The position numbers and the translations under genes were made by a program. The notes below the pieces were generated by a model. The model saw only the letters and a program-made list of their open reading frames with translations, made no database searches and had not been told where the DNA came from. This document shows, piece by piece, positions 1 through 64,000 of a stretch of 64,000 bases of DNA (the stretch's first letter is position 1; each line of letters opens with the position of its first letter). Origin of the DNA: Verrucomicrobiales bacterium (GTDB lineage: Bacteria; Verrucomicrobiota; Verrucomicrobiia; Limisphaerales; SXTU01). The stretch is from positions 15,347-79,346 of the forward strand of contig SXTU01000063.1 of NCBI GenBank assembly GCA_005791875.1. Direction: 5' to 3'.

Positions 1-329
1 CCGCGGTCGCTGAAGACGGTGGCCATGTTCGGGCCGCGCACGCCGTCGTGCTTGAACTTCTTGTAGAAGGGCTTCACGCCCATCGCGCGCACGCGCTCGG
101 CGATAAGGTCGCCGATGGGATAATCCACCATCGCGCTGGCCACACCGGTGTTGAGGCGGAAGCAGTCGGAGAGATTCGCCGAGACGTTGAACTCGCCGCC
201 GCTCACGTGGATGTCGCAACGCGACGCCTTGCGGAATGGGATGATACCGGGGTCGAGGCGATGGACGAGTGCGCCGAGGGAGAGGAAATCCAGCGCGCCG
301 TCTTTCTTAATGTTCAAACCAGTGCTCAT
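1..329 (-). CDS. PfkB-family sugar kinase (KdgK-like), N-terminal ~109 codons; gene continues beyond window start
   Basis: Not in the ORF track because there is no stop inside the window. The complement of 327-329 is ATG. Translation MSTGLNIKKDGALDFLSLGALVHRLDPGIIPFRKASRCDIHVSGGEFNVSANLSDCFRLNTGVASAMVDYPIGDLIAERVRAMGVKPFYKK... resembles N-termini of PfkB carbohydrate kinases. The + ORFs 48..509 and 148..513 are antisense shadows. Confidence 0.6.
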   Translation of the reverse strand, partial: MSTGLNIKKDGALDFLSLGALVHRLDPGIIPFRKASRCDIHVSGGEFNVSANLSDCFRLNTGVASAMVDYPIGDLIAERVRAMGVKPFYKKFKHDGVRGPNMATVFSDR

Positions 330-512
330 GTTCGTATGGATGGGGAAGCTGCGTCGCGGGCGTTGTGCCGCGCGTGGGCAGCGAATCGAGGGCAGGAGTG
401 TTGGCGAAACCCTGTGGGCTTGGCAACTGGCTTTCCGAACGAAGGGGCCAGCGGCGCTCAATCGTCTGAAACTTCCCGTCGGCCTCCGCCGTCCAGCAGG
501 CGTCACTAGCTG

Positions 513-1262
513 ATGTTAATCCGCATCTTGAAATTTCGCCCTGCCATTTTCCTCCTGCGCGCCTGCGCGGGACTGCTCATCATGGCGGCACTCCCGGCGG
601 CTGCGGCAAACAAGAGCGCGCCGGGCAAGCCCGCCCAGAGCAAGCCTGCGTCCACCAAGCCCACCAAGTCAGACGACGGCTTCAAGCCCTTCGCCATCAT
701 CACCGAGCGAAATGTCTTCAACGCCAACCGCAGCCTCACGCCCACGCCCGTCGCGTCCAAGCCCAAGGCCACTCCGCCTCCGAAGATCGAAGCCTTCGCG
801 CTGCTGGGCACAATGAGTTCCGAGCGCGGCTCGGTCGCATTTTTCGACGGCACCAGCGCGATCTATCGCAAGGCTGTCGAGCCGGGCGACAAGCTCGGCT
901 CTTACACGGTAGCCGCCATCGCGCACGATCGTGTGACCTTGAAGGCCGACGAGAGCGAGCTGTGCCTGGCGCTCAAGATGCAGTTCCGCCGCGAGGATCA
1001 AGGCGAGTGGCAGCTCGCGGAGCTGCCCGACGATTTCCAGCCCACCCAGCCACCGCCGGGGCACACCATGTTGGCCCGCAGGCCGGACTCCCGGAGCATG
1101 TCGCTCGACCAAGTCCGCGACCTCGTCTCCAACAAGTATCAGCGCAAGCTGGAGCAGCTCGCGAATGACCCGGTGAAATCCGAGAAGCTCCTCAAGACGC
1201 TCGACAAGGAAGTGGAGAGCCGCATCAAGAAGCTGAACAAGCTCGACCGCCGGATGCAGTAG
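513..1262 (+). CDS. hypothetical exported protein (signal peptide, Pro/Lys-rich linker, small beta domain reminiscent of GspC/PilP, C-terminal coiled coil)
   Basis: ATG start. N-terminal hydrophobic signal LLIMAALPAAAA, then a low-complexity KP-rich stretch. The block FALLGTMSSERGSVAFFDGTSAIYRKAVEPGDKLGSYTVAAIAHDRVTL resembles the GspC/PilP pattern. The tail is charged and helical. The function call is weak. Confidence 0.6.
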   Translation: MLIRILKFRPAIFLLRACAGLLIMAALPAAAANKSAPGKPAQSKPASTKPTKSDDGFKPFAIITERNVFNANRSLTPTPVASKPKATPPPKIEAFALLGTMSSERGSVAFFDGTSAIYRKAVEPGDKLGSYTVAAIAHDRVTLKADESELCLALKMQFRREDQGEWQLAELPDDFQPTQPPPGHTMLARRPDSRSMSLDQVRDLVSNKYQRKLEQLANDPVKSEKLLKTLDKEVESRIKKLNKLDRRMQ

Positions 1263-1318
1263 CGCCGTCTCCCTGTGGCGGCGAGTCTGTGACCGCCGTC
1301 ATATGACCGTGACCGCCG

Positions 1319-1972
1319 TCACTTCGCAGCGGAGGAAACCTTCGCTGCTTCCCAAACCTTCACGTCGCTCAAGCGCAGCGACTCGCCCTTCATCACGAAA
1401 CGGTAGCCGGTCTTGTCCACGTCGAGTTCGGGATGGCTGCCCTCGAGCTTCGCGCCGTTGTCCGCTTGCACGGAGACCTTGCCGCCCTTGGTCTCCATCA
1501 ACAGCGTGTGCCACTTGCCCGCCTCGAACTTCCCCGACGCCTTGCCAAGCTGGGCCGCCTTGGACTTCGGATCCTTCTTGTCCTTGTCCTTGCTCAAGGT
1601 TAGGCCGTCCTCCGCAATGGCCACGCGGAAGAGATGGCCCTTGGGGTGGTTGATGCTCAGGCTGAAATTCTTCGCGCCATCCAGCTTGAAGGAGAAGCGC
1701 ACGATGGCATCGCGGTGCGGCTGGTTCAGGAACAGCACGGCAGCGTGCTCGTCCGACGCCTTCTCCTTGCCGACGACCGCGCCATCGCGCACCTGCCAGT
1801 CGCCCTGCACGCCGCCCCACGAGCTAGGCAACGTGCCGCCGACGAACTTCTCATCCACGACGACCTTGCCGGGCTGGTTCAAAAGCGGCTTGAGGTCAGC
1901 GGCCTTCTCCGCGAGGCAGAGGTTGGAGGTGGCGGCGAGGACTGCGAGAGCGGCGAGGAGTTGAGAGCGCAT
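1319..1972 (-). CDS. secreted DUF1080 (3-keto-disaccharide hydrolase / LamG-like) domain protein
   Basis: 217 aa. Signal peptide MRSQLLAALAVLAATSNLCLA. The length and motifs (WQVRDGAVVG, FRFSFKL, NHPKGHLFRV, GKWHTLLMETKG) are typical of DUF1080. Confidence 0.8.
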   Translation of the reverse strand: MRSQLLAALAVLAATSNLCLAEKAADLKPLLNQPGKVVVDEKFVGGTLPSSWGGVQGDWQVRDGAVVGKEKASDEHAAVLFLNQPHRDAIVRFSFKLDGAKNFSLSINHPKGHLFRVAIAEDGLTLSKDKDKKDPKSKAAQLGKASGKFEAGKWHTLLMETKGGKVSVQADNGAKLEGSHPELDVDKTGYRFVMKGESLRLSDVKVWEAAKVSSAAK

Positions 1973-2107
1973 GGTTCAGTTGAGTTTTTCGGACATTGTG
2001 CGAGCAGAAAGACGGCGCAACTTGCGTGAAGGTTGCCATCCATTGAAGTCAGCCTTCCCTTAACCCGAACTTCGAAGCTGGCGCTCCGAAGGAGCATCAC
2101 AAAGCTG

Positions 2108-2229
2108 CCCGGGGCAACGCCCCGGGTTATACGGCCGCGGGACGCGAAGCCCTGAAAGGGCGGCACAAAATGTTCCGCCCCTTCAGGGCGGCAATGCTCC
2201 TATTTCCCTACCCGGGGCGTTGCCCCGGG
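2108..2229. repeat. nested palindromic dispersed-repeat element inside a 777-bp non-coding mosaic (1973-2749)
   Basis: cccggggcaacgccccggg (2108-2126) is the exact reverse complement of cccggggcgttgccccggg (2211-2229). An inner hairpin pairs gccctgaaagggcgg (2149-2163) with ccgccccttcagggc (2175-2189). Confidence 0.7.
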
Positions 2230-2749
2230 CTGTCATGTCTGAGCTGCACAGCGCTGTAGCGCAGGCTTGCAGCCTTCAGTTTCCGCCGACTTGAACTCGG
2301 CAGGTCCTGCTGCAATCAGCGACGTTTAGATAAGTGCGTGGCACTCCGCATCCCGTTTCAACGCAAGGGCGCAAAGACGCAAAGACGCGGAAGCGAAAGA
2401 AATTGGGTGGTAGGGCACGTCTGTCCCCAGTGCGCGATGGACTGCCGGATGCGCAACCGGCGCGCTGAGGACAGCGCTCGGCGGCTTGGGGGTGCATTCC
2501 GACGGCTTGAGAGGGTATGTCGGTGGCCTGGGGAGGCACGTCGGTAAGCTCCGAGTGCCTTCCCAGAAGGTTTTTACGTGGTTTCAGCCGATTGGGGTCA
2601 AAACACAGGTCGTCCGTGGTCAAAAAGAGACAACTGAATGGCCTGCACACGCCCTCGGGATGCCCCAAAGGGGCTTCGGCCTCCAGCCCAAGGTTGCCGA
2701 CTTGGGCGAGGCTACGTTGCGTGCGGGAGGAGAGACGAGCCTACCAGAT

Positions 2750-4162
2750 TCACTTCGCGTTCTTGCCCTTCTTGCCCTTCTTCGCGGGTGCGCCGGGTTC
2801 GGGGCCGTCGTTGTCGGCGCGGCCGCCGCCCCAGAGGGGTTTCATGTTGGCGGTGTTCCAGGTGTTCCAGAGGGCTTGCAGTTCCTTCACCTTGTCCGGC
2901 TGCGCGGCGGCGAGGTCTTTGGTTTCGCCGAGGTCGTCGTGGAGGTTGTAGAGCTTGAGGGGCGAGGGGCCGGCCTTGCGCCCGGCGTCCAATCCGTCGG
3001 CGGTGGTGTCGTAGCGGACGAGCTTGAAGTCGCCGGCGCGCACGGCCATCTGCTCGCCGAAACGCCAGTAGAGCGCGTCGTGCGGCGTGCCGGTCTTTTC
3101 GCCGGTGAGGAAGGGCAGGAGGTTCACGCCGTCGAGTTTCCACTCGGGCTTCGTCGCCACACCGGCGGCGGCAAGCGCGGTGGCGGTGAGGTCGAGCTGA
3201 ATCGCGGGCTGCGCGAAGACGCCGGGCTTGAGCTTCCCCGGCCACGACACGATGAAGGGCACGCGCACGCCGCCCTCAAGCGTGGTGCGCTTGGAGCCTC
3301 GCAAGGGCAGGTTCACCGAGCCGTTGACGGTGACGCCCTGCATCGCCGGCCCGCCGTTGTCGCTGATGAATGTGATGAGCGTGTTCTCGTTCTGGCCAGT
3401 CTCGGCGAGCTTGGCGCGCACCTTGCCGATGGCGTCGTCCATCGCGATCATCATGGCGGCGTAGGTGCGGCGCTGCTTGTCGGCGACGTTCGGGAACTTC
3501 GCGAGGCGGTCGTCCGTGGCGTGCATCGGCGTGTGGACGGCGTTGAAGGCAAGGTAGAGGAACCACGGCTTGCCCTTGTCCTTCTCGACGAACGCGCACG
3601 CCTCGCGCCCGAAGGCGTCGGTGGTGTAATCCATTTCCTTCACTTGCTCCGTGCCGCGCAGGATGCCGGCGGAGGCGAAGTAACTGTGCGCGCCGCCAAG
3701 GAAGCCGAAGAACTCGTCGAAGCCGCGCTTCAGCGGCTGCATCTCCGGCAGGTTGCCGAGATGCCATTTGCCGACGAGGCCGGTGGCGTAGCCGGCGGCC
3801 TTGAGGCGGTCGGCAATGGTCTTCTCGGTGAGGGGCAGGCCCGCGTTTGGCGCGCCGGGGTTGAACTCATGCCCGAAGCGGTTTTGATAGCGACCCGTCA
3901 GCAGTCCCGCGCGCGTGGGCGAGCAATACGGCCCGCTTACGTAGCCGCTGGTGAAGCGCACGCCGGACGCCGCGAGCGCGTCGAGGTGCGGCGTGGGGAT
4001 GTCCTTGCAGCCGTGGAAGCCCACGTCCGCATAGCCCATGTCATCGCCGACGATGAAGAGGATGTTGGGCTTGCGCGTGTCGGCGGCGGAAGCGGTCTGG
4101 CTGCAAAGCGCGCAAAGGAGCGCAACGAGGAAGGACCGCAGCAGGCACTTGGGTGAAAGCAT
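2750..4162 (-). CDS. arylsulfatase A-family sulfatase (formylglycine type), secreted
   Basis: PNILFIVGDDMGYADVG, the CSPTRAGLLTGR (CxPxR) motif and GKWHLG are present. I prefer the internal ATG at 4162 (MLSPKCLLRSFLVALLCALCSQTASA signal) because the ORF extension to 4228 reads into a 9-bp repeat array. Confidence 0.9.
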   Translation of the reverse strand: MLSPKCLLRSFLVALLCALCSQTASAADTRKPNILFIVGDDMGYADVGFHGCKDIPTPHLDALAASGVRFTSGYVSGPYCSPTRAGLLTGRYQNRFGHEFNPGAPNAGLPLTEKTIADRLKAAGYATGLVGKWHLGNLPEMQPLKRGFDEFFGFLGGAHSYFASAGILRGTEQVKEMDYTTDAFGREACAFVEKDKGKPWFLYLAFNAVHTPMHATDDRLAKFPNVADKQRRTYAAMMIAMDDAIGKVRAKLAETGQNENTLITFISDNGGPAMQGVTVNGSVNLPLRGSKRTTLEGGVRVPFIVSWPGKLKPGVFAQPAIQLDLTATALAAAGVATKPEWKLDGVNLLPFLTGEKTGTPHDALYWRFGEQMAVRAGDFKLVRYDTTADGLDAGRKAGPSPLKLYNLHDDLGETKDLAAAQPDKVKELQALWNTWNTANMKPLWGGGRADNDGPEPGAPAKKGKKGKNAK

Positions 4163-4213
4163 ATAGGGAGAGACGATGGTGAGGAGGGGCGAGGTTAAAA
4201 AAGATTTGGCTGG

Positions 4214-4252
4214 GGCGGATTGGCCCACGGATCACGCGGATGACACGGATGG
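4214..4252. repeat. 9-bp periodic array (CRCGGATNN)
   Basis: CGGAT recurs at 4216, 4228, 4237 and 4246 (cacggatca cgcggatga cacggatgg). The same motif family recurs at 61036-61062. Confidence 0.6.
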
Positions 4253-4289
4253 GAACGCGCCGTGCGCGTTGCCTGCGGCATTCGACCCA

Positions 4290-5306
4290 CTACGCACGTC
4301 CCGCCGCTGCTTCGAAGGGTTTCAAGTCCCGCATCAGTTGCGCGAAGCCTTCGAGGGTGAGCTGCTGCGCGCCGTCGCTCCAGGCCTCCTTCGGGTTGGG
4401 ATGCACTTCGATGAGCAGCGCGTCCGCGCCCATCGCCACCGCGCCCTTGCTCATGGCCACGACGAGGTCCGCGCGGCCCGCGCCCTGGCTGGGGTCAATC
4501 ACGATGGGGCAGTGCGACTCCTGCTTGATGATGGGGATGGTCGAGAGGTCCAAGGTGTTGCGCGTGTAGGTCTCGAAGGTGCGGATGCCGCGCTCGCAGA
4601 AGAGCAGGCCGGGGTTGTTGTTCGAGAGGATGTATTCGCCGGCGAGCAGCCACTCCTCGATCTTCATGGCCAGGCCGCGCTTGAGCAGGACGGGCTTGCC
4701 GGTCTTGGCGGCGGCGATGAGAAGCTGGAAGTTCTGCGCGTTGCGCGTGCCGATCTGGAGAATGTCGGCGTATTCCGCGACCAGCCCGGCGTGCGCTTCG
4801 GAAAGGAGTTCGGTGATGACGGCGAGGCCGGTGGCCTTGCGCGCCTTGGCAAGGAGCTTAAGGCCCTTCAGCCCCAGACCTTGGAATTCGTAGGGCGAGG
4901 TGCGGGGCTTGAACGCGCCGCCGCGCAGCACCTTCGCGCCAGCCTTGGCCACGGCCTCGGCGGTCATCAGCAATTGTTTCTCGCTCTCCACCGAGCACGG
5001 GCCGGCCATCACGACCAGTTCCTTGCCGCCGATGACGCAGCCGTTGGGCAGTGTGATGGTGGAGTTGGCCGGGTGCGCCTCGCGGCTGACGAGTTTGAAG
5101 CGTTTCTGGATGGGCATGACGCTCTCGACCTGCGGGAGCGTGGTGAGGGCTTCCAGCGTGTGGTGCGTGCGCTCGTCGCCGATGGCTCCGATGACGGTGC
5201 GGGCCACGCCGCGCATGACGTGCGGGCGGTAGCCGAGCCGGCGGATCTCGGCGAGCACGGCCGACTCTTCCGGCTTCGAGGACTGGGGGCGGAGGACGAT
5301 GATCAT
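4290..5306 (-). CDS. aroF: 3-deoxy-7-phosphoheptulonate (DAHP) synthase, type I-beta with N-terminal ferredoxin-like regulatory domain
   Basis: Start moved to MIIVLRPQ (ATG at 5306). Motifs: VMAGPCSVES, LRGGAFKPRTSPYEFQGLG, QIGTRNAQNF, LLKRG, CERGIRTFE and IVDPSQG. Confidence 0.9.
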   Translation of the reverse strand: MIIVLRPQSSKPEESAVLAEIRRLGYRPHVMRGVARTVIGAIGDERTHHTLEALTTLPQVESVMPIQKRFKLVSREAHPANSTITLPNGCVIGGKELVVMAGPCSVESEKQLLMTAEAVAKAGAKVLRGGAFKPRTSPYEFQGLGLKGLKLLAKARKATGLAVITELLSEAHAGLVAEYADILQIGTRNAQNFQLLIAAAKTGKPVLLKRGLAMKIEEWLLAGEYILSNNNPGLLFCERGIRTFETYTRNTLDLSTIPIIKQESHCPIVIDPSQGAGRADLVVAMSKGAVAMGADALLIEVHPNPKEAWSDGAQQLTLEGFAQLMRDLKPFEAAAGRA

Positions 5307-5527
5307 GTGCGGGTCTTTGTGCGGCAGGCGGGGCGGGGTGGAAATGAAAAAGTGCCAGCAGCGCTGACAGCGGGATGCTCCGCGCACTGTCCCCGGCGCG
5401 CGAACGGTCCCGTCCGCAGCGGCCCCGAGCGACGTGAATGGTTCAGCCTTTCCGACGGCGTTCTGCAGGCGAAGCCGCTGCGAGCCGGGACGGCTCGCGC
5501 TTCAGAGCACTGCGCGGATGCCCCTGT

Positions 5528-6835
5528 TTACAGCGTCTCGACGATGAGCGGGTGCTCGAGCGGCGCGTGTGGGGAGCAGGCGAAGGCCGTCCGAAGCCGC
5601 GCGCTGGCGGCTTCGGCCTGGGCCTGGGTGGCGGCGTGGAGGCGGCCCAGCACGGTGCCGTGCCGGACTTCTTCCCCGGGCTTGGCGAGTTGGTCCACGC
5701 CCACGTCGGGCTGGATGACGGAGGTCTTCGTCATGCGGCCTCCTCCGAGGTCACGGACAATCTCACCGATGATACGGGCGTCGCAGCGGGTGATGAAGCC
5801 TGCCTCGGTCGCACGGCACTCCACCACCACGGGCGCAGAGTGGTCGACCTGGAGCTTGGCGCGGAAGGCGTCGAGGTCCGCGCCTTGGGCGGCGAGGAGT
5901 TCGTCCCACTTGGCGCGCGGGGCCCCGGAGTCGAGGCAGGCCAACGCGGTGCGGCGGGCCTCGACCAGGCCGGGCGATTTGTCCGTCTGCACGAGCAGCG
6001 AGGCGGCGCACTCGATGACGAGGGTTTGCAGGTCGGCGGGGCCGTGGCCGGCGAGGCATTGCACGGCTTCTTTGACTTCGAGCCAGTTGCCGGCGGCGCG
6101 GCCGTGCGGGGTGCTTATGTCCACGAGGAGGGCGCGGGTCATCACGCCGCATTCGATGGCGAGGCTGATGATGGACCACGCGAGGTCGCGCGCCTGATCG
6201 CGCGATGGCATGAAGGCGGCGGGGCCGAACTTCACGTCCATGACGAGCGCGTCGAGGCCCTCGGCGAGCTTCTTGGACAAGATGCTGGCAGTGATGAGCG
6301 GGATGCTCGGCACGGTGCCGGTCACGTCGCGCAGGGCGTAGAGCAGCTTGTCGGCGGGAATCATGTTCGCCGTCTGGCCGCCCAGCGCGAGGCCGATGCG
6401 TTGCGTCTGCTCGACGAGCCGCTCGGGGCCGAGTTGGGTGGTGAGGCCGGGGATGGATTCTAGTTTGTCGAGCGTGCCGCCGGTGATGCCGAGTCCGCGC
6501 CCGGAGATCATCGGCACACGGAAGCCGAGGCACGCCAGTAGTGGCGCGAGCGGCAGCGAAACCTTGTCGCCCACACCACCGGTGGAGTGTTTGTCCACTA
6601 CCGGGCGCGGGTCGCTGGTCGGGAACTTGAGCACCTCACCGGAATCGCGCATGGCCAGCGTGAGCGCGCGAGTTTCCCCGGCATCGAGGCCGCGGAAGAA
6701 CACGGCCATCAGGAACGAGGACATCTGGTAGTCCGGGATTTGGCCTGCGGCGAAAGCGGTGACGACCTCCTGAAGCTGGGCTGGCGTGAGCGCGCGCCCA
6801 TCGCGCTTGGCCTCGATGAGCGGGAGGAAGTTCAT
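5528..6835 (-). CDS. deoA: thymidine / pyrimidine-nucleoside phosphorylase
   Basis: Start at MNFLPLIEAKRDG (ATG at 6835), 17 nt after the upstream stop. Motifs: DKHSTGGVGDK, SGRGLGITGGTLDKLESIPG. The upstream ORF extension is Arg/Ser-rich junk. Confidence 0.9.
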   Translation of the reverse strand: MNFLPLIEAKRDGRALTPAQLQEVVTAFAAGQIPDYQMSSFLMAVFFRGLDAGETRALTLAMRDSGEVLKFPTSDPRPVVDKHSTGGVGDKVSLPLAPLLACLGFRVPMISGRGLGITGGTLDKLESIPGLTTQLGPERLVEQTQRIGLALGGQTANMIPADKLLYALRDVTGTVPSIPLITASILSKKLAEGLDALVMDVKFGPAAFMPSRDQARDLAWSIISLAIECGVMTRALLVDISTPHGRAAGNWLEVKEAVQCLAGHGPADLQTLVIECAASLLVQTDKSPGLVEARRTALACLDSGAPRAKWDELLAAQGADLDAFRAKLQVDHSAPVVVECRATEAGFITRCDARIIGEIVRDLGGGRMTKTSVIQPDVGVDQLAKPGEEVRHGTVLGRLHAATQAQAEAASARLRTAFACSPHAPLEHPLIVETL

Positions 6836-6851
6836 GCCCGAACGCGAGCGC

Positions 6852-8330
6852 TCACCGCAGCGCGATGCGCGCGGCAGCTCCCACGCCGGCAAGCATCCAG
6901 AGCAGGCCGAGCATGCCGAGGGAGTCCTGCCAGACCTCCATCCAGTCAGAGCTCGAACGCCACTCGGCCAACTGGCGGGATTCAAACTGCTCGCGGCTGA
7001 CCTTGCCCGTGGCCAGCTCAAGCATCTTGGGCAGGAGCATGGTGCGGAACATCTTGATGTCCGCGTCCGTCACGCGGGAGCCGTCGGAATCTGCGCTCAT
7101 GCTGCTGCGTGCGACGATGAGCTTGAGTTCCGCGTCGGTCTTCGCGGCCGCCGCCGCCTTGGCCGCGGCCAGGGAGCGGTCGTAGTGGCTTTTGAGCTGG
7201 GGGCGCATCTGGCGGTTGACGTGTTCCGACATCGCGAGCCAAGCCATCACGCCGATGGCCAGCCCGGCCGAGATGCACGCCGCGCCGCCGAGAGTCGGCG
7301 AGGCACCGCGTCCGAGCAGTCGCGCGCTGAAGCCCGCGAGCATCCCCAGCACCGGGGCCATAAAGCCGCCGTTGAGGCCTGTGCTCTTGAGAACTGCGAA
7401 CCACAGCCCTGCGCCGATGAGCGCGCCGCCCACTGCGCCCGCCACGCCGAGCGCGAGGCTCGGTTCACGGCTCGCGGCGGCGGGCTTGGCTGCGGGTTTG
7501 GCTGCGGGTTTGGATGAATCGGGTTTGGCTGATTTGGGTGCGGAGGAAGGTGATGCCGGGGTGGCGGGCTTGGCCGGGGTGGTGCCGGGTGGCGGCCGTG
7601 TAATCTTTGGTGCCTCCAACGGACGTAGATTCGGGCCGGATGTTTTGCCAGTCGGCGCAGGCCCGAATGGATCAAGCACCGGAGTGGCGCCGGGCGCGGC
7701 GGGCGCGGTGGGGGCGGCGGAAGTTGTGGGTGGCGTGGCGACCGGCGCTGTGGCAGCGACAGGATCGGCAGGCGGCGTGGCGAGGGGAGCTGGTGCGGCG
7801 GCAGGAGCGGGCGGGGGGAGGGCGGGCTGCGGGGGAGAAGCCGTTGCCGCGAGGCCGGGAGTCGCGGGCAGCGGGGCGACGGCTGGCGTCGGGGGCGTTG
7901 GCGTCGCGGCAGGTTCTGGAGTCGTCGCAGGGACGACCGCCGGTGCGGGCGCGGCAGCAGCGGCCCCGGCGAGATCGCCAGCGTGCTTGGGGATGTAGCT
8001 GCGGATTTCCTCGTTGGCGAGCGGGGTTAGATCTGCCTGGCAGCCGGGGCATTGCACGGGCGAAGGCATTTCCTTCTCGGCAAGCTCGAGGTCAAACTTG
8101 TAGCGCGCGCCGCAGGTGCAGGTGACCTTGACCTCCTTCACCGGGCGCGGGCCGGCTGCGGCCGGGGCCGGCTCCTTGCCAGAGAGGAAGTCCACGAGCG
8201 CGTTGCAGGCGGGTGTGGCGGCTGTGCCGCAGGTGGGGCAGGCGAGGCCGTCGGGCGCGCGGCCGTTCACCAAGTCCATGCCGAACTTGAAGCGGTTGCC
8301 GCACTGGCAGGCGATTTTTGTGTCAATCAT
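6852..8330 (-). CDS. hypothetical membrane protein: two N-terminal zinc-ribbon modules, ~170-aa Ala/Pro-rich linker, C-terminal multi-pass membrane domain
   Basis: Zinc ribbons: CQCG...CPTCG and CTCG...CPGCQ. Low-complexity linker PAPAVVPATTPEPAATPTPP.... Glycine-rich TM helices near the C-terminus. No confident family assignment. Confidence 0.7.
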   Translation of the reverse strand: MIDTKIACQCGNRFKFGMDLVNGRAPDGLACPTCGTAATPACNALVDFLSGKEPAPAAAGPRPVKEVKVTCTCGARYKFDLELAEKEMPSPVQCPGCQADLTPLANEEIRSYIPKHAGDLAGAAAAAPAPAVVPATTPEPAATPTPPTPAVAPLPATPGLAATASPPQPALPPPAPAAAPAPLATPPADPVAATAPVATPPTTSAAPTAPAAPGATPVLDPFGPAPTGKTSGPNLRPLEAPKITRPPPGTTPAKPATPASPSSAPKSAKPDSSKPAAKPAAKPAAASREPSLALGVAGAVGGALIGAGLWFAVLKSTGLNGGFMAPVLGMLAGFSARLLGRGASPTLGGAACISAGLAIGVMAWLAMSEHVNRQMRPQLKSHYDRSLAAAKAAAAAKTDAELKLIVARSSMSADSDGSRVTDADIKMFRTMLLPKMLELATGKVSREQFESRQLAEWRSSSDWMEVWQDSLGMLGLLWMLAGVGAAARIALR

Positions 8331-8476
8331 GGCCGGTCGCGCTCGGCTGGTTACCTCAGTTTGTTGAAATCAAGTCGCGGTGACGGGCAGTTCGTAACCC
8401 GAACCGGCGCGTCAGCAAAGAAAGAATCCGTCGCCGGTCCTCACCGCCGGAAGCGATGGGCGCACGCGCACAGCGG

Positions 8477-9847
8477 TCAGCGGCGAAGCTTCTTCTCGAG
8501 CATCATCACGGTCTGGCGCACGCCGGAGTCCACTTCCATGCGGTCCCGCACGACGCGGAAGGCGTGCAGCACGGTGCCGTGGTCGCGGCCGCCGAATGCC
8601 TCGCCGATGGTGTTGAGCGAGCTCTCGGTCATCTGGCGCGAAAGGAACATGGCGATCTGGCGCGGGAAGGCGATGTTCTCAGGCCGGCGCTTGCTGGTCA
8701 TGTCGGCGATGCGCAGGTCGAAGTGCTCGACGACGCGTTTTTGAATGACCTCGATGCTCAGGGTGAAGCGGCTTTCCTCATGCAGCACGTCGCGCAGGAG
8801 ATTCTCGGCGGTCTCGATGTTCATGGGCTTGCCCGTGAGCGAGGTGTAGGAGACGACGCGGATGAGCGCGCCTTCGAGGCGGCGGATGTTCGTGCGAATG
8901 CGGTTGGCGAGGAAGTCGGCGATGTCGTCGGGCAGCGTGCAGCCCATTGCCGCCGCGCGCTTGCGCAGGATGGCCATGCGCGTCTCGACATCGGGCGGCT
9001 GCAAGTCAGTGACCAGGCCCCACTCGAAGCGCGAGACGAGGCGTTGTTCCAGTCCTTGAATCTCGCTGGCCGGACGGTCGCAGGTCAGGACGATTTGTTT
9101 GTGCCCCTCGTGCAGCGCATTGAAGGTGTGGAAGAATTCCTCCTGGATGCGCTCCTTGCCCGAAAGGAACTGCACGTCGTCAATCAGCAGCAGGTCGGTC
9201 TGGCGATACTTCTTGCGGAAGCGCGCGAGGGAATTGTCCTGCAAGCCGGCGATGAACTCGTTGGTGAACTTCTCCGTGGTCATGTAAACCACGCGTGCGC
9301 CCTTCTTGTGCGCGGCGACCTGGTGGCCGATGGCGTGGAGGAGATGCGTCTTGCCCAAGCCGACGCCGCCGTAGAGGAAGAGCGGGTTGTAGGATTTGCC
9401 CGGGGCCTGCGCGACGGCGAGCGCCGCTGAGTGCGCGAACTGGTTGTTGCCGACGACGAAGGTGTCGAAGGTGTTGCGCGGGTTGAAGGCGGGGTCGGCT
9501 TCCTGTGGTGAGGAGTTGCTGTTGCGCGCGGACGCAGCGGGGGCGACGGCCTCGACAGACTTGCTCTTGGCCGCGTGCTGGTTCGTCGCGGGCGCGTGCG
9601 TGGCGACCCGGAAGCGCACGTCCAACTGCTTCCCCGTAGCGCTCGCGATCACGTCGCGCAGCAGGCCCAGATAGTTGTCCTTGAGCCACACCTCGCAAAA
9701 GTCGTCTGCGACTTCGAGCGTGAAGGTGGCGTTGTCCATTCCGACCGCGCGCACCGGTGCAAACCAGAGATTGTAGATCTCAGGATTGAGGAGCGAGCGG
9801 AGGTTTTCCTTGGCGGCTGACCAGATTTTTTCGGCGTTGGGCTGCAT
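8477..9847 (-). CDS. dnaA: chromosomal replication initiator DnaA
   Basis: Start at MQPNAEKIW (ATG at 9847). Walker A GGVGLGKTHLLHAIG, LLIDDVQFL, the sensor region, and the C-terminal DNA-binding domain ...IGEAFGGRDHGTVLHA. Confidence 0.95.
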   Translation of the reverse strand: MQPNAEKIWSAAKENLRSLLNPEIYNLWFAPVRAVGMDNATFTLEVADDFCEVWLKDNYLGLLRDVIASATGKQLDVRFRVATHAPATNQHAAKSKSVEAVAPAASARNSNSSPQEADPAFNPRNTFDTFVVGNNQFAHSAALAVAQAPGKSYNPLFLYGGVGLGKTHLLHAIGHQVAAHKKGARVVYMTTEKFTNEFIAGLQDNSLARFRKKYRQTDLLLIDDVQFLSGKERIQEEFFHTFNALHEGHKQIVLTCDRPASEIQGLEQRLVSRFEWGLVTDLQPPDVETRMAILRKRAAAMGCTLPDDIADFLANRIRTNIRRLEGALIRVVSYTSLTGKPMNIETAENLLRDVLHEESRFTLSIEVIQKRVVEHFDLRIADMTSKRRPENIAFPRQIAMFLSRQMTESSLNTIGEAFGGRDHGTVLHAFRVVRDRMEVDSGVRQTVMMLEKKLRR

Positions 9848-10275
9848 TTGCGTTGGTTTTCGCAAAAGCTCGGTTCCGTCCACCTTATTCACGCCGCTCT
9901 GTTACGGCCGGGTAACACCGATAAAGGCGCGGAATTCCGCGCGATTTGAGGTGGGTCCGGCGAGCTGGACAAAGCGTTTCATCGCGGCGTGGTTGGCGGG
10001 TTGGAGTCGGCTTAACAAGTTCAATTACAATTACTTAGAGTCTAATGCTTCCAGTTTTCGAGGAAAAACGTCCCTCAGTGTTCTGACGACCGGAAGTGCA
10101 TTGCGTGCGACAGCTTGTAAGGCAGCCATCCGGTGCTGGGAAGGACAATATGCTCGTTCTTGTTCGCAGGTTATTCACAGGTGAGTTTTGGCCAATAAAA
10201 TCAGGGTGTTTCAGTATTTTTTTGGCGGTTGCGACTGACCTTTGCATCCCTGCCGGCTGAGGAAGAACTTCCATC
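9848..10275. other. dnaA upstream region / candidate oriC (AT-rich tracts plus two DnaA-box-like TTATTCAC sites)
   Basis: TTATTCAC at 9885-9892 and TTATTCACA at 10171-10179, each one mismatch from TTATCCACA. AT-rich stretches lie near 10015-10075 and 10185-10225 in an otherwise GC-rich genome. This is the longest clean non-coding gap next to dnaA. Confidence 0.3.
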
Positions 10276-10635
<360 letters not shown>

Positions 10636-10684
10636 CTAACCACGAAGCCCCTCCTGTAAATCGGAAACTCGAAATGCGCGCGTA

Positions 10685-11632
10685 TTACTTCCGTCGCCAC
10701 TCCACCTTCGGCGGCTCCGGCAAGCCCTGCGCTCGCAGCGCCGTGCGAAAGTGCATCTTCGCCACGCGCGCCAGAGTCCCGACGCCGTGCTGCTCGACGA
10801 TTTCCTTCGCCACCCTGTCCACTGCGGCGGACGCGCCCTTCGGCAGTTCGACGCCGATCTCGCGGCCCAAGGCTGCCAGCCCCGTGACGAACGCGTGCCT
10901 TGCCAAAATCGAAGCCGCCGCCACCGCGAGATCCGCCTCCGCCTTGTGACGCTGGACGATCTTCAGGTTCAAGCCCCGCGCCTTCGCCTCGCGCGCCACC
11001 GTCGTCTCCGTCGCGGCGAACTGGTCAATGATCGCGTGCTCAGGCGACGGGTTTAGATGATGCGCCGGCGCGAGCACGGCGAGGATGGAGTTCACGTGAC
11101 CCTTCGCGAGCAGAGGATTCAGGCTCCCGATGTCGCGGTAGCGCTGGTTGTAGTTCACGCCGCCGAGCGTGAGCACCTCGTTGTGACAGCCTGGCGTTTC
11201 GCGGATGACTTTGGCGAGGTCCGCGATGCGTCGGTCGCTGCCAATGTTCTTCGAGTCCTGGATGCCCGCATCCTGCCACGCGCGCACCACCGACTCGTTC
11301 ACATACACCGCCGCGACGCACAGCGGGCCGAAGAAATCGCCCTTGCCCGACTCGTCCACACCGATGCGCGCCACGAACAACTCCGGGTGCAAGACCTCCT
11401 CGTAGCCCACCTCCGCGCGCTTGAGGATCTCCGGCTCCAGCACGAACTCGACGAACTCCTGCGTGCCCTTGCCCTGCACGACCAGCTTGCCGCTTTCGTA
11501 AAAGACCACGTTCAGCTTGTCCTTCTCTCCCGCAAACCGCGCATATGGCACCGCGCGCGGCTTGAACCCATGCTCGCGCAAGTGCCCGTCCAGCGCGGTG
11601 GCCTGCTCGTCCGTCAGCTTGCACGTGTGCAT
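10685..11632 (-). CDS. rnhC: ribonuclease HIII
   Basis: Start at MHTCKLTDEQ (ATG at 11632). N-terminal TBP-like domain (VVFYESGKLVVQGKG). RNase HII/HIII catalytic block IGVDESGKGDFFGPL and DSKNI. The upstream ORF extension only reads through heptamer repeats. Confidence 0.85.
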   Translation of the reverse strand: MHTCKLTDEQATALDGHLREHGFKPRAVPYARFAGEKDKLNVVFYESGKLVVQGKGTQEFVEFVLEPEILKRAEVGYEEVLHPELFVARIGVDESGKGDFFGPLCVAAVYVNESVVRAWQDAGIQDSKNIGSDRRIADLAKVIRETPGCHNEVLTLGGVNYNQRYRDIGSLNPLLAKGHVNSILAVLAPAHHLNPSPEHAIIDQFAATETTVAREAKARGLNLKIVQRHKAEADLAVAAASILARHAFVTGLAALGREIGVELPKGASAAVDRVAKEIVEQHGVGTLARVAKMHFRTALRAQGLPEPPKVEWRRK

Positions 11633-11653
11633 CGTCAGCGGTTTCACGCGGCG

Positions 11654-11745
11654 AGTTTCGAGTTTTGAGTTTCGAGTATCGAGTGCAAACTGCGCCCCCG
11701 TGCCGCAGCCCGCTCTCAGTCCAAAGTCCGAAGTCCAAAGTCCAA
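11654..11745. repeat. two AGT-phased heptamer arrays in the rnhC/mutY divergent region
   Basis: 11654-11688: AGTTTCG AGTTTTG AGTTTCG AGTATCG AGTGCAA. 11718-11745: AGTCCAA AGTCCGA AGTCCAA AGTCCAA. Confidence 0.85.
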
Positions 11746-11801
11746 GGGTGCGTTGTGCCACCGCCACGCGCTCGGTGATTCCGCGTTCCTTGGTTCCCTC
11801 C

Positions 11802-12878
11802 ATGCTCGAATGGTTCGCGCACAATGCGCGCGATCTCCCGTGGCGGCGCACGCTCGATCCCTACGCCATCTGGATCAGCGAGATCATGCTCCAGCAGACG
11901 CAGGTGAAAACTGTCATCCCGTATTGGCAGCGCTGGATGCGCGAGCTGCCCAACGTGGCCGTGCTCGCCGCGGCACCGGAGCAGCGCGTGCTGAAACTCT
12001 GGGAAGGCCTCGGCTACTACACGCGCGTCCGCAACCTGCAAAAGGCCGCGCAACACATCGTCGCGACGCACGCCGGCCAGTTCCCACGCGACTTCGACGC
12101 CGTGCTCGCCCTGCCCGGCGTGGGCCGCTACACCGCCGGTGCGATCTCGAGCATCGCCTTCAACGCCCCGGCTCCCATCCTCGACGGCAACGTCATTCGC
12201 GTCCTCACCCGCCTCCTCGCCATCGCCGAAAGCCCCGGCGAGAAGGCGACCAACGAACTGCTCTGGCGACTTGCCACCCGACTCGTCGAAGCCGCGGCCG
12301 CCCACTCCTCACCAATCACTAATCACTCCTCACTTCTGCTTTCCGGTTCCTGTTCCGCGTTGAACCAATCCCTCATGGAACTCGGCGCGACCGTCTGCAC
12401 GCCGCAGAACGCGCAATGTCTGCTCTGCCCCGTGCGCGCCCACTGTGCTGCGCGCCGCGAGGGCCGCGTGGATGAGCTGCCGAACCTCGGCCCGCGTGCG
12501 GCCGCCACCAGTCGCGAGTTCCACGCATTCGCAGTGGAGCACAGCGGAAAGTTCCTCGTCGCGCAGCGGCCCGGCGGCGTTGTCAACGCGGGCTTGTGGG
12601 AATTCCCCAACCTCGAAGTCACGGGAACGCACGGCGCACCGGCAGCTTCACTGGAGCAGCTTCTGCAATTCGCCGCCCGCTGCGAGCCGTTGTGCGTGGT
12701 GAAGCACTCCATCACCCGCTACCGCATCACCCAGCGTGCGTTTCACATCCGGCTCACGCGGCCGCCTGACGACCTCGGCTCACAGTTCCGCTGGCTGGCC
12801 TTGCCGGGATTACACGCGCTCCCCTTCAGCAGCGCCCACAAGCGCATCCTCGCGCGCCTTGCCGAAACCAGCAGGTAA
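11802..12878 (+). CDS. mutY: A/G-specific adenine DNA glycosylase
   Basis: Start at MLEWFAHNARDLPWRR (ATG 11802). Motifs: YAIWISEIMLQQTQV, the HhH LPGVGRYTAGAI, the 4Fe-4S loop CTPQNAQCLLCPVRAHC, and a NUDIX-like C-terminal domain. Confidence 0.9.
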   Translation: MLEWFAHNARDLPWRRTLDPYAIWISEIMLQQTQVKTVIPYWQRWMRELPNVAVLAAAPEQRVLKLWEGLGYYTRVRNLQKAAQHIVATHAGQFPRDFDAVLALPGVGRYTAGAISSIAFNAPAPILDGNVIRVLTRLLAIAESPGEKATNELLWRLATRLVEAAAAHSSPITNHSSLLLSGSCSALNQSLMELGATVCTPQNAQCLLCPVRAHCAARREGRVDELPNLGPRAAATSREFHAFAVEHSGKFLVAQRPGGVVNAGLWEFPNLEVTGTHGAPAASLEQLLQFAARCEPLCVVKHSITRYRITQRAFHIRLTRPPDDLGSQFRWLALPGLHALPFSSAHKRILARLAETSR

Positions 12879-12892
12879 AACCACTGGGCCAA

Positions 12893-12964
12893 CCACAGAG
12901 ACGTGATGACCACAGTGAAAGATGATGGCTGTCTTCTCTCTCTGTGTTCATCGCGTCTCTGTGG
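12893..12964. repeat. 23-bp-stem hairpin 15 nt downstream of mutY stop
   Basis: ccacagagacgtgatgaccacag (12893-12915) pairs with ctgtgttcatcgcgtctctgtgg (12942-12964), with 2 mismatches. No U-tract follows, so it is not a canonical intrinsic terminator. Confidence 0.6.
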
Positions 12965-13133
12965 TCCAATGCGGGTGGCCCTCCGACATCGTTCAGCCAT
13001 CGCAGGCGCTTGTGTCCTTCGGGCGGAATGATAATTTCGCCAATTTCTCCGGTCTGACGCTCTGGTCGGCGATCCATGCGTGGCCAGATGGCTGGCACTT
13101 GCGAAAAAACTGGCGTCCACCGGGCACGGGATC

Positions 13134-13994
13134 ATGAAAGTGAAGCAAGCAGTTTTGCGATCGAACCAATGCTCGCGGCAGCGGCTGGTGCTGGTCCTCG
13201 TCCTGGCCTGTGCCGTGGTGTTTGTCCTGCCCCTGACAGTGGCCCACGCGGCGAGCGTCGTCCTGTGGGACACGGGCGCGCCCCTCACCAGAACCGGCGT
13301 TCCGGCAAGCCGGACGGGCTGGAAGGCTCTTCCGACGGAGCTGTTCGCGTTCGAAGCGGAGCCAGCCAAGGTGGCCTCGGACCCCGGATACTCGGGCCGC
13401 GAATACGCCTTCAAGAGCGACGTGGTTGTGGAGAACCAGAGCTTGGTCGCCGTGTCCTCGGTGGCGCGCGGGAGCGTGGGGATTTATGCGAAGGGCGGGA
13501 GGTTGATTGCCGAGGCTGTTCCAATTGCGCCCTCAGCCATTCGCTGCGTCGCCATTGTGCGCAATGCCGGGGACGAGGTGGTGCTCAAAGTCAGCTACTC
13601 GGGCGCGGGCGAATCGGCGGTGTTTTCGTTTGGCCGCAGCGACATCGTGGAGATGAAGCCGACGTGCAAGCTGAAGGGCCTGCGGCTGTTGAGTCCGATG
13701 CAGTATGGCGTGCTGCCAGCCTTCATCGGCGACGACCTCATCTATGATCCGGCGGCGTTTCCCGAAGTGAAGTCACTGGCCGTTCCGTCGGAAAATCTGT
13801 TCCTGGGTTTGCAGCCCGGCGGTGACCGCGTGCTGGTCGTGACGTGGCCGAAGGGGCGGCAACAAGTCCAGCTCGGCCTCAGCGGTGCGGCGGACAAACG
13901 CAGGATCGAGTCGCTCGACATCCAAGGCGATGGTCAGAGTTTCTTCCTCGCGTCGCTGGCCGCGCCCGGCATCTGGCATCGAGAGCAGTTGTAG
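13134..13994 (+). CDS. hypothetical exported protein, N-terminal segment of a probable ~1020-aa gene interrupted by in-frame stops
   Basis: ATG at 13134 gives MKVKQAVLRSNQCSRQRLVLVLVLACAVVFVLPLTVAHA, a signal or signal-anchor. The segment is beta-rich and ends at TAG 13992-13994. It is in the same frame as the next two ORFs. Confidence 0.6.
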   Translation: MKVKQAVLRSNQCSRQRLVLVLVLACAVVFVLPLTVAHAASVVLWDTGAPLTRTGVPASRTGWKALPTELFAFEAEPAKVASDPGYSGREYAFKSDVVVENQSLVAVSSVARGSVGIYAKGGRLIAEAVPIAPSAIRCVAIVRNAGDEVVLKVSYSGAGESAVFSFGRSDIVEMKPTCKLKGLRLLSPMQYGVLPAFIGDDLIYDPAAFPEVKSLAVPSENLFLGLQPGGDRVLVVTWPKGRQQVQLGLSGAADKRRIESLDIQGDGQSFFLASLAAPGIWHREQL

Positions 13995-14015
13995 GCGGGC
14001 TTTCTCGAGAAGGAC

Positions 14016-14738
14016 GTGGCGCTCGCGTGGAAGCGCCCGTTCCCGGCGAAGTGGAAGACGCAGTTGTTCGAGGGCGGCACGGGGGCGACTTATGCCTTCC
14101 GCGCAGCCAAGGGCACGGTCTGGCGCGGCGTGCCAGGCTCGTATGATTTCCCCGCGTGGTGCGATGGTGAGACAGCCATGATGCGCCTCGGCAAGAAAGT
14201 TCCACCCAAGGGCGACGCGCTGATCTACTTCACCGAAGCGCGCGACACGCCGCTGGCGTTCACGCCGCCGGTCGACATTCTGAAAGCGACGCTCGGCCGT
14301 CCCATGAGCGAGGAGATGATGGATCCTGCTGGTCGCAAGCTGCGCACGCATCATCGGCGCGGCGGCGATGGCGTGCATCGCGCCTGCACCTGCGGCTACA
14401 CGGAGGCGATCGAGGCGGTGTTCAAGCTGCGAGAGGAAGCCGGCAAGAAGGCATTCATCGCCGATGCCCTTGACGAAATGACTTTCTTCGTGCGCATGCA
14501 TCTGGAACGCATCGCCGAGTATCAGCAGTTTGCCGCCGACATGACGAAGGACCTGCGGTCCAGGGCGCAGACCTCGCCCGAGCTGAAGCCCTTCCTCGAC
14601 AACCTCGAACAGCTCGTGCAGCAGATCCCGCAGGAGTGCGAGGAGCAGAAGGAGAACATGAAGTCGCTGGATCACGCCGCCGACCTTGTCCGCCAGACCA
14701 TGGCGCTGACGAGCAAGTCGGACCCCGACAACTTGTAA
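14016..14738 (+). CDS. hypothetical protein, middle segment (beta region then long helical/coiled-coil region)
   Basis: The only start is GTG. No signal peptide. The frame is identical to 13134..13994, with just 7 sense codons after the TAG. Ends at TAA 14736-14738. Confidence 0.5.
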   Translation: MALAWKRPFPAKWKTQLFEGGTGATYAFRAAKGTVWRGVPGSYDFPAWCDGETAMMRLGKKVPPKGDALIYFTEARDTPLAFTPPVDILKATLGRPMSEEMMDPAGRKLRTHHRRGGDGVHRACTCGYTEAIEAVFKLREEAGKKAFIADALDEMTFFVRMHLERIAEYQQFAADMTKDLRSRAQTSPELKPFLDNLEQLVQQIPQECEEQKENMKSLDHAADLVRQTMALTSKSDPDNL

Positions 14739-14744
14739 ACCTAC

Positions 14745-16205
14745 ATGGCTCTCTACAAGGCGTGGCGCGCGCTGGTGCGGCTGGACATCGCGAATGCGCC
14801 GGTGAAGGAGTTCCGGCTGAAGATTCTGCTGACGGTCACGAACGTGGACATCACCGGCGGGAACATCCGGCGGCGCGACCAGACCGGCGAGGTGTGGCGC
14901 GTGGAGTTGCAGAACAAACTGCGCGGCCAGCACACGTTCATGGTGACGTGGGAGCCAGCCCGCACCGCGAAGGCGAACGCGCCCGTGGACGTGCCGGCAG
15001 TCGAGGCCGTGGGCGTCGAGCGCGAGACGGGGTCGGTGGCCACCCTCGCGAAGCCGCCACTGCAAGTTTCGGAGAAGGCCAAGAGCGGCGAACTGCTCAC
15101 CGCGGACCCGCGCGAGTTGTCCGAGTGGGCGGCGGCTTACGTCAGCGGCGGAAAGGGCGAGCAGGTCGTCCTCGCGTGGCGTTACCTGCGGCCCGGCTGG
15201 AAGCTGGCGGTGACGCCGCAGCGCTTCGCCGAGGCGGCGGTGTTACAGGCGCTCGTGGACAGCGCGCGGCTCACGACCGTGGTGGCCGCCGACGGGCAGA
15301 TGATGACGGAGGTGTCGCTGTCCGTGCGCAACAACGGGCGACAGTTCCTCGAAGTGGAGCTGCCGCCGGGCGCGATGGTCTGGAGCGCGTTCGTCGCCGG
15401 CACGCCGGTGCGGCCCACGAAGCAGGGCGGCAAGCTGCTGCTGCCGCCCGACTACGAATACACGGACTTCGCCGGCACGATGGGCCGCGACCTCAGCGGC
15501 GCGCCGGTGGTGACGGTGAACTACTCGGCCACGGAGTATTCCCGGCAGGAACAGCGCAACAAGGAGACGCGCGACACCGAGGCGAAGACGAGCTTGGGCC
15601 GGTTGAGCGGGATGCTGTCATCGGGCAACCTGAGCGCGGCGAACAACGAGTTCTTCAACTACAAGCGCAACGTGAACAACCCGCAGGGCAATCGCGGTGG
15701 CCAAGGCGGCCAAGCGGGCAAGGACATGGACGCGGATGGCGAGTTGCGGCAGTTGAGGGGAGTCAAAACCCAGCTCCGCCGCTCACAGGCGAGCAACTTG
15801 GTGCAGGCGCAGCAGGCCTACACCTTGGATAACGCGACGAAGCTGGGCTTGAACGTGGACAACTATTTCGCAGCGGGCAATGACGCCAAAGGCGCGCAAC
15901 AGCCCGCCCAGCAAGTCCTGCTCTACGACACCGACGCCGCCGAGCAACAGCTCGAGAAGCTCCAGAAAGCGCAGGAAGTGATCGTGGCGACGGTGCAGCC
16001 GCTGCGCGTGAACCTCCCCTTGCGCGGCCAGCGCCACGCCTTCACCCAAGTCCTCCAGACCGAGGTGAACAAGCCGATGACGGTCGAGTTCACCGCGCGC
16101 AACCAAAAGGCCGGCGGCTGGCTCAAGCCCATCGCGCTGACGCTCGCTGCGTTCCTCGCCCTGTGGATTGCAGCCGCTGTATTCGCCCAGCGCCGGAGGG
16201 CGTAG
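14745..16205 (+). CDS. hypothetical protein, C-terminal segment with C-terminal transmembrane anchor
   Basis: The ATG lies 2 codons after the TAA and in the same frame. No signal peptide. Beta-rich (LSVRNNGRQFLEVELPPGAMVWSAFVAGTPVRP), followed by a Q/N-rich region and a C-terminal TM helix WLKPIALTLAAFLALWIAAAVFAQRRRA. Confidence 0.6.
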   Translation: MALYKAWRALVRLDIANAPVKEFRLKILLTVTNVDITGGNIRRRDQTGEVWRVELQNKLRGQHTFMVTWEPARTAKANAPVDVPAVEAVGVERETGSVATLAKPPLQVSEKAKSGELLTADPRELSEWAAAYVSGGKGEQVVLAWRYLRPGWKLAVTPQRFAEAAVLQALVDSARLTTVVAADGQMMTEVSLSVRNNGRQFLEVELPPGAMVWSAFVAGTPVRPTKQGGKLLLPPDYEYTDFAGTMGRDLSGAPVVTVNYSATEYSRQEQRNKETRDTEAKTSLGRLSGMLSSGNLSAANNEFFNYKRNVNNPQGNRGGQGGQAGKDMDADGELRQLRGVKTQLRRSQASNLVQAQQAYTLDNATKLGLNVDNYFAAGNDAKGAQQPAQQVLLYDTDAAEQQLEKLQKAQEVIVATVQPLRVNLPLRGQRHAFTQVLQTEVNKPMTVEFTARNQKAGGWLKPIALTLAAFLALWIAAAVFAQRRRA

Positions 16206-16217
16206 CTCCCCGCTCCC

Positions 16218-16786
16218 GTAGGAGACGACGTGAGGAGTCTCTGACTGATCCCAATTCCTGAAGGCAATCGGGGTGATGCCAACCAGGCACCACGCCGCGC
16301 GCCTTCTACCCTCCTCGGGGAGAAGGTGGCCGCAGGCCGGATGAGGGGTGGGGCCGCCAACGCCGACGCACGTAACCCCTCACCCCCAAACCTCTCCATA
16401 AACCTCCCGATAAGGACCCAAAGATTAGGGGCGGACAAAGATGGGCGCTGGAATCTTTGTCCGTCCCAAATCTTTGGGTTTCCCGGCTTTGCTTCATGGT
16501 CCCAATGCGCGGCTTGCAAGCCGTGGCGGCGGCCCATGAACCTCTGCGGCTGTCCCGCCTCTGCGGTGTCTGCCCCGAATTTACACCGCAGAGACGGGAC
16601 GGACGCAGAGGCCGAGGTTCATGGGCTGAAATCGCGGCCGTTGGCGGGCCGCGGATTCTCTACCCTCCTCTGAGGAAGGGAGAGGGAGCCAGCGCGGGTA
16701 GCCGTTCCAAAGTCATTCCACCGAGTGTCATTCGGAGTTGGTAGGATATGGCCGAAACAAGTGAGACTCCTCACGTCGTCACCTAC
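16218..16786. repeat. 569-bp structured non-coding block bounded by a 24-nt inverted repeat, containing two long hairpins
   Basis: gtaggagacgacgtgaggagtctc (16218-16241) pairs with gagactcctcacgtcgtcacctac (16763-16786). One hairpin has 27-bp arms at 16416-16442 and 16453-16479. A second has arms at 16535-16568 and 16584-16623. ttctaccctcctc-type direct repeats sit near 16305 and 16656. Confidence 0.75.
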
Positions 16787-16790
16787 GAAG

Positions 16791-17642
16791 TCAGCGCTGA
16801 CACTGCGGGCAGTAGAACGTGCTCCGCGCGGCCTGGACGAGGCGCTGGATGGGCGCGGCGCAGTTCACGCAGGGCTGGCCCGCGCGGTCATACACCCGCA
16901 GCCGTTCCTGGTAGAAAGCCGAGTTACCTTCCACCGCGCCGTAGTAAAACAACCCGTCCCGCTTCCCGCCGCCCGCGAAGTCCAACGGGATGGTGCTGCC
17001 GCACTCAATCGCCTCCGCCAGCACTTCGCGGATGGCCGCGTGCAACCGCGCGACCTCGTCCGCCTTCACTCGCCGCGCCACCCGCCTCGGTGACAGACCC
17101 GCGCGAAAGAGCGCCTCGCTCGCGTAGATGTTCCCGATCCCCGCCACCAGCGACTGGTCGAGCAGCTTCACCTTGATGGCCTGCGCCGAGCGACGCAGCG
17201 CGGCGTGAAACGCAACGACGGAAAACCCTTCGTCCCACGGCTCCGGCCCGAGAGCGCGCACCGCCGAGTCGTCCAGCGTGAACCGCCCGAACTGGCGCGG
17301 GTCTTCATAGACAAAATTGTTCCGGCCCAAGCCCAGCACCACGACCGCGTGTTTCGGCAGCGGCGCGCGCTTCGGCAGCAGGAACATCCGCCCCGTCATG
17401 CCCAGATGCCCGGTGACAGTGACCTCACCTGCCCTACCCGGCCGCCGCAGCGTGAACACCAGATACTTGCCCCGCCGCGCCAGCCCCACGAACCGCGCAC
17501 CCACCAGCACGGCCCGCAGCCCGCGTTCAGTCGTGGGCCGACTCACCTTCACCTTCCGCACCACGACGCTGCGGACCACTTTGTTCCGCAGCACCGGCGC
17601 AAGGTAACGGACAAGGACTTCGACTTCAGGCAGTTCAGGCAC
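16791..17642 (-). CDS. mutM: formamidopyrimidine-DNA glycosylase
   Basis: The GTG start at 17642 gives M-PELPEVEV, with the catalytic Pro2 required by the family. The H2TH region GIGNIYASEALFRAGLSP and the C-terminal zinc finger CVNC...CPQC are present. The longer ORF to 17825 would bury the N-terminal proline. Confidence 0.9.
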   Translation of the reverse strand: MPELPEVEVLVRYLAPVLRNKVVRSVVVRKVKVSRPTTERGLRAVLVGARFVGLARRGKYLVFTLRRPGRAGEVTVTGHLGMTGRMFLLPKRAPLPKHAVVVLGLGRNNFVYEDPRQFGRFTLDDSAVRALGPEPWDEGFSVVAFHAALRRSAQAIKVKLLDQSLVAGIGNIYASEALFRAGLSPRRVARRVKADEVARLHAAIREVLAEAIECGSTIPLDFAGGGKRDGLFYYGAVEGNSAFYQERLRVYDRAGQPCVNCAAPIQRLVQAARSTFYCPQCQR

Positions 17643-17769
17643 CAAGACAGCTTGCCGAGAGGCTCGCTGAACTGGAAGCTTGGGGGCATGAAGTTTGTCC
17701 AAAATTCCTTTCATGCACAGCACAGCCGCCGCCGTCAAAACGCGCGTTGAATTTCCGCCTCCAATTCGT

Positions 17770-20700
17770 ATGACGCTTCGACTGACCCTCGCCACCGCCC
17801 TCGGGCTGGCGTTTCCACTTGCCATCGCCGCCGCGGCGCCGTCGCCCGAGGGCGTGGCTTTCTTCGAGCAGAAGATCCGGCCCGTGCTGCTCGCCGCCTG
17901 TTACGAGTGCCACTCGGCGGAGGCGAAGGCGAAGGGTAAGTTGAAGGGCGGTCTCTTCCTCGACACGCGCGCTGCGCTGCTGACCGGCGGCGATGAAGGT
18001 CCGGTTCTCGTGCCTGGCAAACCGGACGACAGCCTGCTCATCAAGGCGCTGCGCTGGTCGCGCGAGGACCTGCATATGCCGCCGAAGAAGAAACTGCCGC
18101 CCGAGGTCATCGCGGACTTCGAGAAGTGGATCGCGATGGGTGCGCCCGACCCGCGCACCGGTGAGGTGGCCAAGGCGCGGCGCGAAATCAACATCCCGCA
18201 AGCCCGCGACTACTGGGCCTTCCGTCCGCTCAAGCCGGTGGCGGTCCCGTCGGTGAAGAATGCGGCATGGGCGAAGACGCCGATTGACCGGTTCATCCTC
18301 GCGAAGCAAGAGGCGGCGAAGGTCACGGCCAGCAAACCCATCGCGCGCGAACAGTTGCTGCGGCGCGCGACCTTCGACCTCACCGGCTTGCCGCCGACGC
18401 CGGAGGAAATCGCGGCCTTCTCTGCCGACGCCTCGCCGACCGCGCTTGCTTCTGTTGTGAACAAGCTGCTGGCGAAGTCCACTTACGGCGAGCGCTGGGG
18501 CCGGCACTGGCTGGACGTGGTGCGCTACGCCGAGAGCAACGGCTACGAGTTCGATGCCTTCCGCCCCGGCGCGTTCCACTATCGCGATTGGGTCATCCGC
18601 GCGCTCAACGACGGGATGCCTTACGACCGCTTCATCCGCTGGCAGCTCGCGGGCGACCGGCTTCAGCCGGAAACCATCGCGGGCGCGAGCGCCACGGGCT
18701 TTCTCGTCGCCGGCCCGTATCCCGGCCAAATCACAGCCAAGACCATCGAGCGCATCCGCTACGACCAACTCGACGACATGGTCTCGACCATCGGCAGCGG
18801 CTTCCTCGGCCTCACGTTTGGCTGCGTGCGCTGCCACGACCACAAATACGACCCGATTCCCCAGACCGATTACTACGGCATCGCCGCCGCGCTCGCGCGC
18901 ACCGTGCATGGCGAGCTGAAGATTGACCGCGCCCACGAGGAAACGCAGCGCAAGCTCGCGGCGCACAAGCTGGCGGGCGAGCCGTTGCAGGCCGCACTGA
19001 AACAGTTTGAAGCCGAACAGTTCCCCGTGCGTTTCGCCAAGTTTCAGTCAACGGAAGCCGCCTTGTCCACGAACGCCGCACCCTGGCAGATGTGCGATGT
19101 GACCTCCGCCGCTGCGACCTCCGCCTCGCTCGCCATCGCGCGCGACGGCGCGGTGCGCTACGTGGGCAACAAAACCAAGGACGACACTTACACCGTGAAG
19201 GCGGTGACGTATCAGCGCGGCTTGCGCGCGTTCCGACTCGACGCCTTGGCCGATGCGGAGTCGCCCGCGAAAGGCCCGGGGCTTTCGGACAACGGCAACT
19301 TCGTCCTCAGCGAATTCAAGGTCACGGCCCGCCCGCTCGACCCGAAGTCGAAGGCCAAACCGGTCACCGCCAAGGTCAAGGCCACCGCCGCCACCTTCGA
19401 GCAAAATAACTACCCGCTCGCCGCCGTCACGGATAACAAGCGGGGCTCGGGCTGGGCCGTCGCGCCCGAGTTCGGCAAGAACCACGCGGCCGTTTTCGAA
19501 ATCGAAGGCGAGCCGTTCGGGTTCGAGGGCGGCACGGAACTCGAGTTCCAGCTCGTGTTCAAAGGCAACTTCGGCCTCGGGAAATTGCGGCTTGGCTTCA
19601 GCAACGGCGACAAGACTCCGGCCCTGTCCGATGTGAAAGGCGAGCAGGCGTTACAGGAGTTGAGCACCACGCTGGCCGCGACCGGTGGCTCGCTGAACGC
19701 CACGAACCGCCCGGCATTGTTCCGCTGGTTCACGCGCTTTGATACCGACGCCGAGCGGTTGCGAAACGCCGTCCGCGACCACGACGCGAAACTACCGAAG
19801 CCTGATTTGGTGCCCGTGTATTCCACGAAAGCCGGCGGGCAGGACGTTCACCTGCTGCGGCGCGGCGAGGTGGATGCCAAGGTCGCCAAGGCCGACCCAA
19901 ATTATCTTCAAGTGCTTAACACCGCCGCCGACGGCGCGAAGCGCTGGCTCCCGAAGCCCGAGGCCGACCCCCGCATCGCCCTCGGCGACTGGCTCACGGA
20001 CGCGCAGCACGGCGCGGGCAGCCTGCTCGCGCGTGTGATGGTGAATCGCGTTTGGCAACATCACTTCGGGCGCGGCCTCGTCGCGACGCCGAACGACTTC
20101 GGTGTGCAAGGCAAGCCGCCGACGCATCCCGAGTTGCTCGACTGGCTCGCGGGCGAGTTCGTGCGCGGCGGCTGGCAGCTCAAGCCGTTGCACCAGCTCA
20201 TCATGGCAAGCGCGGTTTATCAGCAAGGCGCGGAGCTGAAGCCGGCGAATCTCAAGGCCGACCCCGAGAACAAACTCTGGTGGCATCGCCCCGCGCGTCG
20301 TCTCGAAGCCGAGGCCATCCGCGACGCGCTTTTGACCGTCGGCGGTCGGCTCGATGAAAAACTCTACGGCCCGAGCGAGACGAACTACGAGTCACCGCGC
20401 CGCAGCGTTTATCTCCGGGTGAAGCGCAGTGAACTCATCCCTTTCCTCACGCTCTTCGACGCGCCCGAGCCAGCGGCGAGTGTCGGAGAACGCGGCGCGA
20501 CGACCCTGCCCACGCAGGCGCTCGCGATGATGAACTCGACCTTCGTCCGCGACATCGCTGACCGGCTCACGAAGCGCGTGCTCCAGCCCGGCGTCGAGCC
20601 AACCGCAGCCATCGCACAGGCCAGCCGCATCGCGCTCGGCCGCGCGCCGACTCCCGCCGAGCAGGCGCGGCTCGTGAAGTTCTACGAGCAGCAGCTTGAG

Positions 20701-20814
20701 CTGCTCGGCCCGCCGTCCGCCGACCCGAAGGCCACCGCCGCGCAAACCACCCGCGCCCTCACCGAAACCTGCCTCGTCCTGCTCTGCATGAACGAGTTCA
20801 TCTACGTGGATTGA
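17770..20814 (+). CDS. PSCyt1/DUF1549/DUF1553 (planctomycete cytochrome-c-like PSD1) family protein
   Basis: Signal peptide from MTLRLTLATALGLAFPLAIAAA. CYECHS heme-binding motif. RRATFDLTGLPPTPEEI (DUF1549). CVRCHDHKYDPI. DUF1553 C-terminus ending MNEFIYVD. Confidence 0.9.
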   Translation: MTLRLTLATALGLAFPLAIAAAAPSPEGVAFFEQKIRPVLLAACYECHSAEAKAKGKLKGGLFLDTRAALLTGGDEGPVLVPGKPDDSLLIKALRWSREDLHMPPKKKLPPEVIADFEKWIAMGAPDPRTGEVAKARREINIPQARDYWAFRPLKPVAVPSVKNAAWAKTPIDRFILAKQEAAKVTASKPIAREQLLRRATFDLTGLPPTPEEIAAFSADASPTALASVVNKLLAKSTYGERWGRHWLDVVRYAESNGYEFDAFRPGAFHYRDWVIRALNDGMPYDRFIRWQLAGDRLQPETIAGASATGFLVAGPYPGQITAKTIERIRYDQLDDMVSTIGSGFLGLTFGCVRCHDHKYDPIPQTDYYGIAAALARTVHGELKIDRAHEETQRKLAAHKLAGEPLQAALKQFEAEQFPVRFAKFQSTEAALSTNAAPWQMCDVTSAAATSASLAIARDGAVRYVGNKTKDDTYTVKAVTYQRGLRAFRLDALADAESPAKGPGLSDNGNFVLSEFKVTARPLDPKSKAKPVTAKVKATAATFEQNNYPLAAVTDNKRGSGWAVAPEFGKNHAAVFEIEGEPFGFEGGTELEFQLVFKGNFGLGKLRLGFSNGDKTPALSDVKGEQALQELSTTLAATGGSLNATNRPALFRWFTRFDTDAERLRNAVRDHDAKLPKPDLVPVYSTKAGGQDVHLLRRGEVDAKVAKADPNYLQVLNTAADGAKRWLPKPEADPRIALGDWLTDAQHGAGSLLARVMVNRVWQHHFGRGLVATPNDFGVQGKPPTHPELLDWLAGEFVRGGWQLKPLHQLIMASAVYQQGAELKPANLKADPENKLWWHRPARRLEAEAIRDALLTVGGRLDEKLYGPSETNYESPRRSVYLRVKRSELIPFLTLFDAPEPAASVGERGATTLPTQALAMMNSTFVRDIADRLTKRVLQPGVEPTAAIAQASRIALGRAPTPAEQARLVKFYEQQLELLGPPSADPKATAAQTTRALTETCLVLLCMNEFIYVD

Positions 20815-20817
20815 TTT

Positions 20818-22260
20818 ATGTTCGGCCAATACGCTCCCAACGAACTCGCCTTGCCATCCCGCCGCAGCTTCCTCCAGCGCTCCGGCTTCGGCCTCGGCTC
20901 TGTCGCGCTCGGCACCTTGCTGCACGAAGCCAAAGCTGCGCCGGTGAACCCGCTCGCCGCGCGCCCGCCGCTGTTCCCCGCCAAGGCCAAGCGCATCGTG
21001 TGGCTGTTCATGACCGGCGCGCCGTCGCAGGTGGACACATGGGATTACAAACCCGAGCTGCAGAAGCGCAACGGTGAAGTCCTACCGGGCAGCGACCCGA
21101 AGACCGGCTTCTTCACCACCAGCGGAAAGATTCTCAAGTCACCCTTCGGCTGGAACCAGCATGGCCGCTCCGGCGCGTGGGTCTCGGACATTCTCCCGCA
21201 CCTTTCGCATCATGTGGACGACATGGCGTTCATCCACTCAATGCACCTGCGTGCGAATAACCACGCCCCCGCCTCGATGGAGCTCATGTGCGGCGTGGAC
21301 CGGCCCGGCCTGCCCAGCGCCGGCGCGTGGGTGACTTACGGACTCGGGGCGGACAACCAGAACCTCCCCGCGTTCGTCGTGCTGCACGAGACACGCCCGC
21401 GCGGCGACGACCAGATTTGGAGCGCGGGCTTCCTGCCAAAAACTTATCAAGCCCTCACGCTCGACGCCCGGCGCAAAGAGGCGATTGATAATCTTGCCCG
21501 CGCGAAGGATGAATCGGAAACGCAGCAGCGCGCGACGCTCGACTTGCTGGGCTCACTCAACCGCGACCACGCGCAGGCCCGGCCAACGCAGGCCGATTTG
21601 CTTTCGCGCATCAACTCCTTCGAGCTGGCCTATCGGATGCAGATGGCCGCGCCCGAGGCGATGGACATTGCGAACGAGTCCGCCGCGACGCGCCAGCTTT
21701 ACGGCGTGGACAATAAGGAGACGCAAACCTTTGGCCGCCAGTGCCTCATCGCGCGCCGGCTGCTGGAGCGCGGCGTGCGCTTCGTGCAAATCTTCGCCGG
21801 TAAGGGCACGGGCGGCGACGGCAGCGTGAACGACGTGCCGTGGGACGGGCACAACAACATCGAGACGAACCACCGCTCCTGCGGTGCCGCGACGGACCAG
21901 CCCGCCGCCGCGTTGCTCACGGACCTCAAGATGCGCGGGATGCTGGAAGACACCATCGTCGTGTGGGGCGGCGAGTTTGGGCGCACGAGCGATTCGCAGG
22001 GCAGCTTGGGCCGCGACCACAACCCGAAAGGCTTCACCATCTGGCTGGCTGGCGGCGGCGTGAAGGGCGGCGTCCACTACGGCGCGACGGACGAGTTCGG
22101 CTACAAGGCGGTCGAGGACAAGGTCCACGGCAACGACCTGCATGCGACGATTCTCCACCTGCTCGGCATGGACCACGAGAAGCTGACCTACCGCCACAAC
22201 GGCCGCGACTACCGGCTCACGGACGTGGGTGGAAACTTGATTCGTGAGATTCTCGCGTGA
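20818..22260 (+). CDS. DUF1501 (sulfatase-fold) protein with Tat signal
   Basis: SRRSFLQRSGFGLGSVALG twin-arginine signal. Family blocks VWLFMTGAPSQVDTWDYKP, GRDHNPKGFTIWLAGGG and HATILHLLG. Starts 4 nt after the upstream DUF1553 gene. Confidence 0.9.
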   Translation: MFGQYAPNELALPSRRSFLQRSGFGLGSVALGTLLHEAKAAPVNPLAARPPLFPAKAKRIVWLFMTGAPSQVDTWDYKPELQKRNGEVLPGSDPKTGFFTTSGKILKSPFGWNQHGRSGAWVSDILPHLSHHVDDMAFIHSMHLRANNHAPASMELMCGVDRPGLPSAGAWVTYGLGADNQNLPAFVVLHETRPRGDDQIWSAGFLPKTYQALTLDARRKEAIDNLARAKDESETQQRATLDLLGSLNRDHAQARPTQADLLSRINSFELAYRMQMAAPEAMDIANESAATRQLYGVDNKETQTFGRQCLIARRLLERGVRFVQIFAGKGTGGDGSVNDVPWDGHNNIETNHRSCGAATDQPAAALLTDLKMRGMLEDTIVVWGGEFGRTSDSQGSLGRDHNPKGFTIWLAGGGVKGGVHYGATDEFGYKAVEDKVHGNDLHATILHLLGMDHEKLTYRHNGRDYRLTDVGGNLIREILA

Positions 22261-25200
22261 GCGCAACGCCCCCGTGAAGGCAGCCGCGCCCATCCTCATC
22301 CTGCTGGTCTTTCTCGGTGTGGCGCGATTGTCCGCCGCGCCGGCGGAGGGATTGTCGGAGGAGACATTCCGCAAGCGCACAGAATGGTGGAGCCTGCAAC
22401 CCATCCGCTCGCCCGGCTTGCCAACGGCCAAACAAGTAGCTTGGTGCCGCACAGACCTCGACCGCTTCGTCCTCGCCGGCCTTGAGAAATCCAGATTGAA
22501 GCCCGCGCCGGAAGCCGACGCGCGCACGCTCGCCCGCCGCCTGAGCTTCGCGCTCACGGGCCTGCCGCCGCGCCCGGAGGACGTGGAAGCGTTCGTCCGC
22601 GCCAGCTCACTTTCTCACTCTCCCGCTTTCTCACCTGCCAGCGGAGCAGGTGAGAAAGTGGGAAAGCGGGAGAGTGAGACCGCCTACGACGCACTCGTGG
22701 ACTCGCTCCTCGCCAGCCCGCAATTCGGCGAGCGCTGGGCGCGGCATTGGATGGATGTCGTCCACTACGCCGACACCCACGGCTACGAATGGGACGCGCC
22801 CGCCAAGCACGCTTGGCGTTACCGTGATTATCTTGTCCGCGCCTTCAACGCGGACGTGCCCTTCAAGCAACTCGCCCTCGAACAACTCGCCGGCGACCTC
22901 CTCCCGCTTCGCGTGGACCCGTGCACTGGTTTGAACGAAGCCATCCTCGGCCCCATGTCGCTGCGCCTTGGCGAGCGTCGGCACGGCGACAACGCCGCCG
23001 CCGAAGGTGTCACGCAGGAAGCCATCGCCAACATCATCGACACGGTCAGCAAGGGCTTTCTCGGCACCACCGTCGCCTGCGCGCAGTGCCACGACCACAA
23101 GCTCGATGCCATTTCCCAACGCGACTACTACGCGCTCGCTGGCATCTTCATGAGCACCCGCTGGGGCGCACGCAGCGCGGACGCCGTGGACCCGAATCTC
23201 GAAGTGCTCGCCGAGCTCCGCCGCCACAAGCAGTCCCTCCGCGGCGAGTTGGCGAAACTCTGGCTCAACTCGCGCGAGCCGCTGGTGGCAAAACTCGCCG
23301 CACTTCCCGCAGACGAGAAACCATCGCCCGCCTTCCCCGACTCGCTCGCGTCGTTCTGGCGACAGACGTTGCTCCGCTCGACCAATGGCGTCGCCCTCGC
23401 CACGGCGTGGCCGAAACTGCGCGAGGAGTTTCAGCGCGAGCGCGAGAAGCGCGTCGCCGCGAACCAGACGAACCTCGCCCTAGTCGCCGACTTCACCCGC
23501 GCGGGCATGGAGTGCGGCTGGCGCTGGGACGGCTCCGGCATGAAGCACGGCCTCGTCCGCGACGGCGAGCCCGTCGTGGCCGATGAGGGCGAAGCCGCGC
23601 TCGCGCAACTTCTCCCCGCCGGCCGCTGGTCGCACGCGTGGTCGCAGCGTCTTGCGGGCGCGGTGCGCAGCCCGCTCTTTGCGCCGGAGACGGCGGTGAC
23701 TTTCTCCGCTGGCTACGCGGCCGGGAGGCACGCCGCGCGCGCGTTCATCGTGGACCAGGCGTTTCATTCCGAGCGCCTCGCCTTCCTCAATCAGCCGCAG
23801 CCCGCGTGGCTCACGCTCACCGCCGGCAACTTCGACAAACTCGCCGGCGGCAACGACACCAGCCGCGCCCGCCGCGTCTATCTCGAACTCGCCACCAAGT
23901 CGCTGAACAACTACTTCCCGCCACGCACCGGCTACGGTGGCCTCAAGGAAACCGACGTGGCCGACGAGCGCTCGTGGTTCGGCCTCACGCGCGTTTACCA
24001 GCACGCCGCCGGCAAACCGCCGCAGGATGAACTCGCGCGCTTCGCCCCGCTCTTCGCTAACGAGGCCGCGCCCGAGTCGAAGGAGCAACTCGCTGCGCGC
24101 TTGGCCGATGTGTTGCTCGCCGCCGTCAGGCGTTGGGCCGAGGACCGCTGCGACAGCGAGGATGTGCGCGTGCTCAACGAAGCCCTCGCCGCCAAGTGGC
24201 TGCCGAACGAATCCACCAACGCCGCGCTCGCGCCACTCGTGGCCGCCTATCGCGCGACCGAGAAGCGTCTCCAGCCCGACCGCACCATCGGCTCGGCGGA
24301 CGACTGGAACGAGGCCCGCGACGAACGCCTCAGCGTGCGCGGTGGCTACACCGACTTCGGCGACGCCGTGCCGCGCGGCAACATCCGCCTCCTCGGCGGC
24401 CCGGCCACGCGAGACGTTCTCGATTCGAGCGGACGGCTCGAACTCGCCCGCAGCATCGCCAGCGACACTAACCCGCTCACCGCGCGCGTCTTCGTGAACC
24501 GCGTGTGGCTGCACCTCTTCGGCGAGGGCCTTGTGCGCACGCCGGATGACTTCGGCCACCTCGGCGAAAAGCCCGTTCATCCCGAACTGCTCGATTATCT
24601 CGCCGCGCGCTTCGTGGCCGAGGGCTGGTCGCTCAAGAAACTGGTGCGCCTCATGGTCACGTCCGCGACGTGGCGGCAGGCCAGCACGACGAGCGCGGCG
24701 GCCCTCACCAAGGATGCGGAGAATCGCCTGTGGCATCATTTCCCCCAGCAGCGACTCGACGCCGAGTCCATCCGCGACGCGCTGCTCGCCGTCTCCGGCC
24801 GCCTCGACCCCGCGTTGGGCGGCGAGCCGATTGACTCCTATCGCACCGCGCAGGACGCGGCGAAGCGCCTTTTCAGCGGGCCGCTCGATGGGTTGGGTCG
24901 CCGCAGCCTCTACTTGAAGATGACCTTGATGGAGCCGCCCAAGTTCCTCGCGCTCTTCAACCAGCCCATCCCCAAGCTCACCACCGGCAAGCGCGACGTG
25001 ACCAACGTCCCCGACCAGGCGCTCGCGTTGCTCAACGACCCGTTCGTCCTCGCGATGGCGAAGCACTGGGGCGACCGCGTGCTCAAGGACGGCGCAACCA
25101 CTCCCGAGGCGCGGGCCAAGGCGATGTTCGCCACCGCGCTCGGCCGCCCGCCACGCGACGAGGAGCTGTCACGACTCGTGAAGCTCGCGTCGCGCTCGGC

Positions 25201-25306
25201 GGAACTGCACGGCCTCGCGCCCGGTGCGCTCATGGCCTGCGCGCCCGTCTGGCACGACGTGGCGCACGCGCTGTTCAACGTGAAGGAGTTCATCTATGTC
25301 CACTGA
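22244..25306 (+). CDS. DUF1549/DUF1553 family protein (no N-terminal PSCyt1 heme motif)
   Basis: RRLSFALTGLPPRPEDVEAF, GERWARHWMD, CAQCHDHKLD, and a C-terminus ending KEFIYVH. An alternative GTG start at 22274 gives a cleaner signal peptide, MKAAAPILILLVFLGVARLSAAP. Confidence 0.9.
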   Translation: MRFSRERNAPVKAAAPILILLVFLGVARLSAAPAEGLSEETFRKRTEWWSLQPIRSPGLPTAKQVAWCRTDLDRFVLAGLEKSRLKPAPEADARTLARRLSFALTGLPPRPEDVEAFVRASSLSHSPAFSPASGAGEKVGKRESETAYDALVDSLLASPQFGERWARHWMDVVHYADTHGYEWDAPAKHAWRYRDYLVRAFNADVPFKQLALEQLAGDLLPLRVDPCTGLNEAILGPMSLRLGERRHGDNAAAEGVTQEAIANIIDTVSKGFLGTTVACAQCHDHKLDAISQRDYYALAGIFMSTRWGARSADAVDPNLEVLAELRRHKQSLRGELAKLWLNSREPLVAKLAALPADEKPSPAFPDSLASFWRQTLLRSTNGVALATAWPKLREEFQREREKRVAANQTNLALVADFTRAGMECGWRWDGSGMKHGLVRDGEPVVADEGEAALAQLLPAGRWSHAWSQRLAGAVRSPLFAPETAVTFSAGYAAGRHAARAFIVDQAFHSERLAFLNQPQPAWLTLTAGNFDKLAGGNDTSRARRVYLELATKSLNNYFPPRTGYGGLKETDVADERSWFGLTRVYQHAAGKPPQDELARFAPLFANEAAPESKEQLAARLADVLLAAVRRWAEDRCDSEDVRVLNEALAAKWLPNESTNAALAPLVAAYRATEKRLQPDRTIGSADDWNEARDERLSVRGGYTDFGDAVPRGNIRLLGGPATRDVLDSSGRLELARSIASDTNPLTARVFVNRVWLHLFGEGLVRTPDDFGHLGEKPVHPELLDYLAARFVAEGWSLKKLVRLMVTSATWRQASTTSAAALTKDAENRLWHHFPQQRLDAESIRDALLAVSGRLDPALGGEPIDSYRTAQDAAKRLFSGPLDGLGRRSLYLKMTLMEPPKFLALFNQPIPKLTTGKRDVTNVPDQALALLNDPFVLAMAKHWGDRVLKDGATTPEARAKAMFATALGRPPRDEELSRLVKLASRSAELHGLAPGALMACAPVWHDVAHALFNVKEFIYVH

Positions 25307-25355
25307 AAGGAACTTGAGCTGTGTTGGCACGGGCGTTCTGGCTGGACGCGCGCTC

Positions 25356-25490
25356 CTCCCTCACCCCGGCCCTCTCACGCTGTGAAAGGGAGAATCGCAG
25401 TCCGCGTCCGGTGTCGCTGAATCGTCCAGTGAGTCGAACAGCTGTCGAACTGGCTCCCTCTCCCAGCGGGAGTGGGCCGGGGTGAGGGAG
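25356..25490. repeat. inverted-repeat element between the DUF1553 and DUF1501 genes
   Basis: ctccctcaccccggcc (25356-25371) is the exact reverse complement of ggccggggtgagggag (25475-25490). The arms extend imperfectly inward by about 13 nt. Confidence 0.75.
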
Positions 25491-25559
25491 AACGGCTCCG
25501 AACACACAACCAAATCCCGCACACTCGTAACGCGTATTTCCCTCTGCCCCGGTCGCCTC

Positions 25560-26963
25560 GTGCCCGCCGCCACGCGTCGCAGCTTCCTCCAGCAATCCAG
25601 CCTCGGCTTCGGCTGGCTCGCCTTCGCCGGCTTGTTCGGGCGCACAGCGGCCTCAGCCATTCCGCACTCCACATTCCGCACTCCGCATTTCCCGCCCCGC
25701 GCCAAGCACGTCATCTTTCTCTTCATGGATGGCGGCGTGTCGCATGTGGACACCTTCGACCCCAAGCCCGAGCTGACGAAGCGCAACGGCCAGCCCGCGC
25801 AGTGGCGTGCCGATGAGCTTTCCCAGAGCGTCAGCGCGAACCGCAAGTGGCTGAAGAACCAGTGGGAGTTCAAACAGCGCGGCCAGTCCGGCCTGTGGGT
25901 GAGCGACCTCCTGCCGCACATCGCGGGCGTCGCGGATGAGCTTTGCGTCGTGCGCTCGATGGTCGGCGAGACGCCGTTGCACGGCGCGCAGAGCCTGCTG
26001 CTCCACACGGGCCGCAGCATCGGCGCGGCGCCGAGTCTCGGCTCGTGGGTTTCCTACGGCCTCGGCACCGAGAACGAACAGCTCCCGAGCTACATGCTGC
26101 TCAACAACGACTGGGTGCCCAACGGCGGCTCGCAGAACTTCGCCAGCTCGTTCCTCCCCGCGACGCATCAGGCCACGCCCGTCCGCGCTAAGGGCCGGCC
26201 CGTGGACAACATCACGCCCGCCGACCCCGCCGCGTTGCAGCGCGCGAAGCTGGATTTCCTCCGTGAGCAAGACTCGGCCACCGCGAAGTCCCTCGGCGGC
26301 TCCGACGCCATCGAGTCCGCCATCAAGAACTACGAGACCGCCGCGCGGATGCAGTCGCTCGTGCCTTCGCTCTGCGACGTGAGCGGCGAGAGCGCCGAGA
26401 CGCTCCGCCTCTACGGCGTGGACCGCGCGAATGACTTCGACAAGTTCTACGCGCTCCAGTGTCTGCGGGCGCGGCGCATGGTCGAGGCCGGCGTGCGCTT
26501 CATCGAGGTCACCTGCCCGCTCACGCACAACAACAACGCGCCGTGGGACCAGCACGGTGAGTTGCGCAAGCGCCACGAGGAGAACGCTCGCATCACGGAC
26601 CAGCCCGTCGCCGCGCTCATCCGCGACTTGAAGGCGCGCGGCCTGCTCGACGAGACGCTCATCCTCTGGGCCGGCGAGATGGGCCGCACGCCGCACTCCT
26701 CCGGCACGGATGGCCGCGACCACCACGTCAGCGGCTACACCATCTTCATGGCCGGCGGCGGTGTGCGCGGCGGGATGACTTACGGCACCACGGACGAGAT
26801 GGGCATGAGCGCCGTCGAGCACCGCGTGGACATCCACGACCTGCACGCGACCATCCTCCACCAACTCGGCATGGACCACGAACGCCTCACCTTCCGCTTC
26901 GGCGGCCGCGACCAGCGCCTCACGGATGTGCATGGGCGAGTCATCCAAGAGATTCTCACCTGA
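25560..26963 (+). CDS. DUF1501 (sulfatase-fold) protein with Tat signal
   Basis: The track ORF starts at 25482, inside the inverted repeat. GTG at 25560 gives MPAATRRSFLQQSSLGFGWLAFAGLFGRTAASA, a compact Tat signal. Family blocks FLFMDGGVSHVDTFDPKP, GRDHHVSGYTIFMAGGG and HATILHQLG. Confidence 0.85.
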   Translation: MPAATRRSFLQQSSLGFGWLAFAGLFGRTAASAIPHSTFRTPHFPPRAKHVIFLFMDGGVSHVDTFDPKPELTKRNGQPAQWRADELSQSVSANRKWLKNQWEFKQRGQSGLWVSDLLPHIAGVADELCVVRSMVGETPLHGAQSLLLHTGRSIGAAPSLGSWVSYGLGTENEQLPSYMLLNNDWVPNGGSQNFASSFLPATHQATPVRAKGRPVDNITPADPAALQRAKLDFLREQDSATAKSLGGSDAIESAIKNYETAARMQSLVPSLCDVSGESAETLRLYGVDRANDFDKFYALQCLRARRMVEAGVRFIEVTCPLTHNNNAPWDQHGELRKRHEENARITDQPVAALIRDLKARGLLDETLILWAGEMGRTPHSSGTDGRDHHVSGYTIFMAGGGVRGGMTYGTTDEMGMSAVEHRVDIHDLHATILHQLGMDHERLTFRFGGRDQRLTDVHGRVIQEILT

Positions 26964-26997
26964 CGTGTCTGCCTGACACCCACCCACCGAGTCCGAA

Positions 26998-27958
26998 ATG
27001 AAAACTCCGTGCTTCCTCGCACTTGTGCTTGTCGCCAGCCTCCAGCCACTCCACGCGGCAGACGAGCCGATGCAAAAGTAAACCGTTGTTTACAAGCAGG
27101 TGGGCGGCCTCGAGATCAAGGCCGACGTCTTCGCTTTTCGTGACGTGAAGGTGCGCCCGGGTGGTCTGGCTTCACGGCGGCGCGCTTATCAACGGGCATC
27201 GCGAGGGCCTCAGCGCGGCGGTGAAGAACTTCGCGTCCACCAACGGCTACGTGCTGGTCTCCATCGACTACCGCCTCGCGCCGGAAACCAAACTGCCTGG
27301 CATTATCGAAGACGTGGAGGACGCCTTCAAATGGCTCCGTCGCGAGGGGCCGGTGCGGTTCCATCTTGATCCGAATCGCATCGCCGTGACGGGCGGTTCG
27401 GCGGGCGGTTATCTCACGCTCGTCACCGGCCATCGCGTCCAGCCGCGGCCGCGCGTGCTGCTGGCGTTTTGGGGTTACGGCGACTTGGTTGGCGACTGGT
27501 ATGCCGCGCCGAGTCCGCACGCACGCCACAACCAGAAGAAATTCACCGCCGAGGAGGCGTGGCAGCAGGTAGGCGGGCCGCCGGTGGCGGACTCCCGCGA
27601 CCGCAAGGGCGACGGCGGCATCTTCTACAACTGGTGTCGCCAGACCGGGGCATGGCCCAAGGCCGTGACTACTTGGGATCCGCGAGCCGAGCCGGAAAAG
27701 TTTTTCCCCTTCATGCCGGCGAAGAACGTCCGCGCCGGCCATCCGCCCACCGTGCTCATCCACGGCACTACGGACACCGACGTGCCCTTCGAGCAGTCAC
27801 AGATGATGGCGCGGGAGCTTCAGAACCATGGCATCGCGCATCAGTTTCATCAAGTGGCCAATGGCGAACACGGGCTGGCGGGAGCCGCGCGCGGGGAAAT
27901 TGATGAGGCTCACCGCAAGGCCTTCGAGTTCCTGAAGCTGCAACTGGAGCGCCCGTGA
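26998..27958 (+). pseudogene. secreted alpha/beta-hydrolase (Abhydrolase_3 / esterase-lipase type) disrupted by an in-frame TAA and a +1 frameshift
   Basis: ATG 26998 gives the signal MKTPCFLALVLVASLQPLHAADEPMQK, then TAA (27079-27081). The same frame continues TVVYKQVGGLEIKADVFAFRDVKVRP. An extra base in ccggg (27157-27161) shifts into VVWLHGGALING...GGSAGG...IHGTTDTDVP (track ORF 27161..27958). Confidence 0.75.
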
Positions 27959-27983
27959 ACCTGACGGGACGACTCAAGCGTGC

Positions 27984-30125
27984 TCAAGGGCGCGGCCGCA
28001 GCTTCACTGCTGCGGCGCGTGGCTTCGCCTTGTTGGACCGGCCCTTGGGCGCGGAGCCATTCGATGCCAGGCGGATGAACTCCGTCTGGCTGCGCACGGC
28101 CTTCGCACCGCATTTCGGGGTCGCGCGTTGGTAAGTGCCGTCGGCTTGCAGCACGCGGGCCTTCACGGTGTCGGCCAGCACGGTGTCGAGCAGTTCGCGC
28201 TTCACGCGGTCGCGGAGGTTGCCGTCCTCGATCGGGAAGACGACCTCGACGCGGCGGAAGAAATTGCGCGGCATCCAGTCGGCGCTGCCGACGAAGACCT
28301 CCGGCTGGCAGGCGTTTTCGAAGTAGAAGATGCGGCTGTGCTCGAGGAAGCGGTCCACGACGCTGCGCACGGTGATGCGCTCGCTCACACCCTTCACGCC
28401 GGGGCGCAGGCAGCAGATGCCACGGACGATGAGGTCAATCTTCACGCCCGCCTGCGACGCGCGGTAGAGCGCCTCGATGATGTCGCGGTCCACGAGCGAG
28501 TTCAGCTTGGCGATGATGCGCGCGGGCAGGCCGCGCTTCGCGTTCGCGGACTCTCGCTCGATGAGCTTGAGCATTCGGCTGTGCAGCTCGAAGGGCGCGA
28601 CGAGGAATTTCCGCGTGCCTTGGAACTGGCAGATGCCCGTGAGCAGGTTGAAGAGCGACGACGCGTCGTTGCCGAACTCCGGGCGGCACGTCAGCAGGCC
28701 GAGGTCCGTGTAGAAGCGCGCGGTGGTGGCGTTGTAGTTGCCGGTGGCGAGGTGGACGTAGCGGCGGATGCCGTCAGCGTCGCGCCTCACGATGAGCGTC
28801 ATCTTGCCGTGGACCTTGTAGCCCACGAGGCCATAGACGACGTGGACACCCGCCTCTTCCAGCCGCCGCGCCCACGCGATGTTGTTGGCCTCATCGAAGC
28901 GGGCCTTCAGCTCGACGACGGCTGTGACCTGCTTGCCGTTGCGCACGGCGTTCATCAGCGCGCCGACGATGCGCGGGTCGCCGCCGGTGCGATAGAGCGT
29001 CATCTTGATGGCGAGCACGTCCGGGTCTTCCGCTGCCTGCGCGAGCAGTTCAACGACGCTGCTGAAGTTGTCGAACGGATGGTGCAGCAGCACGTCGCGC
29101 TCGCGGACGGCGGCGAAAAGGTCCGTCTGGTCACGCAGCGCGGGAGCCACGCGCGCGATGAACGGCGGGTCGCGCAGTTCCGGTGAATGGTCGCCCTCGA
29201 CAATGGCCATGAGCCGCACCGGGTTGATCGGGCCGTCAATGATGTAGAGGTCGTCCTCGGCGAGATGGAGTTTCTCCAGCAGCTCGGCGCGAATGTCCGG
29301 CGGGCAGTCGGCGGAGACCTCGAGTCGCACGGCCTCTCCCTTGCGGCGGTTGTGCAGCTCCTCCTCGACGGCTTTGATCAGGTTCGCGGTGTCCTCCTCG
29401 TCAATGTAAAGCTCGCTGTTGCGCGTGACGCGGAACTGCCAGTGGCCGAGCAGCTTCGTCCCCGGAAACAGGTCAGCGAGATAGTGGCCGACGAGGTGCG
29501 CCAGAAAGACGTAGTCCTGCCGTGAGTCGTCGCGCGGCAGCTTGACCAGCCGGGGCAGCGCGCGCGGCACCTGCACGACTGCGAGCCGCCGGTGGTTCCC
29601 GCTGTTCAGCCGCACCTCGATCTGCACGATGAGGTTGAGCGTCTTGTTGAGCAGTTGCGGGAAAGGATGCGCGGGGTCGAGACCGAGCGGCGTGAGGACG
29701 GGCCAGACTTGCGTATGGAAATAGCTTTCCATCCACACGCGGTCGGCAGGGCCAAGCTCGGCGACCCCGAGGAAGCGAATCCCATTCTCCGCGAGAGCGG
29801 GCACGAGCTGCTCGCGCCAGCAGCGGAACTGCGCCCCGACCATCTCGCGCACGCGGCGGTGGATGGCGCGGAATCCCTCGCTCGCGGTCAGTCCATCCAC
29901 GCTCCGCTCGACCACGTCGCTCTCGATCTGCTGCTTGATGCCGGCCACACGAACCTCGAAGAACTCGTCGAGGTTCGAGCTGGTGATGCAGAAGAACTTC
30001 ACGCGCTCGAGCAGCGGCGTGGTGGGGTCAAGCGCCTCGTCGAGCACGCGCTGGTTGAAGGCCAGCCAGCTCAACTCGCGGTTGAGGAAGTGCTCCGGTG
30101 CGAATCTGGTGACGGTGGTGGCCAT
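27984..30125 (-). CDS. ppk1: polyphosphate kinase 1
   Basis: Start at MATTVTRFAPEHFLNRELSWLAFNQRVLDEA (ATG 30125). Full-length similarity to PPK1, including two PLD-like C-terminal domains (HGKMTLI, HSRIFYF). Confidence 0.95.
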   Translation of the reverse strand: MATTVTRFAPEHFLNRELSWLAFNQRVLDEALDPTTPLLERVKFFCITSSNLDEFFEVRVAGIKQQIESDVVERSVDGLTASEGFRAIHRRVREMVGAQFRCWREQLVPALAENGIRFLGVAELGPADRVWMESYFHTQVWPVLTPLGLDPAHPFPQLLNKTLNLIVQIEVRLNSGNHRRLAVVQVPRALPRLVKLPRDDSRQDYVFLAHLVGHYLADLFPGTKLLGHWQFRVTRNSELYIDEEDTANLIKAVEEELHNRRKGEAVRLEVSADCPPDIRAELLEKLHLAEDDLYIIDGPINPVRLMAIVEGDHSPELRDPPFIARVAPALRDQTDLFAAVRERDVLLHHPFDNFSSVVELLAQAAEDPDVLAIKMTLYRTGGDPRIVGALMNAVRNGKQVTAVVELKARFDEANNIAWARRLEEAGVHVVYGLVGYKVHGKMTLIVRRDADGIRRYVHLATGNYNATTARFYTDLGLLTCRPEFGNDASSLFNLLTGICQFQGTRKFLVAPFELHSRMLKLIERESANAKRGLPARIIAKLNSLVDRDIIEALYRASQAGVKIDLIVRGICCLRPGVKGVSERITVRSVVDRFLEHSRIFYFENACQPEVFVGSADWMPRNFFRRVEVVFPIEDGNLRDRVKRELLDTVLADTVKARVLQADGTYQRATPKCGAKAVRSQTEFIRLASNGSAPKGRSNKAKPRAAAVKLRPRP

Positions 30126-30401
30126 GCCAAAGGGAGCGCAGCTTAGGCACGCGGCGTGTCGGTGGAAAGTGACAATTGCGTGGCGGGAACCGGAGCCAGC
30201 GCGAAACGCAGGCTCAGGCATTTCTCATTGGCCTGCCGGCGGATTCGACCCAGCCCTCGACAGCATTCAGGGGCGACGCGAGCCGCGCATCCGTCCGTGT
30301 CGAATTGCGCCCGCCGTGCTTCCAGCCTCGACCTTTCGTGCGTCCGCCATGACTCTCGTCCGCACAACGCACCGCTCTCACACCCTGACTGCTGCCAGCT
30401 T

Positions 30402-31586
30402 ATGTGGAATCGCCGCAACCTCCTCACCGCCCTCGCCCCCGCCGCCGCCAGCTTTGCCCTGCCGCACTCGGTTGCCGCTGCCGACAAAGTCGTGGCCAGC
30501 GTCGCGGACCGCACCAGCTCCATCCGCATCACCAAGCTCACCGCCACGCCGATGCAGCGGAAGGTCTATCTCAAGATCGAGACCAACCACGGCGTCACCG
30601 GCTGGGGCGAGATTGACCAGCTCGAGCCTTACGTCGCCGCGTTGCTGGCCAAGTCGCTCTTCGAGTTGCTCGACGGCGAGAACCCCACGCGCATCGAGTT
30701 CCTCTGGCAGAAGATTTACCGCTCGCACCGCGATATGCGCGGCGGGCCGTTCATGACGCACACGCTGGCGGGCATTGACATGGCGCTGTGGGACATCGCC
30801 GGGAAACTCTGGGGCGTGCCCATGTATCGGCTGCTCGGCGGCCCCACGCGCGACAAGGTCCGCGTGTATCCCTCCGCCACGGCGACGAAGGTGGGCGCGG
30901 GATCGGAGGAATTCTCCGGCACCCCCGCCGACATGGAGCGGCACGTGCGCAACATCGCCAACGCCCGCAAGCAGGTTGGCCCGGCGGGCATGGTGATGCT
31001 CGACGCCCACTGTGCGCTGCCGCCGCCGTTCCTCATCCAGCTCGCCGGCGCGATCCAGCCCTACGACGTGACTTACATCGAGGAACCCGCCGTGCCGGGG
31101 AACATCGAGGTCTTCAAGCGCATCAAGCAGCATGTCAAAATCCCGCTGGCCATCGGCGAGCAGGCGCGGACCATCTGGGACGTGATTCCCTATCTCCAAG
31201 AGCGGATCGGCGATTTCCTTCAAGTGGACATGGCGCACACGGGTGGGCCGTCGCAGTTGCTGAAAATCGCCATGCTCGGCGAGGCCTATCACGTCCCCAT
31301 CGCGCCGCATTCTGTCACGACCGACCTCGGCATGTCCGCGAGCCTGCACGTCTCGGCATCCGTGCCGCTCTTCCTCATCCACGAATACTACCCGAGCATC
31401 ACGCCGAAGGACTTGATTCGGAAAAGCTGGGAAGTGGACAAGGATGGCTACGCCTCGCTGCCCACCACACCCGGCCTCGGCTGCGAGGTCAACGAAGCGC
31501 GGCTCGAAGAAATCTCCCGCACACCCGCCAAGCCCGAGTGGCCCACGCGCGGCCGGCTCAAGGACGGCTCCATCGCGGACTACTAA
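30402..31586 (+). CDS. enolase-superfamily (mandelate racemase/muconate lactonizing, sugar-acid dehydratase-like) enzyme with a Tat-type signal peptide
   Basis: Start at MWNRRNLLTALAPAAASFALPHSVAAA (ATG 30402). Motifs: GVTGWGE, IDMALWDIAGKLWGVPMYRLLGG, DAH..., YIEEP, and IAxGE. Confidence 0.85.
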   Translation: MWNRRNLLTALAPAAASFALPHSVAAADKVVASVADRTSSIRITKLTATPMQRKVYLKIETNHGVTGWGEIDQLEPYVAALLAKSLFELLDGENPTRIEFLWQKIYRSHRDMRGGPFMTHTLAGIDMALWDIAGKLWGVPMYRLLGGPTRDKVRVYPSATATKVGAGSEEFSGTPADMERHVRNIANARKQVGPAGMVMLDAHCALPPPFLIQLAGAIQPYDVTYIEEPAVPGNIEVFKRIKQHVKIPLAIGEQARTIWDVIPYLQERIGDFLQVDMAHTGGPSQLLKIAMLGEAYHVPIAPHSVTTDLGMSASLHVSASVPLFLIHEYYPSITPKDLIRKSWEVDKDGYASLPTTPGLGCEVNEARLEEISRTPAKPEWPTRGRLKDGSIADY

Positions 31587-31603
31587 GCCGGAAAGATGCA
31601 GAT

Positions 31604-31762
31604 GGAGCGCTGGCTTCCAAGCCGGCTTTGCGAGTTCGGAGGAGGGAGGGCCAAGTCAAGCAGGCGGCATTGAGCAGCAACCAATAGGTGCGCAGAAGGT
31701 CACAGACCAAACGCACGCAATCGTTCCGTCCCGACCCAAGCTGGCTTGAAAGCCGGCGCTCC
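31604..31762. repeat. 25-nt inverted repeat pair between convergent genes
   Basis: ggagcgctggcttccaagccggctt (31604-31628) pairs with aagctggcttgaaagccggcgctcc (31738-31762). Confidence 0.65.
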
Positions 31763-31763
31763 A

Positions 31764-33233
31764 TCACTTGCTCCGCTCCGCCCTGCGCCGGTAGAAGAAG
31801 TAAATCGGCACGCCGATGAGCACCAGCGCGGTGCCGAGCGCGAAGTTGAGCAGGCCGGGCTTTCCCGCCGCCAACGCCGCACGATATGTGTTCACGTCGT
31901 TCACTATGGTCAGCACGAGGAACACGGCGGAGAACGCGACGAAGATTCCCGGCACCCACGGATAGCCCGGCACCTTGTAGGGACGCGGCGCGTCCGGCTC
32001 CTTGCGGCGCAGGACGAAGACGCCATACGCGCCGAGGCCGTAGAAAATCCAGCTCACGAAGATGAGCGTGTCCGTCAGCGTGTCGAACGTCCCGGTGAAC
32101 ACGAGGGCGATGCTCCACAGCCCTTGCACGACCAGTGATGCCGCCGGGGTGTGGAAGCGCGGATGCACCCGGCCCAGCATGGCGGGGAAGAGATTGCGTC
32201 GCGCCATCGTGAAATACACCCGGGCGCTGGCGAGGATGGTCGCGTTGTTCGCTCCGAAGGTGGAAATCATCACCACCACTGCAATCCACTTGCCGCCACC
32301 GCTCATCACGCGCTCGGCCACGTCGGCGGCGACCAGCTTCGACTGCGCCATCAGCTCGGCGGGCAGCACCCAGCAATACGCGAGGTTCAGCCCCAGATAA
32401 ATCCCCGTCACGATGAACATCCCCAGCACCGTTGCCCTCGGCACATTCCGCTGCGGGTCACGCACCTCCCCCGCGCAAAACGTCGTCTTCACCCAGCCGT
32501 CATACGCCCAGAACGCGCCTTGCAGCGCCGCCGCGATGGCCACCGCGAGTTCAAACCCGTGCTTCTGCAACGCCGGCACGCACGTGGACAAGTTTGCCAC
32601 GCTCCCGCCCGCGCCCGTCACGAGGAATGCCGCGAGGAACAGCGCCGCCATGCCCGCGAGCTTCGCGACCGTGAAGATGTTCTGCACCGCGCCGCCGAAG
32701 CGCACGCCGAGATAGTTCACCGTCGTCAGCACCACGATGACAAACGCCGCGAGACACTTCACACCGAACTCCTTCATCGGCGCGATGTCCCCGATGAACG
32801 GGACATGGAACGACCACTCCGCCGCCGCGCTGCTGAGTTCCGGCAGCGGTTGGAGCTTGGTGCAATACTCTGCGAACACATACGCTAGCGCCGCGATGCT
32901 CCCCGTCTGAATCACCGCGAAGACCGCCCAGCCGAACAGGTAGGCGACGAACGGCCCATACATTCTCTCGAAGAACACATACTGGCCGCCGGTCTCCGAG
33001 ATGAAGCTGGAAATCTCCGCATTGGTCAGCGCGCCGAAGAGCGTGATGACGCCCGCGAGCACCCACACCGCTAGCAGCAGCTCCGTGGACCCGAGCTGCC
33101 CCGCCATCACGCCCGGTTTCCGGAAGATGCCCGACCCGATGACGCCCCCCACCACGAGCATCGTCGTGGTGAACAGGCCGAGCGTGGGGAGCAACTGGCC
33201 GGGGCTTGGCGTGGCGGCGGTGGGCTGGGACAT
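31764..33233 (-). CDS. APC-family amino acid permease
   Basis: 489 aa with about 12 TM helices. N-terminal GGVIGSGIFRKPG motif, typical of amino acid/polyamine/organocation transporters. Confidence 0.9.
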   Translation of the reverse strand: MSQPTAATPSPGQLLPTLGLFTTTMLVVGGVIGSGIFRKPGVMAGQLGSTELLLAVWVLAGVITLFGALTNAEISSFISETGGQYVFFERMYGPFVAYLFGWAVFAVIQTGSIAALAYVFAEYCTKLQPLPELSSAAAEWSFHVPFIGDIAPMKEFGVKCLAAFVIVVLTTVNYLGVRFGGAVQNIFTVAKLAGMAALFLAAFLVTGAGGSVANLSTCVPALQKHGFELAVAIAAALQGAFWAYDGWVKTTFCAGEVRDPQRNVPRATVLGMFIVTGIYLGLNLAYCWVLPAELMAQSKLVAADVAERVMSGGGKWIAVVVMISTFGANNATILASARVYFTMARRNLFPAMLGRVHPRFHTPAASLVVQGLWSIALVFTGTFDTLTDTLIFVSWIFYGLGAYGVFVLRRKEPDAPRPYKVPGYPWVPGIFVAFSAVFLVLTIVNDVNTYRAALAAGKPGLLNFALGTALVLIGVPIYFFYRRRAERSK

Positions 33234-33389
33234 CGGAGAAGTGTTACGCGTTCCGGGGTTGGGGGGAAGAAATCAGTGTTCTGTATCAGAAGGCAATGGA
33301 GTTCCCTCACCGACTGTCCACTGAACTCTAAATCGTTCCGGCTTGGTCGGAATGATGCAGCGGGGTTCAGGGCAAACTCAGCGGGCGCA

Positions 33390-34540
33390 TCACAAGGTCT
33401 TGAGATACTCGATCAAGGCCCACCGGTTGTCGTCGCTCGCGATTCGGGACCAGAAATCGTGCCCTTGATTTCCGTTGCCCAAGCGCCGGGTGTTAAACCA
33501 ATCACGGTCATCACCGTGCGCGCGGAGCAAGTGCGCCTTGTCGCGCGCCTGTGTTGCTGGCATCTCCGGGTTAAGCGCCTGGCCCACCTTCGGTTTGTCC
33601 AGCTTGCGAGCCGCAAGCACACTGAACACGCCCGGCCTTTCGGAAGCGGGGCCGAGCAGATGGTAGAGCGTCGGCACGCTGCCGTTGTGCAAGTAGGGGA
33701 AGTTGGCCCAGACGCCGGTCAAGGGTGTTGCTGCGTAGCCTTTGCTCCGGCTCAACTGTCCTTCCTTCGCGATCGGGCTGCCGTTGAAGGCGGCGGTGAA
33801 TCCGGCGTTGACTATTTCCATGCGGTCGGGATCGGTGCCGACCTCCGTGTGGAGGCCGGTCCAACGGATGTTGCCCTGCCCGTCGTAGGTTCCGTGGCAG
33901 GTGGCGCAGCCGAGCTTGTCTGACTCTAACAGGGCCTTGCCCTTGGCAGCCAGGCTGGCATCCACGGGGTAGGGATAACGCGGCGGGCGCAGGTGTTGGA
34001 TGACGCTCTTGAAGTCCGCCTGAATGGTCGGTAGCACCGAGGTGGCGAGCTTGTCGAAGGATTGGTCCAGTGCCAGTTCCATGGAGGAGGCCATGAGGGG
34101 AAAGGTGCCTTGGAAGCTGCCGTCACAATACCAGCGTTGGAAGGGCATCTTGGCTGCCGCATGCCAGAGGGGCGAGGTCTTGACGTCGCCGCGACCGACC
34201 TCACCGGCTGCCGGCATGGCCCCGCCGTGCGCCCGCATGTGCATCTCGACATGGGAGGCGGGGAACGCCGTGGAGCGTCCGCGGGTCAGCGGATCAAACG
34301 CCGGGTGATGGTGGCGGCGAAGGATTTCGTGCGCGCTCCTGGCCGTGGCCCTGTCGAGCGGATCGGCGCGGAGGGCGGTGAGTTGCGCGAGATCCGTCAC
34401 GTGTTGCGCGGCCTTGCCCAGAATCATTTCGTCGAGGGTCTTGGTGCCGGCACCGAGGTAGGCGACGCCATCTATCTCCGCCATGTGACACGCGAGGCAG
34501 TTAACAGATACCTGCGAAACAAAGTTACTGGAGAATCGCT
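33390..34540 (-). pseudogene. di-heme cytochrome c (peroxidase-like) family gene lacking its 5' end
   Basis: The track ORF starts at ATG 34484, but the frame stays open upstream and reads ...FSSNFVSQVSVNCLACH-M. A first CxxCH heme motif therefore lies just 5' of the only start codon. No start codon or signal peptide exists before the upstream TGA. A second motif, CATCHG, is internal. Confidence 0.6.
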
Positions 34541-35086
34541 CGCTCCTCGAACGGCCGGGAGCTGCAGCACGACGGCCAGCACGATGACGTAAACGGCTTC
34601 ATAGAGTTGGGTCGGGTGCCGCACCACCCCATCTCCAAAATCCACCCCCCAAGGCAAGGCGGTTGCAACGCCGTGGGTTTGATCGTCAAGCCCCGTGAGA
34701 AAGCACCCGATGCGCGCGATGGCGGCGCCGACCGCGAGTGGATACACGAAGAACTCCCCGGTCTGCGTGCGCAACTGGAGCCGGTTTTTCACGAACTCGA
34801 TTCCCGCCCAGCCGCCGAGGATCGCCCCGATGGTGCTCTTGCCGTTCGTCAGGAGTCGGTCCCAAGAGTTGCCGGCCGCAAGGTCGCGGAGGCCTGCGAG
34901 CAGCACCACGACCTTGGAGCCGAGCCATGCGCCGAACAGGCAGCCACAGATCAACCAGAAGATCGTCTCCAGCGGAAACGGGGCGCGCCCAGCCCGACGG
35001 CGAATGTAGAAATACAGCCCAACCGCACATCCGTATGCGATGGCTTCGAAAACCATGTGCGGATTCAGCGCGAGTTGCAGATTCAT
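34472..35086 (-). CDS. Lgt (prolipoprotein diacylglyceryl transferase) family protein, apparently C-terminally truncated
   Basis: ATG 35086 gives MNLQLALNPHMVFEAIAYG.... Motifs GKSTIGAILGG, RIGCFLTG, LPWGVDF and RHPTQLYE are present. Only about 40 residues follow HPTQLYE, whereas my recollection is that family members continue for about 60-80 aa. Confidence 0.5.
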   Translation of the reverse strand: MNLQLALNPHMVFEAIAYGCAVGLYFYIRRRAGRAPFPLETIFWLICGCLFGAWLGSKVVVLLAGLRDLAAGNSWDRLLTNGKSTIGAILGGWAGIEFVKNRLQLRTQTGEFFVYPLAVGAAIARIGCFLTGLDDQTHGVATALPWGVDFGDGVVRHPTQLYEAVYVIVLAVVLQLPAVRGASDSPVTLFRRYLLTASRVTWRR

Positions 35087-36065
35087 GCCGTTGGCACTGG
35101 GGAACGCAGCGAGTCTAGCCCCCGCCATCGCGCGCGAGCTGCAAAAGATCCGGCTGCCCATCGTGGACATAAGCGCCGCGCGCCTTGTGCCGTCGCTGCC
35201 GTGGTTCGAGACGGATGACGCGGCCATCGCGCAGATGGCGTTCGAGCACTTGCGGGAGCGCGGCTTCCGCAACTTCGCCTTCTGCGGCGACCGGCGGTTC
35301 AACTGGTCCACCTGGCGGCAGGAGCATTTCGAGCGCGCCGTCCGAGCCGAGGGTGGCAACTGCATTCCTTACGAGCCGGCGGGCAGCCGCGCCGCCGACC
35401 ACGATGAGACCGAGGAGATCGCCCGGTGGATTCGCAAGCTGCCCAAGCCTGTCGGCGTCATGGCCTGCTACGACCTGCGCGGCACGCAGGTGCTAGACGC
35501 CTGCCGCCGTCTCGCAGTCCCCGTGCCCGACGAGGTCGCCGTCGTGGGCGCGGACAACGACGAGCTTCTCTGCGAGCTGGCGCACCCGCCGCTCTCGAGC
35601 GTGATCCCGAACACCCGCCGCACCGGCTACGAGGGCGCTGCGCTGCTCGACACCTTGATGAGCGGTGGCAAGGCCCGCGGCGAGACGCACCTCATTCCCC
35701 CGCTCGGCGTCGCCACGCGCCAGTCCACGGACGTGCTGGCCATCGAGGACCAGCACGTCTCGCGCGCCGTGCGTTTCATCCGCGAGCACGCCTGCGACGG
35801 CATCAACGTGCAGGACGTGCTGCACGCCGTGCCGCAGTCGCGTCGGCTGCTGGAGGCGCGCATCCGCAAGCTGCCCGGTCGCACACCGCACGAGGAAATC
35901 CTCCGCGTCCAGCTCCACCGCGTGAAGCAGCTGCTGACCGAGACCGACCTGACGCTCGAGGCCATCGCCGAGCGCACGGGCTTCAACCACAGGGAGTATC
36001 TCAGTGTTGTCTTCCGCCGCGAGATCAGCACGCCGCCCAGCCGCTACCGTGAGCAGAACCGGTGA
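35040..36065 (+). CDS. XylR-like regulator (periplasmic-binding-protein-like sensor domain + AraC-type HTH), apparently N-terminally truncated
   Basis: Homology begins at about 35118 (ELQKIRLPIVDISAARLVPSLPWFETDDAAIAQMAFEHLRERGFRNFAFCGD). The C-terminal AraC HTH is EAIAERTGFNHREYLSVVFRREISTPPSRYR. The first ~26 codons are antisense to the Lgt-like N-terminus. Confidence 0.7.
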   Translation: MASKTMCGFSASCRFMPLALGNAASLAPAIARELQKIRLPIVDISAARLVPSLPWFETDDAAIAQMAFEHLRERGFRNFAFCGDRRFNWSTWRQEHFERAVRAEGGNCIPYEPAGSRAADHDETEEIARWIRKLPKPVGVMACYDLRGTQVLDACRRLAVPVPDEVAVVGADNDELLCELAHPPLSSVIPNTRRTGYEGAALLDTLMSGGKARGETHLIPPLGVATRQSTDVLAIEDQHVSRAVRFIREHACDGINVQDVLHAVPQSRRLLEARIRKLPGRTPHEEILRVQLHRVKQLLTETDLTLEAIAERTGFNHREYLSVVFRREISTPPSRYREQNR

Positions 36066-36074
36066 GAGTCGTGA

Positions 36075-36154
36075 GGGCGGACACTCCTGTCCCCCATCAG
36101 CGCGCCCGTCGCACCCTTTCGGCATTTTTTCAAAGGGGACAAGAGTGTCCCCGC
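36075..36154. repeat. GGACA-type inverted repeat
   Basis: gggcggacactcctgtcccc (36075-36094) pairs with ggggacaagagtgtccccgc (36135-36154). It is related to the ggcggacaaag.../...ctttgtccg hairpin at 16416-16479. Confidence 0.6.
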
Positions 36155-36237
36155 TACTCTGCAGCGCGCGGCTTGCAGCTCGGAAGTTTTCAGCAATATT
36201 CTCGAACGACTACGCACGGCGCGCAGTCGAAACGCAG

Positions 36238-37854
36238 ATGTTTTCAAATCGTCACGGCCTGACCCGACGCCTGACCCTCCGGCTCCTCGCCGGAATTGCG
36301 GCGCTGCTGCTCGCCACCCACGCGCGCGCCGCGCAGCACGACGATGCCGACCAGGTCTTTTTCCGTGAGGGTCGCATCCCCAAGCTCCGCATCGAGATTT
36401 CCCCCGCCGAGCTGGCCAAGCTCAACAAGGACAACCGCTCCTTCGTCCGTTGCACGATCCGCGAGGGCGACGAGTTCATCTACAGCGAGGTGGGCATCCA
36501 CCTCAAGGGCGCGGCAGGCAGCTTCCGCCCCGTCGGCGACCGCCCGGCGCTCACGCTCAACTTCGACAAGTTCCGCGAGAAGCAGAAATTCCACGGCCTC
36601 GACAAGTTGCACCTGAACAACTCCGTGCAGGACGGCAGCTATCTCTGCGAGCATCTCGCCTCCGTGATCTTCAATGCCGGCGGCGTCCCCGCGCCCCGCA
36701 TCTCGCACGCGCGCGTCTGGCTCAATGGGCGCGACCTCGGCTTCTACGTGCTCAAAGAGGGCTTCGACACGCAGTTCCTCCTGAACCAGTTCGGCAGCAA
36801 GTCCGGCAACTTCTACGACGGCGGTTTCTGCGCGGACCTCGACCAGAAGAAGTCCCGCAAGTCCGGCCCCGGCCCCGACGAGCAGGCGGACTTGAAGGCA
36901 CTCGTCGCCGCCGCGCGCGAGCCGGACCTCGCCAAGCGCGCCGAACGGCTCAACCAGACGCTCGCGATTGACCAGTTCCTCTCGCTCGTCGCCATGGAGA
37001 TGATGACCGCGCACTGGGACGGCTACGCGCGCAACCGCAACAACTACCGCCTCTACAACCATCCGGCTGTGAACAAGATCGTTTTCCTCCCATCGGGCAT
37101 GGACCAGCTCTTCGGCGATCCGAACTTCCCGGTCTTCGACAGCATGGGCGGCCTCGTCACAAGCGGCCTCTGGCAGTTGCCGCAGATCAAGCTCCAGTAT
37201 CGTGACCGCGTCGGCCAGATTCTCACGAACGTCTTCACCGCCGAGTTCCTCACGAACGAGATTGCCAAGGTCCACACGCGCGTCCGCCCCCTGCTGGCCG
37301 AGATCAACGAGGGCTCGGCCAAGAACTTCGACAACGCCGCGCGTGACATGAACAACCGCGTGCTCGCGCGCATCACCGGCATTCAGAAGCAGCTCGGCAT
37401 CCAGCCCATGAAGCCCTTGAAGCCCGACGCCAACGGCGCGTTCAAGCTCGCCAAGTGGGAGGCGCAGGCCGACGCCGGCGAGCCGAAGATGGCCGACGCC
37501 GCCGACCACGGCGGCGTGAAGTCCCTCGAGATCAACCTGGAGAAGCCCGACCGCGTCGTCGCCTCGTGGCGCTCGCGCGTGCTGCTGGACGCGGGCAAGT
37601 ATCGCTTCGAGGGCAAGATCGCGACCAAGGGCGTCGTGCCGTTGAAGGAGCCGACGGGCGAGGGCGCGGGCCTGCGAATCTCCGGCTCCTCGCGTCCGAA
37701 CCAGCTCAGTGGCGACAGTGACTGGAAGAAAGTCACCTTCGAGTTTGACGTGCCAACCGCCTCGACCGAGGTCGTCCTGGTCTGCGAGCTGCGCGCCGAG
37801 AAGGGCCGCGCGTGGTTCGACCTCGGCTCCCTCCAGATCGTCCGGCAGAATTGA
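36238..37854 (+). CDS. CotH-family (atypical kinase fold) secreted protein
   Basis: Start MFSNRHGLTRRLTLRLLAGIAALLLATHARA. Motifs LNFDKFREKQKFHGLDKLHLNN, MTAHWDGYARNRNNYRLY and LPSGMDQLF. Confidence 0.85.
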   Translation: MFSNRHGLTRRLTLRLLAGIAALLLATHARAAQHDDADQVFFREGRIPKLRIEISPAELAKLNKDNRSFVRCTIREGDEFIYSEVGIHLKGAAGSFRPVGDRPALTLNFDKFREKQKFHGLDKLHLNNSVQDGSYLCEHLASVIFNAGGVPAPRISHARVWLNGRDLGFYVLKEGFDTQFLLNQFGSKSGNFYDGGFCADLDQKKSRKSGPGPDEQADLKALVAAAREPDLAKRAERLNQTLAIDQFLSLVAMEMMTAHWDGYARNRNNYRLYNHPAVNKIVFLPSGMDQLFGDPNFPVFDSMGGLVTSGLWQLPQIKLQYRDRVGQILTNVFTAEFLTNEIAKVHTRVRPLLAEINEGSAKNFDNAARDMNNRVLARITGIQKQLGIQPMKPLKPDANGAFKLAKWEAQADAGEPKMADAADHGGVKSLEINLEKPDRVVASWRSRVLLDAGKYRFEGKIATKGVVPLKEPTGEGAGLRISGSSRPNQLSGDSDWKKVTFEFDVPTASTEVVLVCELRAEKGRAWFDLGSLQIVRQN

Positions 37855-37872
37855 CCAGGCGGATGCGGGGCA

Positions 37873-37940
37873 AGTAATGAGTAATTAGTAGTGAGTGCGT
37901 CGCGCGGATGTCCCAGACCAACTAATCACTAATTACTAAC
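37873..37940. repeat. inverted pair of AGT-phased heptamer arrays between convergent genes
   Basis: Plus strand, 37873-37900: AGTAATG AGTAATT AGTAGTG AGTGCGT. Minus strand, within 37917-37940: AGTAATT AGTGATT AGTTGG. Confidence 0.85.
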
Positions 37941-38083
37941 GACTTTCTCCTCCGACCTCGGCGACTGCTGGGTTCACTCACGCTCGGCTCCACGGCAGGC
38001 GAGGCCGCGCTCGCCACGGGTTCACGGAAAAGAAAAAGGGCGCGGGTGATGTCCGCGCCCTTCGAAGTTGAACCAAGTCCGGC

Positions 38084-38971
38084 CTACTTTTTCTCCGCCG
38101 CTTTCAGCAGGAAGGGCTTCGCAGACGGCGGCACGGGATCGCTCGGCGTCGGCTTGAGGTAGGTGTCGTTCAGCTTGTCGCAACTCCAGAGCAGGCCGCG
38201 CGTGACCATGTCGAGATAGCGCGGGTCGCCGACGGTGGCGTTGTTGTGGCCGAGCGTGCTGCTGAACACGCGGGTCTTGCCGTAGAGGTTGCCCCAGGTG
38301 ACGACGGACTCGACTTCCTTCTCCGTGCCGTCCTTCTGCTTGATGACTTGCTTGCCCTTCATGAGAGGGATGGCCGAGGGGAAGATTTTGATGTTGTTGT
38401 AAAGCTCCTCGTTGACGGTGGTCCAGTTGGCAAGTGTCTTGGTGACGGGGTGGTTCTTGTCCGCGATTGTCACCTGGATCGGCACCTGCGGGCCGTGGCC
38501 GGTGGACTGGATGCCGAGGAGATCGAACCACAGCGAGTCCGAGGAGCCGGGCAGCACGGGGTCGCGGAACTGGCCGACGCGGTAGCTGTGCATGGCGCAG
38601 TGGAGGTTCACGGCGGGGACGCCGGCCTTGTGCGCGGAGAGGATGTTGTTCACGTAGTCCAGGTCCTTCACATCGGCGGAGCATTCGTCGTGGATGATGA
38701 CGTCGTAGCCCTTGGCCCAGTCGGGCTTCTCGTATTTCGCAAATTTCGCCTTGGTGGATCGGTCGGGCTTTTGCGCGGCGTCCACGGCGACGACGTAATC
38801 CACCTCGATGTGCGCGCGGGCTTCTAGGCCTTCCTTGAGGATGATGGGCTGCATCCCGTAGTCATGGCAGCAGCCGCCGGCGATGATGAGGGCGCGCAAC
38901 GGCTTCGGCGCGGCGGCCTGGGCGTGGGTGAGGGCCGCGACGGCAAGGAGGCAGGCGAGGAGTTGTTTCAT
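38084..38971 (-). CDS. ThuA (trehalose-utilisation-like) domain protein, secreted
   Basis: Start at MKQLLACLLAVAALTHAQA (ATG 38971). Motifs ALIIAGGCCHDY and YDVIIHDEC, with GHN near the C-terminus. Confidence 0.85.
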   Translation of the reverse strand: MKQLLACLLAVAALTHAQAAAPKPLRALIIAGGCCHDYGMQPIILKEGLEARAHIEVDYVVAVDAAQKPDRSTKAKFAKYEKPDWAKGYDVIIHDECSADVKDLDYVNNILSAHKAGVPAVNLHCAMHSYRVGQFRDPVLPGSSDSLWFDLLGIQSTGHGPQVPIQVTIADKNHPVTKTLANWTTVNEELYNNIKIFPSAIPLMKGKQVIKQKDGTEKEVESVVTWGNLYGKTRVFSSTLGHNNATVGDPRYLDMVTRGLLWSCDKLNDTYLKPTPSDPVPPSAKPFLLKAAEKK

Positions 38972-39017
38972 AGGTTTCAATTTGAGCACAATGGACGCGT
39001 GGCGGCGAAGGGGAAAT

Positions 39018-39347
39018 TCACAGCCGCCAGACGGCCGCGTCACAGCGTGTGGCCAAGGGCCGAGGGGGTGCTGGTGGGGTTGGGTCGAGTCGTCCCAGGG
39101 TGTAGGTGCCGCGAGCGGGGCAGACGGGCATCCGGGTCTGGCCGAAATACGCCTGGATTTCCGGGATCGTTGGCGTGGAAGTGGGCTGCATTTTGTTCTC
39201 GAAGCCCCGCTGCTGCTTGGTCTGGTCGAGCACGGTGAGGTTCTTCACGCAGGCTTTCTGCTGGGCCGTGGCGTGCGCCTTGGCGAAGTTCGGCAGCGCG
39301 ATGGACGCCATGATGCCGATGACCGCGACGACGATCATGATCTCCAC
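39018..39347 (-). CDS. prepilin-type (type II secretion pseudopilin-like) small protein with degenerate leader
   Basis: (GTG)EIMIVVAVIGIMASIALPNF matches the hydrophobic N-methylation-domain helix. An in-frame TGA lies only 7 codons upstream (S L L D Q I P F L V E...). This leaves no room for a normal leader ending in G|F. Confidence 0.55.
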   Translation of the reverse strand: MEIMIVVAVIGIMASIALPNFAKAHATAQQKACVKNLTVLDQTKQQRGFENKMQPTSTPTIPEIQAYFGQTRMPVCPARGTYTLGRLDPTPPAPPRPLATRCDAAVWRL

Positions 39348-39478
39348 CAGGAAAGGAATCTGGTCCAGGAGAGATCACTCTTCTGTCTCCGATCCGTGCC
39401 ATTGCTTGCTGAACACGGCCTCTTGGAACGGAGGGAAATTGGCTTTTCGTGCCGGGGTTGATCGGGATGATCCGCGAC

Positions 39479-40772
39479 ATGAAAATTCTCCTCGCTCGTC
39501 GTTCACTGTTGCTGGCCTCTCTGCTTATGCCCGGGGTGTCCGCCATCGCGCAGGACGCCAGTCTCTCCACCAACTACGTCCTCAAGGTCACGACCGATCG
39601 CGCTGACGCGCTCTACAAGTCAGGCGAGACCGTGACCTTCAAGCTCGAACTCACACTCGACAAGAAGCCCGTTGCCGACGCCGACGTGCGTGGACGCTGA
39701 CGAAGGACGGTGTGCCGCCCACCACTAGCGGCAAGGTGAAGCTCATCAACGGCAGTGCGAGCGTCACGGGCAAGCTGGACGCGGCTGGCTTCCTCCAGTG
39801 CCGCGCGACGTTCACCAGCGCGGAGAAGCGGCCATACACGGGCCTTGGTGGCGCAGGTGTTGACCGGTTGGGGATCAAGCCGAGCCTCCCGGTGCCGGCG
39901 GACTTTGATGCCTTCTGGGCAGCGCAGAAGAAGCAACTGGCCGCCGTGCCGGTCAACGCGCGGCTCACACCGGTGAAGCACCCTATGGCCGGTGTGGTGG
40001 CGTCCGACTTGCAGGCGGACTCCGTCGGCGCGCCGGTGTCCGGCTACTTCGCGAAGCCGGAGAACGCGAAGCCCATGAGCCTGCCCATCATCCTGCTCGT
40101 CCACGGCGCGGGCGTGCACAGCGCCAGCCTCGGCGGTGCGGTGGGCTGGGCGAAACAGAACTTCCTCGCGCTGGACATCAACGCGCACGGCTTGCCCAAC
40201 GGCCAGCCGGACAAGTTTGACACGGACACCTCCAAGGGTGACCGGAAGGACTATCGGGCGCGTGGCCGCGAGTCGCGTGACACGGTTTACTTCCGCGGCA
40301 TGTTCCTGCGTCTTGTGAGGGCGCTGGACTTCCTCACCGCGCAGCCGGAGTGGGACGGCAAGACAGTGGTGGTTTACGGCTCAAGCCAGGGAGGATTTCA
40401 GGCGATCGTCGCCGCTGGGATGGACGCGCGCGTGACATTCTTTGCCGCCGGCGCGCCTGCGGGCTGCGACCCACAGGCTTCAAGGTCGACCGCATCAACG
40501 GCTGGCCCAAGTTCATCGCCACCGGCAAGCAGCCGCCCGCGAACATCGTGGAAGCCGTCCGCTATTATGACGCGATGAACTTCGCCACGCGCACAAAGGC
40601 CGGCGCGATCTTCACCGTGGGCTTCATTGACACGACCTGCCCACCATCGAGCGTGTATGCGGCTTACAACAACGTCAGCGGGAAGAAATCCATCCACCAC
40701 GACCCTGATGCCGGCCACACCAGCACGCCCAAGGCGAGCGAGGCGATGCGGAACGCAACATGGCGCACGTAA
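39479..40772 (+). pseudogene. acetyl xylan esterase / cephalosporin-C deacetylase (AXE1) family gene split by two single-base frameshifts
   Basis: ATG 39479 gives the signal MKILLARRSLLLASLLMPGVSAIA. The frame changes at about 39689-39691 (..ADADV|WTLTKDGVPP..). It changes again at about 40468-40473 (..YGSSQGGFQAIVAAGMDARVTFFAAGAPAGCD|TGFKVDRINGWPKF..). The C-terminal part carries TVGFIDTTCPPSSVYAAYN and HDPDAGH. The track shows three ORFs: 39449..39700, 39712..40578 and 40350..40772. Confidence 0.75.
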
Positions 40773-41069
40773 AGGCGATGCAGGCGGCGAATTGAGGGGG
40801 CGGGAACCGGATTTGGGCAAAAAGAAGATTCGGGCAGCAGACGCCAAGGAGGTGGGGATGGGGAATCCCTCTGAAGAAACGTGCTGCCGCCCGAATCAAA
40901 ATCGAACTAACTGATATTGAAATTAGGACGCCGCACTTCGTTGTCAATCGTGAATTTTGAGATTCTTTATTCCCTTGGCCCTGTGTTCTACGCAGCCGGT
41001 TTCCCGCATTGACGGGTCCGCTTCCACCGCTACCGTTCTCGGCAACAGACCGCTTCTGCGCACACCGCC

Positions 41070-42524
41070 ATGATTAGAATCTCCGGACAGAGCAAAGCCG
41101 CCTGCGACGGCCTGCGCCGCCGCGAAATGCTGCGCCTCGGCGGCTTGTCCTTGCTGGGCATGTCGCTGCCGGATTTGCTCCGCGCGGAGGCGACGCTTCC
41201 CGCGAAGCCTGGGCGGGGCAAAGCCAAGTCTGTCATTCTGCTGTATCTCTTCGGCGGGCCGGCGGTGCAGGAGACCTTCGATCCAAAGACCGACGCGCCC
41301 CGCGAACTTCGCGGCGAGTTTGGCTCGATCCGCACCTCGCTGCCCGGCATCCATTTCTGCGAGCACCTTCCGCGCGCCGCGAAGTGGATGGACCGCTCCA
41401 CGCTCATCCGTTCCGCCACGCACGATCAGAACGACCACAGCGCCGGGATGCTCTACACGATGACCGGTGCGCCCGCCGACAAGCTGGAGTCGCTGGTGCC
41501 CGTGCTCAACACTCAGGCCCCGAGCATGAACGCGATGGTCGAGTATCTCTCTCGCACCAGCCGCAGCACCGCGCCCGCGAGCGTTTGGATGCCGTGCAAT
41601 CCCGGCTGGGGCCAGAAGATCACCCGGCCCGGCCCCTTCGCCGGCTGGCTCGGTCGCAAGTGGGACCCGCTCGTGACCGATGTGGAGTTGCGCGACACCT
41701 ACGAGGCGAAGTCTTTCTACGACGTGCAGCGTCAGGCCGCCGGCAACATCCTCGTGCCCGGCACCAAACTTCCCGCCGACATCACGCTCGACCGCTTCGC
41801 CCACCGCCGTTCGCTCGCTGAACAGCTTCACATTCAAGCCGACCGCGTCGGCAACTCGGAGGCTTACGAGCGCTACGATGCCTACCAGAAGCGAGCCCTC
41901 GACATCCTCGCGGACAACAGCTCCACCGACAGCGCATGGCGCGCCTTCGACCTCGGCGACGAGAAACCCGCCCTTCGCGACCGCTACGGCCGCCACCTCT
42001 TCGGCGAGTCGGCGCTGACGGCACGACGGCTTGTCGAGCGCGGCACGCGCTTCGTGACCGTGTATTGGGAATCCTACGACAAGACCGGCGGCGACCCGAC
42101 CGCGTGGGACACGCACTCCGACCACTTCAACATCTGCAAGAACCACCGCCTCCCGCCACTCGACCAGACTTACTCCGCGCTGTGTGAAGACCTGCAAGCG
42201 CGCGGCCTGCTCGATGAGACGCTCGTCATCGTGATGGGCGAGATGGGCCGCTCACCGAAAATCAACCGCAGCGCCGGGCGCGACCACTGGTCGTTCGTCC
42301 ACAACATCTTGATGACCGGCGCGGGTGTGAAACGCGGCTACGTCCACGGCGCGTCGGACAAGAATGCCGAGCGCGTGACTGACAAGCCCGTCGGCCCGGC
42401 GGACTTCATCGCGACGGTCTATGCCGCGATGGGCATTGACCCGGACAGCTTTGTAGAGGACGCGGGCGGGCGGCTGCGGCCGATCACGCCGGGTGGGAAC
42501 GTGGTGAGGGAAGTGTTGGCCTGA
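41070..42524 (+). CDS. DUF1501 (sulfatase-fold) protein with Tat-like signal
   Basis: GLRRREMLRLGGLSLLG, SVILLYLFGGPAVQETFDPK, GRDHWSFVHNILMTGAG. The 417-aa minus-strand ORF 40944..42197 is its antisense shadow. Confidence 0.9.
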   Translation: MIRISGQSKAACDGLRRREMLRLGGLSLLGMSLPDLLRAEATLPAKPGRGKAKSVILLYLFGGPAVQETFDPKTDAPRELRGEFGSIRTSLPGIHFCEHLPRAAKWMDRSTLIRSATHDQNDHSAGMLYTMTGAPADKLESLVPVLNTQAPSMNAMVEYLSRTSRSTAPASVWMPCNPGWGQKITRPGPFAGWLGRKWDPLVTDVELRDTYEAKSFYDVQRQAAGNILVPGTKLPADITLDRFAHRRSLAEQLHIQADRVGNSEAYERYDAYQKRALDILADNSSTDSAWRAFDLGDEKPALRDRYGRHLFGESALTARRLVERGTRFVTVYWESYDKTGGDPTAWDTHSDHFNICKNHRLPPLDQTYSALCEDLQARGLLDETLVIVMGEMGRSPKINRSAGRDHWSFVHNILMTGAGVKRGYVHGASDKNAERVTDKPVGPADFIATVYAAMGIDPDSFVEDAGGRLRPITPGGNVVREVLA

Positions 42525-42527
42525 AGC

Positions 42528-42603
42528 AGTGCTTAGTAATCAGTGATTGGTCGCAACTGGCGAAGCTCGACGCGACTCTACTCAGCACTAATTACTAATC
42601 ACT
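42528..42603. repeat. inverted pair of AGT-phased heptamer arrays between convergent genes
   Basis: Plus strand, 42528-42548: AGTGCTT AGTAATC AGTGATT. Minus strand, 42580-42603: AGTGATT AGTAATT AGTGCTG AGTAG. The TGA stop of the minus-strand gene (42599-42601) is part of the first heptamer. Confidence 0.85.
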
Positions 42604-44848
42604 TCCCCTCTGGCGTCTTCACCTGCCGAATCCACTCGCCGAGCATCTTCAACGCCGGCTCGTCCACGAGTGACTTCGCGAGTGGCGGCATTCCGCCCTG
42701 CCCCACCCGGAGCATGCGCTGGATCAGCGTGCTTCGCTCCGGCGCGCCGGGCGCGACGATCAGCGCGTCCGCGAGTCCGAACTTGTCGTGCTGCGGCGCG
42801 ATGCCGATGAGGCGCATTTTTTCCGGCGCGGTGGTCCAGTTCAGCGTGATGGCGGAGTTGCCGCCGCCGGCCTCGACGTGGCAATGCGCACAATTCGCGT
42901 GCAGGTAGGAGCGGGCGCGGAGGGTCAAGTCCGCCGTCTCGTCATAAGGATTCGGCAGGCTCGCCATTTTCTCCGGCGGCTTGGGCAGCTTCACCACGCC
43001 GGCCTTGTCGGGCTTCAGCGTGAACGCACCGAGGTGCGCGAGCGTGCGGAGCTGGTTCGCCTTTCCGCCCGCGTAGTCGTGGTCGCGGTTCATCTGGAGC
43101 GTGTTCACCCCGAGCACATACTGGGCGGCGCGGCTGTGGCAGGTCATACACTCGGCGCGGCTGGGGTAATGCCACGTCTGCTTGCGCGAACCGCCGGGCG
43201 CGCGGGCGTCCTTGATTTTGTAATCGCGGTCCGCGCCCTTGGCCTCGACGAGTTCCGCGTCGGTCTGCGAGTCGTTCCAGCGGTAGCTGTAGCCCACCCA
43301 CTCGTTCTGCTCGAAGAGCATGAAGCGCGTCTCCACCCACTTGCGCGACTTCGGGTTCCCGGCCTCGAGATCGAGCGCGAAACTCTTCACCAGCACGGTC
43401 TCCTCGGGGAACTTCCACCCGCCGCCTTCCGCAAACCCAATCTGCGACTCGCCCGGCAGGGCGATGAACCGCTCCTTGTGCGCGCCGTCGGACCACAACT
43501 CCGAGTTCACGGAATACGGAATCAGCGCGGGCTGCACGACGTGGCCCTTCACCTTCGCGAACAGCCCGCTGTCACTGAGCTTCTTCGGAAACGGCAGACG
43601 TTTCTTGGTCGCAGGCGGCATCGGCTCCAGCTCGTAGAGTTGTCCGGCGTAATCCACATAGAAGATCTCGCCGGCCCGGCCTTCGCAGAAGCCGACCATC
43701 GCGTGCGGCGTGTCGGCGATTTCGCGGTGCCACGTGACCTTGCTCCCCTTGCGTTTGAGCGCCCAAATTTTGCCCGTGCCGTAGTCGCCGTAAATGTAAG
43801 CGCCGCGCAGCTCGGGGAACTTGCTGCCTTGATATACCACGCCGCCCGTGATGGAGCGCGCCTCGGCGTGATGGTGCTCGACAAGCGGCGGCGTGACCGG
43901 GTGCGGGCCAGGCACGCGCTGCGCGTGGAACGGATGATTCCCCTCGCGCACGCTCCACCCGAAGTTCGCGCCGCGCGTCACGAGCTGAATCATCTCCCAC
44001 AAGTCCTGCCCGATGTCGCCGACCAGCAGCGCGCCGTCCGCCGGGTCCATCGTCATGCGCCACGGGTTGCGGAAGCCGTAGGCCCACAGCTCAGGCCGCG
44101 CCTTCGGAATATCCCAGAACGGATTGTCCTTCGGGATCGAGAAGGCCTTCCCCGCATCGGGCCGCTCGATGTCCAGCCGCAGCACGCCAGAGTTCAGATC
44201 GGAAATGTCCTGCCCGGAGTTGTTGCCGTCCGAGTCGCTCGTGCCGTCGCCGGAGGTGATGTAGAGCATCCCATCGAGGCCGAACGCCATCTCGCCGCCG
44301 TTGTGCCCGTTGGACCACCACTTGATGATCTCATACTCCGACGCCGGGTTCGCGTTGCCCTCGGGCGTGACAGTGTAGCGGAGGATGCGGTTGAATTTGT
44401 TCGTGCCGCCGAGCACGACGCCCGCGCTGTTGGTCTGCAACTTGTTTGGCCCATTCGCGAAGACGAAGACGAAGCGGTTCGTTGCGAAGCCAGGGTGAAA
44501 GTGGAACGAGTAAAAATCGTGGTCCGCCAGTTCGAGGAAAAGGTTCGTCGTGCTCTGAGACTGGTCGCGGGAAATCGGCAGAATACGAGCGGCTTGCTCG
44601 ACCACGAGGAATCGGTCGCTGCCCGCGTCGCGCCCGAGGAAAAGCGGTTTCTTGAAATCCATCCCTGGCCATGCACGCTTGGCCCGCATCGGCAACGCGG
44701 GGTCCGGCGAGCCTACCACGCGCGAAGTGGTGAGCGGGATGCGCTTGTCGAGGCCGGAGGGCAAACCGTCGTGGGCGGTGGCGGCGAGGAGGTTTGTGGC
44801 GAGGCCCCACACGAGCAGCGCGGGGAGCAGACGAGTCAGGTGGTTCAC
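42599..44848 (-). CDS. PQQ-dependent sugar dehydrogenase-like beta-propeller fused to a C-terminal two-CxxCH heme domain, secreted
   Basis: Signal MNHLTRLLPALLVWGLATNLLA. SGDH-type blocks HNGGEMAFGLDGMLYITSGDG, WAYGFRNPWRM and GANFGW. The C-terminal region carries CMTCH and CAHCH. Confidence 0.85.
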   Translation of the reverse strand: MNHLTRLLPALLVWGLATNLLAATAHDGLPSGLDKRIPLTTSRVVGSPDPALPMRAKRAWPGMDFKKPLFLGRDAGSDRFLVVEQAARILPISRDQSQSTTNLFLELADHDFYSFHFHPGFATNRFVFVFANGPNKLQTNSAGVVLGGTNKFNRILRYTVTPEGNANPASEYEIIKWWSNGHNGGEMAFGLDGMLYITSGDGTSDSDGNNSGQDISDLNSGVLRLDIERPDAGKAFSIPKDNPFWDIPKARPELWAYGFRNPWRMTMDPADGALLVGDIGQDLWEMIQLVTRGANFGWSVREGNHPFHAQRVPGPHPVTPPLVEHHHAEARSITGGVVYQGSKFPELRGAYIYGDYGTGKIWALKRKGSKVTWHREIADTPHAMVGFCEGRAGEIFYVDYAGQLYELEPMPPATKKRLPFPKKLSDSGLFAKVKGHVVQPALIPYSVNSELWSDGAHKERFIALPGESQIGFAEGGGWKFPEETVLVKSFALDLEAGNPKSRKWVETRFMLFEQNEWVGYSYRWNDSQTDAELVEAKGADRDYKIKDARAPGGSRKQTWHYPSRAECMTCHSRAAQYVLGVNTLQMNRDHDYAGGKANQLRTLAHLGAFTLKPDKAGVVKLPKPPEKMASLPNPYDETADLTLRARSYLHANCAHCHVEAGGGNSAITLNWTTAPEKMRLIGIAPQHDKFGLADALIVAPGAPERSTLIQRMLRVGQGGMPPLAKSLVDEPALKMLGEWIRQVKTPEGK

Positions 44849-44938
44849 GCAACAACGCTAGACCGGAGGGCACCGGCGTCAATTCAGCGTTTGCCAGTTG
44901 AATGCCCCCGCCCGCCGCCCACGTCCAAGACTTGATTC

Positions 44939-46324
44939 ATGCTAACGCTGCAAGACCGCCTGCACCGCCGCCAGTTCCTGCGCGTCGGTGGCCTTTCGCT
45001 GGGCGGCCTCACCCTCGCGGACCTGCTGGCGGCGAAGGCCACCGCCCGGTCCGCCAAGCTCCCCCTCCGCGACAAGTCCGTCATCTTCCTATTCCAGCAC
45101 GGCGGCCCCTCCCAGTTCGAGACCTTCGACCCCAAGATGGACGCGCCCCGCGAGATCCGCTCTGCGACCGGCGAAATCCCAACCAAGATTCCCGGCATCA
45201 CCTTCGGTTCCACCTTCGAGCGCCTGGCGAAACTTAACGACAAGTTCTCCATCGTCCGCTCCTTCGCCACCGGCGATGCCAACCACGACATCAAGCCCAT
45301 CGTCGGACGCGATACCCTCCGCGCCAACATGGGCACCCTCTACGCCCGCGTCGCCGGCGCGCTCCGCCCCGACACCGCGATGCCCACCAACGTCGCCCTC
45401 TTCCCCCGCGCCGTGGACCTAGCGTCCGGTCCGGCCATCACCTCGTTCGGCAACTTTGAGTCCACTGGGGAATTCGGCTCGGCCTACGCGCCTTTCGTGC
45501 CCGGTGCCGGTGGCGGCTTGCAGGCGGACATGAAGCTCAACCTCCCGCAGTCGCGCCTCAACGACCGCCGCGAGTTGCTCGGTTCCCTCGACCAATGGAA
45601 GCGCCGCGTCGAGGCCAGCGGCGCGTTCGACGGCACCGACACCTTCCAGCAGCAAGCCTTCGCCACGCTTGAGCGCGGCATCTCGGACGCTTTTGACCTC
45701 ACGAAGGAAGATCCGCGTGTCGTCGCCCGTTACGACACCGCGCCGCTCGCGTCGCGCGACCGCTTCAGCCCCGCGTGGAAGAACCGCGAGCACTACGCCG
45801 ACAACTCCGCTACGCTGGGCAAGCTCCTCCTCCTCGCCCGCCGCCTGTGCGAACGCGGCGCCGGTTTCGTCACCGTCACCACCAGCTTCGTGTGGGACAT
45901 GCACGCCGACGTGAACAACGCCCCGATGACCACCGGCATGGACTACGTGGGCCGCCCCTTCGACCACGCCGTCTCCGCGTTCATCGAGGACTGCGAATCG
46001 CGCGGGCTGCGGGACAAGATTCTCCTCGTCTGCTGCGGCGAGATGGGCCGCACGCCGCGCATCAACGCGAAGGGCGGCCGCGACCACTGGGGCGGCCTCG
46101 CCCCGCTGATGCTCTATGGCGGCGGCTTGCAGATGGGCCGCGTCATCGGCGCGTCCTCCCGCGATGGCGGCTCTCCTGCTGACAATCCGGTCACGATGCA
46201 AAACCTCCTCGCCACCGTCATGCACACCCTGCTGGACCTTGGCGAAGTCCGCGTGATGGACGGCTTGCCCAAGTCGCTCTTGGACACCCTCACCGGCGGC
46301 GAGACCATCAAGGGCTTGGTGTAA
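44939..46324 (+). CDS. DUF1501 (sulfatase-fold) protein with Tat signal
   Basis: HRRQFLRVGGLSLGG, VIFLFQHGGPSQFETFDPK, GRDHWGGLAPLMLYGGG. Confidence 0.9.
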   Translation: MLTLQDRLHRRQFLRVGGLSLGGLTLADLLAAKATARSAKLPLRDKSVIFLFQHGGPSQFETFDPKMDAPREIRSATGEIPTKIPGITFGSTFERLAKLNDKFSIVRSFATGDANHDIKPIVGRDTLRANMGTLYARVAGALRPDTAMPTNVALFPRAVDLASGPAITSFGNFESTGEFGSAYAPFVPGAGGGLQADMKLNLPQSRLNDRRELLGSLDQWKRRVEASGAFDGTDTFQQQAFATLERGISDAFDLTKEDPRVVARYDTAPLASRDRFSPAWKNREHYADNSATLGKLLLLARRLCERGAGFVTVTTSFVWDMHADVNNAPMTTGMDYVGRPFDHAVSAFIEDCESRGLRDKILLVCCGEMGRTPRINAKGGRDHWGGLAPLMLYGGGLQMGRVIGASSRDGGSPADNPVTMQNLLATVMHTLLDLGEVRVMDGLPKSLLDTLTGGETIKGLV

Positions 46325-46396
46325 GCCGTCGAGACGAAAGGGGATTCCTTCGGTCAACCAGCCCGCCTCCTCCGTTCAGCGGCCGCGCGTTCCCGT

Positions 46397-46630
46397 TCAG
46401 GCTTTTGCCGTCCTCGACTTCGTTCCGTTTTTCCCCGCGCTGACCACTTGGTGAGTGTCCACGATGCGGAAACCGCCGTCCGGCAGCACCAGCATGAACT
46501 CGCTGGTGCCAGGCATGAAGAACAGGTGACCCAGCGTGACGACTGGGAGCACCTGACCGTCGGCGAGGTGGATGTCAAACGGCTTGAATGGCGTGGTGTC
46601 GCGGAGTTTCTTGAGTGCCTTCGTGGTCAT
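46397..46630 (-). CDS. small hypothetical protein (77 aa), probably co-transcribed with ppgK
   Basis: MTTKALKKLRDTTPFKPFDIHLADGQVLPVVTLGHLFFMPGTSEFMLVLPDGGFRIVDTHQVVSAGK... The ATG lies 11 nt after the ppgK stop. The 286-aa track ORF extending to 47257 is an Arg-rich shadow of ppgK. Confidence 0.55.
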   Translation of the reverse strand: MTTKALKKLRDTTPFKPFDIHLADGQVLPVVTLGHLFFMPGTSEFMLVLPDGGFRIVDTHQVVSAGKNGTKSRTAKA

Positions 46631-46641
46631 GCGTCTGGAAA

Positions 46642-47433
46642 TCACTTCGCCTCGCGCTTCCGCTTCCTCGCCAGCGCCTTGACGCCAGGCCCGGCGAAGA
46701 GCGCCGCTCCCACGATGCCCGCGTCGTTGCCCATCGTGGCGGGGACGATCTTGGCCTCCACGTTTTCCAGATAGCGGAAGAATTGCTCGGGGTCGCTGCT
46801 CACGCCGCCGCCGATGATGAAGAGGTCGGGCGCGAGCATGTATTCGAGCGTGGTGAGGTAGCGGTCCACGTTTTTGCCCCACTGCTCCCACGTCCACTTG
46901 TTGCGCTCCCGCGCGACGGTGGAGGCGAACTTCTCCGCGTCCTGCCCGCCGATCTCGAGATGGCCAAGCTCGGTGTCGGGCAAGAGAGAACCGTTGTGCA
47001 GCACGGCGGAGCCGATGCCGGTGCCCAGCGTGACGAGCACGACAGTGCCGCGCACGCCGCGCCCCGCGCCGAAGCGCGCCTCGGCCAGTCCAGCGGCGTC
47101 GGCGTCGTTGCCGACGGCGACGAAACTCACGCCCAAGGCGCGACGCAGGTGCTCGACGATCTCGTGGCGCACCCACGTCGGGTCGAGGTTGGGCGCGCGT
47201 CGGACGACGCCGTGCTTGATGAGGCCGGGGAAGCCGACGCCAACGGGGCCGCGCCACTTGAGGCGCTTGGCCAGCTCGCCGATGGCGGCGACGACGCCCT
47301 TGGGCGTGGCGGGCACCGGAGTCTTGGTGCGGATGACGGAGGAGGTGAGCGTGCCTTTGCGCGTGTCCACGACGGCGGCCTTGATGCTGGTGCCGCCGAT
47401 GTCCACGCCGAGGATGAGATGCGAGTCGCTCAT
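46642..47433 (-). CDS. ppgK: polyphosphate glucokinase (ROK family)
   Basis: Start MSDSHLILGVDIGGTSIKAAVVD. Motifs NDADAAGLAE, LGTGIGSAVLHNGSLLPDTELGHLEIGG and GGGVS. The similarity to actinobacterial PpgK runs end to end, as far as I recall that sequence. Confidence 0.85.
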   Translation of the reverse strand: MSDSHLILGVDIGGTSIKAAVVDTRKGTLTSSVIRTKTPVPATPKGVVAAIGELAKRLKWRGPVGVGFPGLIKHGVVRRAPNLDPTWVRHEIVEHLRRALGVSFVAVGNDADAAGLAEARFGAGRGVRGTVVLVTLGTGIGSAVLHNGSLLPDTELGHLEIGGQDAEKFASTVARERNKWTWEQWGKNVDRYLTTLEYMLAPDLFIIGGGVSSDPEQFFRYLENVEAKIVPATMGNDAGIVGAALFAGPGVKALARKRKREAK

Positions 47434-47518
47434 GGAGTTGCCGGAGAATTGTTGCCCGAAAGAACCAGAGTTGAACAGCCGCGAAAGCCGCAGGGGCAAA
47501 ACCAGCCCGCGCGGAGGC

Positions 47519-48436
47519 CTACTTCGACAGCGCCACGATGTAGCGCTGGAAGCGGGTGGTTTCCTCCGCGAGGCCCAGGTTGCTGTAGATGCCGTGGAGG
47601 TTCGAGCAGATGCGCAGCAGGATGCGGCGCGGCGTGACGGCGGCGAGGAAGCCGTCGTGGAAGTCGTGTCCGGAGTTGATGAGGAACTTGATGCAGTCGC
47701 CCTTGGTCATCAGCTTCCCCTTGCGGAAGGCGTCTATGTAAACCTCGCCGCGCGAGGTCTGGAGCCGGCAGATGAAATGCCCCGGCATCCCGATGCCCGT
47801 GACGGGCAGCCGCAGCCGCCGCGCGACGGCCAGATACACGACGGACATGCTCACCGGGTTGCCGGTGCGGCGGTCAATCACACGGTTCAAGTAGCTGTTG
47901 TCCGGGTCGGAGTAATCCTTCTCGTTCCCGGAGAAGCCGAGTTCGTTGAACAGGAAATAGTTGATCGTCCCGATGATGCGATCCAGCGGCGCGCCAAAGT
48001 CCACGCGCACGCGCAGGTCCGCCGCGTAGCTGTCGAAGAGCGCGGAGTAGGCTAGCGCGTTGATGTTCGGGTATTGCGTCTGGCACAGGAGCCAGATGGC
48101 CTGCTCCAAGTCCAGGTCCTCGCCGCGGCTCAGGCAGAATGCGAGGAAGCGGTTGTCCGCCGCGCCGCGCTCGAAGTAGTCCACGATCTCCTGCGCGCGC
48201 CGGCGCAGCACCGGGTCGCTGCTCAAGGTGTGCGCCCGCAGCCATTCGCTCGCCGGTTGGCCCTGCTCAATGAGCTTCGCGCGGATGACTTGGTAGATGG
48301 CGGTGTCCTCGTCCGTGAGCAGCGTGAGGAGCGCGGCGCGCTGGCCCTCGTTGAGGGCCGCCGGAGGATTCGCGCTGGCGGCAGAAAGATTCACGGCTAA
48401 CGCGGGAACACTGGCGGGCAGGCGCGTCAAGTTCAA
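47519..48436 (-). CDS. transglutaminase-like (SirB1/Transglut_core2) family protein
   Basis: NSYLNRVIDRRTGNPVSMSVVYLAVARRLRLPVTGIGMPGHFICR, followed by a TPR-like tail. Confidence 0.8.
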   Translation of the reverse strand: MNLTRLPASVPALAVNLSAASANPPAALNEGQRAALLTLLTDEDTAIYQVIRAKLIEQGQPASEWLRAHTLSSDPVLRRRAQEIVDYFERGAADNRFLAFCLSRGEDLDLEQAIWLLCQTQYPNINALAYSALFDSYAADLRVRVDFGAPLDRIIGTINYFLFNELGFSGNEKDYSDPDNSYLNRVIDRRTGNPVSMSVVYLAVARRLRLPVTGIGMPGHFICRLQTSRGEVYIDAFRKGKLMTKGDCIKFLINSGHDFHDGFLAAVTPRRILLRICSNLHGIYSNLGLAEETTRFQRYIVALSK

Positions 48437-48489
48437 TGGAGAAACCGACCGGCGGTGCGGCGGAGGAATTCACGGTCACACCGCGCGCT

Positions 48490-48524
48490 ACTTTGAACCT
48501 TGAACTTTGAATCCGGAACTTCAC
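48490..48524. repeat. AGT-phased heptamer array (minus-strand phase) in a divergent promoter region
   Basis: The minus strand reads AGTTCCG GATTCAA AGTTCAA GGTTCAA AGTAGC. On the plus strand, ACT/ACC/ATC recurs every 7 nt from 48490 to 48520. Confidence 0.75.
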
Positions 48525-48533
48525 CCTTCGCGC

Positions 48534-48914
48534 ATGGAAACACCCGACCAGCTACGCGAACTCTTCCGGATGCAGAAGGCCCTCAACGAGCGCATTGGCG
48601 TCAAGACCGACGGCATGAGCGAGGAGGAGAAGACCAAGTGGCTCCTCAACTACACCCGCGCCATGCAGCAGGAGATGGCCGAACTGACCGACAGCGTCCC
48701 GTGGAAGTGGTGGGCCAAATACCAGAAGTTCGACGAGCAGAACGCGCGCGTGGAGGTCGTGGACCTGTTCCACTTCCTCATCAGCATGGCGCAGGTGCTG
48801 GGCATGAGCGCGGACGATGTCTTCGCCGCCTACGTGAAGAAGAACGCGGTGAACTTCCAGCGCCAGGACTCCGGCTACACGCAGAAGGACCACGACGACT
48901 CGAAGCATATCTGA
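48534..48914 (+). CDS. dimeric all-alpha dUTPase / NTP-pyrophosphohydrolase (dUTPase_2) family protein
   Basis: ATG 48534 gives METPDQLRELFRMQKALNERIG.... Motifs QQEMAELTDSVPWKWW and EVVDLFHFLISMA. The TTG at 48507 used by the track lies inside the heptamer array. Confidence 0.8.
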   Translation: METPDQLRELFRMQKALNERIGVKTDGMSEEEKTKWLLNYTRAMQQEMAELTDSVPWKWWAKYQKFDEQNARVEVVDLFHFLISMAQVLGMSADDVFAAYVKKNAVNFQRQDSGYTQKDHDDSKHI

Positions 48915-48958
48915 GCGTTGACCAACGCCGGGCCGGGTGCGACAACCCGCAGCATCGC

Positions 48959-49753
48959 ATGAAGAAACTGCTCACGGATTACCGCTGGCCCTCCAGGGCG
49001 GTCTGTCTCGCTGGTGCCGGCGCGATTGCGTGGTGACTGATACGAAGTGGCAGCCTTGAACCGTTAGTGAAGTTGGCTTTGTTCGGCTTTGCCGTGTGTG
49101 CCGTCGCGGCGGAGGAATGCTGGCGCTGGGGAGGTGCGTGGCAACGGCAGGCCAGCGCTCCAAATGAGCCTTGGCTCTGGCGCTCCGATTGGGCGCGGGG
49201 CGAAGTGGTGTTTTCCACAGGCTCCGAGGCCATGGCCCGATGGCTGCTGGTGCTGGTCCCAGCGGGAGTCGGCTACGGATTTGCGTTCATGGGCATCCTT
49301 GATCACGGGCTTCATGCGATCATCACTGACTGGGCAACCTAGGCGATTACCGCGATCGTAATGTGTTTCGTCGCTTATGCCATGTTCGCCACCCGGCGGT
49401 GGCTGCGGCAGGGTCGAGAATCGATCCTCCGTCTGGGGACGCTTCCTGGTCGCGTGGGAGGCAAACTTAATGGGATCGTTAGCATCCAGTCGCGGCGGCA
49501 CGCGGCTGAGGGTTTTAAAATCCGCCTCAGACGCCTCCTACACGATACGGTTTCGTCCCAGTTCGGACCATTCCCGGTGGTTGCGCAAAATGCGGGACGC
49601 AAGCGCCTCGAACTACCGGTGAGCTTCGACATCCCGGCGGGCGTCCAGCCGACCAGCGACGACGCGCAGCATGTGGAATGGGTGGTCACGGTAACAGCCC
49701 ACAGCGAACGGGACGACTTTGAAGCCTCGTTCGAGGTGCCGGTCTTTGCCTGA
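48959..49753 (+). pseudogene. hypothetical multi-pass membrane protein with C-terminal beta domain, interrupted by in-frame TGA and TAG
   Basis: ATG 48959 gives MKKLLTDYRWPSRAVCLAGAGAIAW, then TGA (49034-49036). The same frame continues through track ORF 49067..49342, hits TAG (49340-49342), and continues through ORF 49361..49753. The second stop lies inside a predicted TM helix (AIITDWAT*AITAIVMCFVAYAMFA). Confidence 0.6.
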
Positions 49754-49788
49754 CGCCCCCGCACTTTCGCTTCATCAACCGCGACTCA

Positions 49789-50829
49789 TCAGGGTCTGGG
49801 GAGCACTTCAGACTTGAGGAACGCCACCAGCTGCTCCGCATACACCCGGTTCGCCTTTGCGCTCGGATGGCCGTCGTGCGGGGCGTTGGTGTTGCCTGGC
49901 ACGGTGAGCGGCACGGAGATGTCCACGGCCTTGATGCCCGCAACGCGGCACCACTCCAGCATCGGCCCGGCGTCGGAGCTGATGCCGGCCACGATGAACG
50001 GGATGCCTTCCTTCAGGCAGACGCCCGCCCAGTTCTTGAGCAGCGCGCGTGAAACCTCGTGGCTGCGGACGCGACGCTCCTCCGCGATGTTCGCCTGTTG
50101 CTCCATCCAGTGCACGAGTGCGGACTGCCGTTGCAACGGCCACTCGGCGTAGGTCGCGGGCGCACCGTCGTAGCTGAGTTCGCCGACGTCGTTGTGGCGG
50201 GCGAAGGGGTAGATCAAATCCGGCAAACGGTTGTAAGGCGCGAAGCCCTTCTGCCAGATGCGGACGTTCGTGCTGCGAAAGTCGTGAAACAGCCCATAGG
50301 CCACGACCACCATCGCCGGCTTGCCGCGCTGCTTGAGCAACTCCTGAAACAGCAGCCGCTGGTGGAGCGTGCCGTAGCCGGACACGCCGCCGTTCGCCAC
50401 TTCGAACTCCGGCAACGCTGCCTGCACGCGCCAAGGGTAAGTGTCCTGGTCATTCAGCGACCAGCCGTGCGTGAGCGAGCAGCCGAGAATCCACAGCTCC
50501 GGTCGCGGCTTCACGTCGGGTGCGAGCGGCGGATGCGCGGTGCGCAGGCCGTTCGTGCCGTGCGTGACGCGGAACTCGTAGCCCGTGGGCAGCGTGATCT
50601 TGAACGCGCCGGGGAAATGCGCGAAGCCGCCCTCGGGCAACACACGGAACAGCTTTCCGCCCGGCTCCACGCGGATGTCCGCCGGTTGCGCGGCAAAGGG
50701 CTTGAAGCCGCGCACGCGCGCGAGGACTTCGCCCACCAGCGCCGCGACGAGCAACGCGAGCAGCACCGTCGCCGCGATGAACGCGGGGCGGCGGCGGGGC
50801 GGCGCGGGCGGCTGAAGTCCGGTGGACAC
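49789..50829 (-). CDS. SGNH/GDSL-type hydrolase with N-terminal membrane anchor
   Basis: N-terminal TM helix AFIAATVLLALLVAALVG. Catalytic-type blocks ILGCSLTHG, GGVSGYG and DGHPS. Confidence 0.75.
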   Translation of the reverse strand: MSTGLQPPAPPRRRPAFIAATVLLALLVAALVGEVLARVRGFKPFAAQPADIRVEPGGKLFRVLPEGGFAHFPGAFKITLPTGYEFRVTHGTNGLRTAHPPLAPDVKPRPELWILGCSLTHGWSLNDQDTYPWRVQAALPEFEVANGGVSGYGTLHQRLLFQELLKQRGKPAMVVVAYGLFHDFRSTNVRIWQKGFAPYNRLPDLIYPFARHNDVGELSYDGAPATYAEWPLQRQSALVHWMEQQANIAEERRVRSHEVSRALLKNWAGVCLKEGIPFIVAGISSDAGPMLEWCRVAGIKAVDISVPLTVPGNTNAPHDGHPSAKANRVYAEQLVAFLKSEVLPRP

Positions 50830-50926
50830 GCGCCTCCTTTAGCCGCTAGCCCGGTGAATTGCCACGCTGAAGCTCGGGACGGCTGGCGGACAGTGGCGCA
50901 CTTCGCAGTTCTCACGCCGAACCGGA

Positions 50927-52375
50927 TTGGCTAGGCTCCGCGCCATGACTCCGAACCGCTTGATGCCAGTTCTACTCGTAGCGATCCTTGCGTTCACTTC
51001 CAGCCAATCGATCTCCGCCGAGGCGAAACGTCCCAACGTCCTCTTCCTCTTCGCCGATGACATGCGCGCCGACTCGGTCGCCGCGCTGGGCAACCCGGTC
51101 GTGAAGACGCCCACGCTCGACGCGCTGGCGCAGCGGGGCTTCGTGATGCGCAACGCCTACTGCCTCGGCGGCAACTCCGGCGCGGTCTGCACACCCAGCC
51201 GGAACATGCTGCTCAGTGGCAACGCCTACTTCCGCTGGAAGGACTTCACGCCGCCGCAGGGTGCGAAGGGAATGCTCTCGCCCGGCGATGGACCGAACTG
51301 GCCGCTCTCGATGAAGGACGCCGGTTACGAGACCTACCACGAGGGCAAGCGCGGCAACACGGCGCTGCTCATCCAGGCGAAGTTCGAGCACAACCTCTAC
51401 ATCAACGAGAACGCCGACCGCACTGGCGGCGAGCCGGGCAAACAGATTGCCGACGACGTGACGAAGTTCCTCAAGGAGCGCAAGGCCCCGCGCCCCTTCT
51501 TCATGTATCTCGCCTTCGGCAACCCGCACGACCCGCGCATTGCAGCGCAGAAGTATCACGACCTTTATCAGCGCGACAAAATCCCGCTGCCGAAGAACTA
51601 CCTGCCGCAGCACCCCTTCGACAACGGCGAGATGACCGTGCGCGACGAGGCGCTGCTGCCCTGGCCCCGCACCGAGGCCGGCGTGCGCAAGGAACTGCAC
51701 GAATACTATGCCACCATCACCGCTATGGATTTCCACATGGGCCGCATCATCGCCACGCTCAGGGAGCTCGGGCAGCTCGACAACACGCTCATCCTCTTCT
51801 CCGCAGACCAGGGCATCGCCATCGGCAGCCATGGCCTGCTCGGCAAGCAGAACCTTTACGACGCCGGCATGAAGTCCCCGCTCATTTTCGCCGGTCCCGG
51901 CATCCCTCACGGCGCGAGCGACGCCCTGGTTTATCTGCTCGACATCTACCCGACCGTGCTTGACCTCGTCGGCGTGGCGAAGCCCGCGGGCATTGACGGC
52001 CAGAGCTTCCGTCCCGTTCTCACCGGCTCCACGAAGACCGTGCGCAACGAGATGTTCTTCGCCTACCGCGATCTTCAGCGCGCGTGGCGTGATGACCGCT
52101 GGAAACTCATCCGCTATCCGCAGGTGAACGTGACACAACTCTTCGATCTGCAGGCCGACCCCGACGAGATGAAGAACCTCGCCGACCTCCCCGCGCACAA
52201 GCCGCGCGTCGAGCAACTGCTGGCCAAGCTCAAGGAATCGCAGGCCAAGTTCACCGACACCCTCCCGCTCACCGTGCCGAATCCCAAATCCGCCAAGTGG
52301 ACGCCACCCAGCGCGGAGCAACTGGCGAAACAAAAGGCCGGGAAGAAGGCGGAGAAGAAGAAGGAGGCGAAATGA
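50927..52375 (+). CDS. sulfatase (formylglycine type), secreted
   Basis: PNVLFLFADDMRAD and CTPSRNMLLSG (CxPxR), with a Lys-rich C-terminal tail. An alternative ATG is at 50945. The 496-aa minus-strand ORF 50972..52462 is antisense shadow. Confidence 0.9.
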   Translation: MARLRAMTPNRLMPVLLVAILAFTSSQSISAEAKRPNVLFLFADDMRADSVAALGNPVVKTPTLDALAQRGFVMRNAYCLGGNSGAVCTPSRNMLLSGNAYFRWKDFTPPQGAKGMLSPGDGPNWPLSMKDAGYETYHEGKRGNTALLIQAKFEHNLYINENADRTGGEPGKQIADDVTKFLKERKAPRPFFMYLAFGNPHDPRIAAQKYHDLYQRDKIPLPKNYLPQHPFDNGEMTVRDEALLPWPRTEAGVRKELHEYYATITAMDFHMGRIIATLRELGQLDNTLILFSADQGIAIGSHGLLGKQNLYDAGMKSPLIFAGPGIPHGASDALVYLLDIYPTVLDLVGVAKPAGIDGQSFRPVLTGSTKTVRNEMFFAYRDLQRAWRDDRWKLIRYPQVNVTQLFDLQADPDEMKNLADLPAHKPRVEQLLAKLKESQAKFTDTLPLTVPNPKSAKWTPPSAEQLAKQKAGKKAEKKKEAK

Positions 52376-52638
52376 CCGCGTCAGTGCGCAGTGCGGATAA
52401 TTCACCGTTGACGGTTGGCGGGGAACGGCTAGAACGAGCACTCGCTTGCGGGCGGCGGTCAATCAGCGCGGCTGGTTTCGCTTATCGCGGGCATAATCAA
52501 AACCGAAATCGGCGTGGGCGGCGGTCGTGGGGCTTGCAGTCGGGTGGCGGCTGAATTACACCACCCCCCGCCGTGACCAATTTCGTGTCCGGTTTAACCT
52601 GAGTAGTTGCACGTGAAGCAAAATTGGGTTGGTCGCAG

Positions 52639-52654
52639 TGTGAAACAATTCACA
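52639..52654. promoter_or_regulatory. perfect CRP/FNR-family-type palindrome TGTGA-N6-TCACA upstream of actA
   Basis: The sequence tgtgaaacaattcaca is centred about 45 nt upstream of the actA ATG (52692). It is a 16-bp AT-rich perfect palindrome in GC-rich DNA. Confidence 0.5.
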
Positions 52655-52691
52655 AGCTGGCGCCGACGCCCCTGACAAAACTCAACGCACC

Positions 52692-53342
52692 ATGTCAGAC
52701 ATCTTTCCGAAATGGACGAACAAGCTGCCCGCGATGGTGATCGTGGGCGGGCTGATCGTCGGTGGCGTGGTCACGGCGGGCATCACCTACTACATGACGC
52801 CCAAGTATGCGCGCGTCGGCTACACGCCGGTGCAACCGGTGGCCTTCAGCCACGCGATTCACGCGGACCAACTCGGACTGGACTGCCGCTACTGTCACAA
52901 CGGCGTCGAGAAGTCCTGGTATTCCAACGTCCCCGCCGCCAGCACGTGCATGAACTGCCACAATCAGGTGCTCAAGGATGACCCCAAGCTCGCGCTCGTC
53001 CGCGAGTCGGCGGCGACTGGGAAGCCGGTGCCTTGGGTGCAGATCCACAAGACGCCCGACTTCGTTTACTTCAACCACGCCGTCCATGTGAACCGCGGCG
53101 TCTCCTGCGTGCATTGCCACGGCCCGGTGAACAAGATGGACGAGGTGCGCCACAGCAAGTCACTGGGCATGTCCTTCTGCCTCGAATGCCACCGGGACCC
53201 GGCGGCCAAGATTCGTCCCAACGAACACGTCTTCAACCTCGACTGGCAGGCCCCCGAAGGCTTTGCCAAGAGCGGCGGCGCGAAGCTAGTCAAGGACTGG
53301 AACGTGCATCCCGGCGAGAGCTGCTCCGTCTGCCACCGATGA
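52692..53342 (+). CDS. actA: Alternative Complex III subunit ActA (membrane-anchored pentaheme cytochrome c)
   Basis: N-terminal TM helix. Five CxxCH motifs: CRYCH, CMNCH, CVHCH, CLECH and CSVCH. Confidence 0.9.
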   Translation: MSDIFPKWTNKLPAMVIVGGLIVGGVVTAGITYYMTPKYARVGYTPVQPVAFSHAIHADQLGLDCRYCHNGVEKSWYSNVPAASTCMNCHNQVLKDDPKLALVRESAATGKPVPWVQIHKTPDFVYFNHAVHVNRGVSCVHCHGPVNKMDEVRHSKSLGMSFCLECHRDPAAKIRPNEHVFNLDWQAPEGFAKSGGAKLVKDWNVHPGESCSVCHR

Positions 53343-56300
53343 AATCCATCCCTCCTGTCTGTCCCGAGCCGGAAACCGGCCCGCAATACTTCCGCAGCCC
53401 CGAGGCGATGGCCAATTCCGCCCAGCTTCAGGAATGGGCCGAGCGCGAATTCCCTGCTGGGGCCAGCGAGTTGACCGCCGCCGAGTCGCGCCGCGACTTC
53501 ATGAAGCTGATGTCCGCGTCCTTCATGCTGGCGGGCTTCGGCCTCACGGGCTGCCGCCGGCCCACGGAGCACATCTATCCCTTTGGCAAGCAGCCGGAAG
53601 GCTACCTCCACGGCGTGGCGCAGCATTTCGCAACCGCCATGCCCACGCGCACGGGCGCGATTCCGCTGCTCGCGAAATCCAGCGATGGCCGGCCGACGAA
53701 GGTCGAGCCCAACCCGCTGCATCCTGACCAGGCTGGCACTGACCAATTCGCGCAAGCCTCCGTCCTCGGTCTCTACGACCCGGACCGCGCGCAGCACTTC
53801 CGCAACAAGGGCAACATCGCCAAGCGGGTGGACGCACTCGACGCTCTCTCGCAAATCTCCAAGAGCGCCGCTGCCAACGGTGGCCGTGGCCTCGCCATCA
53901 TCGTGGAGAGCAACAGCTCGCCGACCCGCGCCCGTCTCCAAGCGGCCATTGCCGCGAAGCTCCCCAACGCGGTTTGGGCCAACTACGACGCGGTGAATTC
54001 CACCATCCACACGCAGGCCGCGAGCCTCGTGACGGGCAAGCAGGTCACGCCTTACTTCAAGTTCGCAGGGGCCAAACGCATCCTCTCACTCGACTGCGAT
54101 TTCCTCGGTGGCGAGGACGAGATGTATCGCTACACGCGCGACTTCGCGAAGGGCCGCAAGATTGCCAAGCCCGACACCGCGCAAGGTTTTGAACTCATCA
54201 GCCGCCTCTACACGGTCGAGTCGTTGATGACGCTCACCGGCTTCAGCGCCGACCATCGCATGCGCGTGGCTCCGAGCCAGGTCGCGGCGGTTGCGGCGCA
54301 GCTCGCGGCGGAAGTGCTCAGGCAGTCCGGTCGCCCCAACTTGCTGAACACCTCCACCCTCGCCGCCAGCTTGAAGGTGGATGTCACCTTGAAGAACTGG
54401 GTTGCGGAATGCGCCAAAGACCTCGTCGCGCACAAGGGCGCGGCCCTCGTCGTCGCTGGTCAGGGCCAACCGCTCGCCGTCCATGTGCTCGCGCACGCAA
54501 TGAACGAAGTGCTCGGCGCGTTCGGCAAGACCATCGAGCTAAACAATGCTCCTGCCGCCGCGCAGCCGCTCGCTGCCGCCGTCGGTGCGGAAACCGTGGT
54601 CGTCCTTGGGGCAAACCCGGCTTACACCGCTTCCGAGACTTGGAACCAGATTGCCAAGTCCGCGAAGACCAGCGTCCACCTCGGTTCCCACGAGGACGAG
54701 ACGGGCAAGGCCGCGACGTGGCACATCCCCGCCGCGCACTATCTCGAATCTTGGGGCGACGCCCGCACCAGCGACGGCACGGTCGTTGCCATTCAGCCGC
54801 TCATCGCGCCGCTCTTTGCCGGCCTGACGGAGACGGAAGTGCTCGGTCATCTGCTTGGCAATCCCACCGCGAATTCCTACTCGCTCACCCGCGAGACGTT
54901 CGCCGCCCTCACCGGTGGTGCGCTTGAAGAAGAGAAGTGGAAGAAGTTCCTGCACGACGGCTTGCTCGAAGGCTCGAAGGCGAACGCGGTTTCCGCTTCC
55001 TTCAACTGGACTGCGGCAGCAGGCGCAGTTGCTTCTGCGACGGCGGCCTCGGCCCCTTCCAAGGACAAGCTCGAAGTCATCTTCCACCGCGACGCGAGCG
55101 TGGACGACGGGCGTTACACGAACAACGGCTGGCTTCAGGAATTGCCCGACCCGATTACGAAGCTCGTCTGGGACAACGCCGTGCTCATCAGCCGCGAGAC
55201 GGCGACGCAGCTCGGCCTGAAGAACGGCGACGTGATTTCGGTTTCTGCCAATGGCCGCATGGTCGAGGGCGGCATCTGGATTCAGCCCGGCATGGCGGAC
55301 TTCACGCTCGGTCTCGCGCTCGGCTATGGCCGCAAGTGGGGCCGCATCGCGAGCTTTGAGGACAAGAGCGTCGGCTTCAACGCCTACCCGCTGCGTCCCG
55401 GCACCGCCGGCCTCATCACCGGTGCGTCCGCGAAGTCCACGGGCCGCACGCACCCGTTCATCTGCACGCAAGACCACTGGACGCTTCACGGCCGCCCGGT
55501 CGTGCGCGAGGCGAACGTGGACCAGTTCCTCAAGAAGCCTGACTTCGCGAAGCACATGGACCTCGATGGTCACACCGAGTTCCTCCCGAAGAACCCGGAC
55601 GGGTCCATCAAGAACATTTACGAGCATCCCTACAAGACCCACCCCGAGCTGGCCAGCAAGTCGCACCAGTGGGGCATGGTCGTGGACCTCAACGCCTGCA
55701 CCGGTTGCTCCGCGTGCGTCATCGCCTGCCAGAGCGAGAACAACATCCCCATCGTCGGCAAAGACCAAGTGGCCAAGGGCCGCGAGATGCACTGGATGCG
55801 CATTGACCGCTACTACGCGGCGGACCCGAGGAAGAAGGAAACGGGCTCAATCCTAGCCGCATTCAAGAGCAACGTCACTGGCAGTCAGGGCAACCCCGAC
55901 ACCGTCAACCTCGTCGAGCGCGACGAGTTGCAGGCGACGAAGCGGTGGATTGACGACCCGCAGGTCGTGACCCAACCGATGATGTGCCAGCACTGCGAAA
56001 ACGCGCCGTGCGAGAGCGTCTGCCCGGTGAACGCCACCGCTCATGATGACGAGGGCTTGAACGTGATGGCCTACAACCGTTGCGTCGGCACGCGTTATTG
56101 CGCCAACAACTGCGCATGGAAGGTGCGCCGGTTCAACTTCTTCGATTTCAACAAGCGCCCCATCGGCGGCGGCAAGATGGCCGACAGCTTCTTCAAGTTG
56201 GACATCGGTCTCTACAAAGGCCCGGCTGGCGTTCGCCCCGGCGACGAGGTGGACATCATCTCGATGGCCCGCAACCCGGACGTGACCGTCCGCATGCGCG

Positions 56301-56698
56301 GTGTCATGGAGAAGTGCACGTTCTGCCAGCAACGTATCGAGGGCGCGAAGATTTCGCAGAAGGTCAAGGCCGGCGCGAGCAACGACGTGGTGGTGAAGGA
56401 AGGCGCGATTCAAACCGCCTGCCAGCAAGCCTGCCCCGCCGGGGCCATCACCTTTGGCAACATTCTCGACCCGAACAGCGCCGTCTCGTTGCTCAAGAAG
56501 CAGAACCGCAATTACTCGGTCCTCGGCTTCCTCGACAACAAGCCTCGCACGACTTACCTCGCGCGCATCCGCAATCTCAACCCCGCCATGCCCGAGGGGC
56601 ACAAACAAATCTGGACCGTCGAGGAATACCGCAGTATCTCGGACCCTCATTTCATGCCGGAGCCAAAGACTGACGGGGCCGCGAAAGGGGCCAAGTAA
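53339..56698 (+). CDS. actB: ACIII subunit ActB (molybdopterin-oxidoreductase-like domain fused to 4Fe-4S ferredoxin-like domain, Tat signal)
   Basis: The ATG overlaps the actA stop (ATGA). Tat signal [24 protein letters not shown]-terminal Fe-S cysteine clusters [40 protein letters not shown] and CTFCQQR. Confidence 0.9.
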
Positions 56699-56700
56699 CC

Positions 56701-58139
<1,439 letters not shown>

Positions 58140-58140
<1 letters not shown>

Positions 58141-58670
58141 TGAACGCTTACGGTCTCATGGCGGTCTTCGAAACCCCCGCTGACGCGATGCACGCGGCGG
58201 AGCGGGTGCGCGATGCCGGCTACTCCAAGTGGGATGTCCACACGCCGTTCCCCGTCCACGGGCTGGACGCGGCCATGGGCATCTCGAACTCCAAGGTCGG
58301 CTGGTTCACCTTCATCGGCGGCGCGACGGGCTACACCACCGGCATGATCATGATCTGGTGGATGAACGCCTTCGACTACAAGATCGTCATCGGCGGCAAG
58401 CCCATGTTCAGCCCGTTCTACGCCTTCCCGGTGAGCTACGAGTTGACGATCCTCTTCGCCTCCTTCGGCTCGCTGATCGGCATGGCCCTGCTGAACCGCC
58501 TCCCGCGCCTGCACCACCCGCTGCTGAGGAACCGCCGGTTCTGTCAGGGCGCGTCGCACGACAAGTTCATCCTCGTCATCGAGACGGCGGACCCGAAGTT
58601 CAACGCCGACGAAACCCGCAAGCTGCTCGCGTCCGCCGGCAGCAAGCACATCGAGATGGTGGAGGACTGA
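58140..58670 (+). CDS. actD: ACIII subunit ActD (DUF3341)
   Basis: MNAYGLMAVFETPADAMHAAERVRDAGYSKWDVHTPFPVHGLD is typical of DUF3341. The start overlaps the actC stop by 1 nt. Confidence 0.85.
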
Positions 58671-58672
58671 CC

Positions 58673-59317
58673 ATGCGTTACTTCTTCGCAGCTCTCTTTG
58701 GTTTTCTGCTTCTGGCGCTGACCATCTTCGGCATCGCCGGACGGCGCGGCACGGACTTCCGCAAGCCGCCGCTGGAAATCTTCGACGACATGGTGCGCCA
58801 GGCCAAGCTCCGGCCGCAGGTGCCCAACAGCTTCTTCGCCGACGGTCGCAGCTCGCAGGCGTTCGTCGCGGGCACCGTCGCCCAGCGCATCGGCGACCAC
58901 GGCAATGACACTTGGCAGGGCACCGCGGAGAACACCGGCATGGAACCCGGCAAGACGAACTTCGTCGCCACCATCCCCGTGCCCGTTACCGCCGCGCTCA
59001 TGGCCCGGGGCCGGGAGCGTTACAATATCTCCTGCCTCCCGTGCCACAGCGCGACCGGCGACGGCAACGGCATCACCAAGAAAATCGGTGCGATGCCGGT
59101 GGTGGCCAACCTGCTCGACAAGAACGCCATTATCATCCCCGACGGCCAAGTATTCCACATCATCGGCCAAGGCAAAGCCCCGAACATGCAGGGCTACGCC
59201 GCGAACATCGAAATCAATGACCGTTGGGCCATCGTCGCCTACGTCCGCTCCCTCCAGCGCGCGCGCTTCGCGACCCTGGAGGAAGTCCCCGCCGCCGACC
59301 GCGCCACGCTGAAGTAA
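58673..59317 (+). CDS. actE: ACIII subunit ActE (membrane-anchored monoheme cytochrome c)
   Basis: ATG 58673 gives MRYFFAALFGFLLLALTIFG. There is a single CLPCH motif and an MQGY region. Confidence 0.85.
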   Translation: MRYFFAALFGFLLLALTIFGIAGRRGTDFRKPPLEIFDDMVRQAKLRPQVPNSFFADGRSSQAFVAGTVAQRIGDHGNDTWQGTAENTGMEPGKTNFVATIPVPVTAALMARGRERYNISCLPCHSATGDGNGITKKIGAMPVVANLLDKNAIIIPDGQVFHIIGQGKAPNMQGYAANIEINDRWAIVAYVRSLQRARFATLEEVPAADRATLK

Positions 59318-59321
59318 CGAC

Positions 59322-60611
59322 ATGACCTCGCACGCTCTTCATCTCCTGACTGGTCTGCGCCGCAGCGTTGCCGCCGGTATGATCGCTCTCTTTGCCATCG
59401 CACTGCTGGGCAACGGTGCCCTCGCCGCCGAGCACGCCAAGACTGAGGCCAAGACCGTGCAGACTGCTGACGCCCACCACGGGCACACGCACGGTCCCGC
59501 CGGCCACCCGACTACCGCCAAGCAGTTCGGCTACGCCTACCTCACGGCTTACATGTTCTGCCTGAGCCTGTGCCTGGGCGCGCTGTTCATCGTCATCCTG
59601 AACCACCTCTTCGACGCGCAGTGGATGATTCCCATCCGCCGCTTCCTCGAACACATCGCGTGCCTGCTGTTCCCGACGATGTTCATCCTCTGGATTCCCA
59701 TTGGCTATCTCGCGGTGGACATCTATCCGTGGATGTCCATTGACCCGGACTACGACCACGCGCTCCACGCGAAGGCGATTCTCTTCAACAAGCCTGCTTT
59801 CTACGGTGTGTCCTGCCTGCTGTTTCTCGTCTGGGGCTTCATCGCCCACGGCCTGCGCAGCGCCTCGCTCGCTCAGGACAAGGACGGCGCGGCCTCCCAC
59901 ACTCGCACGATGCGCCGGTATGCAGCAGGCGGGATTTTCCTCTTCGCATTCAGCCTGACCGGCGCGGCCATTTACTGGATGAAGTCCCTGCAGCACCAGT
60001 TCTTCTCCACCATGTATGGCGTCGTCTATTTCGCCGGCAGCGTGTGGGTGACGGCCATCACCACCTACTGGCTGCTGCTCTACTTCAAGAACCGCGGCGA
60101 CCTGAAAGATGTGGCGCGCGAAGTCACCTTCCACGACTGCGGCAAGCTCTTCTTCGCCTTCACCGTCTTCTACGCCTACATCCACTTCAGCCAATACTTC
60201 CTTATCTGGAACGCCGCCGTGCCGGAGGAAACCTTCTGGTATGTCCTGCGCGAAAACGGCACTTGGAAATGGGTCGGCCAGCTCACCATCTTCGGCCACT
60301 TCTGGTTCCCGTTCATCTTCCTGCTGCCCATCCATCGCAAGCTGAACTTCCAAGCCATGAGCATGATGACGGGTTGGGCTTGGCTGTGCCACTACATGGA
60401 TTTGCAGTTCAATATCGGTCCAGTGCTCTACCCGGACGGCTTGAGCGTGGGCATCTACGACGTGCTCTCGCTGGGCGGGATTCTGGCCGTGCTCATCTTC
60501 ATGTTCAGCCGCGCCTTCAACGCCCACCCGCCCTATCCCCAGCGCGACCCGCGCATAGCCGAGGCGATGGGAGTCTATGTCGAACCCGCATCCAGCAAGG
60601 CTGCCCACTAG
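59322..60611 (+). CDS. actF: ACIII subunit ActF (second NrfD-related membrane subunit)
   Basis: 429 aa polytopic protein at the position and with the size expected for ActF. The N-terminal loop is His-rich (ADAHHGHTHGPAGHP). Confidence 0.8.
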   Translation: MTSHALHLLTGLRRSVAAGMIALFAIALLGNGALAAEHAKTEAKTVQTADAHHGHTHGPAGHPTTAKQFGYAYLTAYMFCLSLCLGALFIVILNHLFDAQWMIPIRRFLEHIACLLFPTMFILWIPIGYLAVDIYPWMSIDPDYDHALHAKAILFNKPAFYGVSCLLFLVWGFIAHGLRSASLAQDKDGAASHTRTMRRYAAGGIFLFAFSLTGAAIYWMKSLQHQFFSTMYGVVYFAGSVWVTAITTYWLLLYFKNRGDLKDVAREVTFHDCGKLFFAFTVFYAYIHFSQYFLIWNAAVPEETFWYVLRENGTWKWVGQLTIFGHFWFPFIFLLPIHRKLNFQAMSMMTGWAWLCHYMDLQFNIGPVLYPDGLSVGIYDVLSLGGILAVLIFMFSRAFNAHPPYPQRDPRIAEAMGVYVEPASSKAAH

Positions 60612-60623
60612 CCTGCACTAAAC

Positions 60624-61028
60624 ATGAGCTGCCCCGAATCCCAAGACTCCTGCTGCACTCCCGCCTGCCGCACGAAGACCGCCTACTTCCTCGGCGCGCT
60701 CGTCGTCATCCTACTCGGCGTCGGCATCACCGCGCTCCTCAAGAGCTACACCGAGACCGGCGCAAGCGCCGCCCGCGACGCCCGCGCCAAGGAACGCGCC
60801 AAGGCGCAGGCAGAACTCCGTCAGGTCACCGCGCTGGAGCTGAACAATGCCGCCGTGCTCGACAAGGCCAAGGGCATTCACCGCATCCCCGTCTCGGCGG
60901 CGATGGAGTTGACCTTGAAAGAATACCAGACGGACGCCGCTGCCAGTCGCACCGCGTTCGTCGCGCGCGTCGAGAAGTTCACCGCCCCGCCGCCGAAGGC
61001 GCCGGAGAAACCGAGCGCGTTCGAGTGA
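60624..61028 (+). CDS. small single-pass membrane protein with Cys-rich N-terminus (possible ActG-like accessory subunit)
   Basis: MSCPESQDSCCTPACRTKT, then the TM helix AYFLGALVVILLGVGITALL, then a charged helical tail. The function call rests on position only. Confidence 0.6.
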   Translation: MSCPESQDSCCTPACRTKTAYFLGALVVILLGVGITALLKSYTETGASAARDARAKERAKAQAELRQVTALELNNAAVLDKAKGIHRIPVSAAMELTLKEYQTDAAASRTAFVARVEKFTAPPPKAPEKPSAFE

Positions 61029-61033
61029 GACTG

Positions 61034-61112
61034 CCCGCGGATAACGCGGACCACGCGGATACAGAATTCCACTTGCCACCCAAGTCAGTTTTGAATCCGC
61101 GTCATCCGCGGG
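61034..61112. repeat. intra-operon stem-loop built from 9-bp CGCGGATNN repeats
   Basis: cccgcggataacgcgga (61034-61050) pairs with tccgcgtcatccgcggg (61096-61112), with 1 mismatch. The left arm is part of cgcggataa cgcggacca cgcggatac (61036-61062). Confidence 0.7.
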
Positions 61113-61122
61113 CAACACAGAA

Positions 61123-62538
61123 ATGACCACCGCCCAACCCAGCAGCCAGACCGCCTGCGCTGCCGCGCCCTCCGTCGCGGAGGTAGAGGCGTCGTGCCGG
61201 CTGCCGGTGCTGTTCCTCGCCTTCAGTGGCGCGGCTTGGCTGTGCGCCGGCGCGGTGCTCGCGCTGCTCGCCAGCGTTCAGCTTTACCAGCCCGCCTTCA
61301 TGGAAGGCTGCGCGTGGGTCACCTACGGACGACTCCGTCCCGCCGCCGTCAACGCGCTCACCTACGGCTTCGCGCTCCAAACCGCCTTCGCCCTCGCCCT
61401 CTGGCTCATCGCCCGGCTCGGTCGCGTGGAACTGGTCGCGCCTCTCGGTCTCACCATCGCCGCCAAGTTCTGGAACATCGCCGTGACCGTCGGCGTGTTC
61501 GGCATTCTCGCGGGCGACGCCACCGGCTTCGACCTCCTGGAGTTCCCGCTCTACGCCGCGCTGCCGCTCTTCGCCAGCTACGCATGCATCGCCGCGTGGG
61601 CGTTGGTCACACTGCATCGCCGCACCGAGCGCGAGCTTTATGTCTCGCTCTGGTTCGTGCTCGCGGCGCTGCTCTGGTTCCCGTGGATTCTCTCCACCGC
61701 GCAAGGATTGCTGCTCGGCTGGCAGGTGCCCGGCGTGGTGCAGGCCATCGTCGCCGGCTGGTTCGGCAACAACCTCCTGCAAATCGTCCTGACCAGTTTC
61801 ACGCTCGCCGTGCTGTTCTACTTCGTGCCGAAGGCCGTGAAGCGTCCGCTCGCCAATCCCGGCCTCGTGAGCGCCGGCTTCTGGCTGCTGCTGCTCATCG
61901 GCGGCTGGTGCGGCCTCTCGCAGCTCGCGGCGGTGCCCGCGTGGATTCCGTCCGTCAGCGGCGCGGCGAATGTGCTCGTCATCGTGCCGGTGCTCGCGCT
62001 GCTCGTTTCCCTCTGGCAGACCGCCGATGGCAAAATCGCCGAGTCGTGGAAATCGAACGCCACCTTCCGCTTCCTGCTTGTCGCGGCGATTCTGCTGCTG
62101 GGCGTGACGCTGTGCACGGCGGTCTTTGGTGGCCACTACACGCAGTTCACCTTCTTCGCCACCGCCCGCACGGACATCGTGCTGCTTGGCGTGTTCGGCC
62201 TCGCGGCGCTCGGCGCGCTGCATTACATCGTGCCGCGTCTCACGACCGGTGAGGACGAGCTGCCTTCCGAAGGGCTGTCTGACCTGGCGTTCTGGGCGGC
62301 GCTGTTCGGCGTGCTCGCAGTTGGCATCGGCTTCAGTCTTGCCGGCTTCAAGCAGGCTGCCGTGGGCGCAAGCGCGGAGAGCAAATTCCTGGAGGGCGCG
62401 GTCACGGGAGTCGCCAGCAATCTCAAGCTCGTCACCGTCGGCTACGGCGCGATGGCGGTCGCGGCGCTCGCCTTTCTCGTCAACTTCGGCCTCGCGGCGC
62501 GTCGTTGCTGCCTCGACTGCTGTGGAGGTGCGCGATGA
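61123..62538 (+). CDS. CcoN-like (cbb3 heme-copper oxidase subunit I homologue) membrane protein lacking all canonical heme/CuB histidine ligands
   Basis: The 471-aa protein aligns block by block with CcoN (YGRLRP, LEFP, LYVSLWF, LFYFVPKAVKRP, FRFLLV, ALHYIVPR). The ligand motifs instead read RPAAVN, WFGNN, GLSQL and ARTDIV. The C-terminus is CCLDCCGGAR. Confidence 0.8.
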   Translation: MTTAQPSSQTACAAAPSVAEVEASCRLPVLFLAFSGAAWLCAGAVLALLASVQLYQPAFMEGCAWVTYGRLRPAAVNALTYGFALQTAFALALWLIARLGRVELVAPLGLTIAAKFWNIAVTVGVFGILAGDATGFDLLEFPLYAALPLFASYACIAAWALVTLHRRTERELYVSLWFVLAALLWFPWILSTAQGLLLGWQVPGVVQAIVAGWFGNNLLQIVLTSFTLAVLFYFVPKAVKRPLANPGLVSAGFWLLLLIGGWCGLSQLAAVPAWIPSVSGAANVLVIVPVLALLVSLWQTADGKIAESWKSNATFRFLLVAAILLLGVTLCTAVFGGHYTQFTFFATARTDIVLLGVFGLAALGALHYIVPRLTTGEDELPSEGLSDLAFWAALFGVLAVGIGFSLAGFKQAAVGASAESKFLEGAVTGVASNLKLVTVGYGAMAVAALAFLVNFGLAARRCCLDCCGGAR

Positions 62539-63623
62539 GATACGGCCCCATCATCGGTGCGGGCGCGCTGTTCTCCCTCGCCTGCTCGTGGGCGGCGTTG
62601 GTCATGGCCCCGCAGCTCCAACTCGGCGCGCTGGCCCCCGCGCCCATCCCGAACACCTCGGACGTTCACCCCGCCCTCCGGCCCGGTCTCGCGGCGCAGG
62701 GCGCAGAGGTCTATCGCTCGCTCGGCTGCTACCAGTGCCACACCCGGCAGGTGCGGCAGGACGCACTGCTCTTCGGCGCGCGGCTTAACGACGTTGGCTC
62801 CAACGCCAACACCATCAATCTCGAACTGCCCGGCAGCGGGAAGACGAACCTCGTCAACCTCGACCTGCTCATCGCGCTCGCGAAGGCCCGCCCCGACCTC
62901 GGCATCGCCAAGGTCACCGTGCCTCCGCCACTGCTGGCTGACACAAACGTCGTTGCGGCGCTCGGTCAGTTCACCGCGAACCTCACTCTGCTCAAGCACG
63001 CCGACGACAAGCTCGACGTCGTCCGTCCGACTTCCGGCCCCACGGTCAACGACGTGGTTGGGAACCGCCCGGCGGAAATCTTCGTCAAAGTCGCCCCCGA
63101 AACCGCCGAGAGCGTCGTGAAGCTGCTCACGGACTCCGGGGCCAAGGCCGAGCTGGTGATCTGCAATCTCGGCCCCGACATCGAACGCGGCTGGGGCGCG
63201 CGTCGCAGCGTGGCCCGCGATTTCGTGAACGACACGCCCGTGTTGCTCGGCAGCCTGCGCGTCGGCCCTGACCTCGCGAGCATCGGCATGCGCGCGCCGG
63301 AGAAGTTCGCCGCGCCGTGGAAGTTCGCGGGCACCAACACCGCCGCCGAAGTGGAGCACCACCTCTTGGTTCACCTCTACAACCCGCGCCTGCTGGCCCC
63401 GGCCTCGACCTGTCCGTCTGCCGCCTACCTGTTCGACAAGCAGAAGCCCGAGGTTCGCTTTGCTGGCGAGCCGCTAGCCTTGCCCGGCAAGGACGCGCCC
63501 GTTTTCCCGAAGCACAATGCCCGGGCGCTGGTCGCCTATTTGCTGACCCAGCGCACTGATGTCGGCCTGCTGGAAGCGCCCACGCCCGCGGTGGCCAAGG
63601 CCGCCGCCCCTGCGAAGCCATGA
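62535..63623 (+). CDS. CcoO-like monoheme cytochrome c subunit with large internal insertion
   Basis: The ATG overlaps the upstream stop (ATGA). N-terminal TM helix. Motifs GAEVYRSLGCYQCHTRQVR, later LRVGPDLASIG and HLYNPR. About 178 residues separate CxxCH from GPDL, against roughly 45 in canonical CcoO as I recall it. Confidence 0.75.
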   Translation: MRYGPIIGAGALFSLACSWAALVMAPQLQLGALAPAPIPNTSDVHPALRPGLAAQGAEVYRSLGCYQCHTRQVRQDALLFGARLNDVGSNANTINLELPGSGKTNLVNLDLLIALAKARPDLGIAKVTVPPPLLADTNVVAALGQFTANLTLLKHADDKLDVVRPTSGPTVNDVVGNRPAEIFVKVAPETAESVVKLLTDSGAKAELVICNLGPDIERGWGARRSVARDFVNDTPVLLGSLRVGPDLASIGMRAPEKFAAPWKFAGTNTAAEVEHHLLVHLYNPRLLAPASTCPSAAYLFDKQKPEVRFAGEPLALPGKDAPVFPKHNARALVAYLLTQRTDVGLLEAPTPAVAKAAAPAKP

Positions 63624-64000
63624 GCAAGAACAAGAAGCAGCCCGCGCCCGCGCCTGAGCGTGCCGAGACCGAGCCGACGATTGCCGCCGGCGGTGGCAGC
63701 GCGTGGCCGTTCGTTCTGCTGGGAGTCATCCTCTTTGGTTGCTTCCTCCACGTGGAGAACACCGGCGGCGCGTTCCGTGCGGACGTGTATCAGGCCGGGA
63801 TGAAGACGCCGCCGCCGCAGGCCGACGAACCGCCGGAGGTGAAGGCATTCAAGCGCGGCGCGCAGCTCTATGCGGCTGGGTGCGCCGGCTGCCATCAGGC
63901 CACCGGGCTTGGCTCCGCGCCGCTGAACTTTCCGCCGCTGGCCGGCTCAGAATGGGTGCTGCGCGAGAAGCCGGACCGCCTCGTCCGCATCATACTCAAC
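63620..64000 (+). CDS. membrane-anchored class I c-type cytochrome (CcoP-like), 5' part; runs off window end
   Basis: Not in the track because there is no stop in the window. The ATG overlaps the upstream stop (ATGA). Translation: MSKNKKQPAPAPERAETEPTIAAGGGSAWPFVLLGVILFGCFLHVEN...KRGAQLYAAGCAGCHQATGLGSAPLNFPPLAGSEWV. Confidence 0.7.
   Translation, partial: MSKNKKQPAPAPERAETEPTIAAGGGSAWPFVLLGVILFGCFLHVENTGGAFRADVYQAGMKTPPPQADEPPEVKAFKRGAQLYAAGCAGCHQATGLGSAPLNFPPLAGSEWVLREKPDRLVRIILN

Follow-up and report, generated by a model that had tools for sequence, protein, structure and literature searches.

The question raised by this locus is whether a protein that has the body of an oxidase catalytic subunit, and has lost the residues that hold its cofactors, can still serve a respiratory complex. 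The window analyzed here is a 64,000-nt stretch of Verrucomicrobiales contig SXTU01000063.1. Positions 61123–62538 (+) contain an intact 471-aa open reading frame, which an initial annotation took for a full-length, collinear homologue of the cbb3 oxidase subunit CcoN with every heme and copper histidine ligand replaced. We refer to its product as the CcoN homologue.

Family membership is clear. The protein matched the Pfam model PF00115 (COX1) over residues 30–410 with E = 4.9e-31 and 108.5 bits, which passes the curated threshold of 34.8 bits and places it in the heme-copper oxidoreductase superfamily as a subunit I. Its score against NCBIfam TIGR00780 (98.1 bits) did not reach the equivalog cut-off of 583.15 bits. 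The best solved relative was Pseudomonas stutzeri cbb3 CcoN (3mk7_A; E = 3.2e-22, residues 33–401). An AF2 model (pLDDT 89.8, pTM 0.90) was compared by Foldseek with known structures; pLDDT is silent on whether the heme cavities are filled. The model aligned with 3mk7_A at a TM of 0.86 and an rmsd of 2.1 Å over 458 columns, and with cbb3 CcoN chains at 0.86–0.87. The TM to the listed subunit I chains of NOR, ba3, caa3, and aa3 enzymes was 0.66–0.79, with qNOR 8bgw at 0.56; NOR structures were among these more distant matches (0.66–0.75, apart from the one entry 8bgw). The 12-transmembrane-helix fold of subunit I is thus kept according to AF2 and Foldseek, and the blocks originally quoted as conserved (YGRLRP, DLLEFP, ELYVSLWF, LFYFVPKAVKRP, FRFLLV, and GALHYIVPR) are all present. 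Sequence and structure comparisons with PF00115 and the 3MK7 family bear out the full-length, collinear relationship, and the sequence alignments bear out the ligand substitutions.

In 3mk7_A, the ligand histidines H60, H207, H257, H258, H345, and H347, numbered correctly in the initial annotation, lie within RPLHTN, WYGHN, GPHHL, and GHVH. HMMER and MAFFT alignments concur that all six are replaced:

61345–61347 (+): A75, at the position of H60
61768–61770 (+): N216, at the position of H207
61918–61923 (+): S266/Q267, at the positions of H257/H258
62167–62169 (+): R349, at the position of H345
62173–62175 (+): D351, at the position of H347

MAFFT occasionally placed a gap opposite H258. Moving a 3-residue indel before R349 brings A346 and A348 opposite H345 and H347, so no alignment gives a histidine at these two positions. 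All six sites are likewise free of histidine in every close orthologue. The protein contains exactly three histidines, H165 (LHRR), H338 (GGHYT), and H367 (ALHYI), and none is a ligand, as had been stated; one refinement is that H338 corresponds in the HMMER alignment to a conserved non-ligand histidine, His337 of P. stutzeri. The losses extend beyond the ligands. The cross-linked active-site tyrosine Y251 (P. stutzeri numbering) is glycine, the proton-path residues Y223, S240, and Y317 are F, V, and L, respectively, and W203 is also substituted. These residues and the six histidines were retained in 18 of 18 sequences of the canonical verrucomicrobial clade. A switch to the chemistry of nitric oxide reductases is not indicated either: their ligand set (the same six histidines, with FeB for CuB) occupies sites common to oxidases and NORs and is absent. 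Cytochrome c:O2 oxidoreductase activity is probably lacking, a prediction made from the sequence and without biochemistry.

The protein belongs to a large family, with relatives encoded in at least 388 species genomes. When a library of 1.8 billion proteins was clustered at 50% identity and the best 150 clusters were taken, some or all ligands were missing in 145, and 96 of those 145 had no histidine at any of the six sites. Among the best 150 clusters, one histidine remained at the six sites in 40 and two in 8, and Met, Tyr, Lys, or Gln occupies ligand sites in other clades. These residual side chains are what could support the idea that the CcoN homologue is still a redox enzyme, binding hemes or another metal centre through non-histidine ligands for some unrecognised chemistry. 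We find this barely credible, given that the sites in the window protein are A, N, S, Q, R, and D, that none of its three histidines is nearby, and that the replacements, unlike metal ligands, are not conserved between clades. The ligand-less family has diverged to below 35% identity, in more than 140 clusters at 50% identity, with length, fold, and operon position kept. The operon was also present on contigs labelled Acidobacteriota and Methylomirabilota; no firm conclusion on taxonomic range is drawn because the titles of metagenome-assembled genomes clearly cannot be trusted: Klebsiella, Akkermansia muciniphila, and Bifidobacterium all appeared in the titles of verrucomicrobial contigs.

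The gene lies in an operon with the genes of alternative complex III (ACIII). The features of the window are as follows:

52692–53342 (+): ActA, pentaheme cytochrome c subunit of ACIII; Pfam Cytochrome_C7/c3; first gene of the conserved operon
53339–56698 (+): ActB, molybdopterin-like/Fe-S subunit of ACIII, 1119 aa; gene call in L088, a locus near-identical to the window, with Fer4 Pfam match; tblastn synteny
56701–58140 (+): ActC, NrfD-type membrane subunit of ACIII; Pfam NrfD, E = 6e-21
58140–58670 (+): ActD; Pfam ActD (PF11821), E = 5e-65
58673–59317 (+): ActE, the 214-aa monoheme cytochrome c subunit of ACIII; Cytochrome_CBB3/Cytochrom_C Pfam matches for the gene called in L088; synteny
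59322–60611 (+): ActF, second NrfD-like membrane subunit of ACIII; assigned because it follows ActE in every locus, no Pfam match
60624–61028 (+): conserved small protein, 134 aa; tblastn matches in nearly every locus
61123–62538 (+): the CcoN homologue, a ligand-less cbb3 subunit I homologue; PF00115, 3mk7_A alignment, AF2/Foldseek
62535–63623 (+): the CcoO homologue, a CcoO/FixO-like membrane-anchored monoheme cytochrome c, 362 aa; Pfam FixO, E = 2.9e-10; alignment to 3mk7_B and 8smr_F
63620–64000 (+): membrane-anchored monoheme cytochrome c, cut by the window end, 206 aa in full and expected to end at ~64240; Pfam Cytochrom_C and Cytochrome_CBB3; complete gene in L088

The start of actB overlaps the actA stop. 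The ATGA coupling proposed between the CcoN and CcoO homologues is real (62535–62538), and a second ATGA (63620–63623) joins the latter to the next cytochrome c gene. The gene had been placed 95 nt after the ACIII genes; it does belong to the ACIII operon, but the gap is 94 nt and starts after the 134-aa open reading frame, not after ActF. That small protein, with a Cys-rich N terminus, one transmembrane helix, and a C-terminal ...PSAFE, is common to canonical and ligand-less operons and had no family match in Pfam or NCBIfam. No terminator was found on the + strand upstream of the CcoN homologue, no ccoGHIS or ccoQ near it, and no other terminal oxidase within the 64-kb window (the rest of the genome lies outside the data). 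The order ActABCDEF, small open reading frame, CcoN, CcoO, and monoheme cytochrome c was conserved across ~70 loci, and the genes occurred together in nearly every locus with an upstream flank; the ligand-less form follows the ACIII genes in many Verrucomicrobiota. The exceptions were L077, L072, and L006, the last of which instead adjoins a Rieske/cytochrome b cluster.

Is the gene maintained or decaying? Two independent assemblies carry it with 1–2 differences per 1416 nt; the substitutions are therefore no assembly artefact, and sequence error, which had been named as a possible refutation, is excluded. The median dN/dS was 0.19 (range 0.08–0.30, 78 pairs), the same as for ActF (0.19) and close to the CcoO homologue (0.20) and the cytochrome c (0.21) of the same operon; the 134-aa protein had 0.33. 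Neither a frameshift nor a stop codon was found in ~65 ligand-less loci, where every orthologue is an intact open reading frame. The gene is under purifying selection, in agreement with the initial view that it is maintained. It would nonetheless be possible to see in it a non-functional relic, a dead oxidase subunit en route to loss that persists through operon linkage only, since every catalytic residue has gone, the former ligand sites drift freely, and dN/dS is roughly double the value for the canonical clade (0.10). We regard this as very improbable: besides the intact loci and the match to ActF, the family has kept its length, fold, and place in the operon through its deep divergence, and ~60 structural positions, mostly W, G, or P, are still common to ligand-less proteins and canonical enzymes. 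With catalytic residues lost, purifying selection in force, and the fold kept, the CcoN homologue meets the criterion for a pseudo-enzyme.

The origin of the ligand-less form can be read from its sister clade. In Opitutaceae, the same operon encodes a CcoN with all ligands present in 118 of 121 sequences, the Nibricoccus aquaticus locus (L093) being one such ligand-intact example; this means that the dead form derives from an ACIII-linked cbb3 oxidase. In a neighbor-joining tree built with four canonical outgroups added and the diagnostic columns removed, 63 of 65 ligand-less sequences formed one clade in 85 of 100 bootstraps, a count that includes replicates with or without sequence L064; no maximum likelihood tree was made. 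A first neighbor-joining tree, with P. stutzeri as sole outgroup, nested the canonical clade within the ligand-less one and was discarded as a probable long-branch artefact. As judged from these sequences, ligand loss appears to have been mostly one old event in the ACIII-linked cbb3 lineage.

The residues at the former ligand sites differ widely among clades. Positions conserved solely in the ligand-less group hold L, V, I, F, Y, G, A, or P, all of them residues that are hydrophobic, small, or aromatic; the family alignment contained no conserved polar or charged position specific to this group. On this evidence, the protein would have no new active site. The same data bear on a role in ion or proton translocation or conformational coupling, in which the empty shell, likened to the antiporter-like subunits of complex I, would form a passive or redox-coupled cation path adding to charge translocation by ACIII. 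The fully kept 12-helix fold would suit such a path, as would the polar or charged residues that are frequent at former ligand sites (R349 and D351 are fixed in the window clade, and Q, N, or R is common elsewhere) and the conservation of E140 (P. stutzeri E125), R70, K237, and N454. These four are, however, also present in canonical CcoN, and the polar residues at ligand sites vary from clade to clade. A proton or ion path had been offered among the possible roles; we disfavor it and consider it improbable because the cbb3 proton-path residues are gone (Y223F, Y251G, and Y317L, with V or A at S240 in the ligand-less comparison) and no family-specific polar conservation exists.

The partner proteins, in contrast to subunit N, keep the CXXCH motif for heme c. 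The CcoO homologue has a heme motif, C65-YQ-C68-H69 (62727–62741), and CXXCH was present in 74 of 74 CcoO-like proteins of the family alignment; the loss of redox function is thus confined to subunit N and does not extend to the whole module. The third protein, a monoheme cytochrome c, carried a single CXXCH in all 67 orthologues. At the axial methionine position, the CcoO homologue has Cys293 (63411–63413). This Met-to-Cys change was found in 11/11 proteins of the window clade (12/12 in a second alignment), while Met was kept in 63/63 CcoO-like proteins outside it and in 48/48 from other ligand-less clades. The heme c of the window clade is therefore probably His/Cys-ligated; c-hemes of this type usually belong to low-potential or catalytic sites, e.g., in SoxA, TsdA, and DsrJ. 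The CcoO homologue also contains an insert of ~145 aa (residues ~76–222) with a fold like the L7/L12 C-terminal domain (AF2 pLDDT 83–94; Foldseek to 1ctf, TMt 0.83, with weak E-values of ~0.1). CcoO homologues of ligand-less operons are longer than canonical ones by 50–150 aa, and many have a precomputed PF00542 match.

These features could mean that the module has been neo-functionalised: the CcoN homologue would be a mere anchor, and the business end would lie in the CcoO homologue, performing a new periplasmic redox reaction or sensing of redox state or a small ligand, beyond a plain relay of electrons. The Cys fixed at the axial position, with the sites that His/Cys ligation typifies, and the confidently modelled insert speak for this. 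The Cys is nevertheless limited to one clade, the insert, present in most ligand-less operons, is absent from some (e.g., Fontisphaera persica), its structural matches are weak, and no substrate-binding motif was identified; we therefore hold neo-functionalisation to be unlikely, if worth keeping in mind. Similarly doubtful is the wider proposition that the emptied shell and the altered CcoO homologue have together gained a new activity on ACIII, be it a c-heme site that senses redox state or a ligand or performs catalysis, or a path for ions through the former heme cavities. If true, the ACIII of Limisphaerales would be a new kind of respiratory machine, not a reductase with a structural fossil.

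The explanation that we favor, with moderate confidence, is that the CcoN homologue is a pseudo-enzyme scaffold holding membrane-tethered c-cytochromes on ACIII. A scaffold or docking module was among the roles first offered for the protein. According to this proposal, the protein goes back to a cbb3 catalytic subunit linked to ACIII; heme b, heme b3, and CuB would have disappeared along with the cross-linked tyrosine and the proton path, and with them the ability to reduce O2 or NO. Selection would have retained the protein for its 12-helix body, which would still act as a membrane scaffold for a three-protein module with the heme c–bearing CcoO homologue and the tethered monoheme cytochrome c. 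The module would be produced along with ActABCDEF, to which it probably docks. The ancestral module would have turned ACIII into a menaquinol oxidase supercomplex. Where the ligands are missing, electrons leaving ActA/ActE would get only as far as the c-hemes of the module, and the assembly would be a menaquinol:cytochrome c reductase whose own cytochromes, tethered to the membrane, may hand electrons to separate terminal reductases. The association with ACIII, the direction of electron flow, and the electron acceptor are inferred; that the three proteins form one complex with ACIII is merely suggested by operon membership, without direct evidence. Several observations fit the scaffold proposal poorly. 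Both CcoO and the third cytochrome are anchored by a transmembrane segment of their own, and the need for a 471-aa scaffold is unclear. In the window clade, to judge by other c-type cytochromes, His/Cys ligation of the CcoO homologue should put the heme potential well below that of menaquinol, which is hard to reconcile with a simple downhill wire from ACIII. The 64-kb window also lacks a terminal oxidase that could receive the electrons.

The distinction matters for annotation. NCBI and JGI name such genes "cbb3-type cytochrome c oxidase subunit I/II," and Verrucomicrobiota genome papers count cbb3 genes as evidence for high-affinity, microaerobic O2 respiration (PMC13608581, PMC7914226). For the very diverse ligand-less clade, this inference is probably wrong. 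The initial annotation knew of no description of such a protein, and a full-text literature search found no mention of a ligand-less CcoN, although prior notice in subscription papers is not excluded. As far as we found, this would be the first case of a heme-copper oxidase catalytic core surviving as a cofactor-free structural protein. The living canonical sister operon makes it a natural experiment on the non-catalytic role of subunit I in a III-IV supercomplex, with cultured carriers on both sides: F. persica (CP116615.1, complete genome, ligand-deficient operon) and N. aquaticus (CP023344.1, intact).

Compared with the P. stutzeri cbb3 oxidase (C-family; 3MK7/5DJQ), the CcoN homologue shares the 12-helix fold and collinear sequence; the N-O-cytochrome c gene order, in which stop codons overlap the next start codons, and a CcoO partner with CXXCH are also the same. 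It differs in the replacement of the six histidines, Tyr251, the proton-path residues, and W203, and the third subunit has one heme versus two in CcoP. Closer still is the ACIII-linked cbb3 operon of Opitutaceae and other Verrucomicrobiota (e.g., N. aquaticus, CP023344.1), whose gene order is identical to that of the window and whose CcoN, sister in the neighbor-joining tree, has ~40% identity to the CcoN homologue. The Opitutaceae CcoN, unlike the latter, keeps the ligands and the tyrosine and evolves more slowly (dN/dS 0.10), and its CcoO is short and insert-free versus the longer one of the window. Co-location of ACIII and cbb3 genes has been reported for Methylacidiphilum kamchatkense (PMC6688271). 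ACIII-caa3 supercomplexes are described for Flavobacterium johnsoniae and Rhodothermus marinus (PMC5928083; Sun et al. 2018 cited there), and no subunit of the present kind is reported for the solved ACIII structures in PMC5928083. In ACIII-caa3 systems, the oxidase genes follow the ACIII genes as they do in the window, and the logic also proposed here is that a docked partner takes electrons directly from the ACIII cytochromes; in those systems an active oxidase of the A family fills this role, whereas in the window the partner is a C-family shell without cofactors, in an assembly for which neither structure nor biochemistry exists.

Pseudo-enzymes are also known as structural subunits of a respiratory complex from the peptidase-derived core proteins of mitochondrial bc1. 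As with those core proteins, an enzyme fold would have been selected as architecture after catalytic loss. Unlike them, the CcoN homologue is the dead catalytic heart of a terminal oxidase, so its loss of function changes the overall reaction of the complex.

The CcoN homologue at 61123-62538 (+), an uninterrupted ORF of 471 amino acids, is gene 8 in a run of ten co-directional genes that begins with the six subunits of alternative complex III (ACIII):

52692-53342, +, ActA
53339-56698, +, ActB
56701-58140, +, ActC
58140-58670, +, ActD
58673-59317, +, ActE
59322-60611, +, ActF
60624-61028, +, small 134-aa membrane protein
61123-62538, +, CcoN homologue
62535-63623, +, CcoO/FixO-like protein
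63620 onward, +, membrane-anchored monoheme cytochrome c (gene truncated where the window stops; 206 aa at the homologous locus L088)

The ATGA overlap proposed to couple the CcoN homologue to the CcoO-like gene is present, and a second one joins the CcoO-like and cytochrome c genes. No terminator-like site was found on the + strand between ActF and the CcoN homologue. The ten-gene order recurs in distant relatives with 31-38% identity (loci L003, L005, and L007) and in nearly all loci with upstream flank among 80 species-representative genomes. At locus L072, a gap of ~2 kb separates the small ORF from CcoN. The small protein, which is conserved (Cys-rich N-terminus, one transmembrane helix, C-terminal ...PSAFE) matched no Pfam or NCBIfam family; since it is common to ligand-less operons and to canonical ones, in which CcoN keeps all six His ligands, it may be a supercomplex-specific subunit.

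The CcoN homologue matches Pfam COX1 (E=4.9e-31), and its nearest solved structure is Pseudomonas stutzeri CcoN (3mk7_A, E=3.2e-22, residues 33-401 versus 18-396). In the HMMER alignment, the P. stutzeri motifs RPLHTN, WYGHN, GPHHL, and GHVH are replaced by RPAAVN (A75), WFGNN (N216), GLSQL (S266/Q267), and ARTD (R349, D351), just as the initial annotation had claimed. The ligand numbers it gave (H60, H207, H257, H258, H345, and H347) fall in those motifs when numbered on the P. stutzeri sequence reconstructed from the alignment. Only three His are present, at 165, 338, and 367. H338 aligns with the conserved non-ligand H337 of P. stutzeri in the HMMER alignment, and no His occupies any ligand site, whichever way a small indel near H338 is placed. 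An AlphaFold2 model made from 38 family members (pLDDT 89.8, pTM 0.90) superposes on CcoN with a TM of 0.86 and an rmsd of 2.1 Å over 458 columns; NOR, ba3, and aa3 subunits I score lower. Judged by this confident model and its superposition, the protein has the complete fold of a C-family subunit I and 0/6 metal ligands.

Sequencing error, a worry raised at the outset, can be excluded: the gene is near-identical in two independent assemblies (1-2 differences per 1416 nt), and the whole operon differs there at 4-14 positions per 11.3 kb. All 76 homologues in a 90%-clustered protein collection lack the ligands, including distant ones at 30-42% identity. Median pairwise dN/dS of the CcoN homologue within the window clade, i.e., close relatives of the window protein (13 sequences, 74-92% identity), was 0.19 (range 0.08-0.30). 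By the same method and at the same loci, values were 0.07 for ActA, 0.10 for ActC, 0.16 for ActB and ActE, 0.19 for ActF, 0.33 for the small ORF, 0.20 for the CcoO-like gene, and 0.21 for the downstream cytochrome c. As estimated from these sequences, constraint on the dead subunit equals that on ActF, a genuine ACIII membrane subunit. The gene is thus, as had been supposed, maintained rather than decaying, and we regard a neutral relic as very improbable.

Searching 1.84 billion 50%-identity representatives with the family profile gave 3476 matches at E<=1e-3 and 718 at E<=1e-30. Among the best 150, all below E=1e-104, the six sites hold no His in 96, a single His in 40, two in eight, and three and four in one each; only four are canonical. 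A scan of species genomes turned up relatives in at least 388 of them, the best 80 of which are all Verrucomicrobiota judged by context. The cultured Fontisphaera persica (CP116615.1) has a ligand-deficient copy downstream of its ACIII genes. Contigs labelled Acidobacteriota and Methylomirabilota also have ligand-less CcoN, although MAG labels are unreliable. Some GTDB representative MAGs with the verrucomicrobial operon are publicly titled Klebsiella pneumoniae, Akkermansia muciniphila, Bifidobacterium, or Proteobacteria (oddly titled loci L009, L011, L012, L015, L019, L023, L052, and L084); organism names on these records are untrustworthy.

When the six ligand columns were scored across 87 loci, 19 were fully canonical (HHHHHH) and the remainder ligand-less, with highly varied patterns such as ANS-RD (window clade), ANP-QQ, AQRHQQ, and SHY-VN. 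All 18 sequences of the canonical set keep the six His, Y251, Y223, S240, Y317, W203, H337, and E122/E125. Most of these residues are gone from the ligand-less proteins, many of which share A at H60, F at Y223, A at S240, and G at Y251. With one canonical member as query, the search retrieved Opitutaceae, among them Nibricoccus aquaticus (cultured), strain TAV1, and Actomonas aquatica. Of this match set, 118/121 sequences retain every ligand as well as the Tyr. The N. aquaticus operon is identical in make-up (ACIII, small ORF, CcoN, CcoO, and cytochrome c). Locus L077 has a canonical CcoN and no act genes within 10 kb upstream.

A first neighbor-joining (NJ) tree with a single outgroup was misleading and was superseded by an NJ tree with four further canonical outgroups and the diagnostic columns taken out. 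In this tree, a single clade holds 63 of the 65 ligand-less sequences and is sister to the canonical clade of Verrucomicrobiota; its bootstrap support is 85/100 when replicates that include locus L064 and those that leave it out are both counted. The simplest history is a single, early loss of the cofactors from an ACIII-linked cbb3 oxidase, on the line of descent to Limisphaerales and Pedosphaera-like Verrucomicrobiota. Separate ligand losses may have occurred in L064 and L006. The L064 protein (CAIXIZ010000427.1, pattern AHSRSY) is partly ligand-deficient and yet groups with the canonical clade, so its loss may be a second, recent one. L006 (10001-13329 of that locus, on a 1.14-Mb contig of ena:ERZ26167216) carries FixO-like and cytochrome c genes and, with them, a separate, very divergent CcoN that is ligand-less (pattern AGARLT). 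Its neighbor is not ACIII but a Rieske/cytochrome b/cytochrome c cluster transcribed in the opposite direction, away from it; here an oxidase may have died independently next to an analogue of complex III.

Ligand-less proteins and canonical CcoN have approximately 60 positions in common, most of them W, G, or P, no polar or charged position is conserved only in the ligand-less group, and residues at the former ligand sites drift from clade to clade. On sequence grounds, this pattern speaks for retention of the fold and subunit interfaces, and against both a conserved ion path and a new site for metal binding or catalysis. Cryptic cofactor binding consequently seems scarcely credible. The proton or ion path put forward in the initial annotation is improbable, lacking any group-specific polar or charged position, while the scaffold or docking role suggested alongside it gains support from the shared structural positions. 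We therefore read the protein, on balance and with limited confidence, as a pseudo-enzyme scaffold. It would hold the CcoO-like protein and the tethered cytochrome c together with ACIII, so that an ancestral menaquinol oxidase supercomplex would have become a menaquinol:cytochrome c reductase with built-in cytochromes; that these proteins associate physically, and that another acceptor takes the electrons onward, are both inferred.

The partner cytochromes retain CXXCH in 74/74 complete CcoO-like proteins, and a single CXXCH occurs in the third protein at 67/67 loci. The module overall therefore appears still to be a heme c protein assembly, subunit N alone being redox-dead. The axial Met of CcoO heme c (S-x-M-P) is present in 15/15 canonical and 48/48 other ligand-less operons (63/63 together); only in the window clade is it Cys (S-T/I-C-P, 11/11), here Cys293 (63411-63413), and His/Cys ligation of the c heme is predicted from this. 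By analogy with c-hemes known to have that ligand pair, the substituted heme would be low in potential or reactive. This clade-specific substitution prompts the main rival to the scaffold reading, namely that function has shifted to the modified CcoO-like protein. We consider such a shift unlikely, albeit less so than an ion path, a relic, or a cryptic cofactor. CcoO-like proteins are also longer in ligand-less operons. Here, an insert of ~145 aa (residues ~76-222, window ~62760-63200) between CXXCH and the remaining FixO domain is modelled with confidence as an alpha/beta domain like the ribosomal protein L7/L12 C-terminal domain; related inserts (PF00542 matches) occur in many CcoO of ligand-less operons and in none of the canonical ones.

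Elsewhere, dnaA lies at 8477-9892 (-) (Bac_DnaA, DnaA_N, and DnaA_C domains) and cumulative GC skew turns at ~10 kb; the origin of chromosomal replication probably falls within the window. Pairs of PSCyt1/PSCyt2/PSD1 (DUF1549/DUF1553) and DUF1501 proteins, typical of the PVC group, are repeated at 17695-26963 (+), 41070-42524 (+), and 44939-46324 (+). Other genes include:

2750-4228 and 50927-52375, two sulfatases
27984-30221, polyphosphate kinase
33390-34484, RoxA-like cytochrome c protein

By sequence and fold, the CcoN homologue belongs to the heme-copper oxidase superfamily, but it fails the ligand test that defines that superfamily and falls far below the NCBIfam CcoN cut-off (98 versus 583 bits); listing it among cbb3 oxidases would be a mistake. 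The finding corrects a widespread annotation, is directly testable in cultured strains, and would surprise bioenergeticists. Consistent with the initial annotation, which knew of no such protein, we found no description of a cofactor-less CcoN kept on ACIII in the searchable literature, several key subscription papers being outside reach. ACIII-oxidase gene linkage and ACIII-caa3 supercomplexes are already known (PMC5928083), and ACIII-cbb3 co-location in Verrucomicrobia has been noted (PMC6688271).
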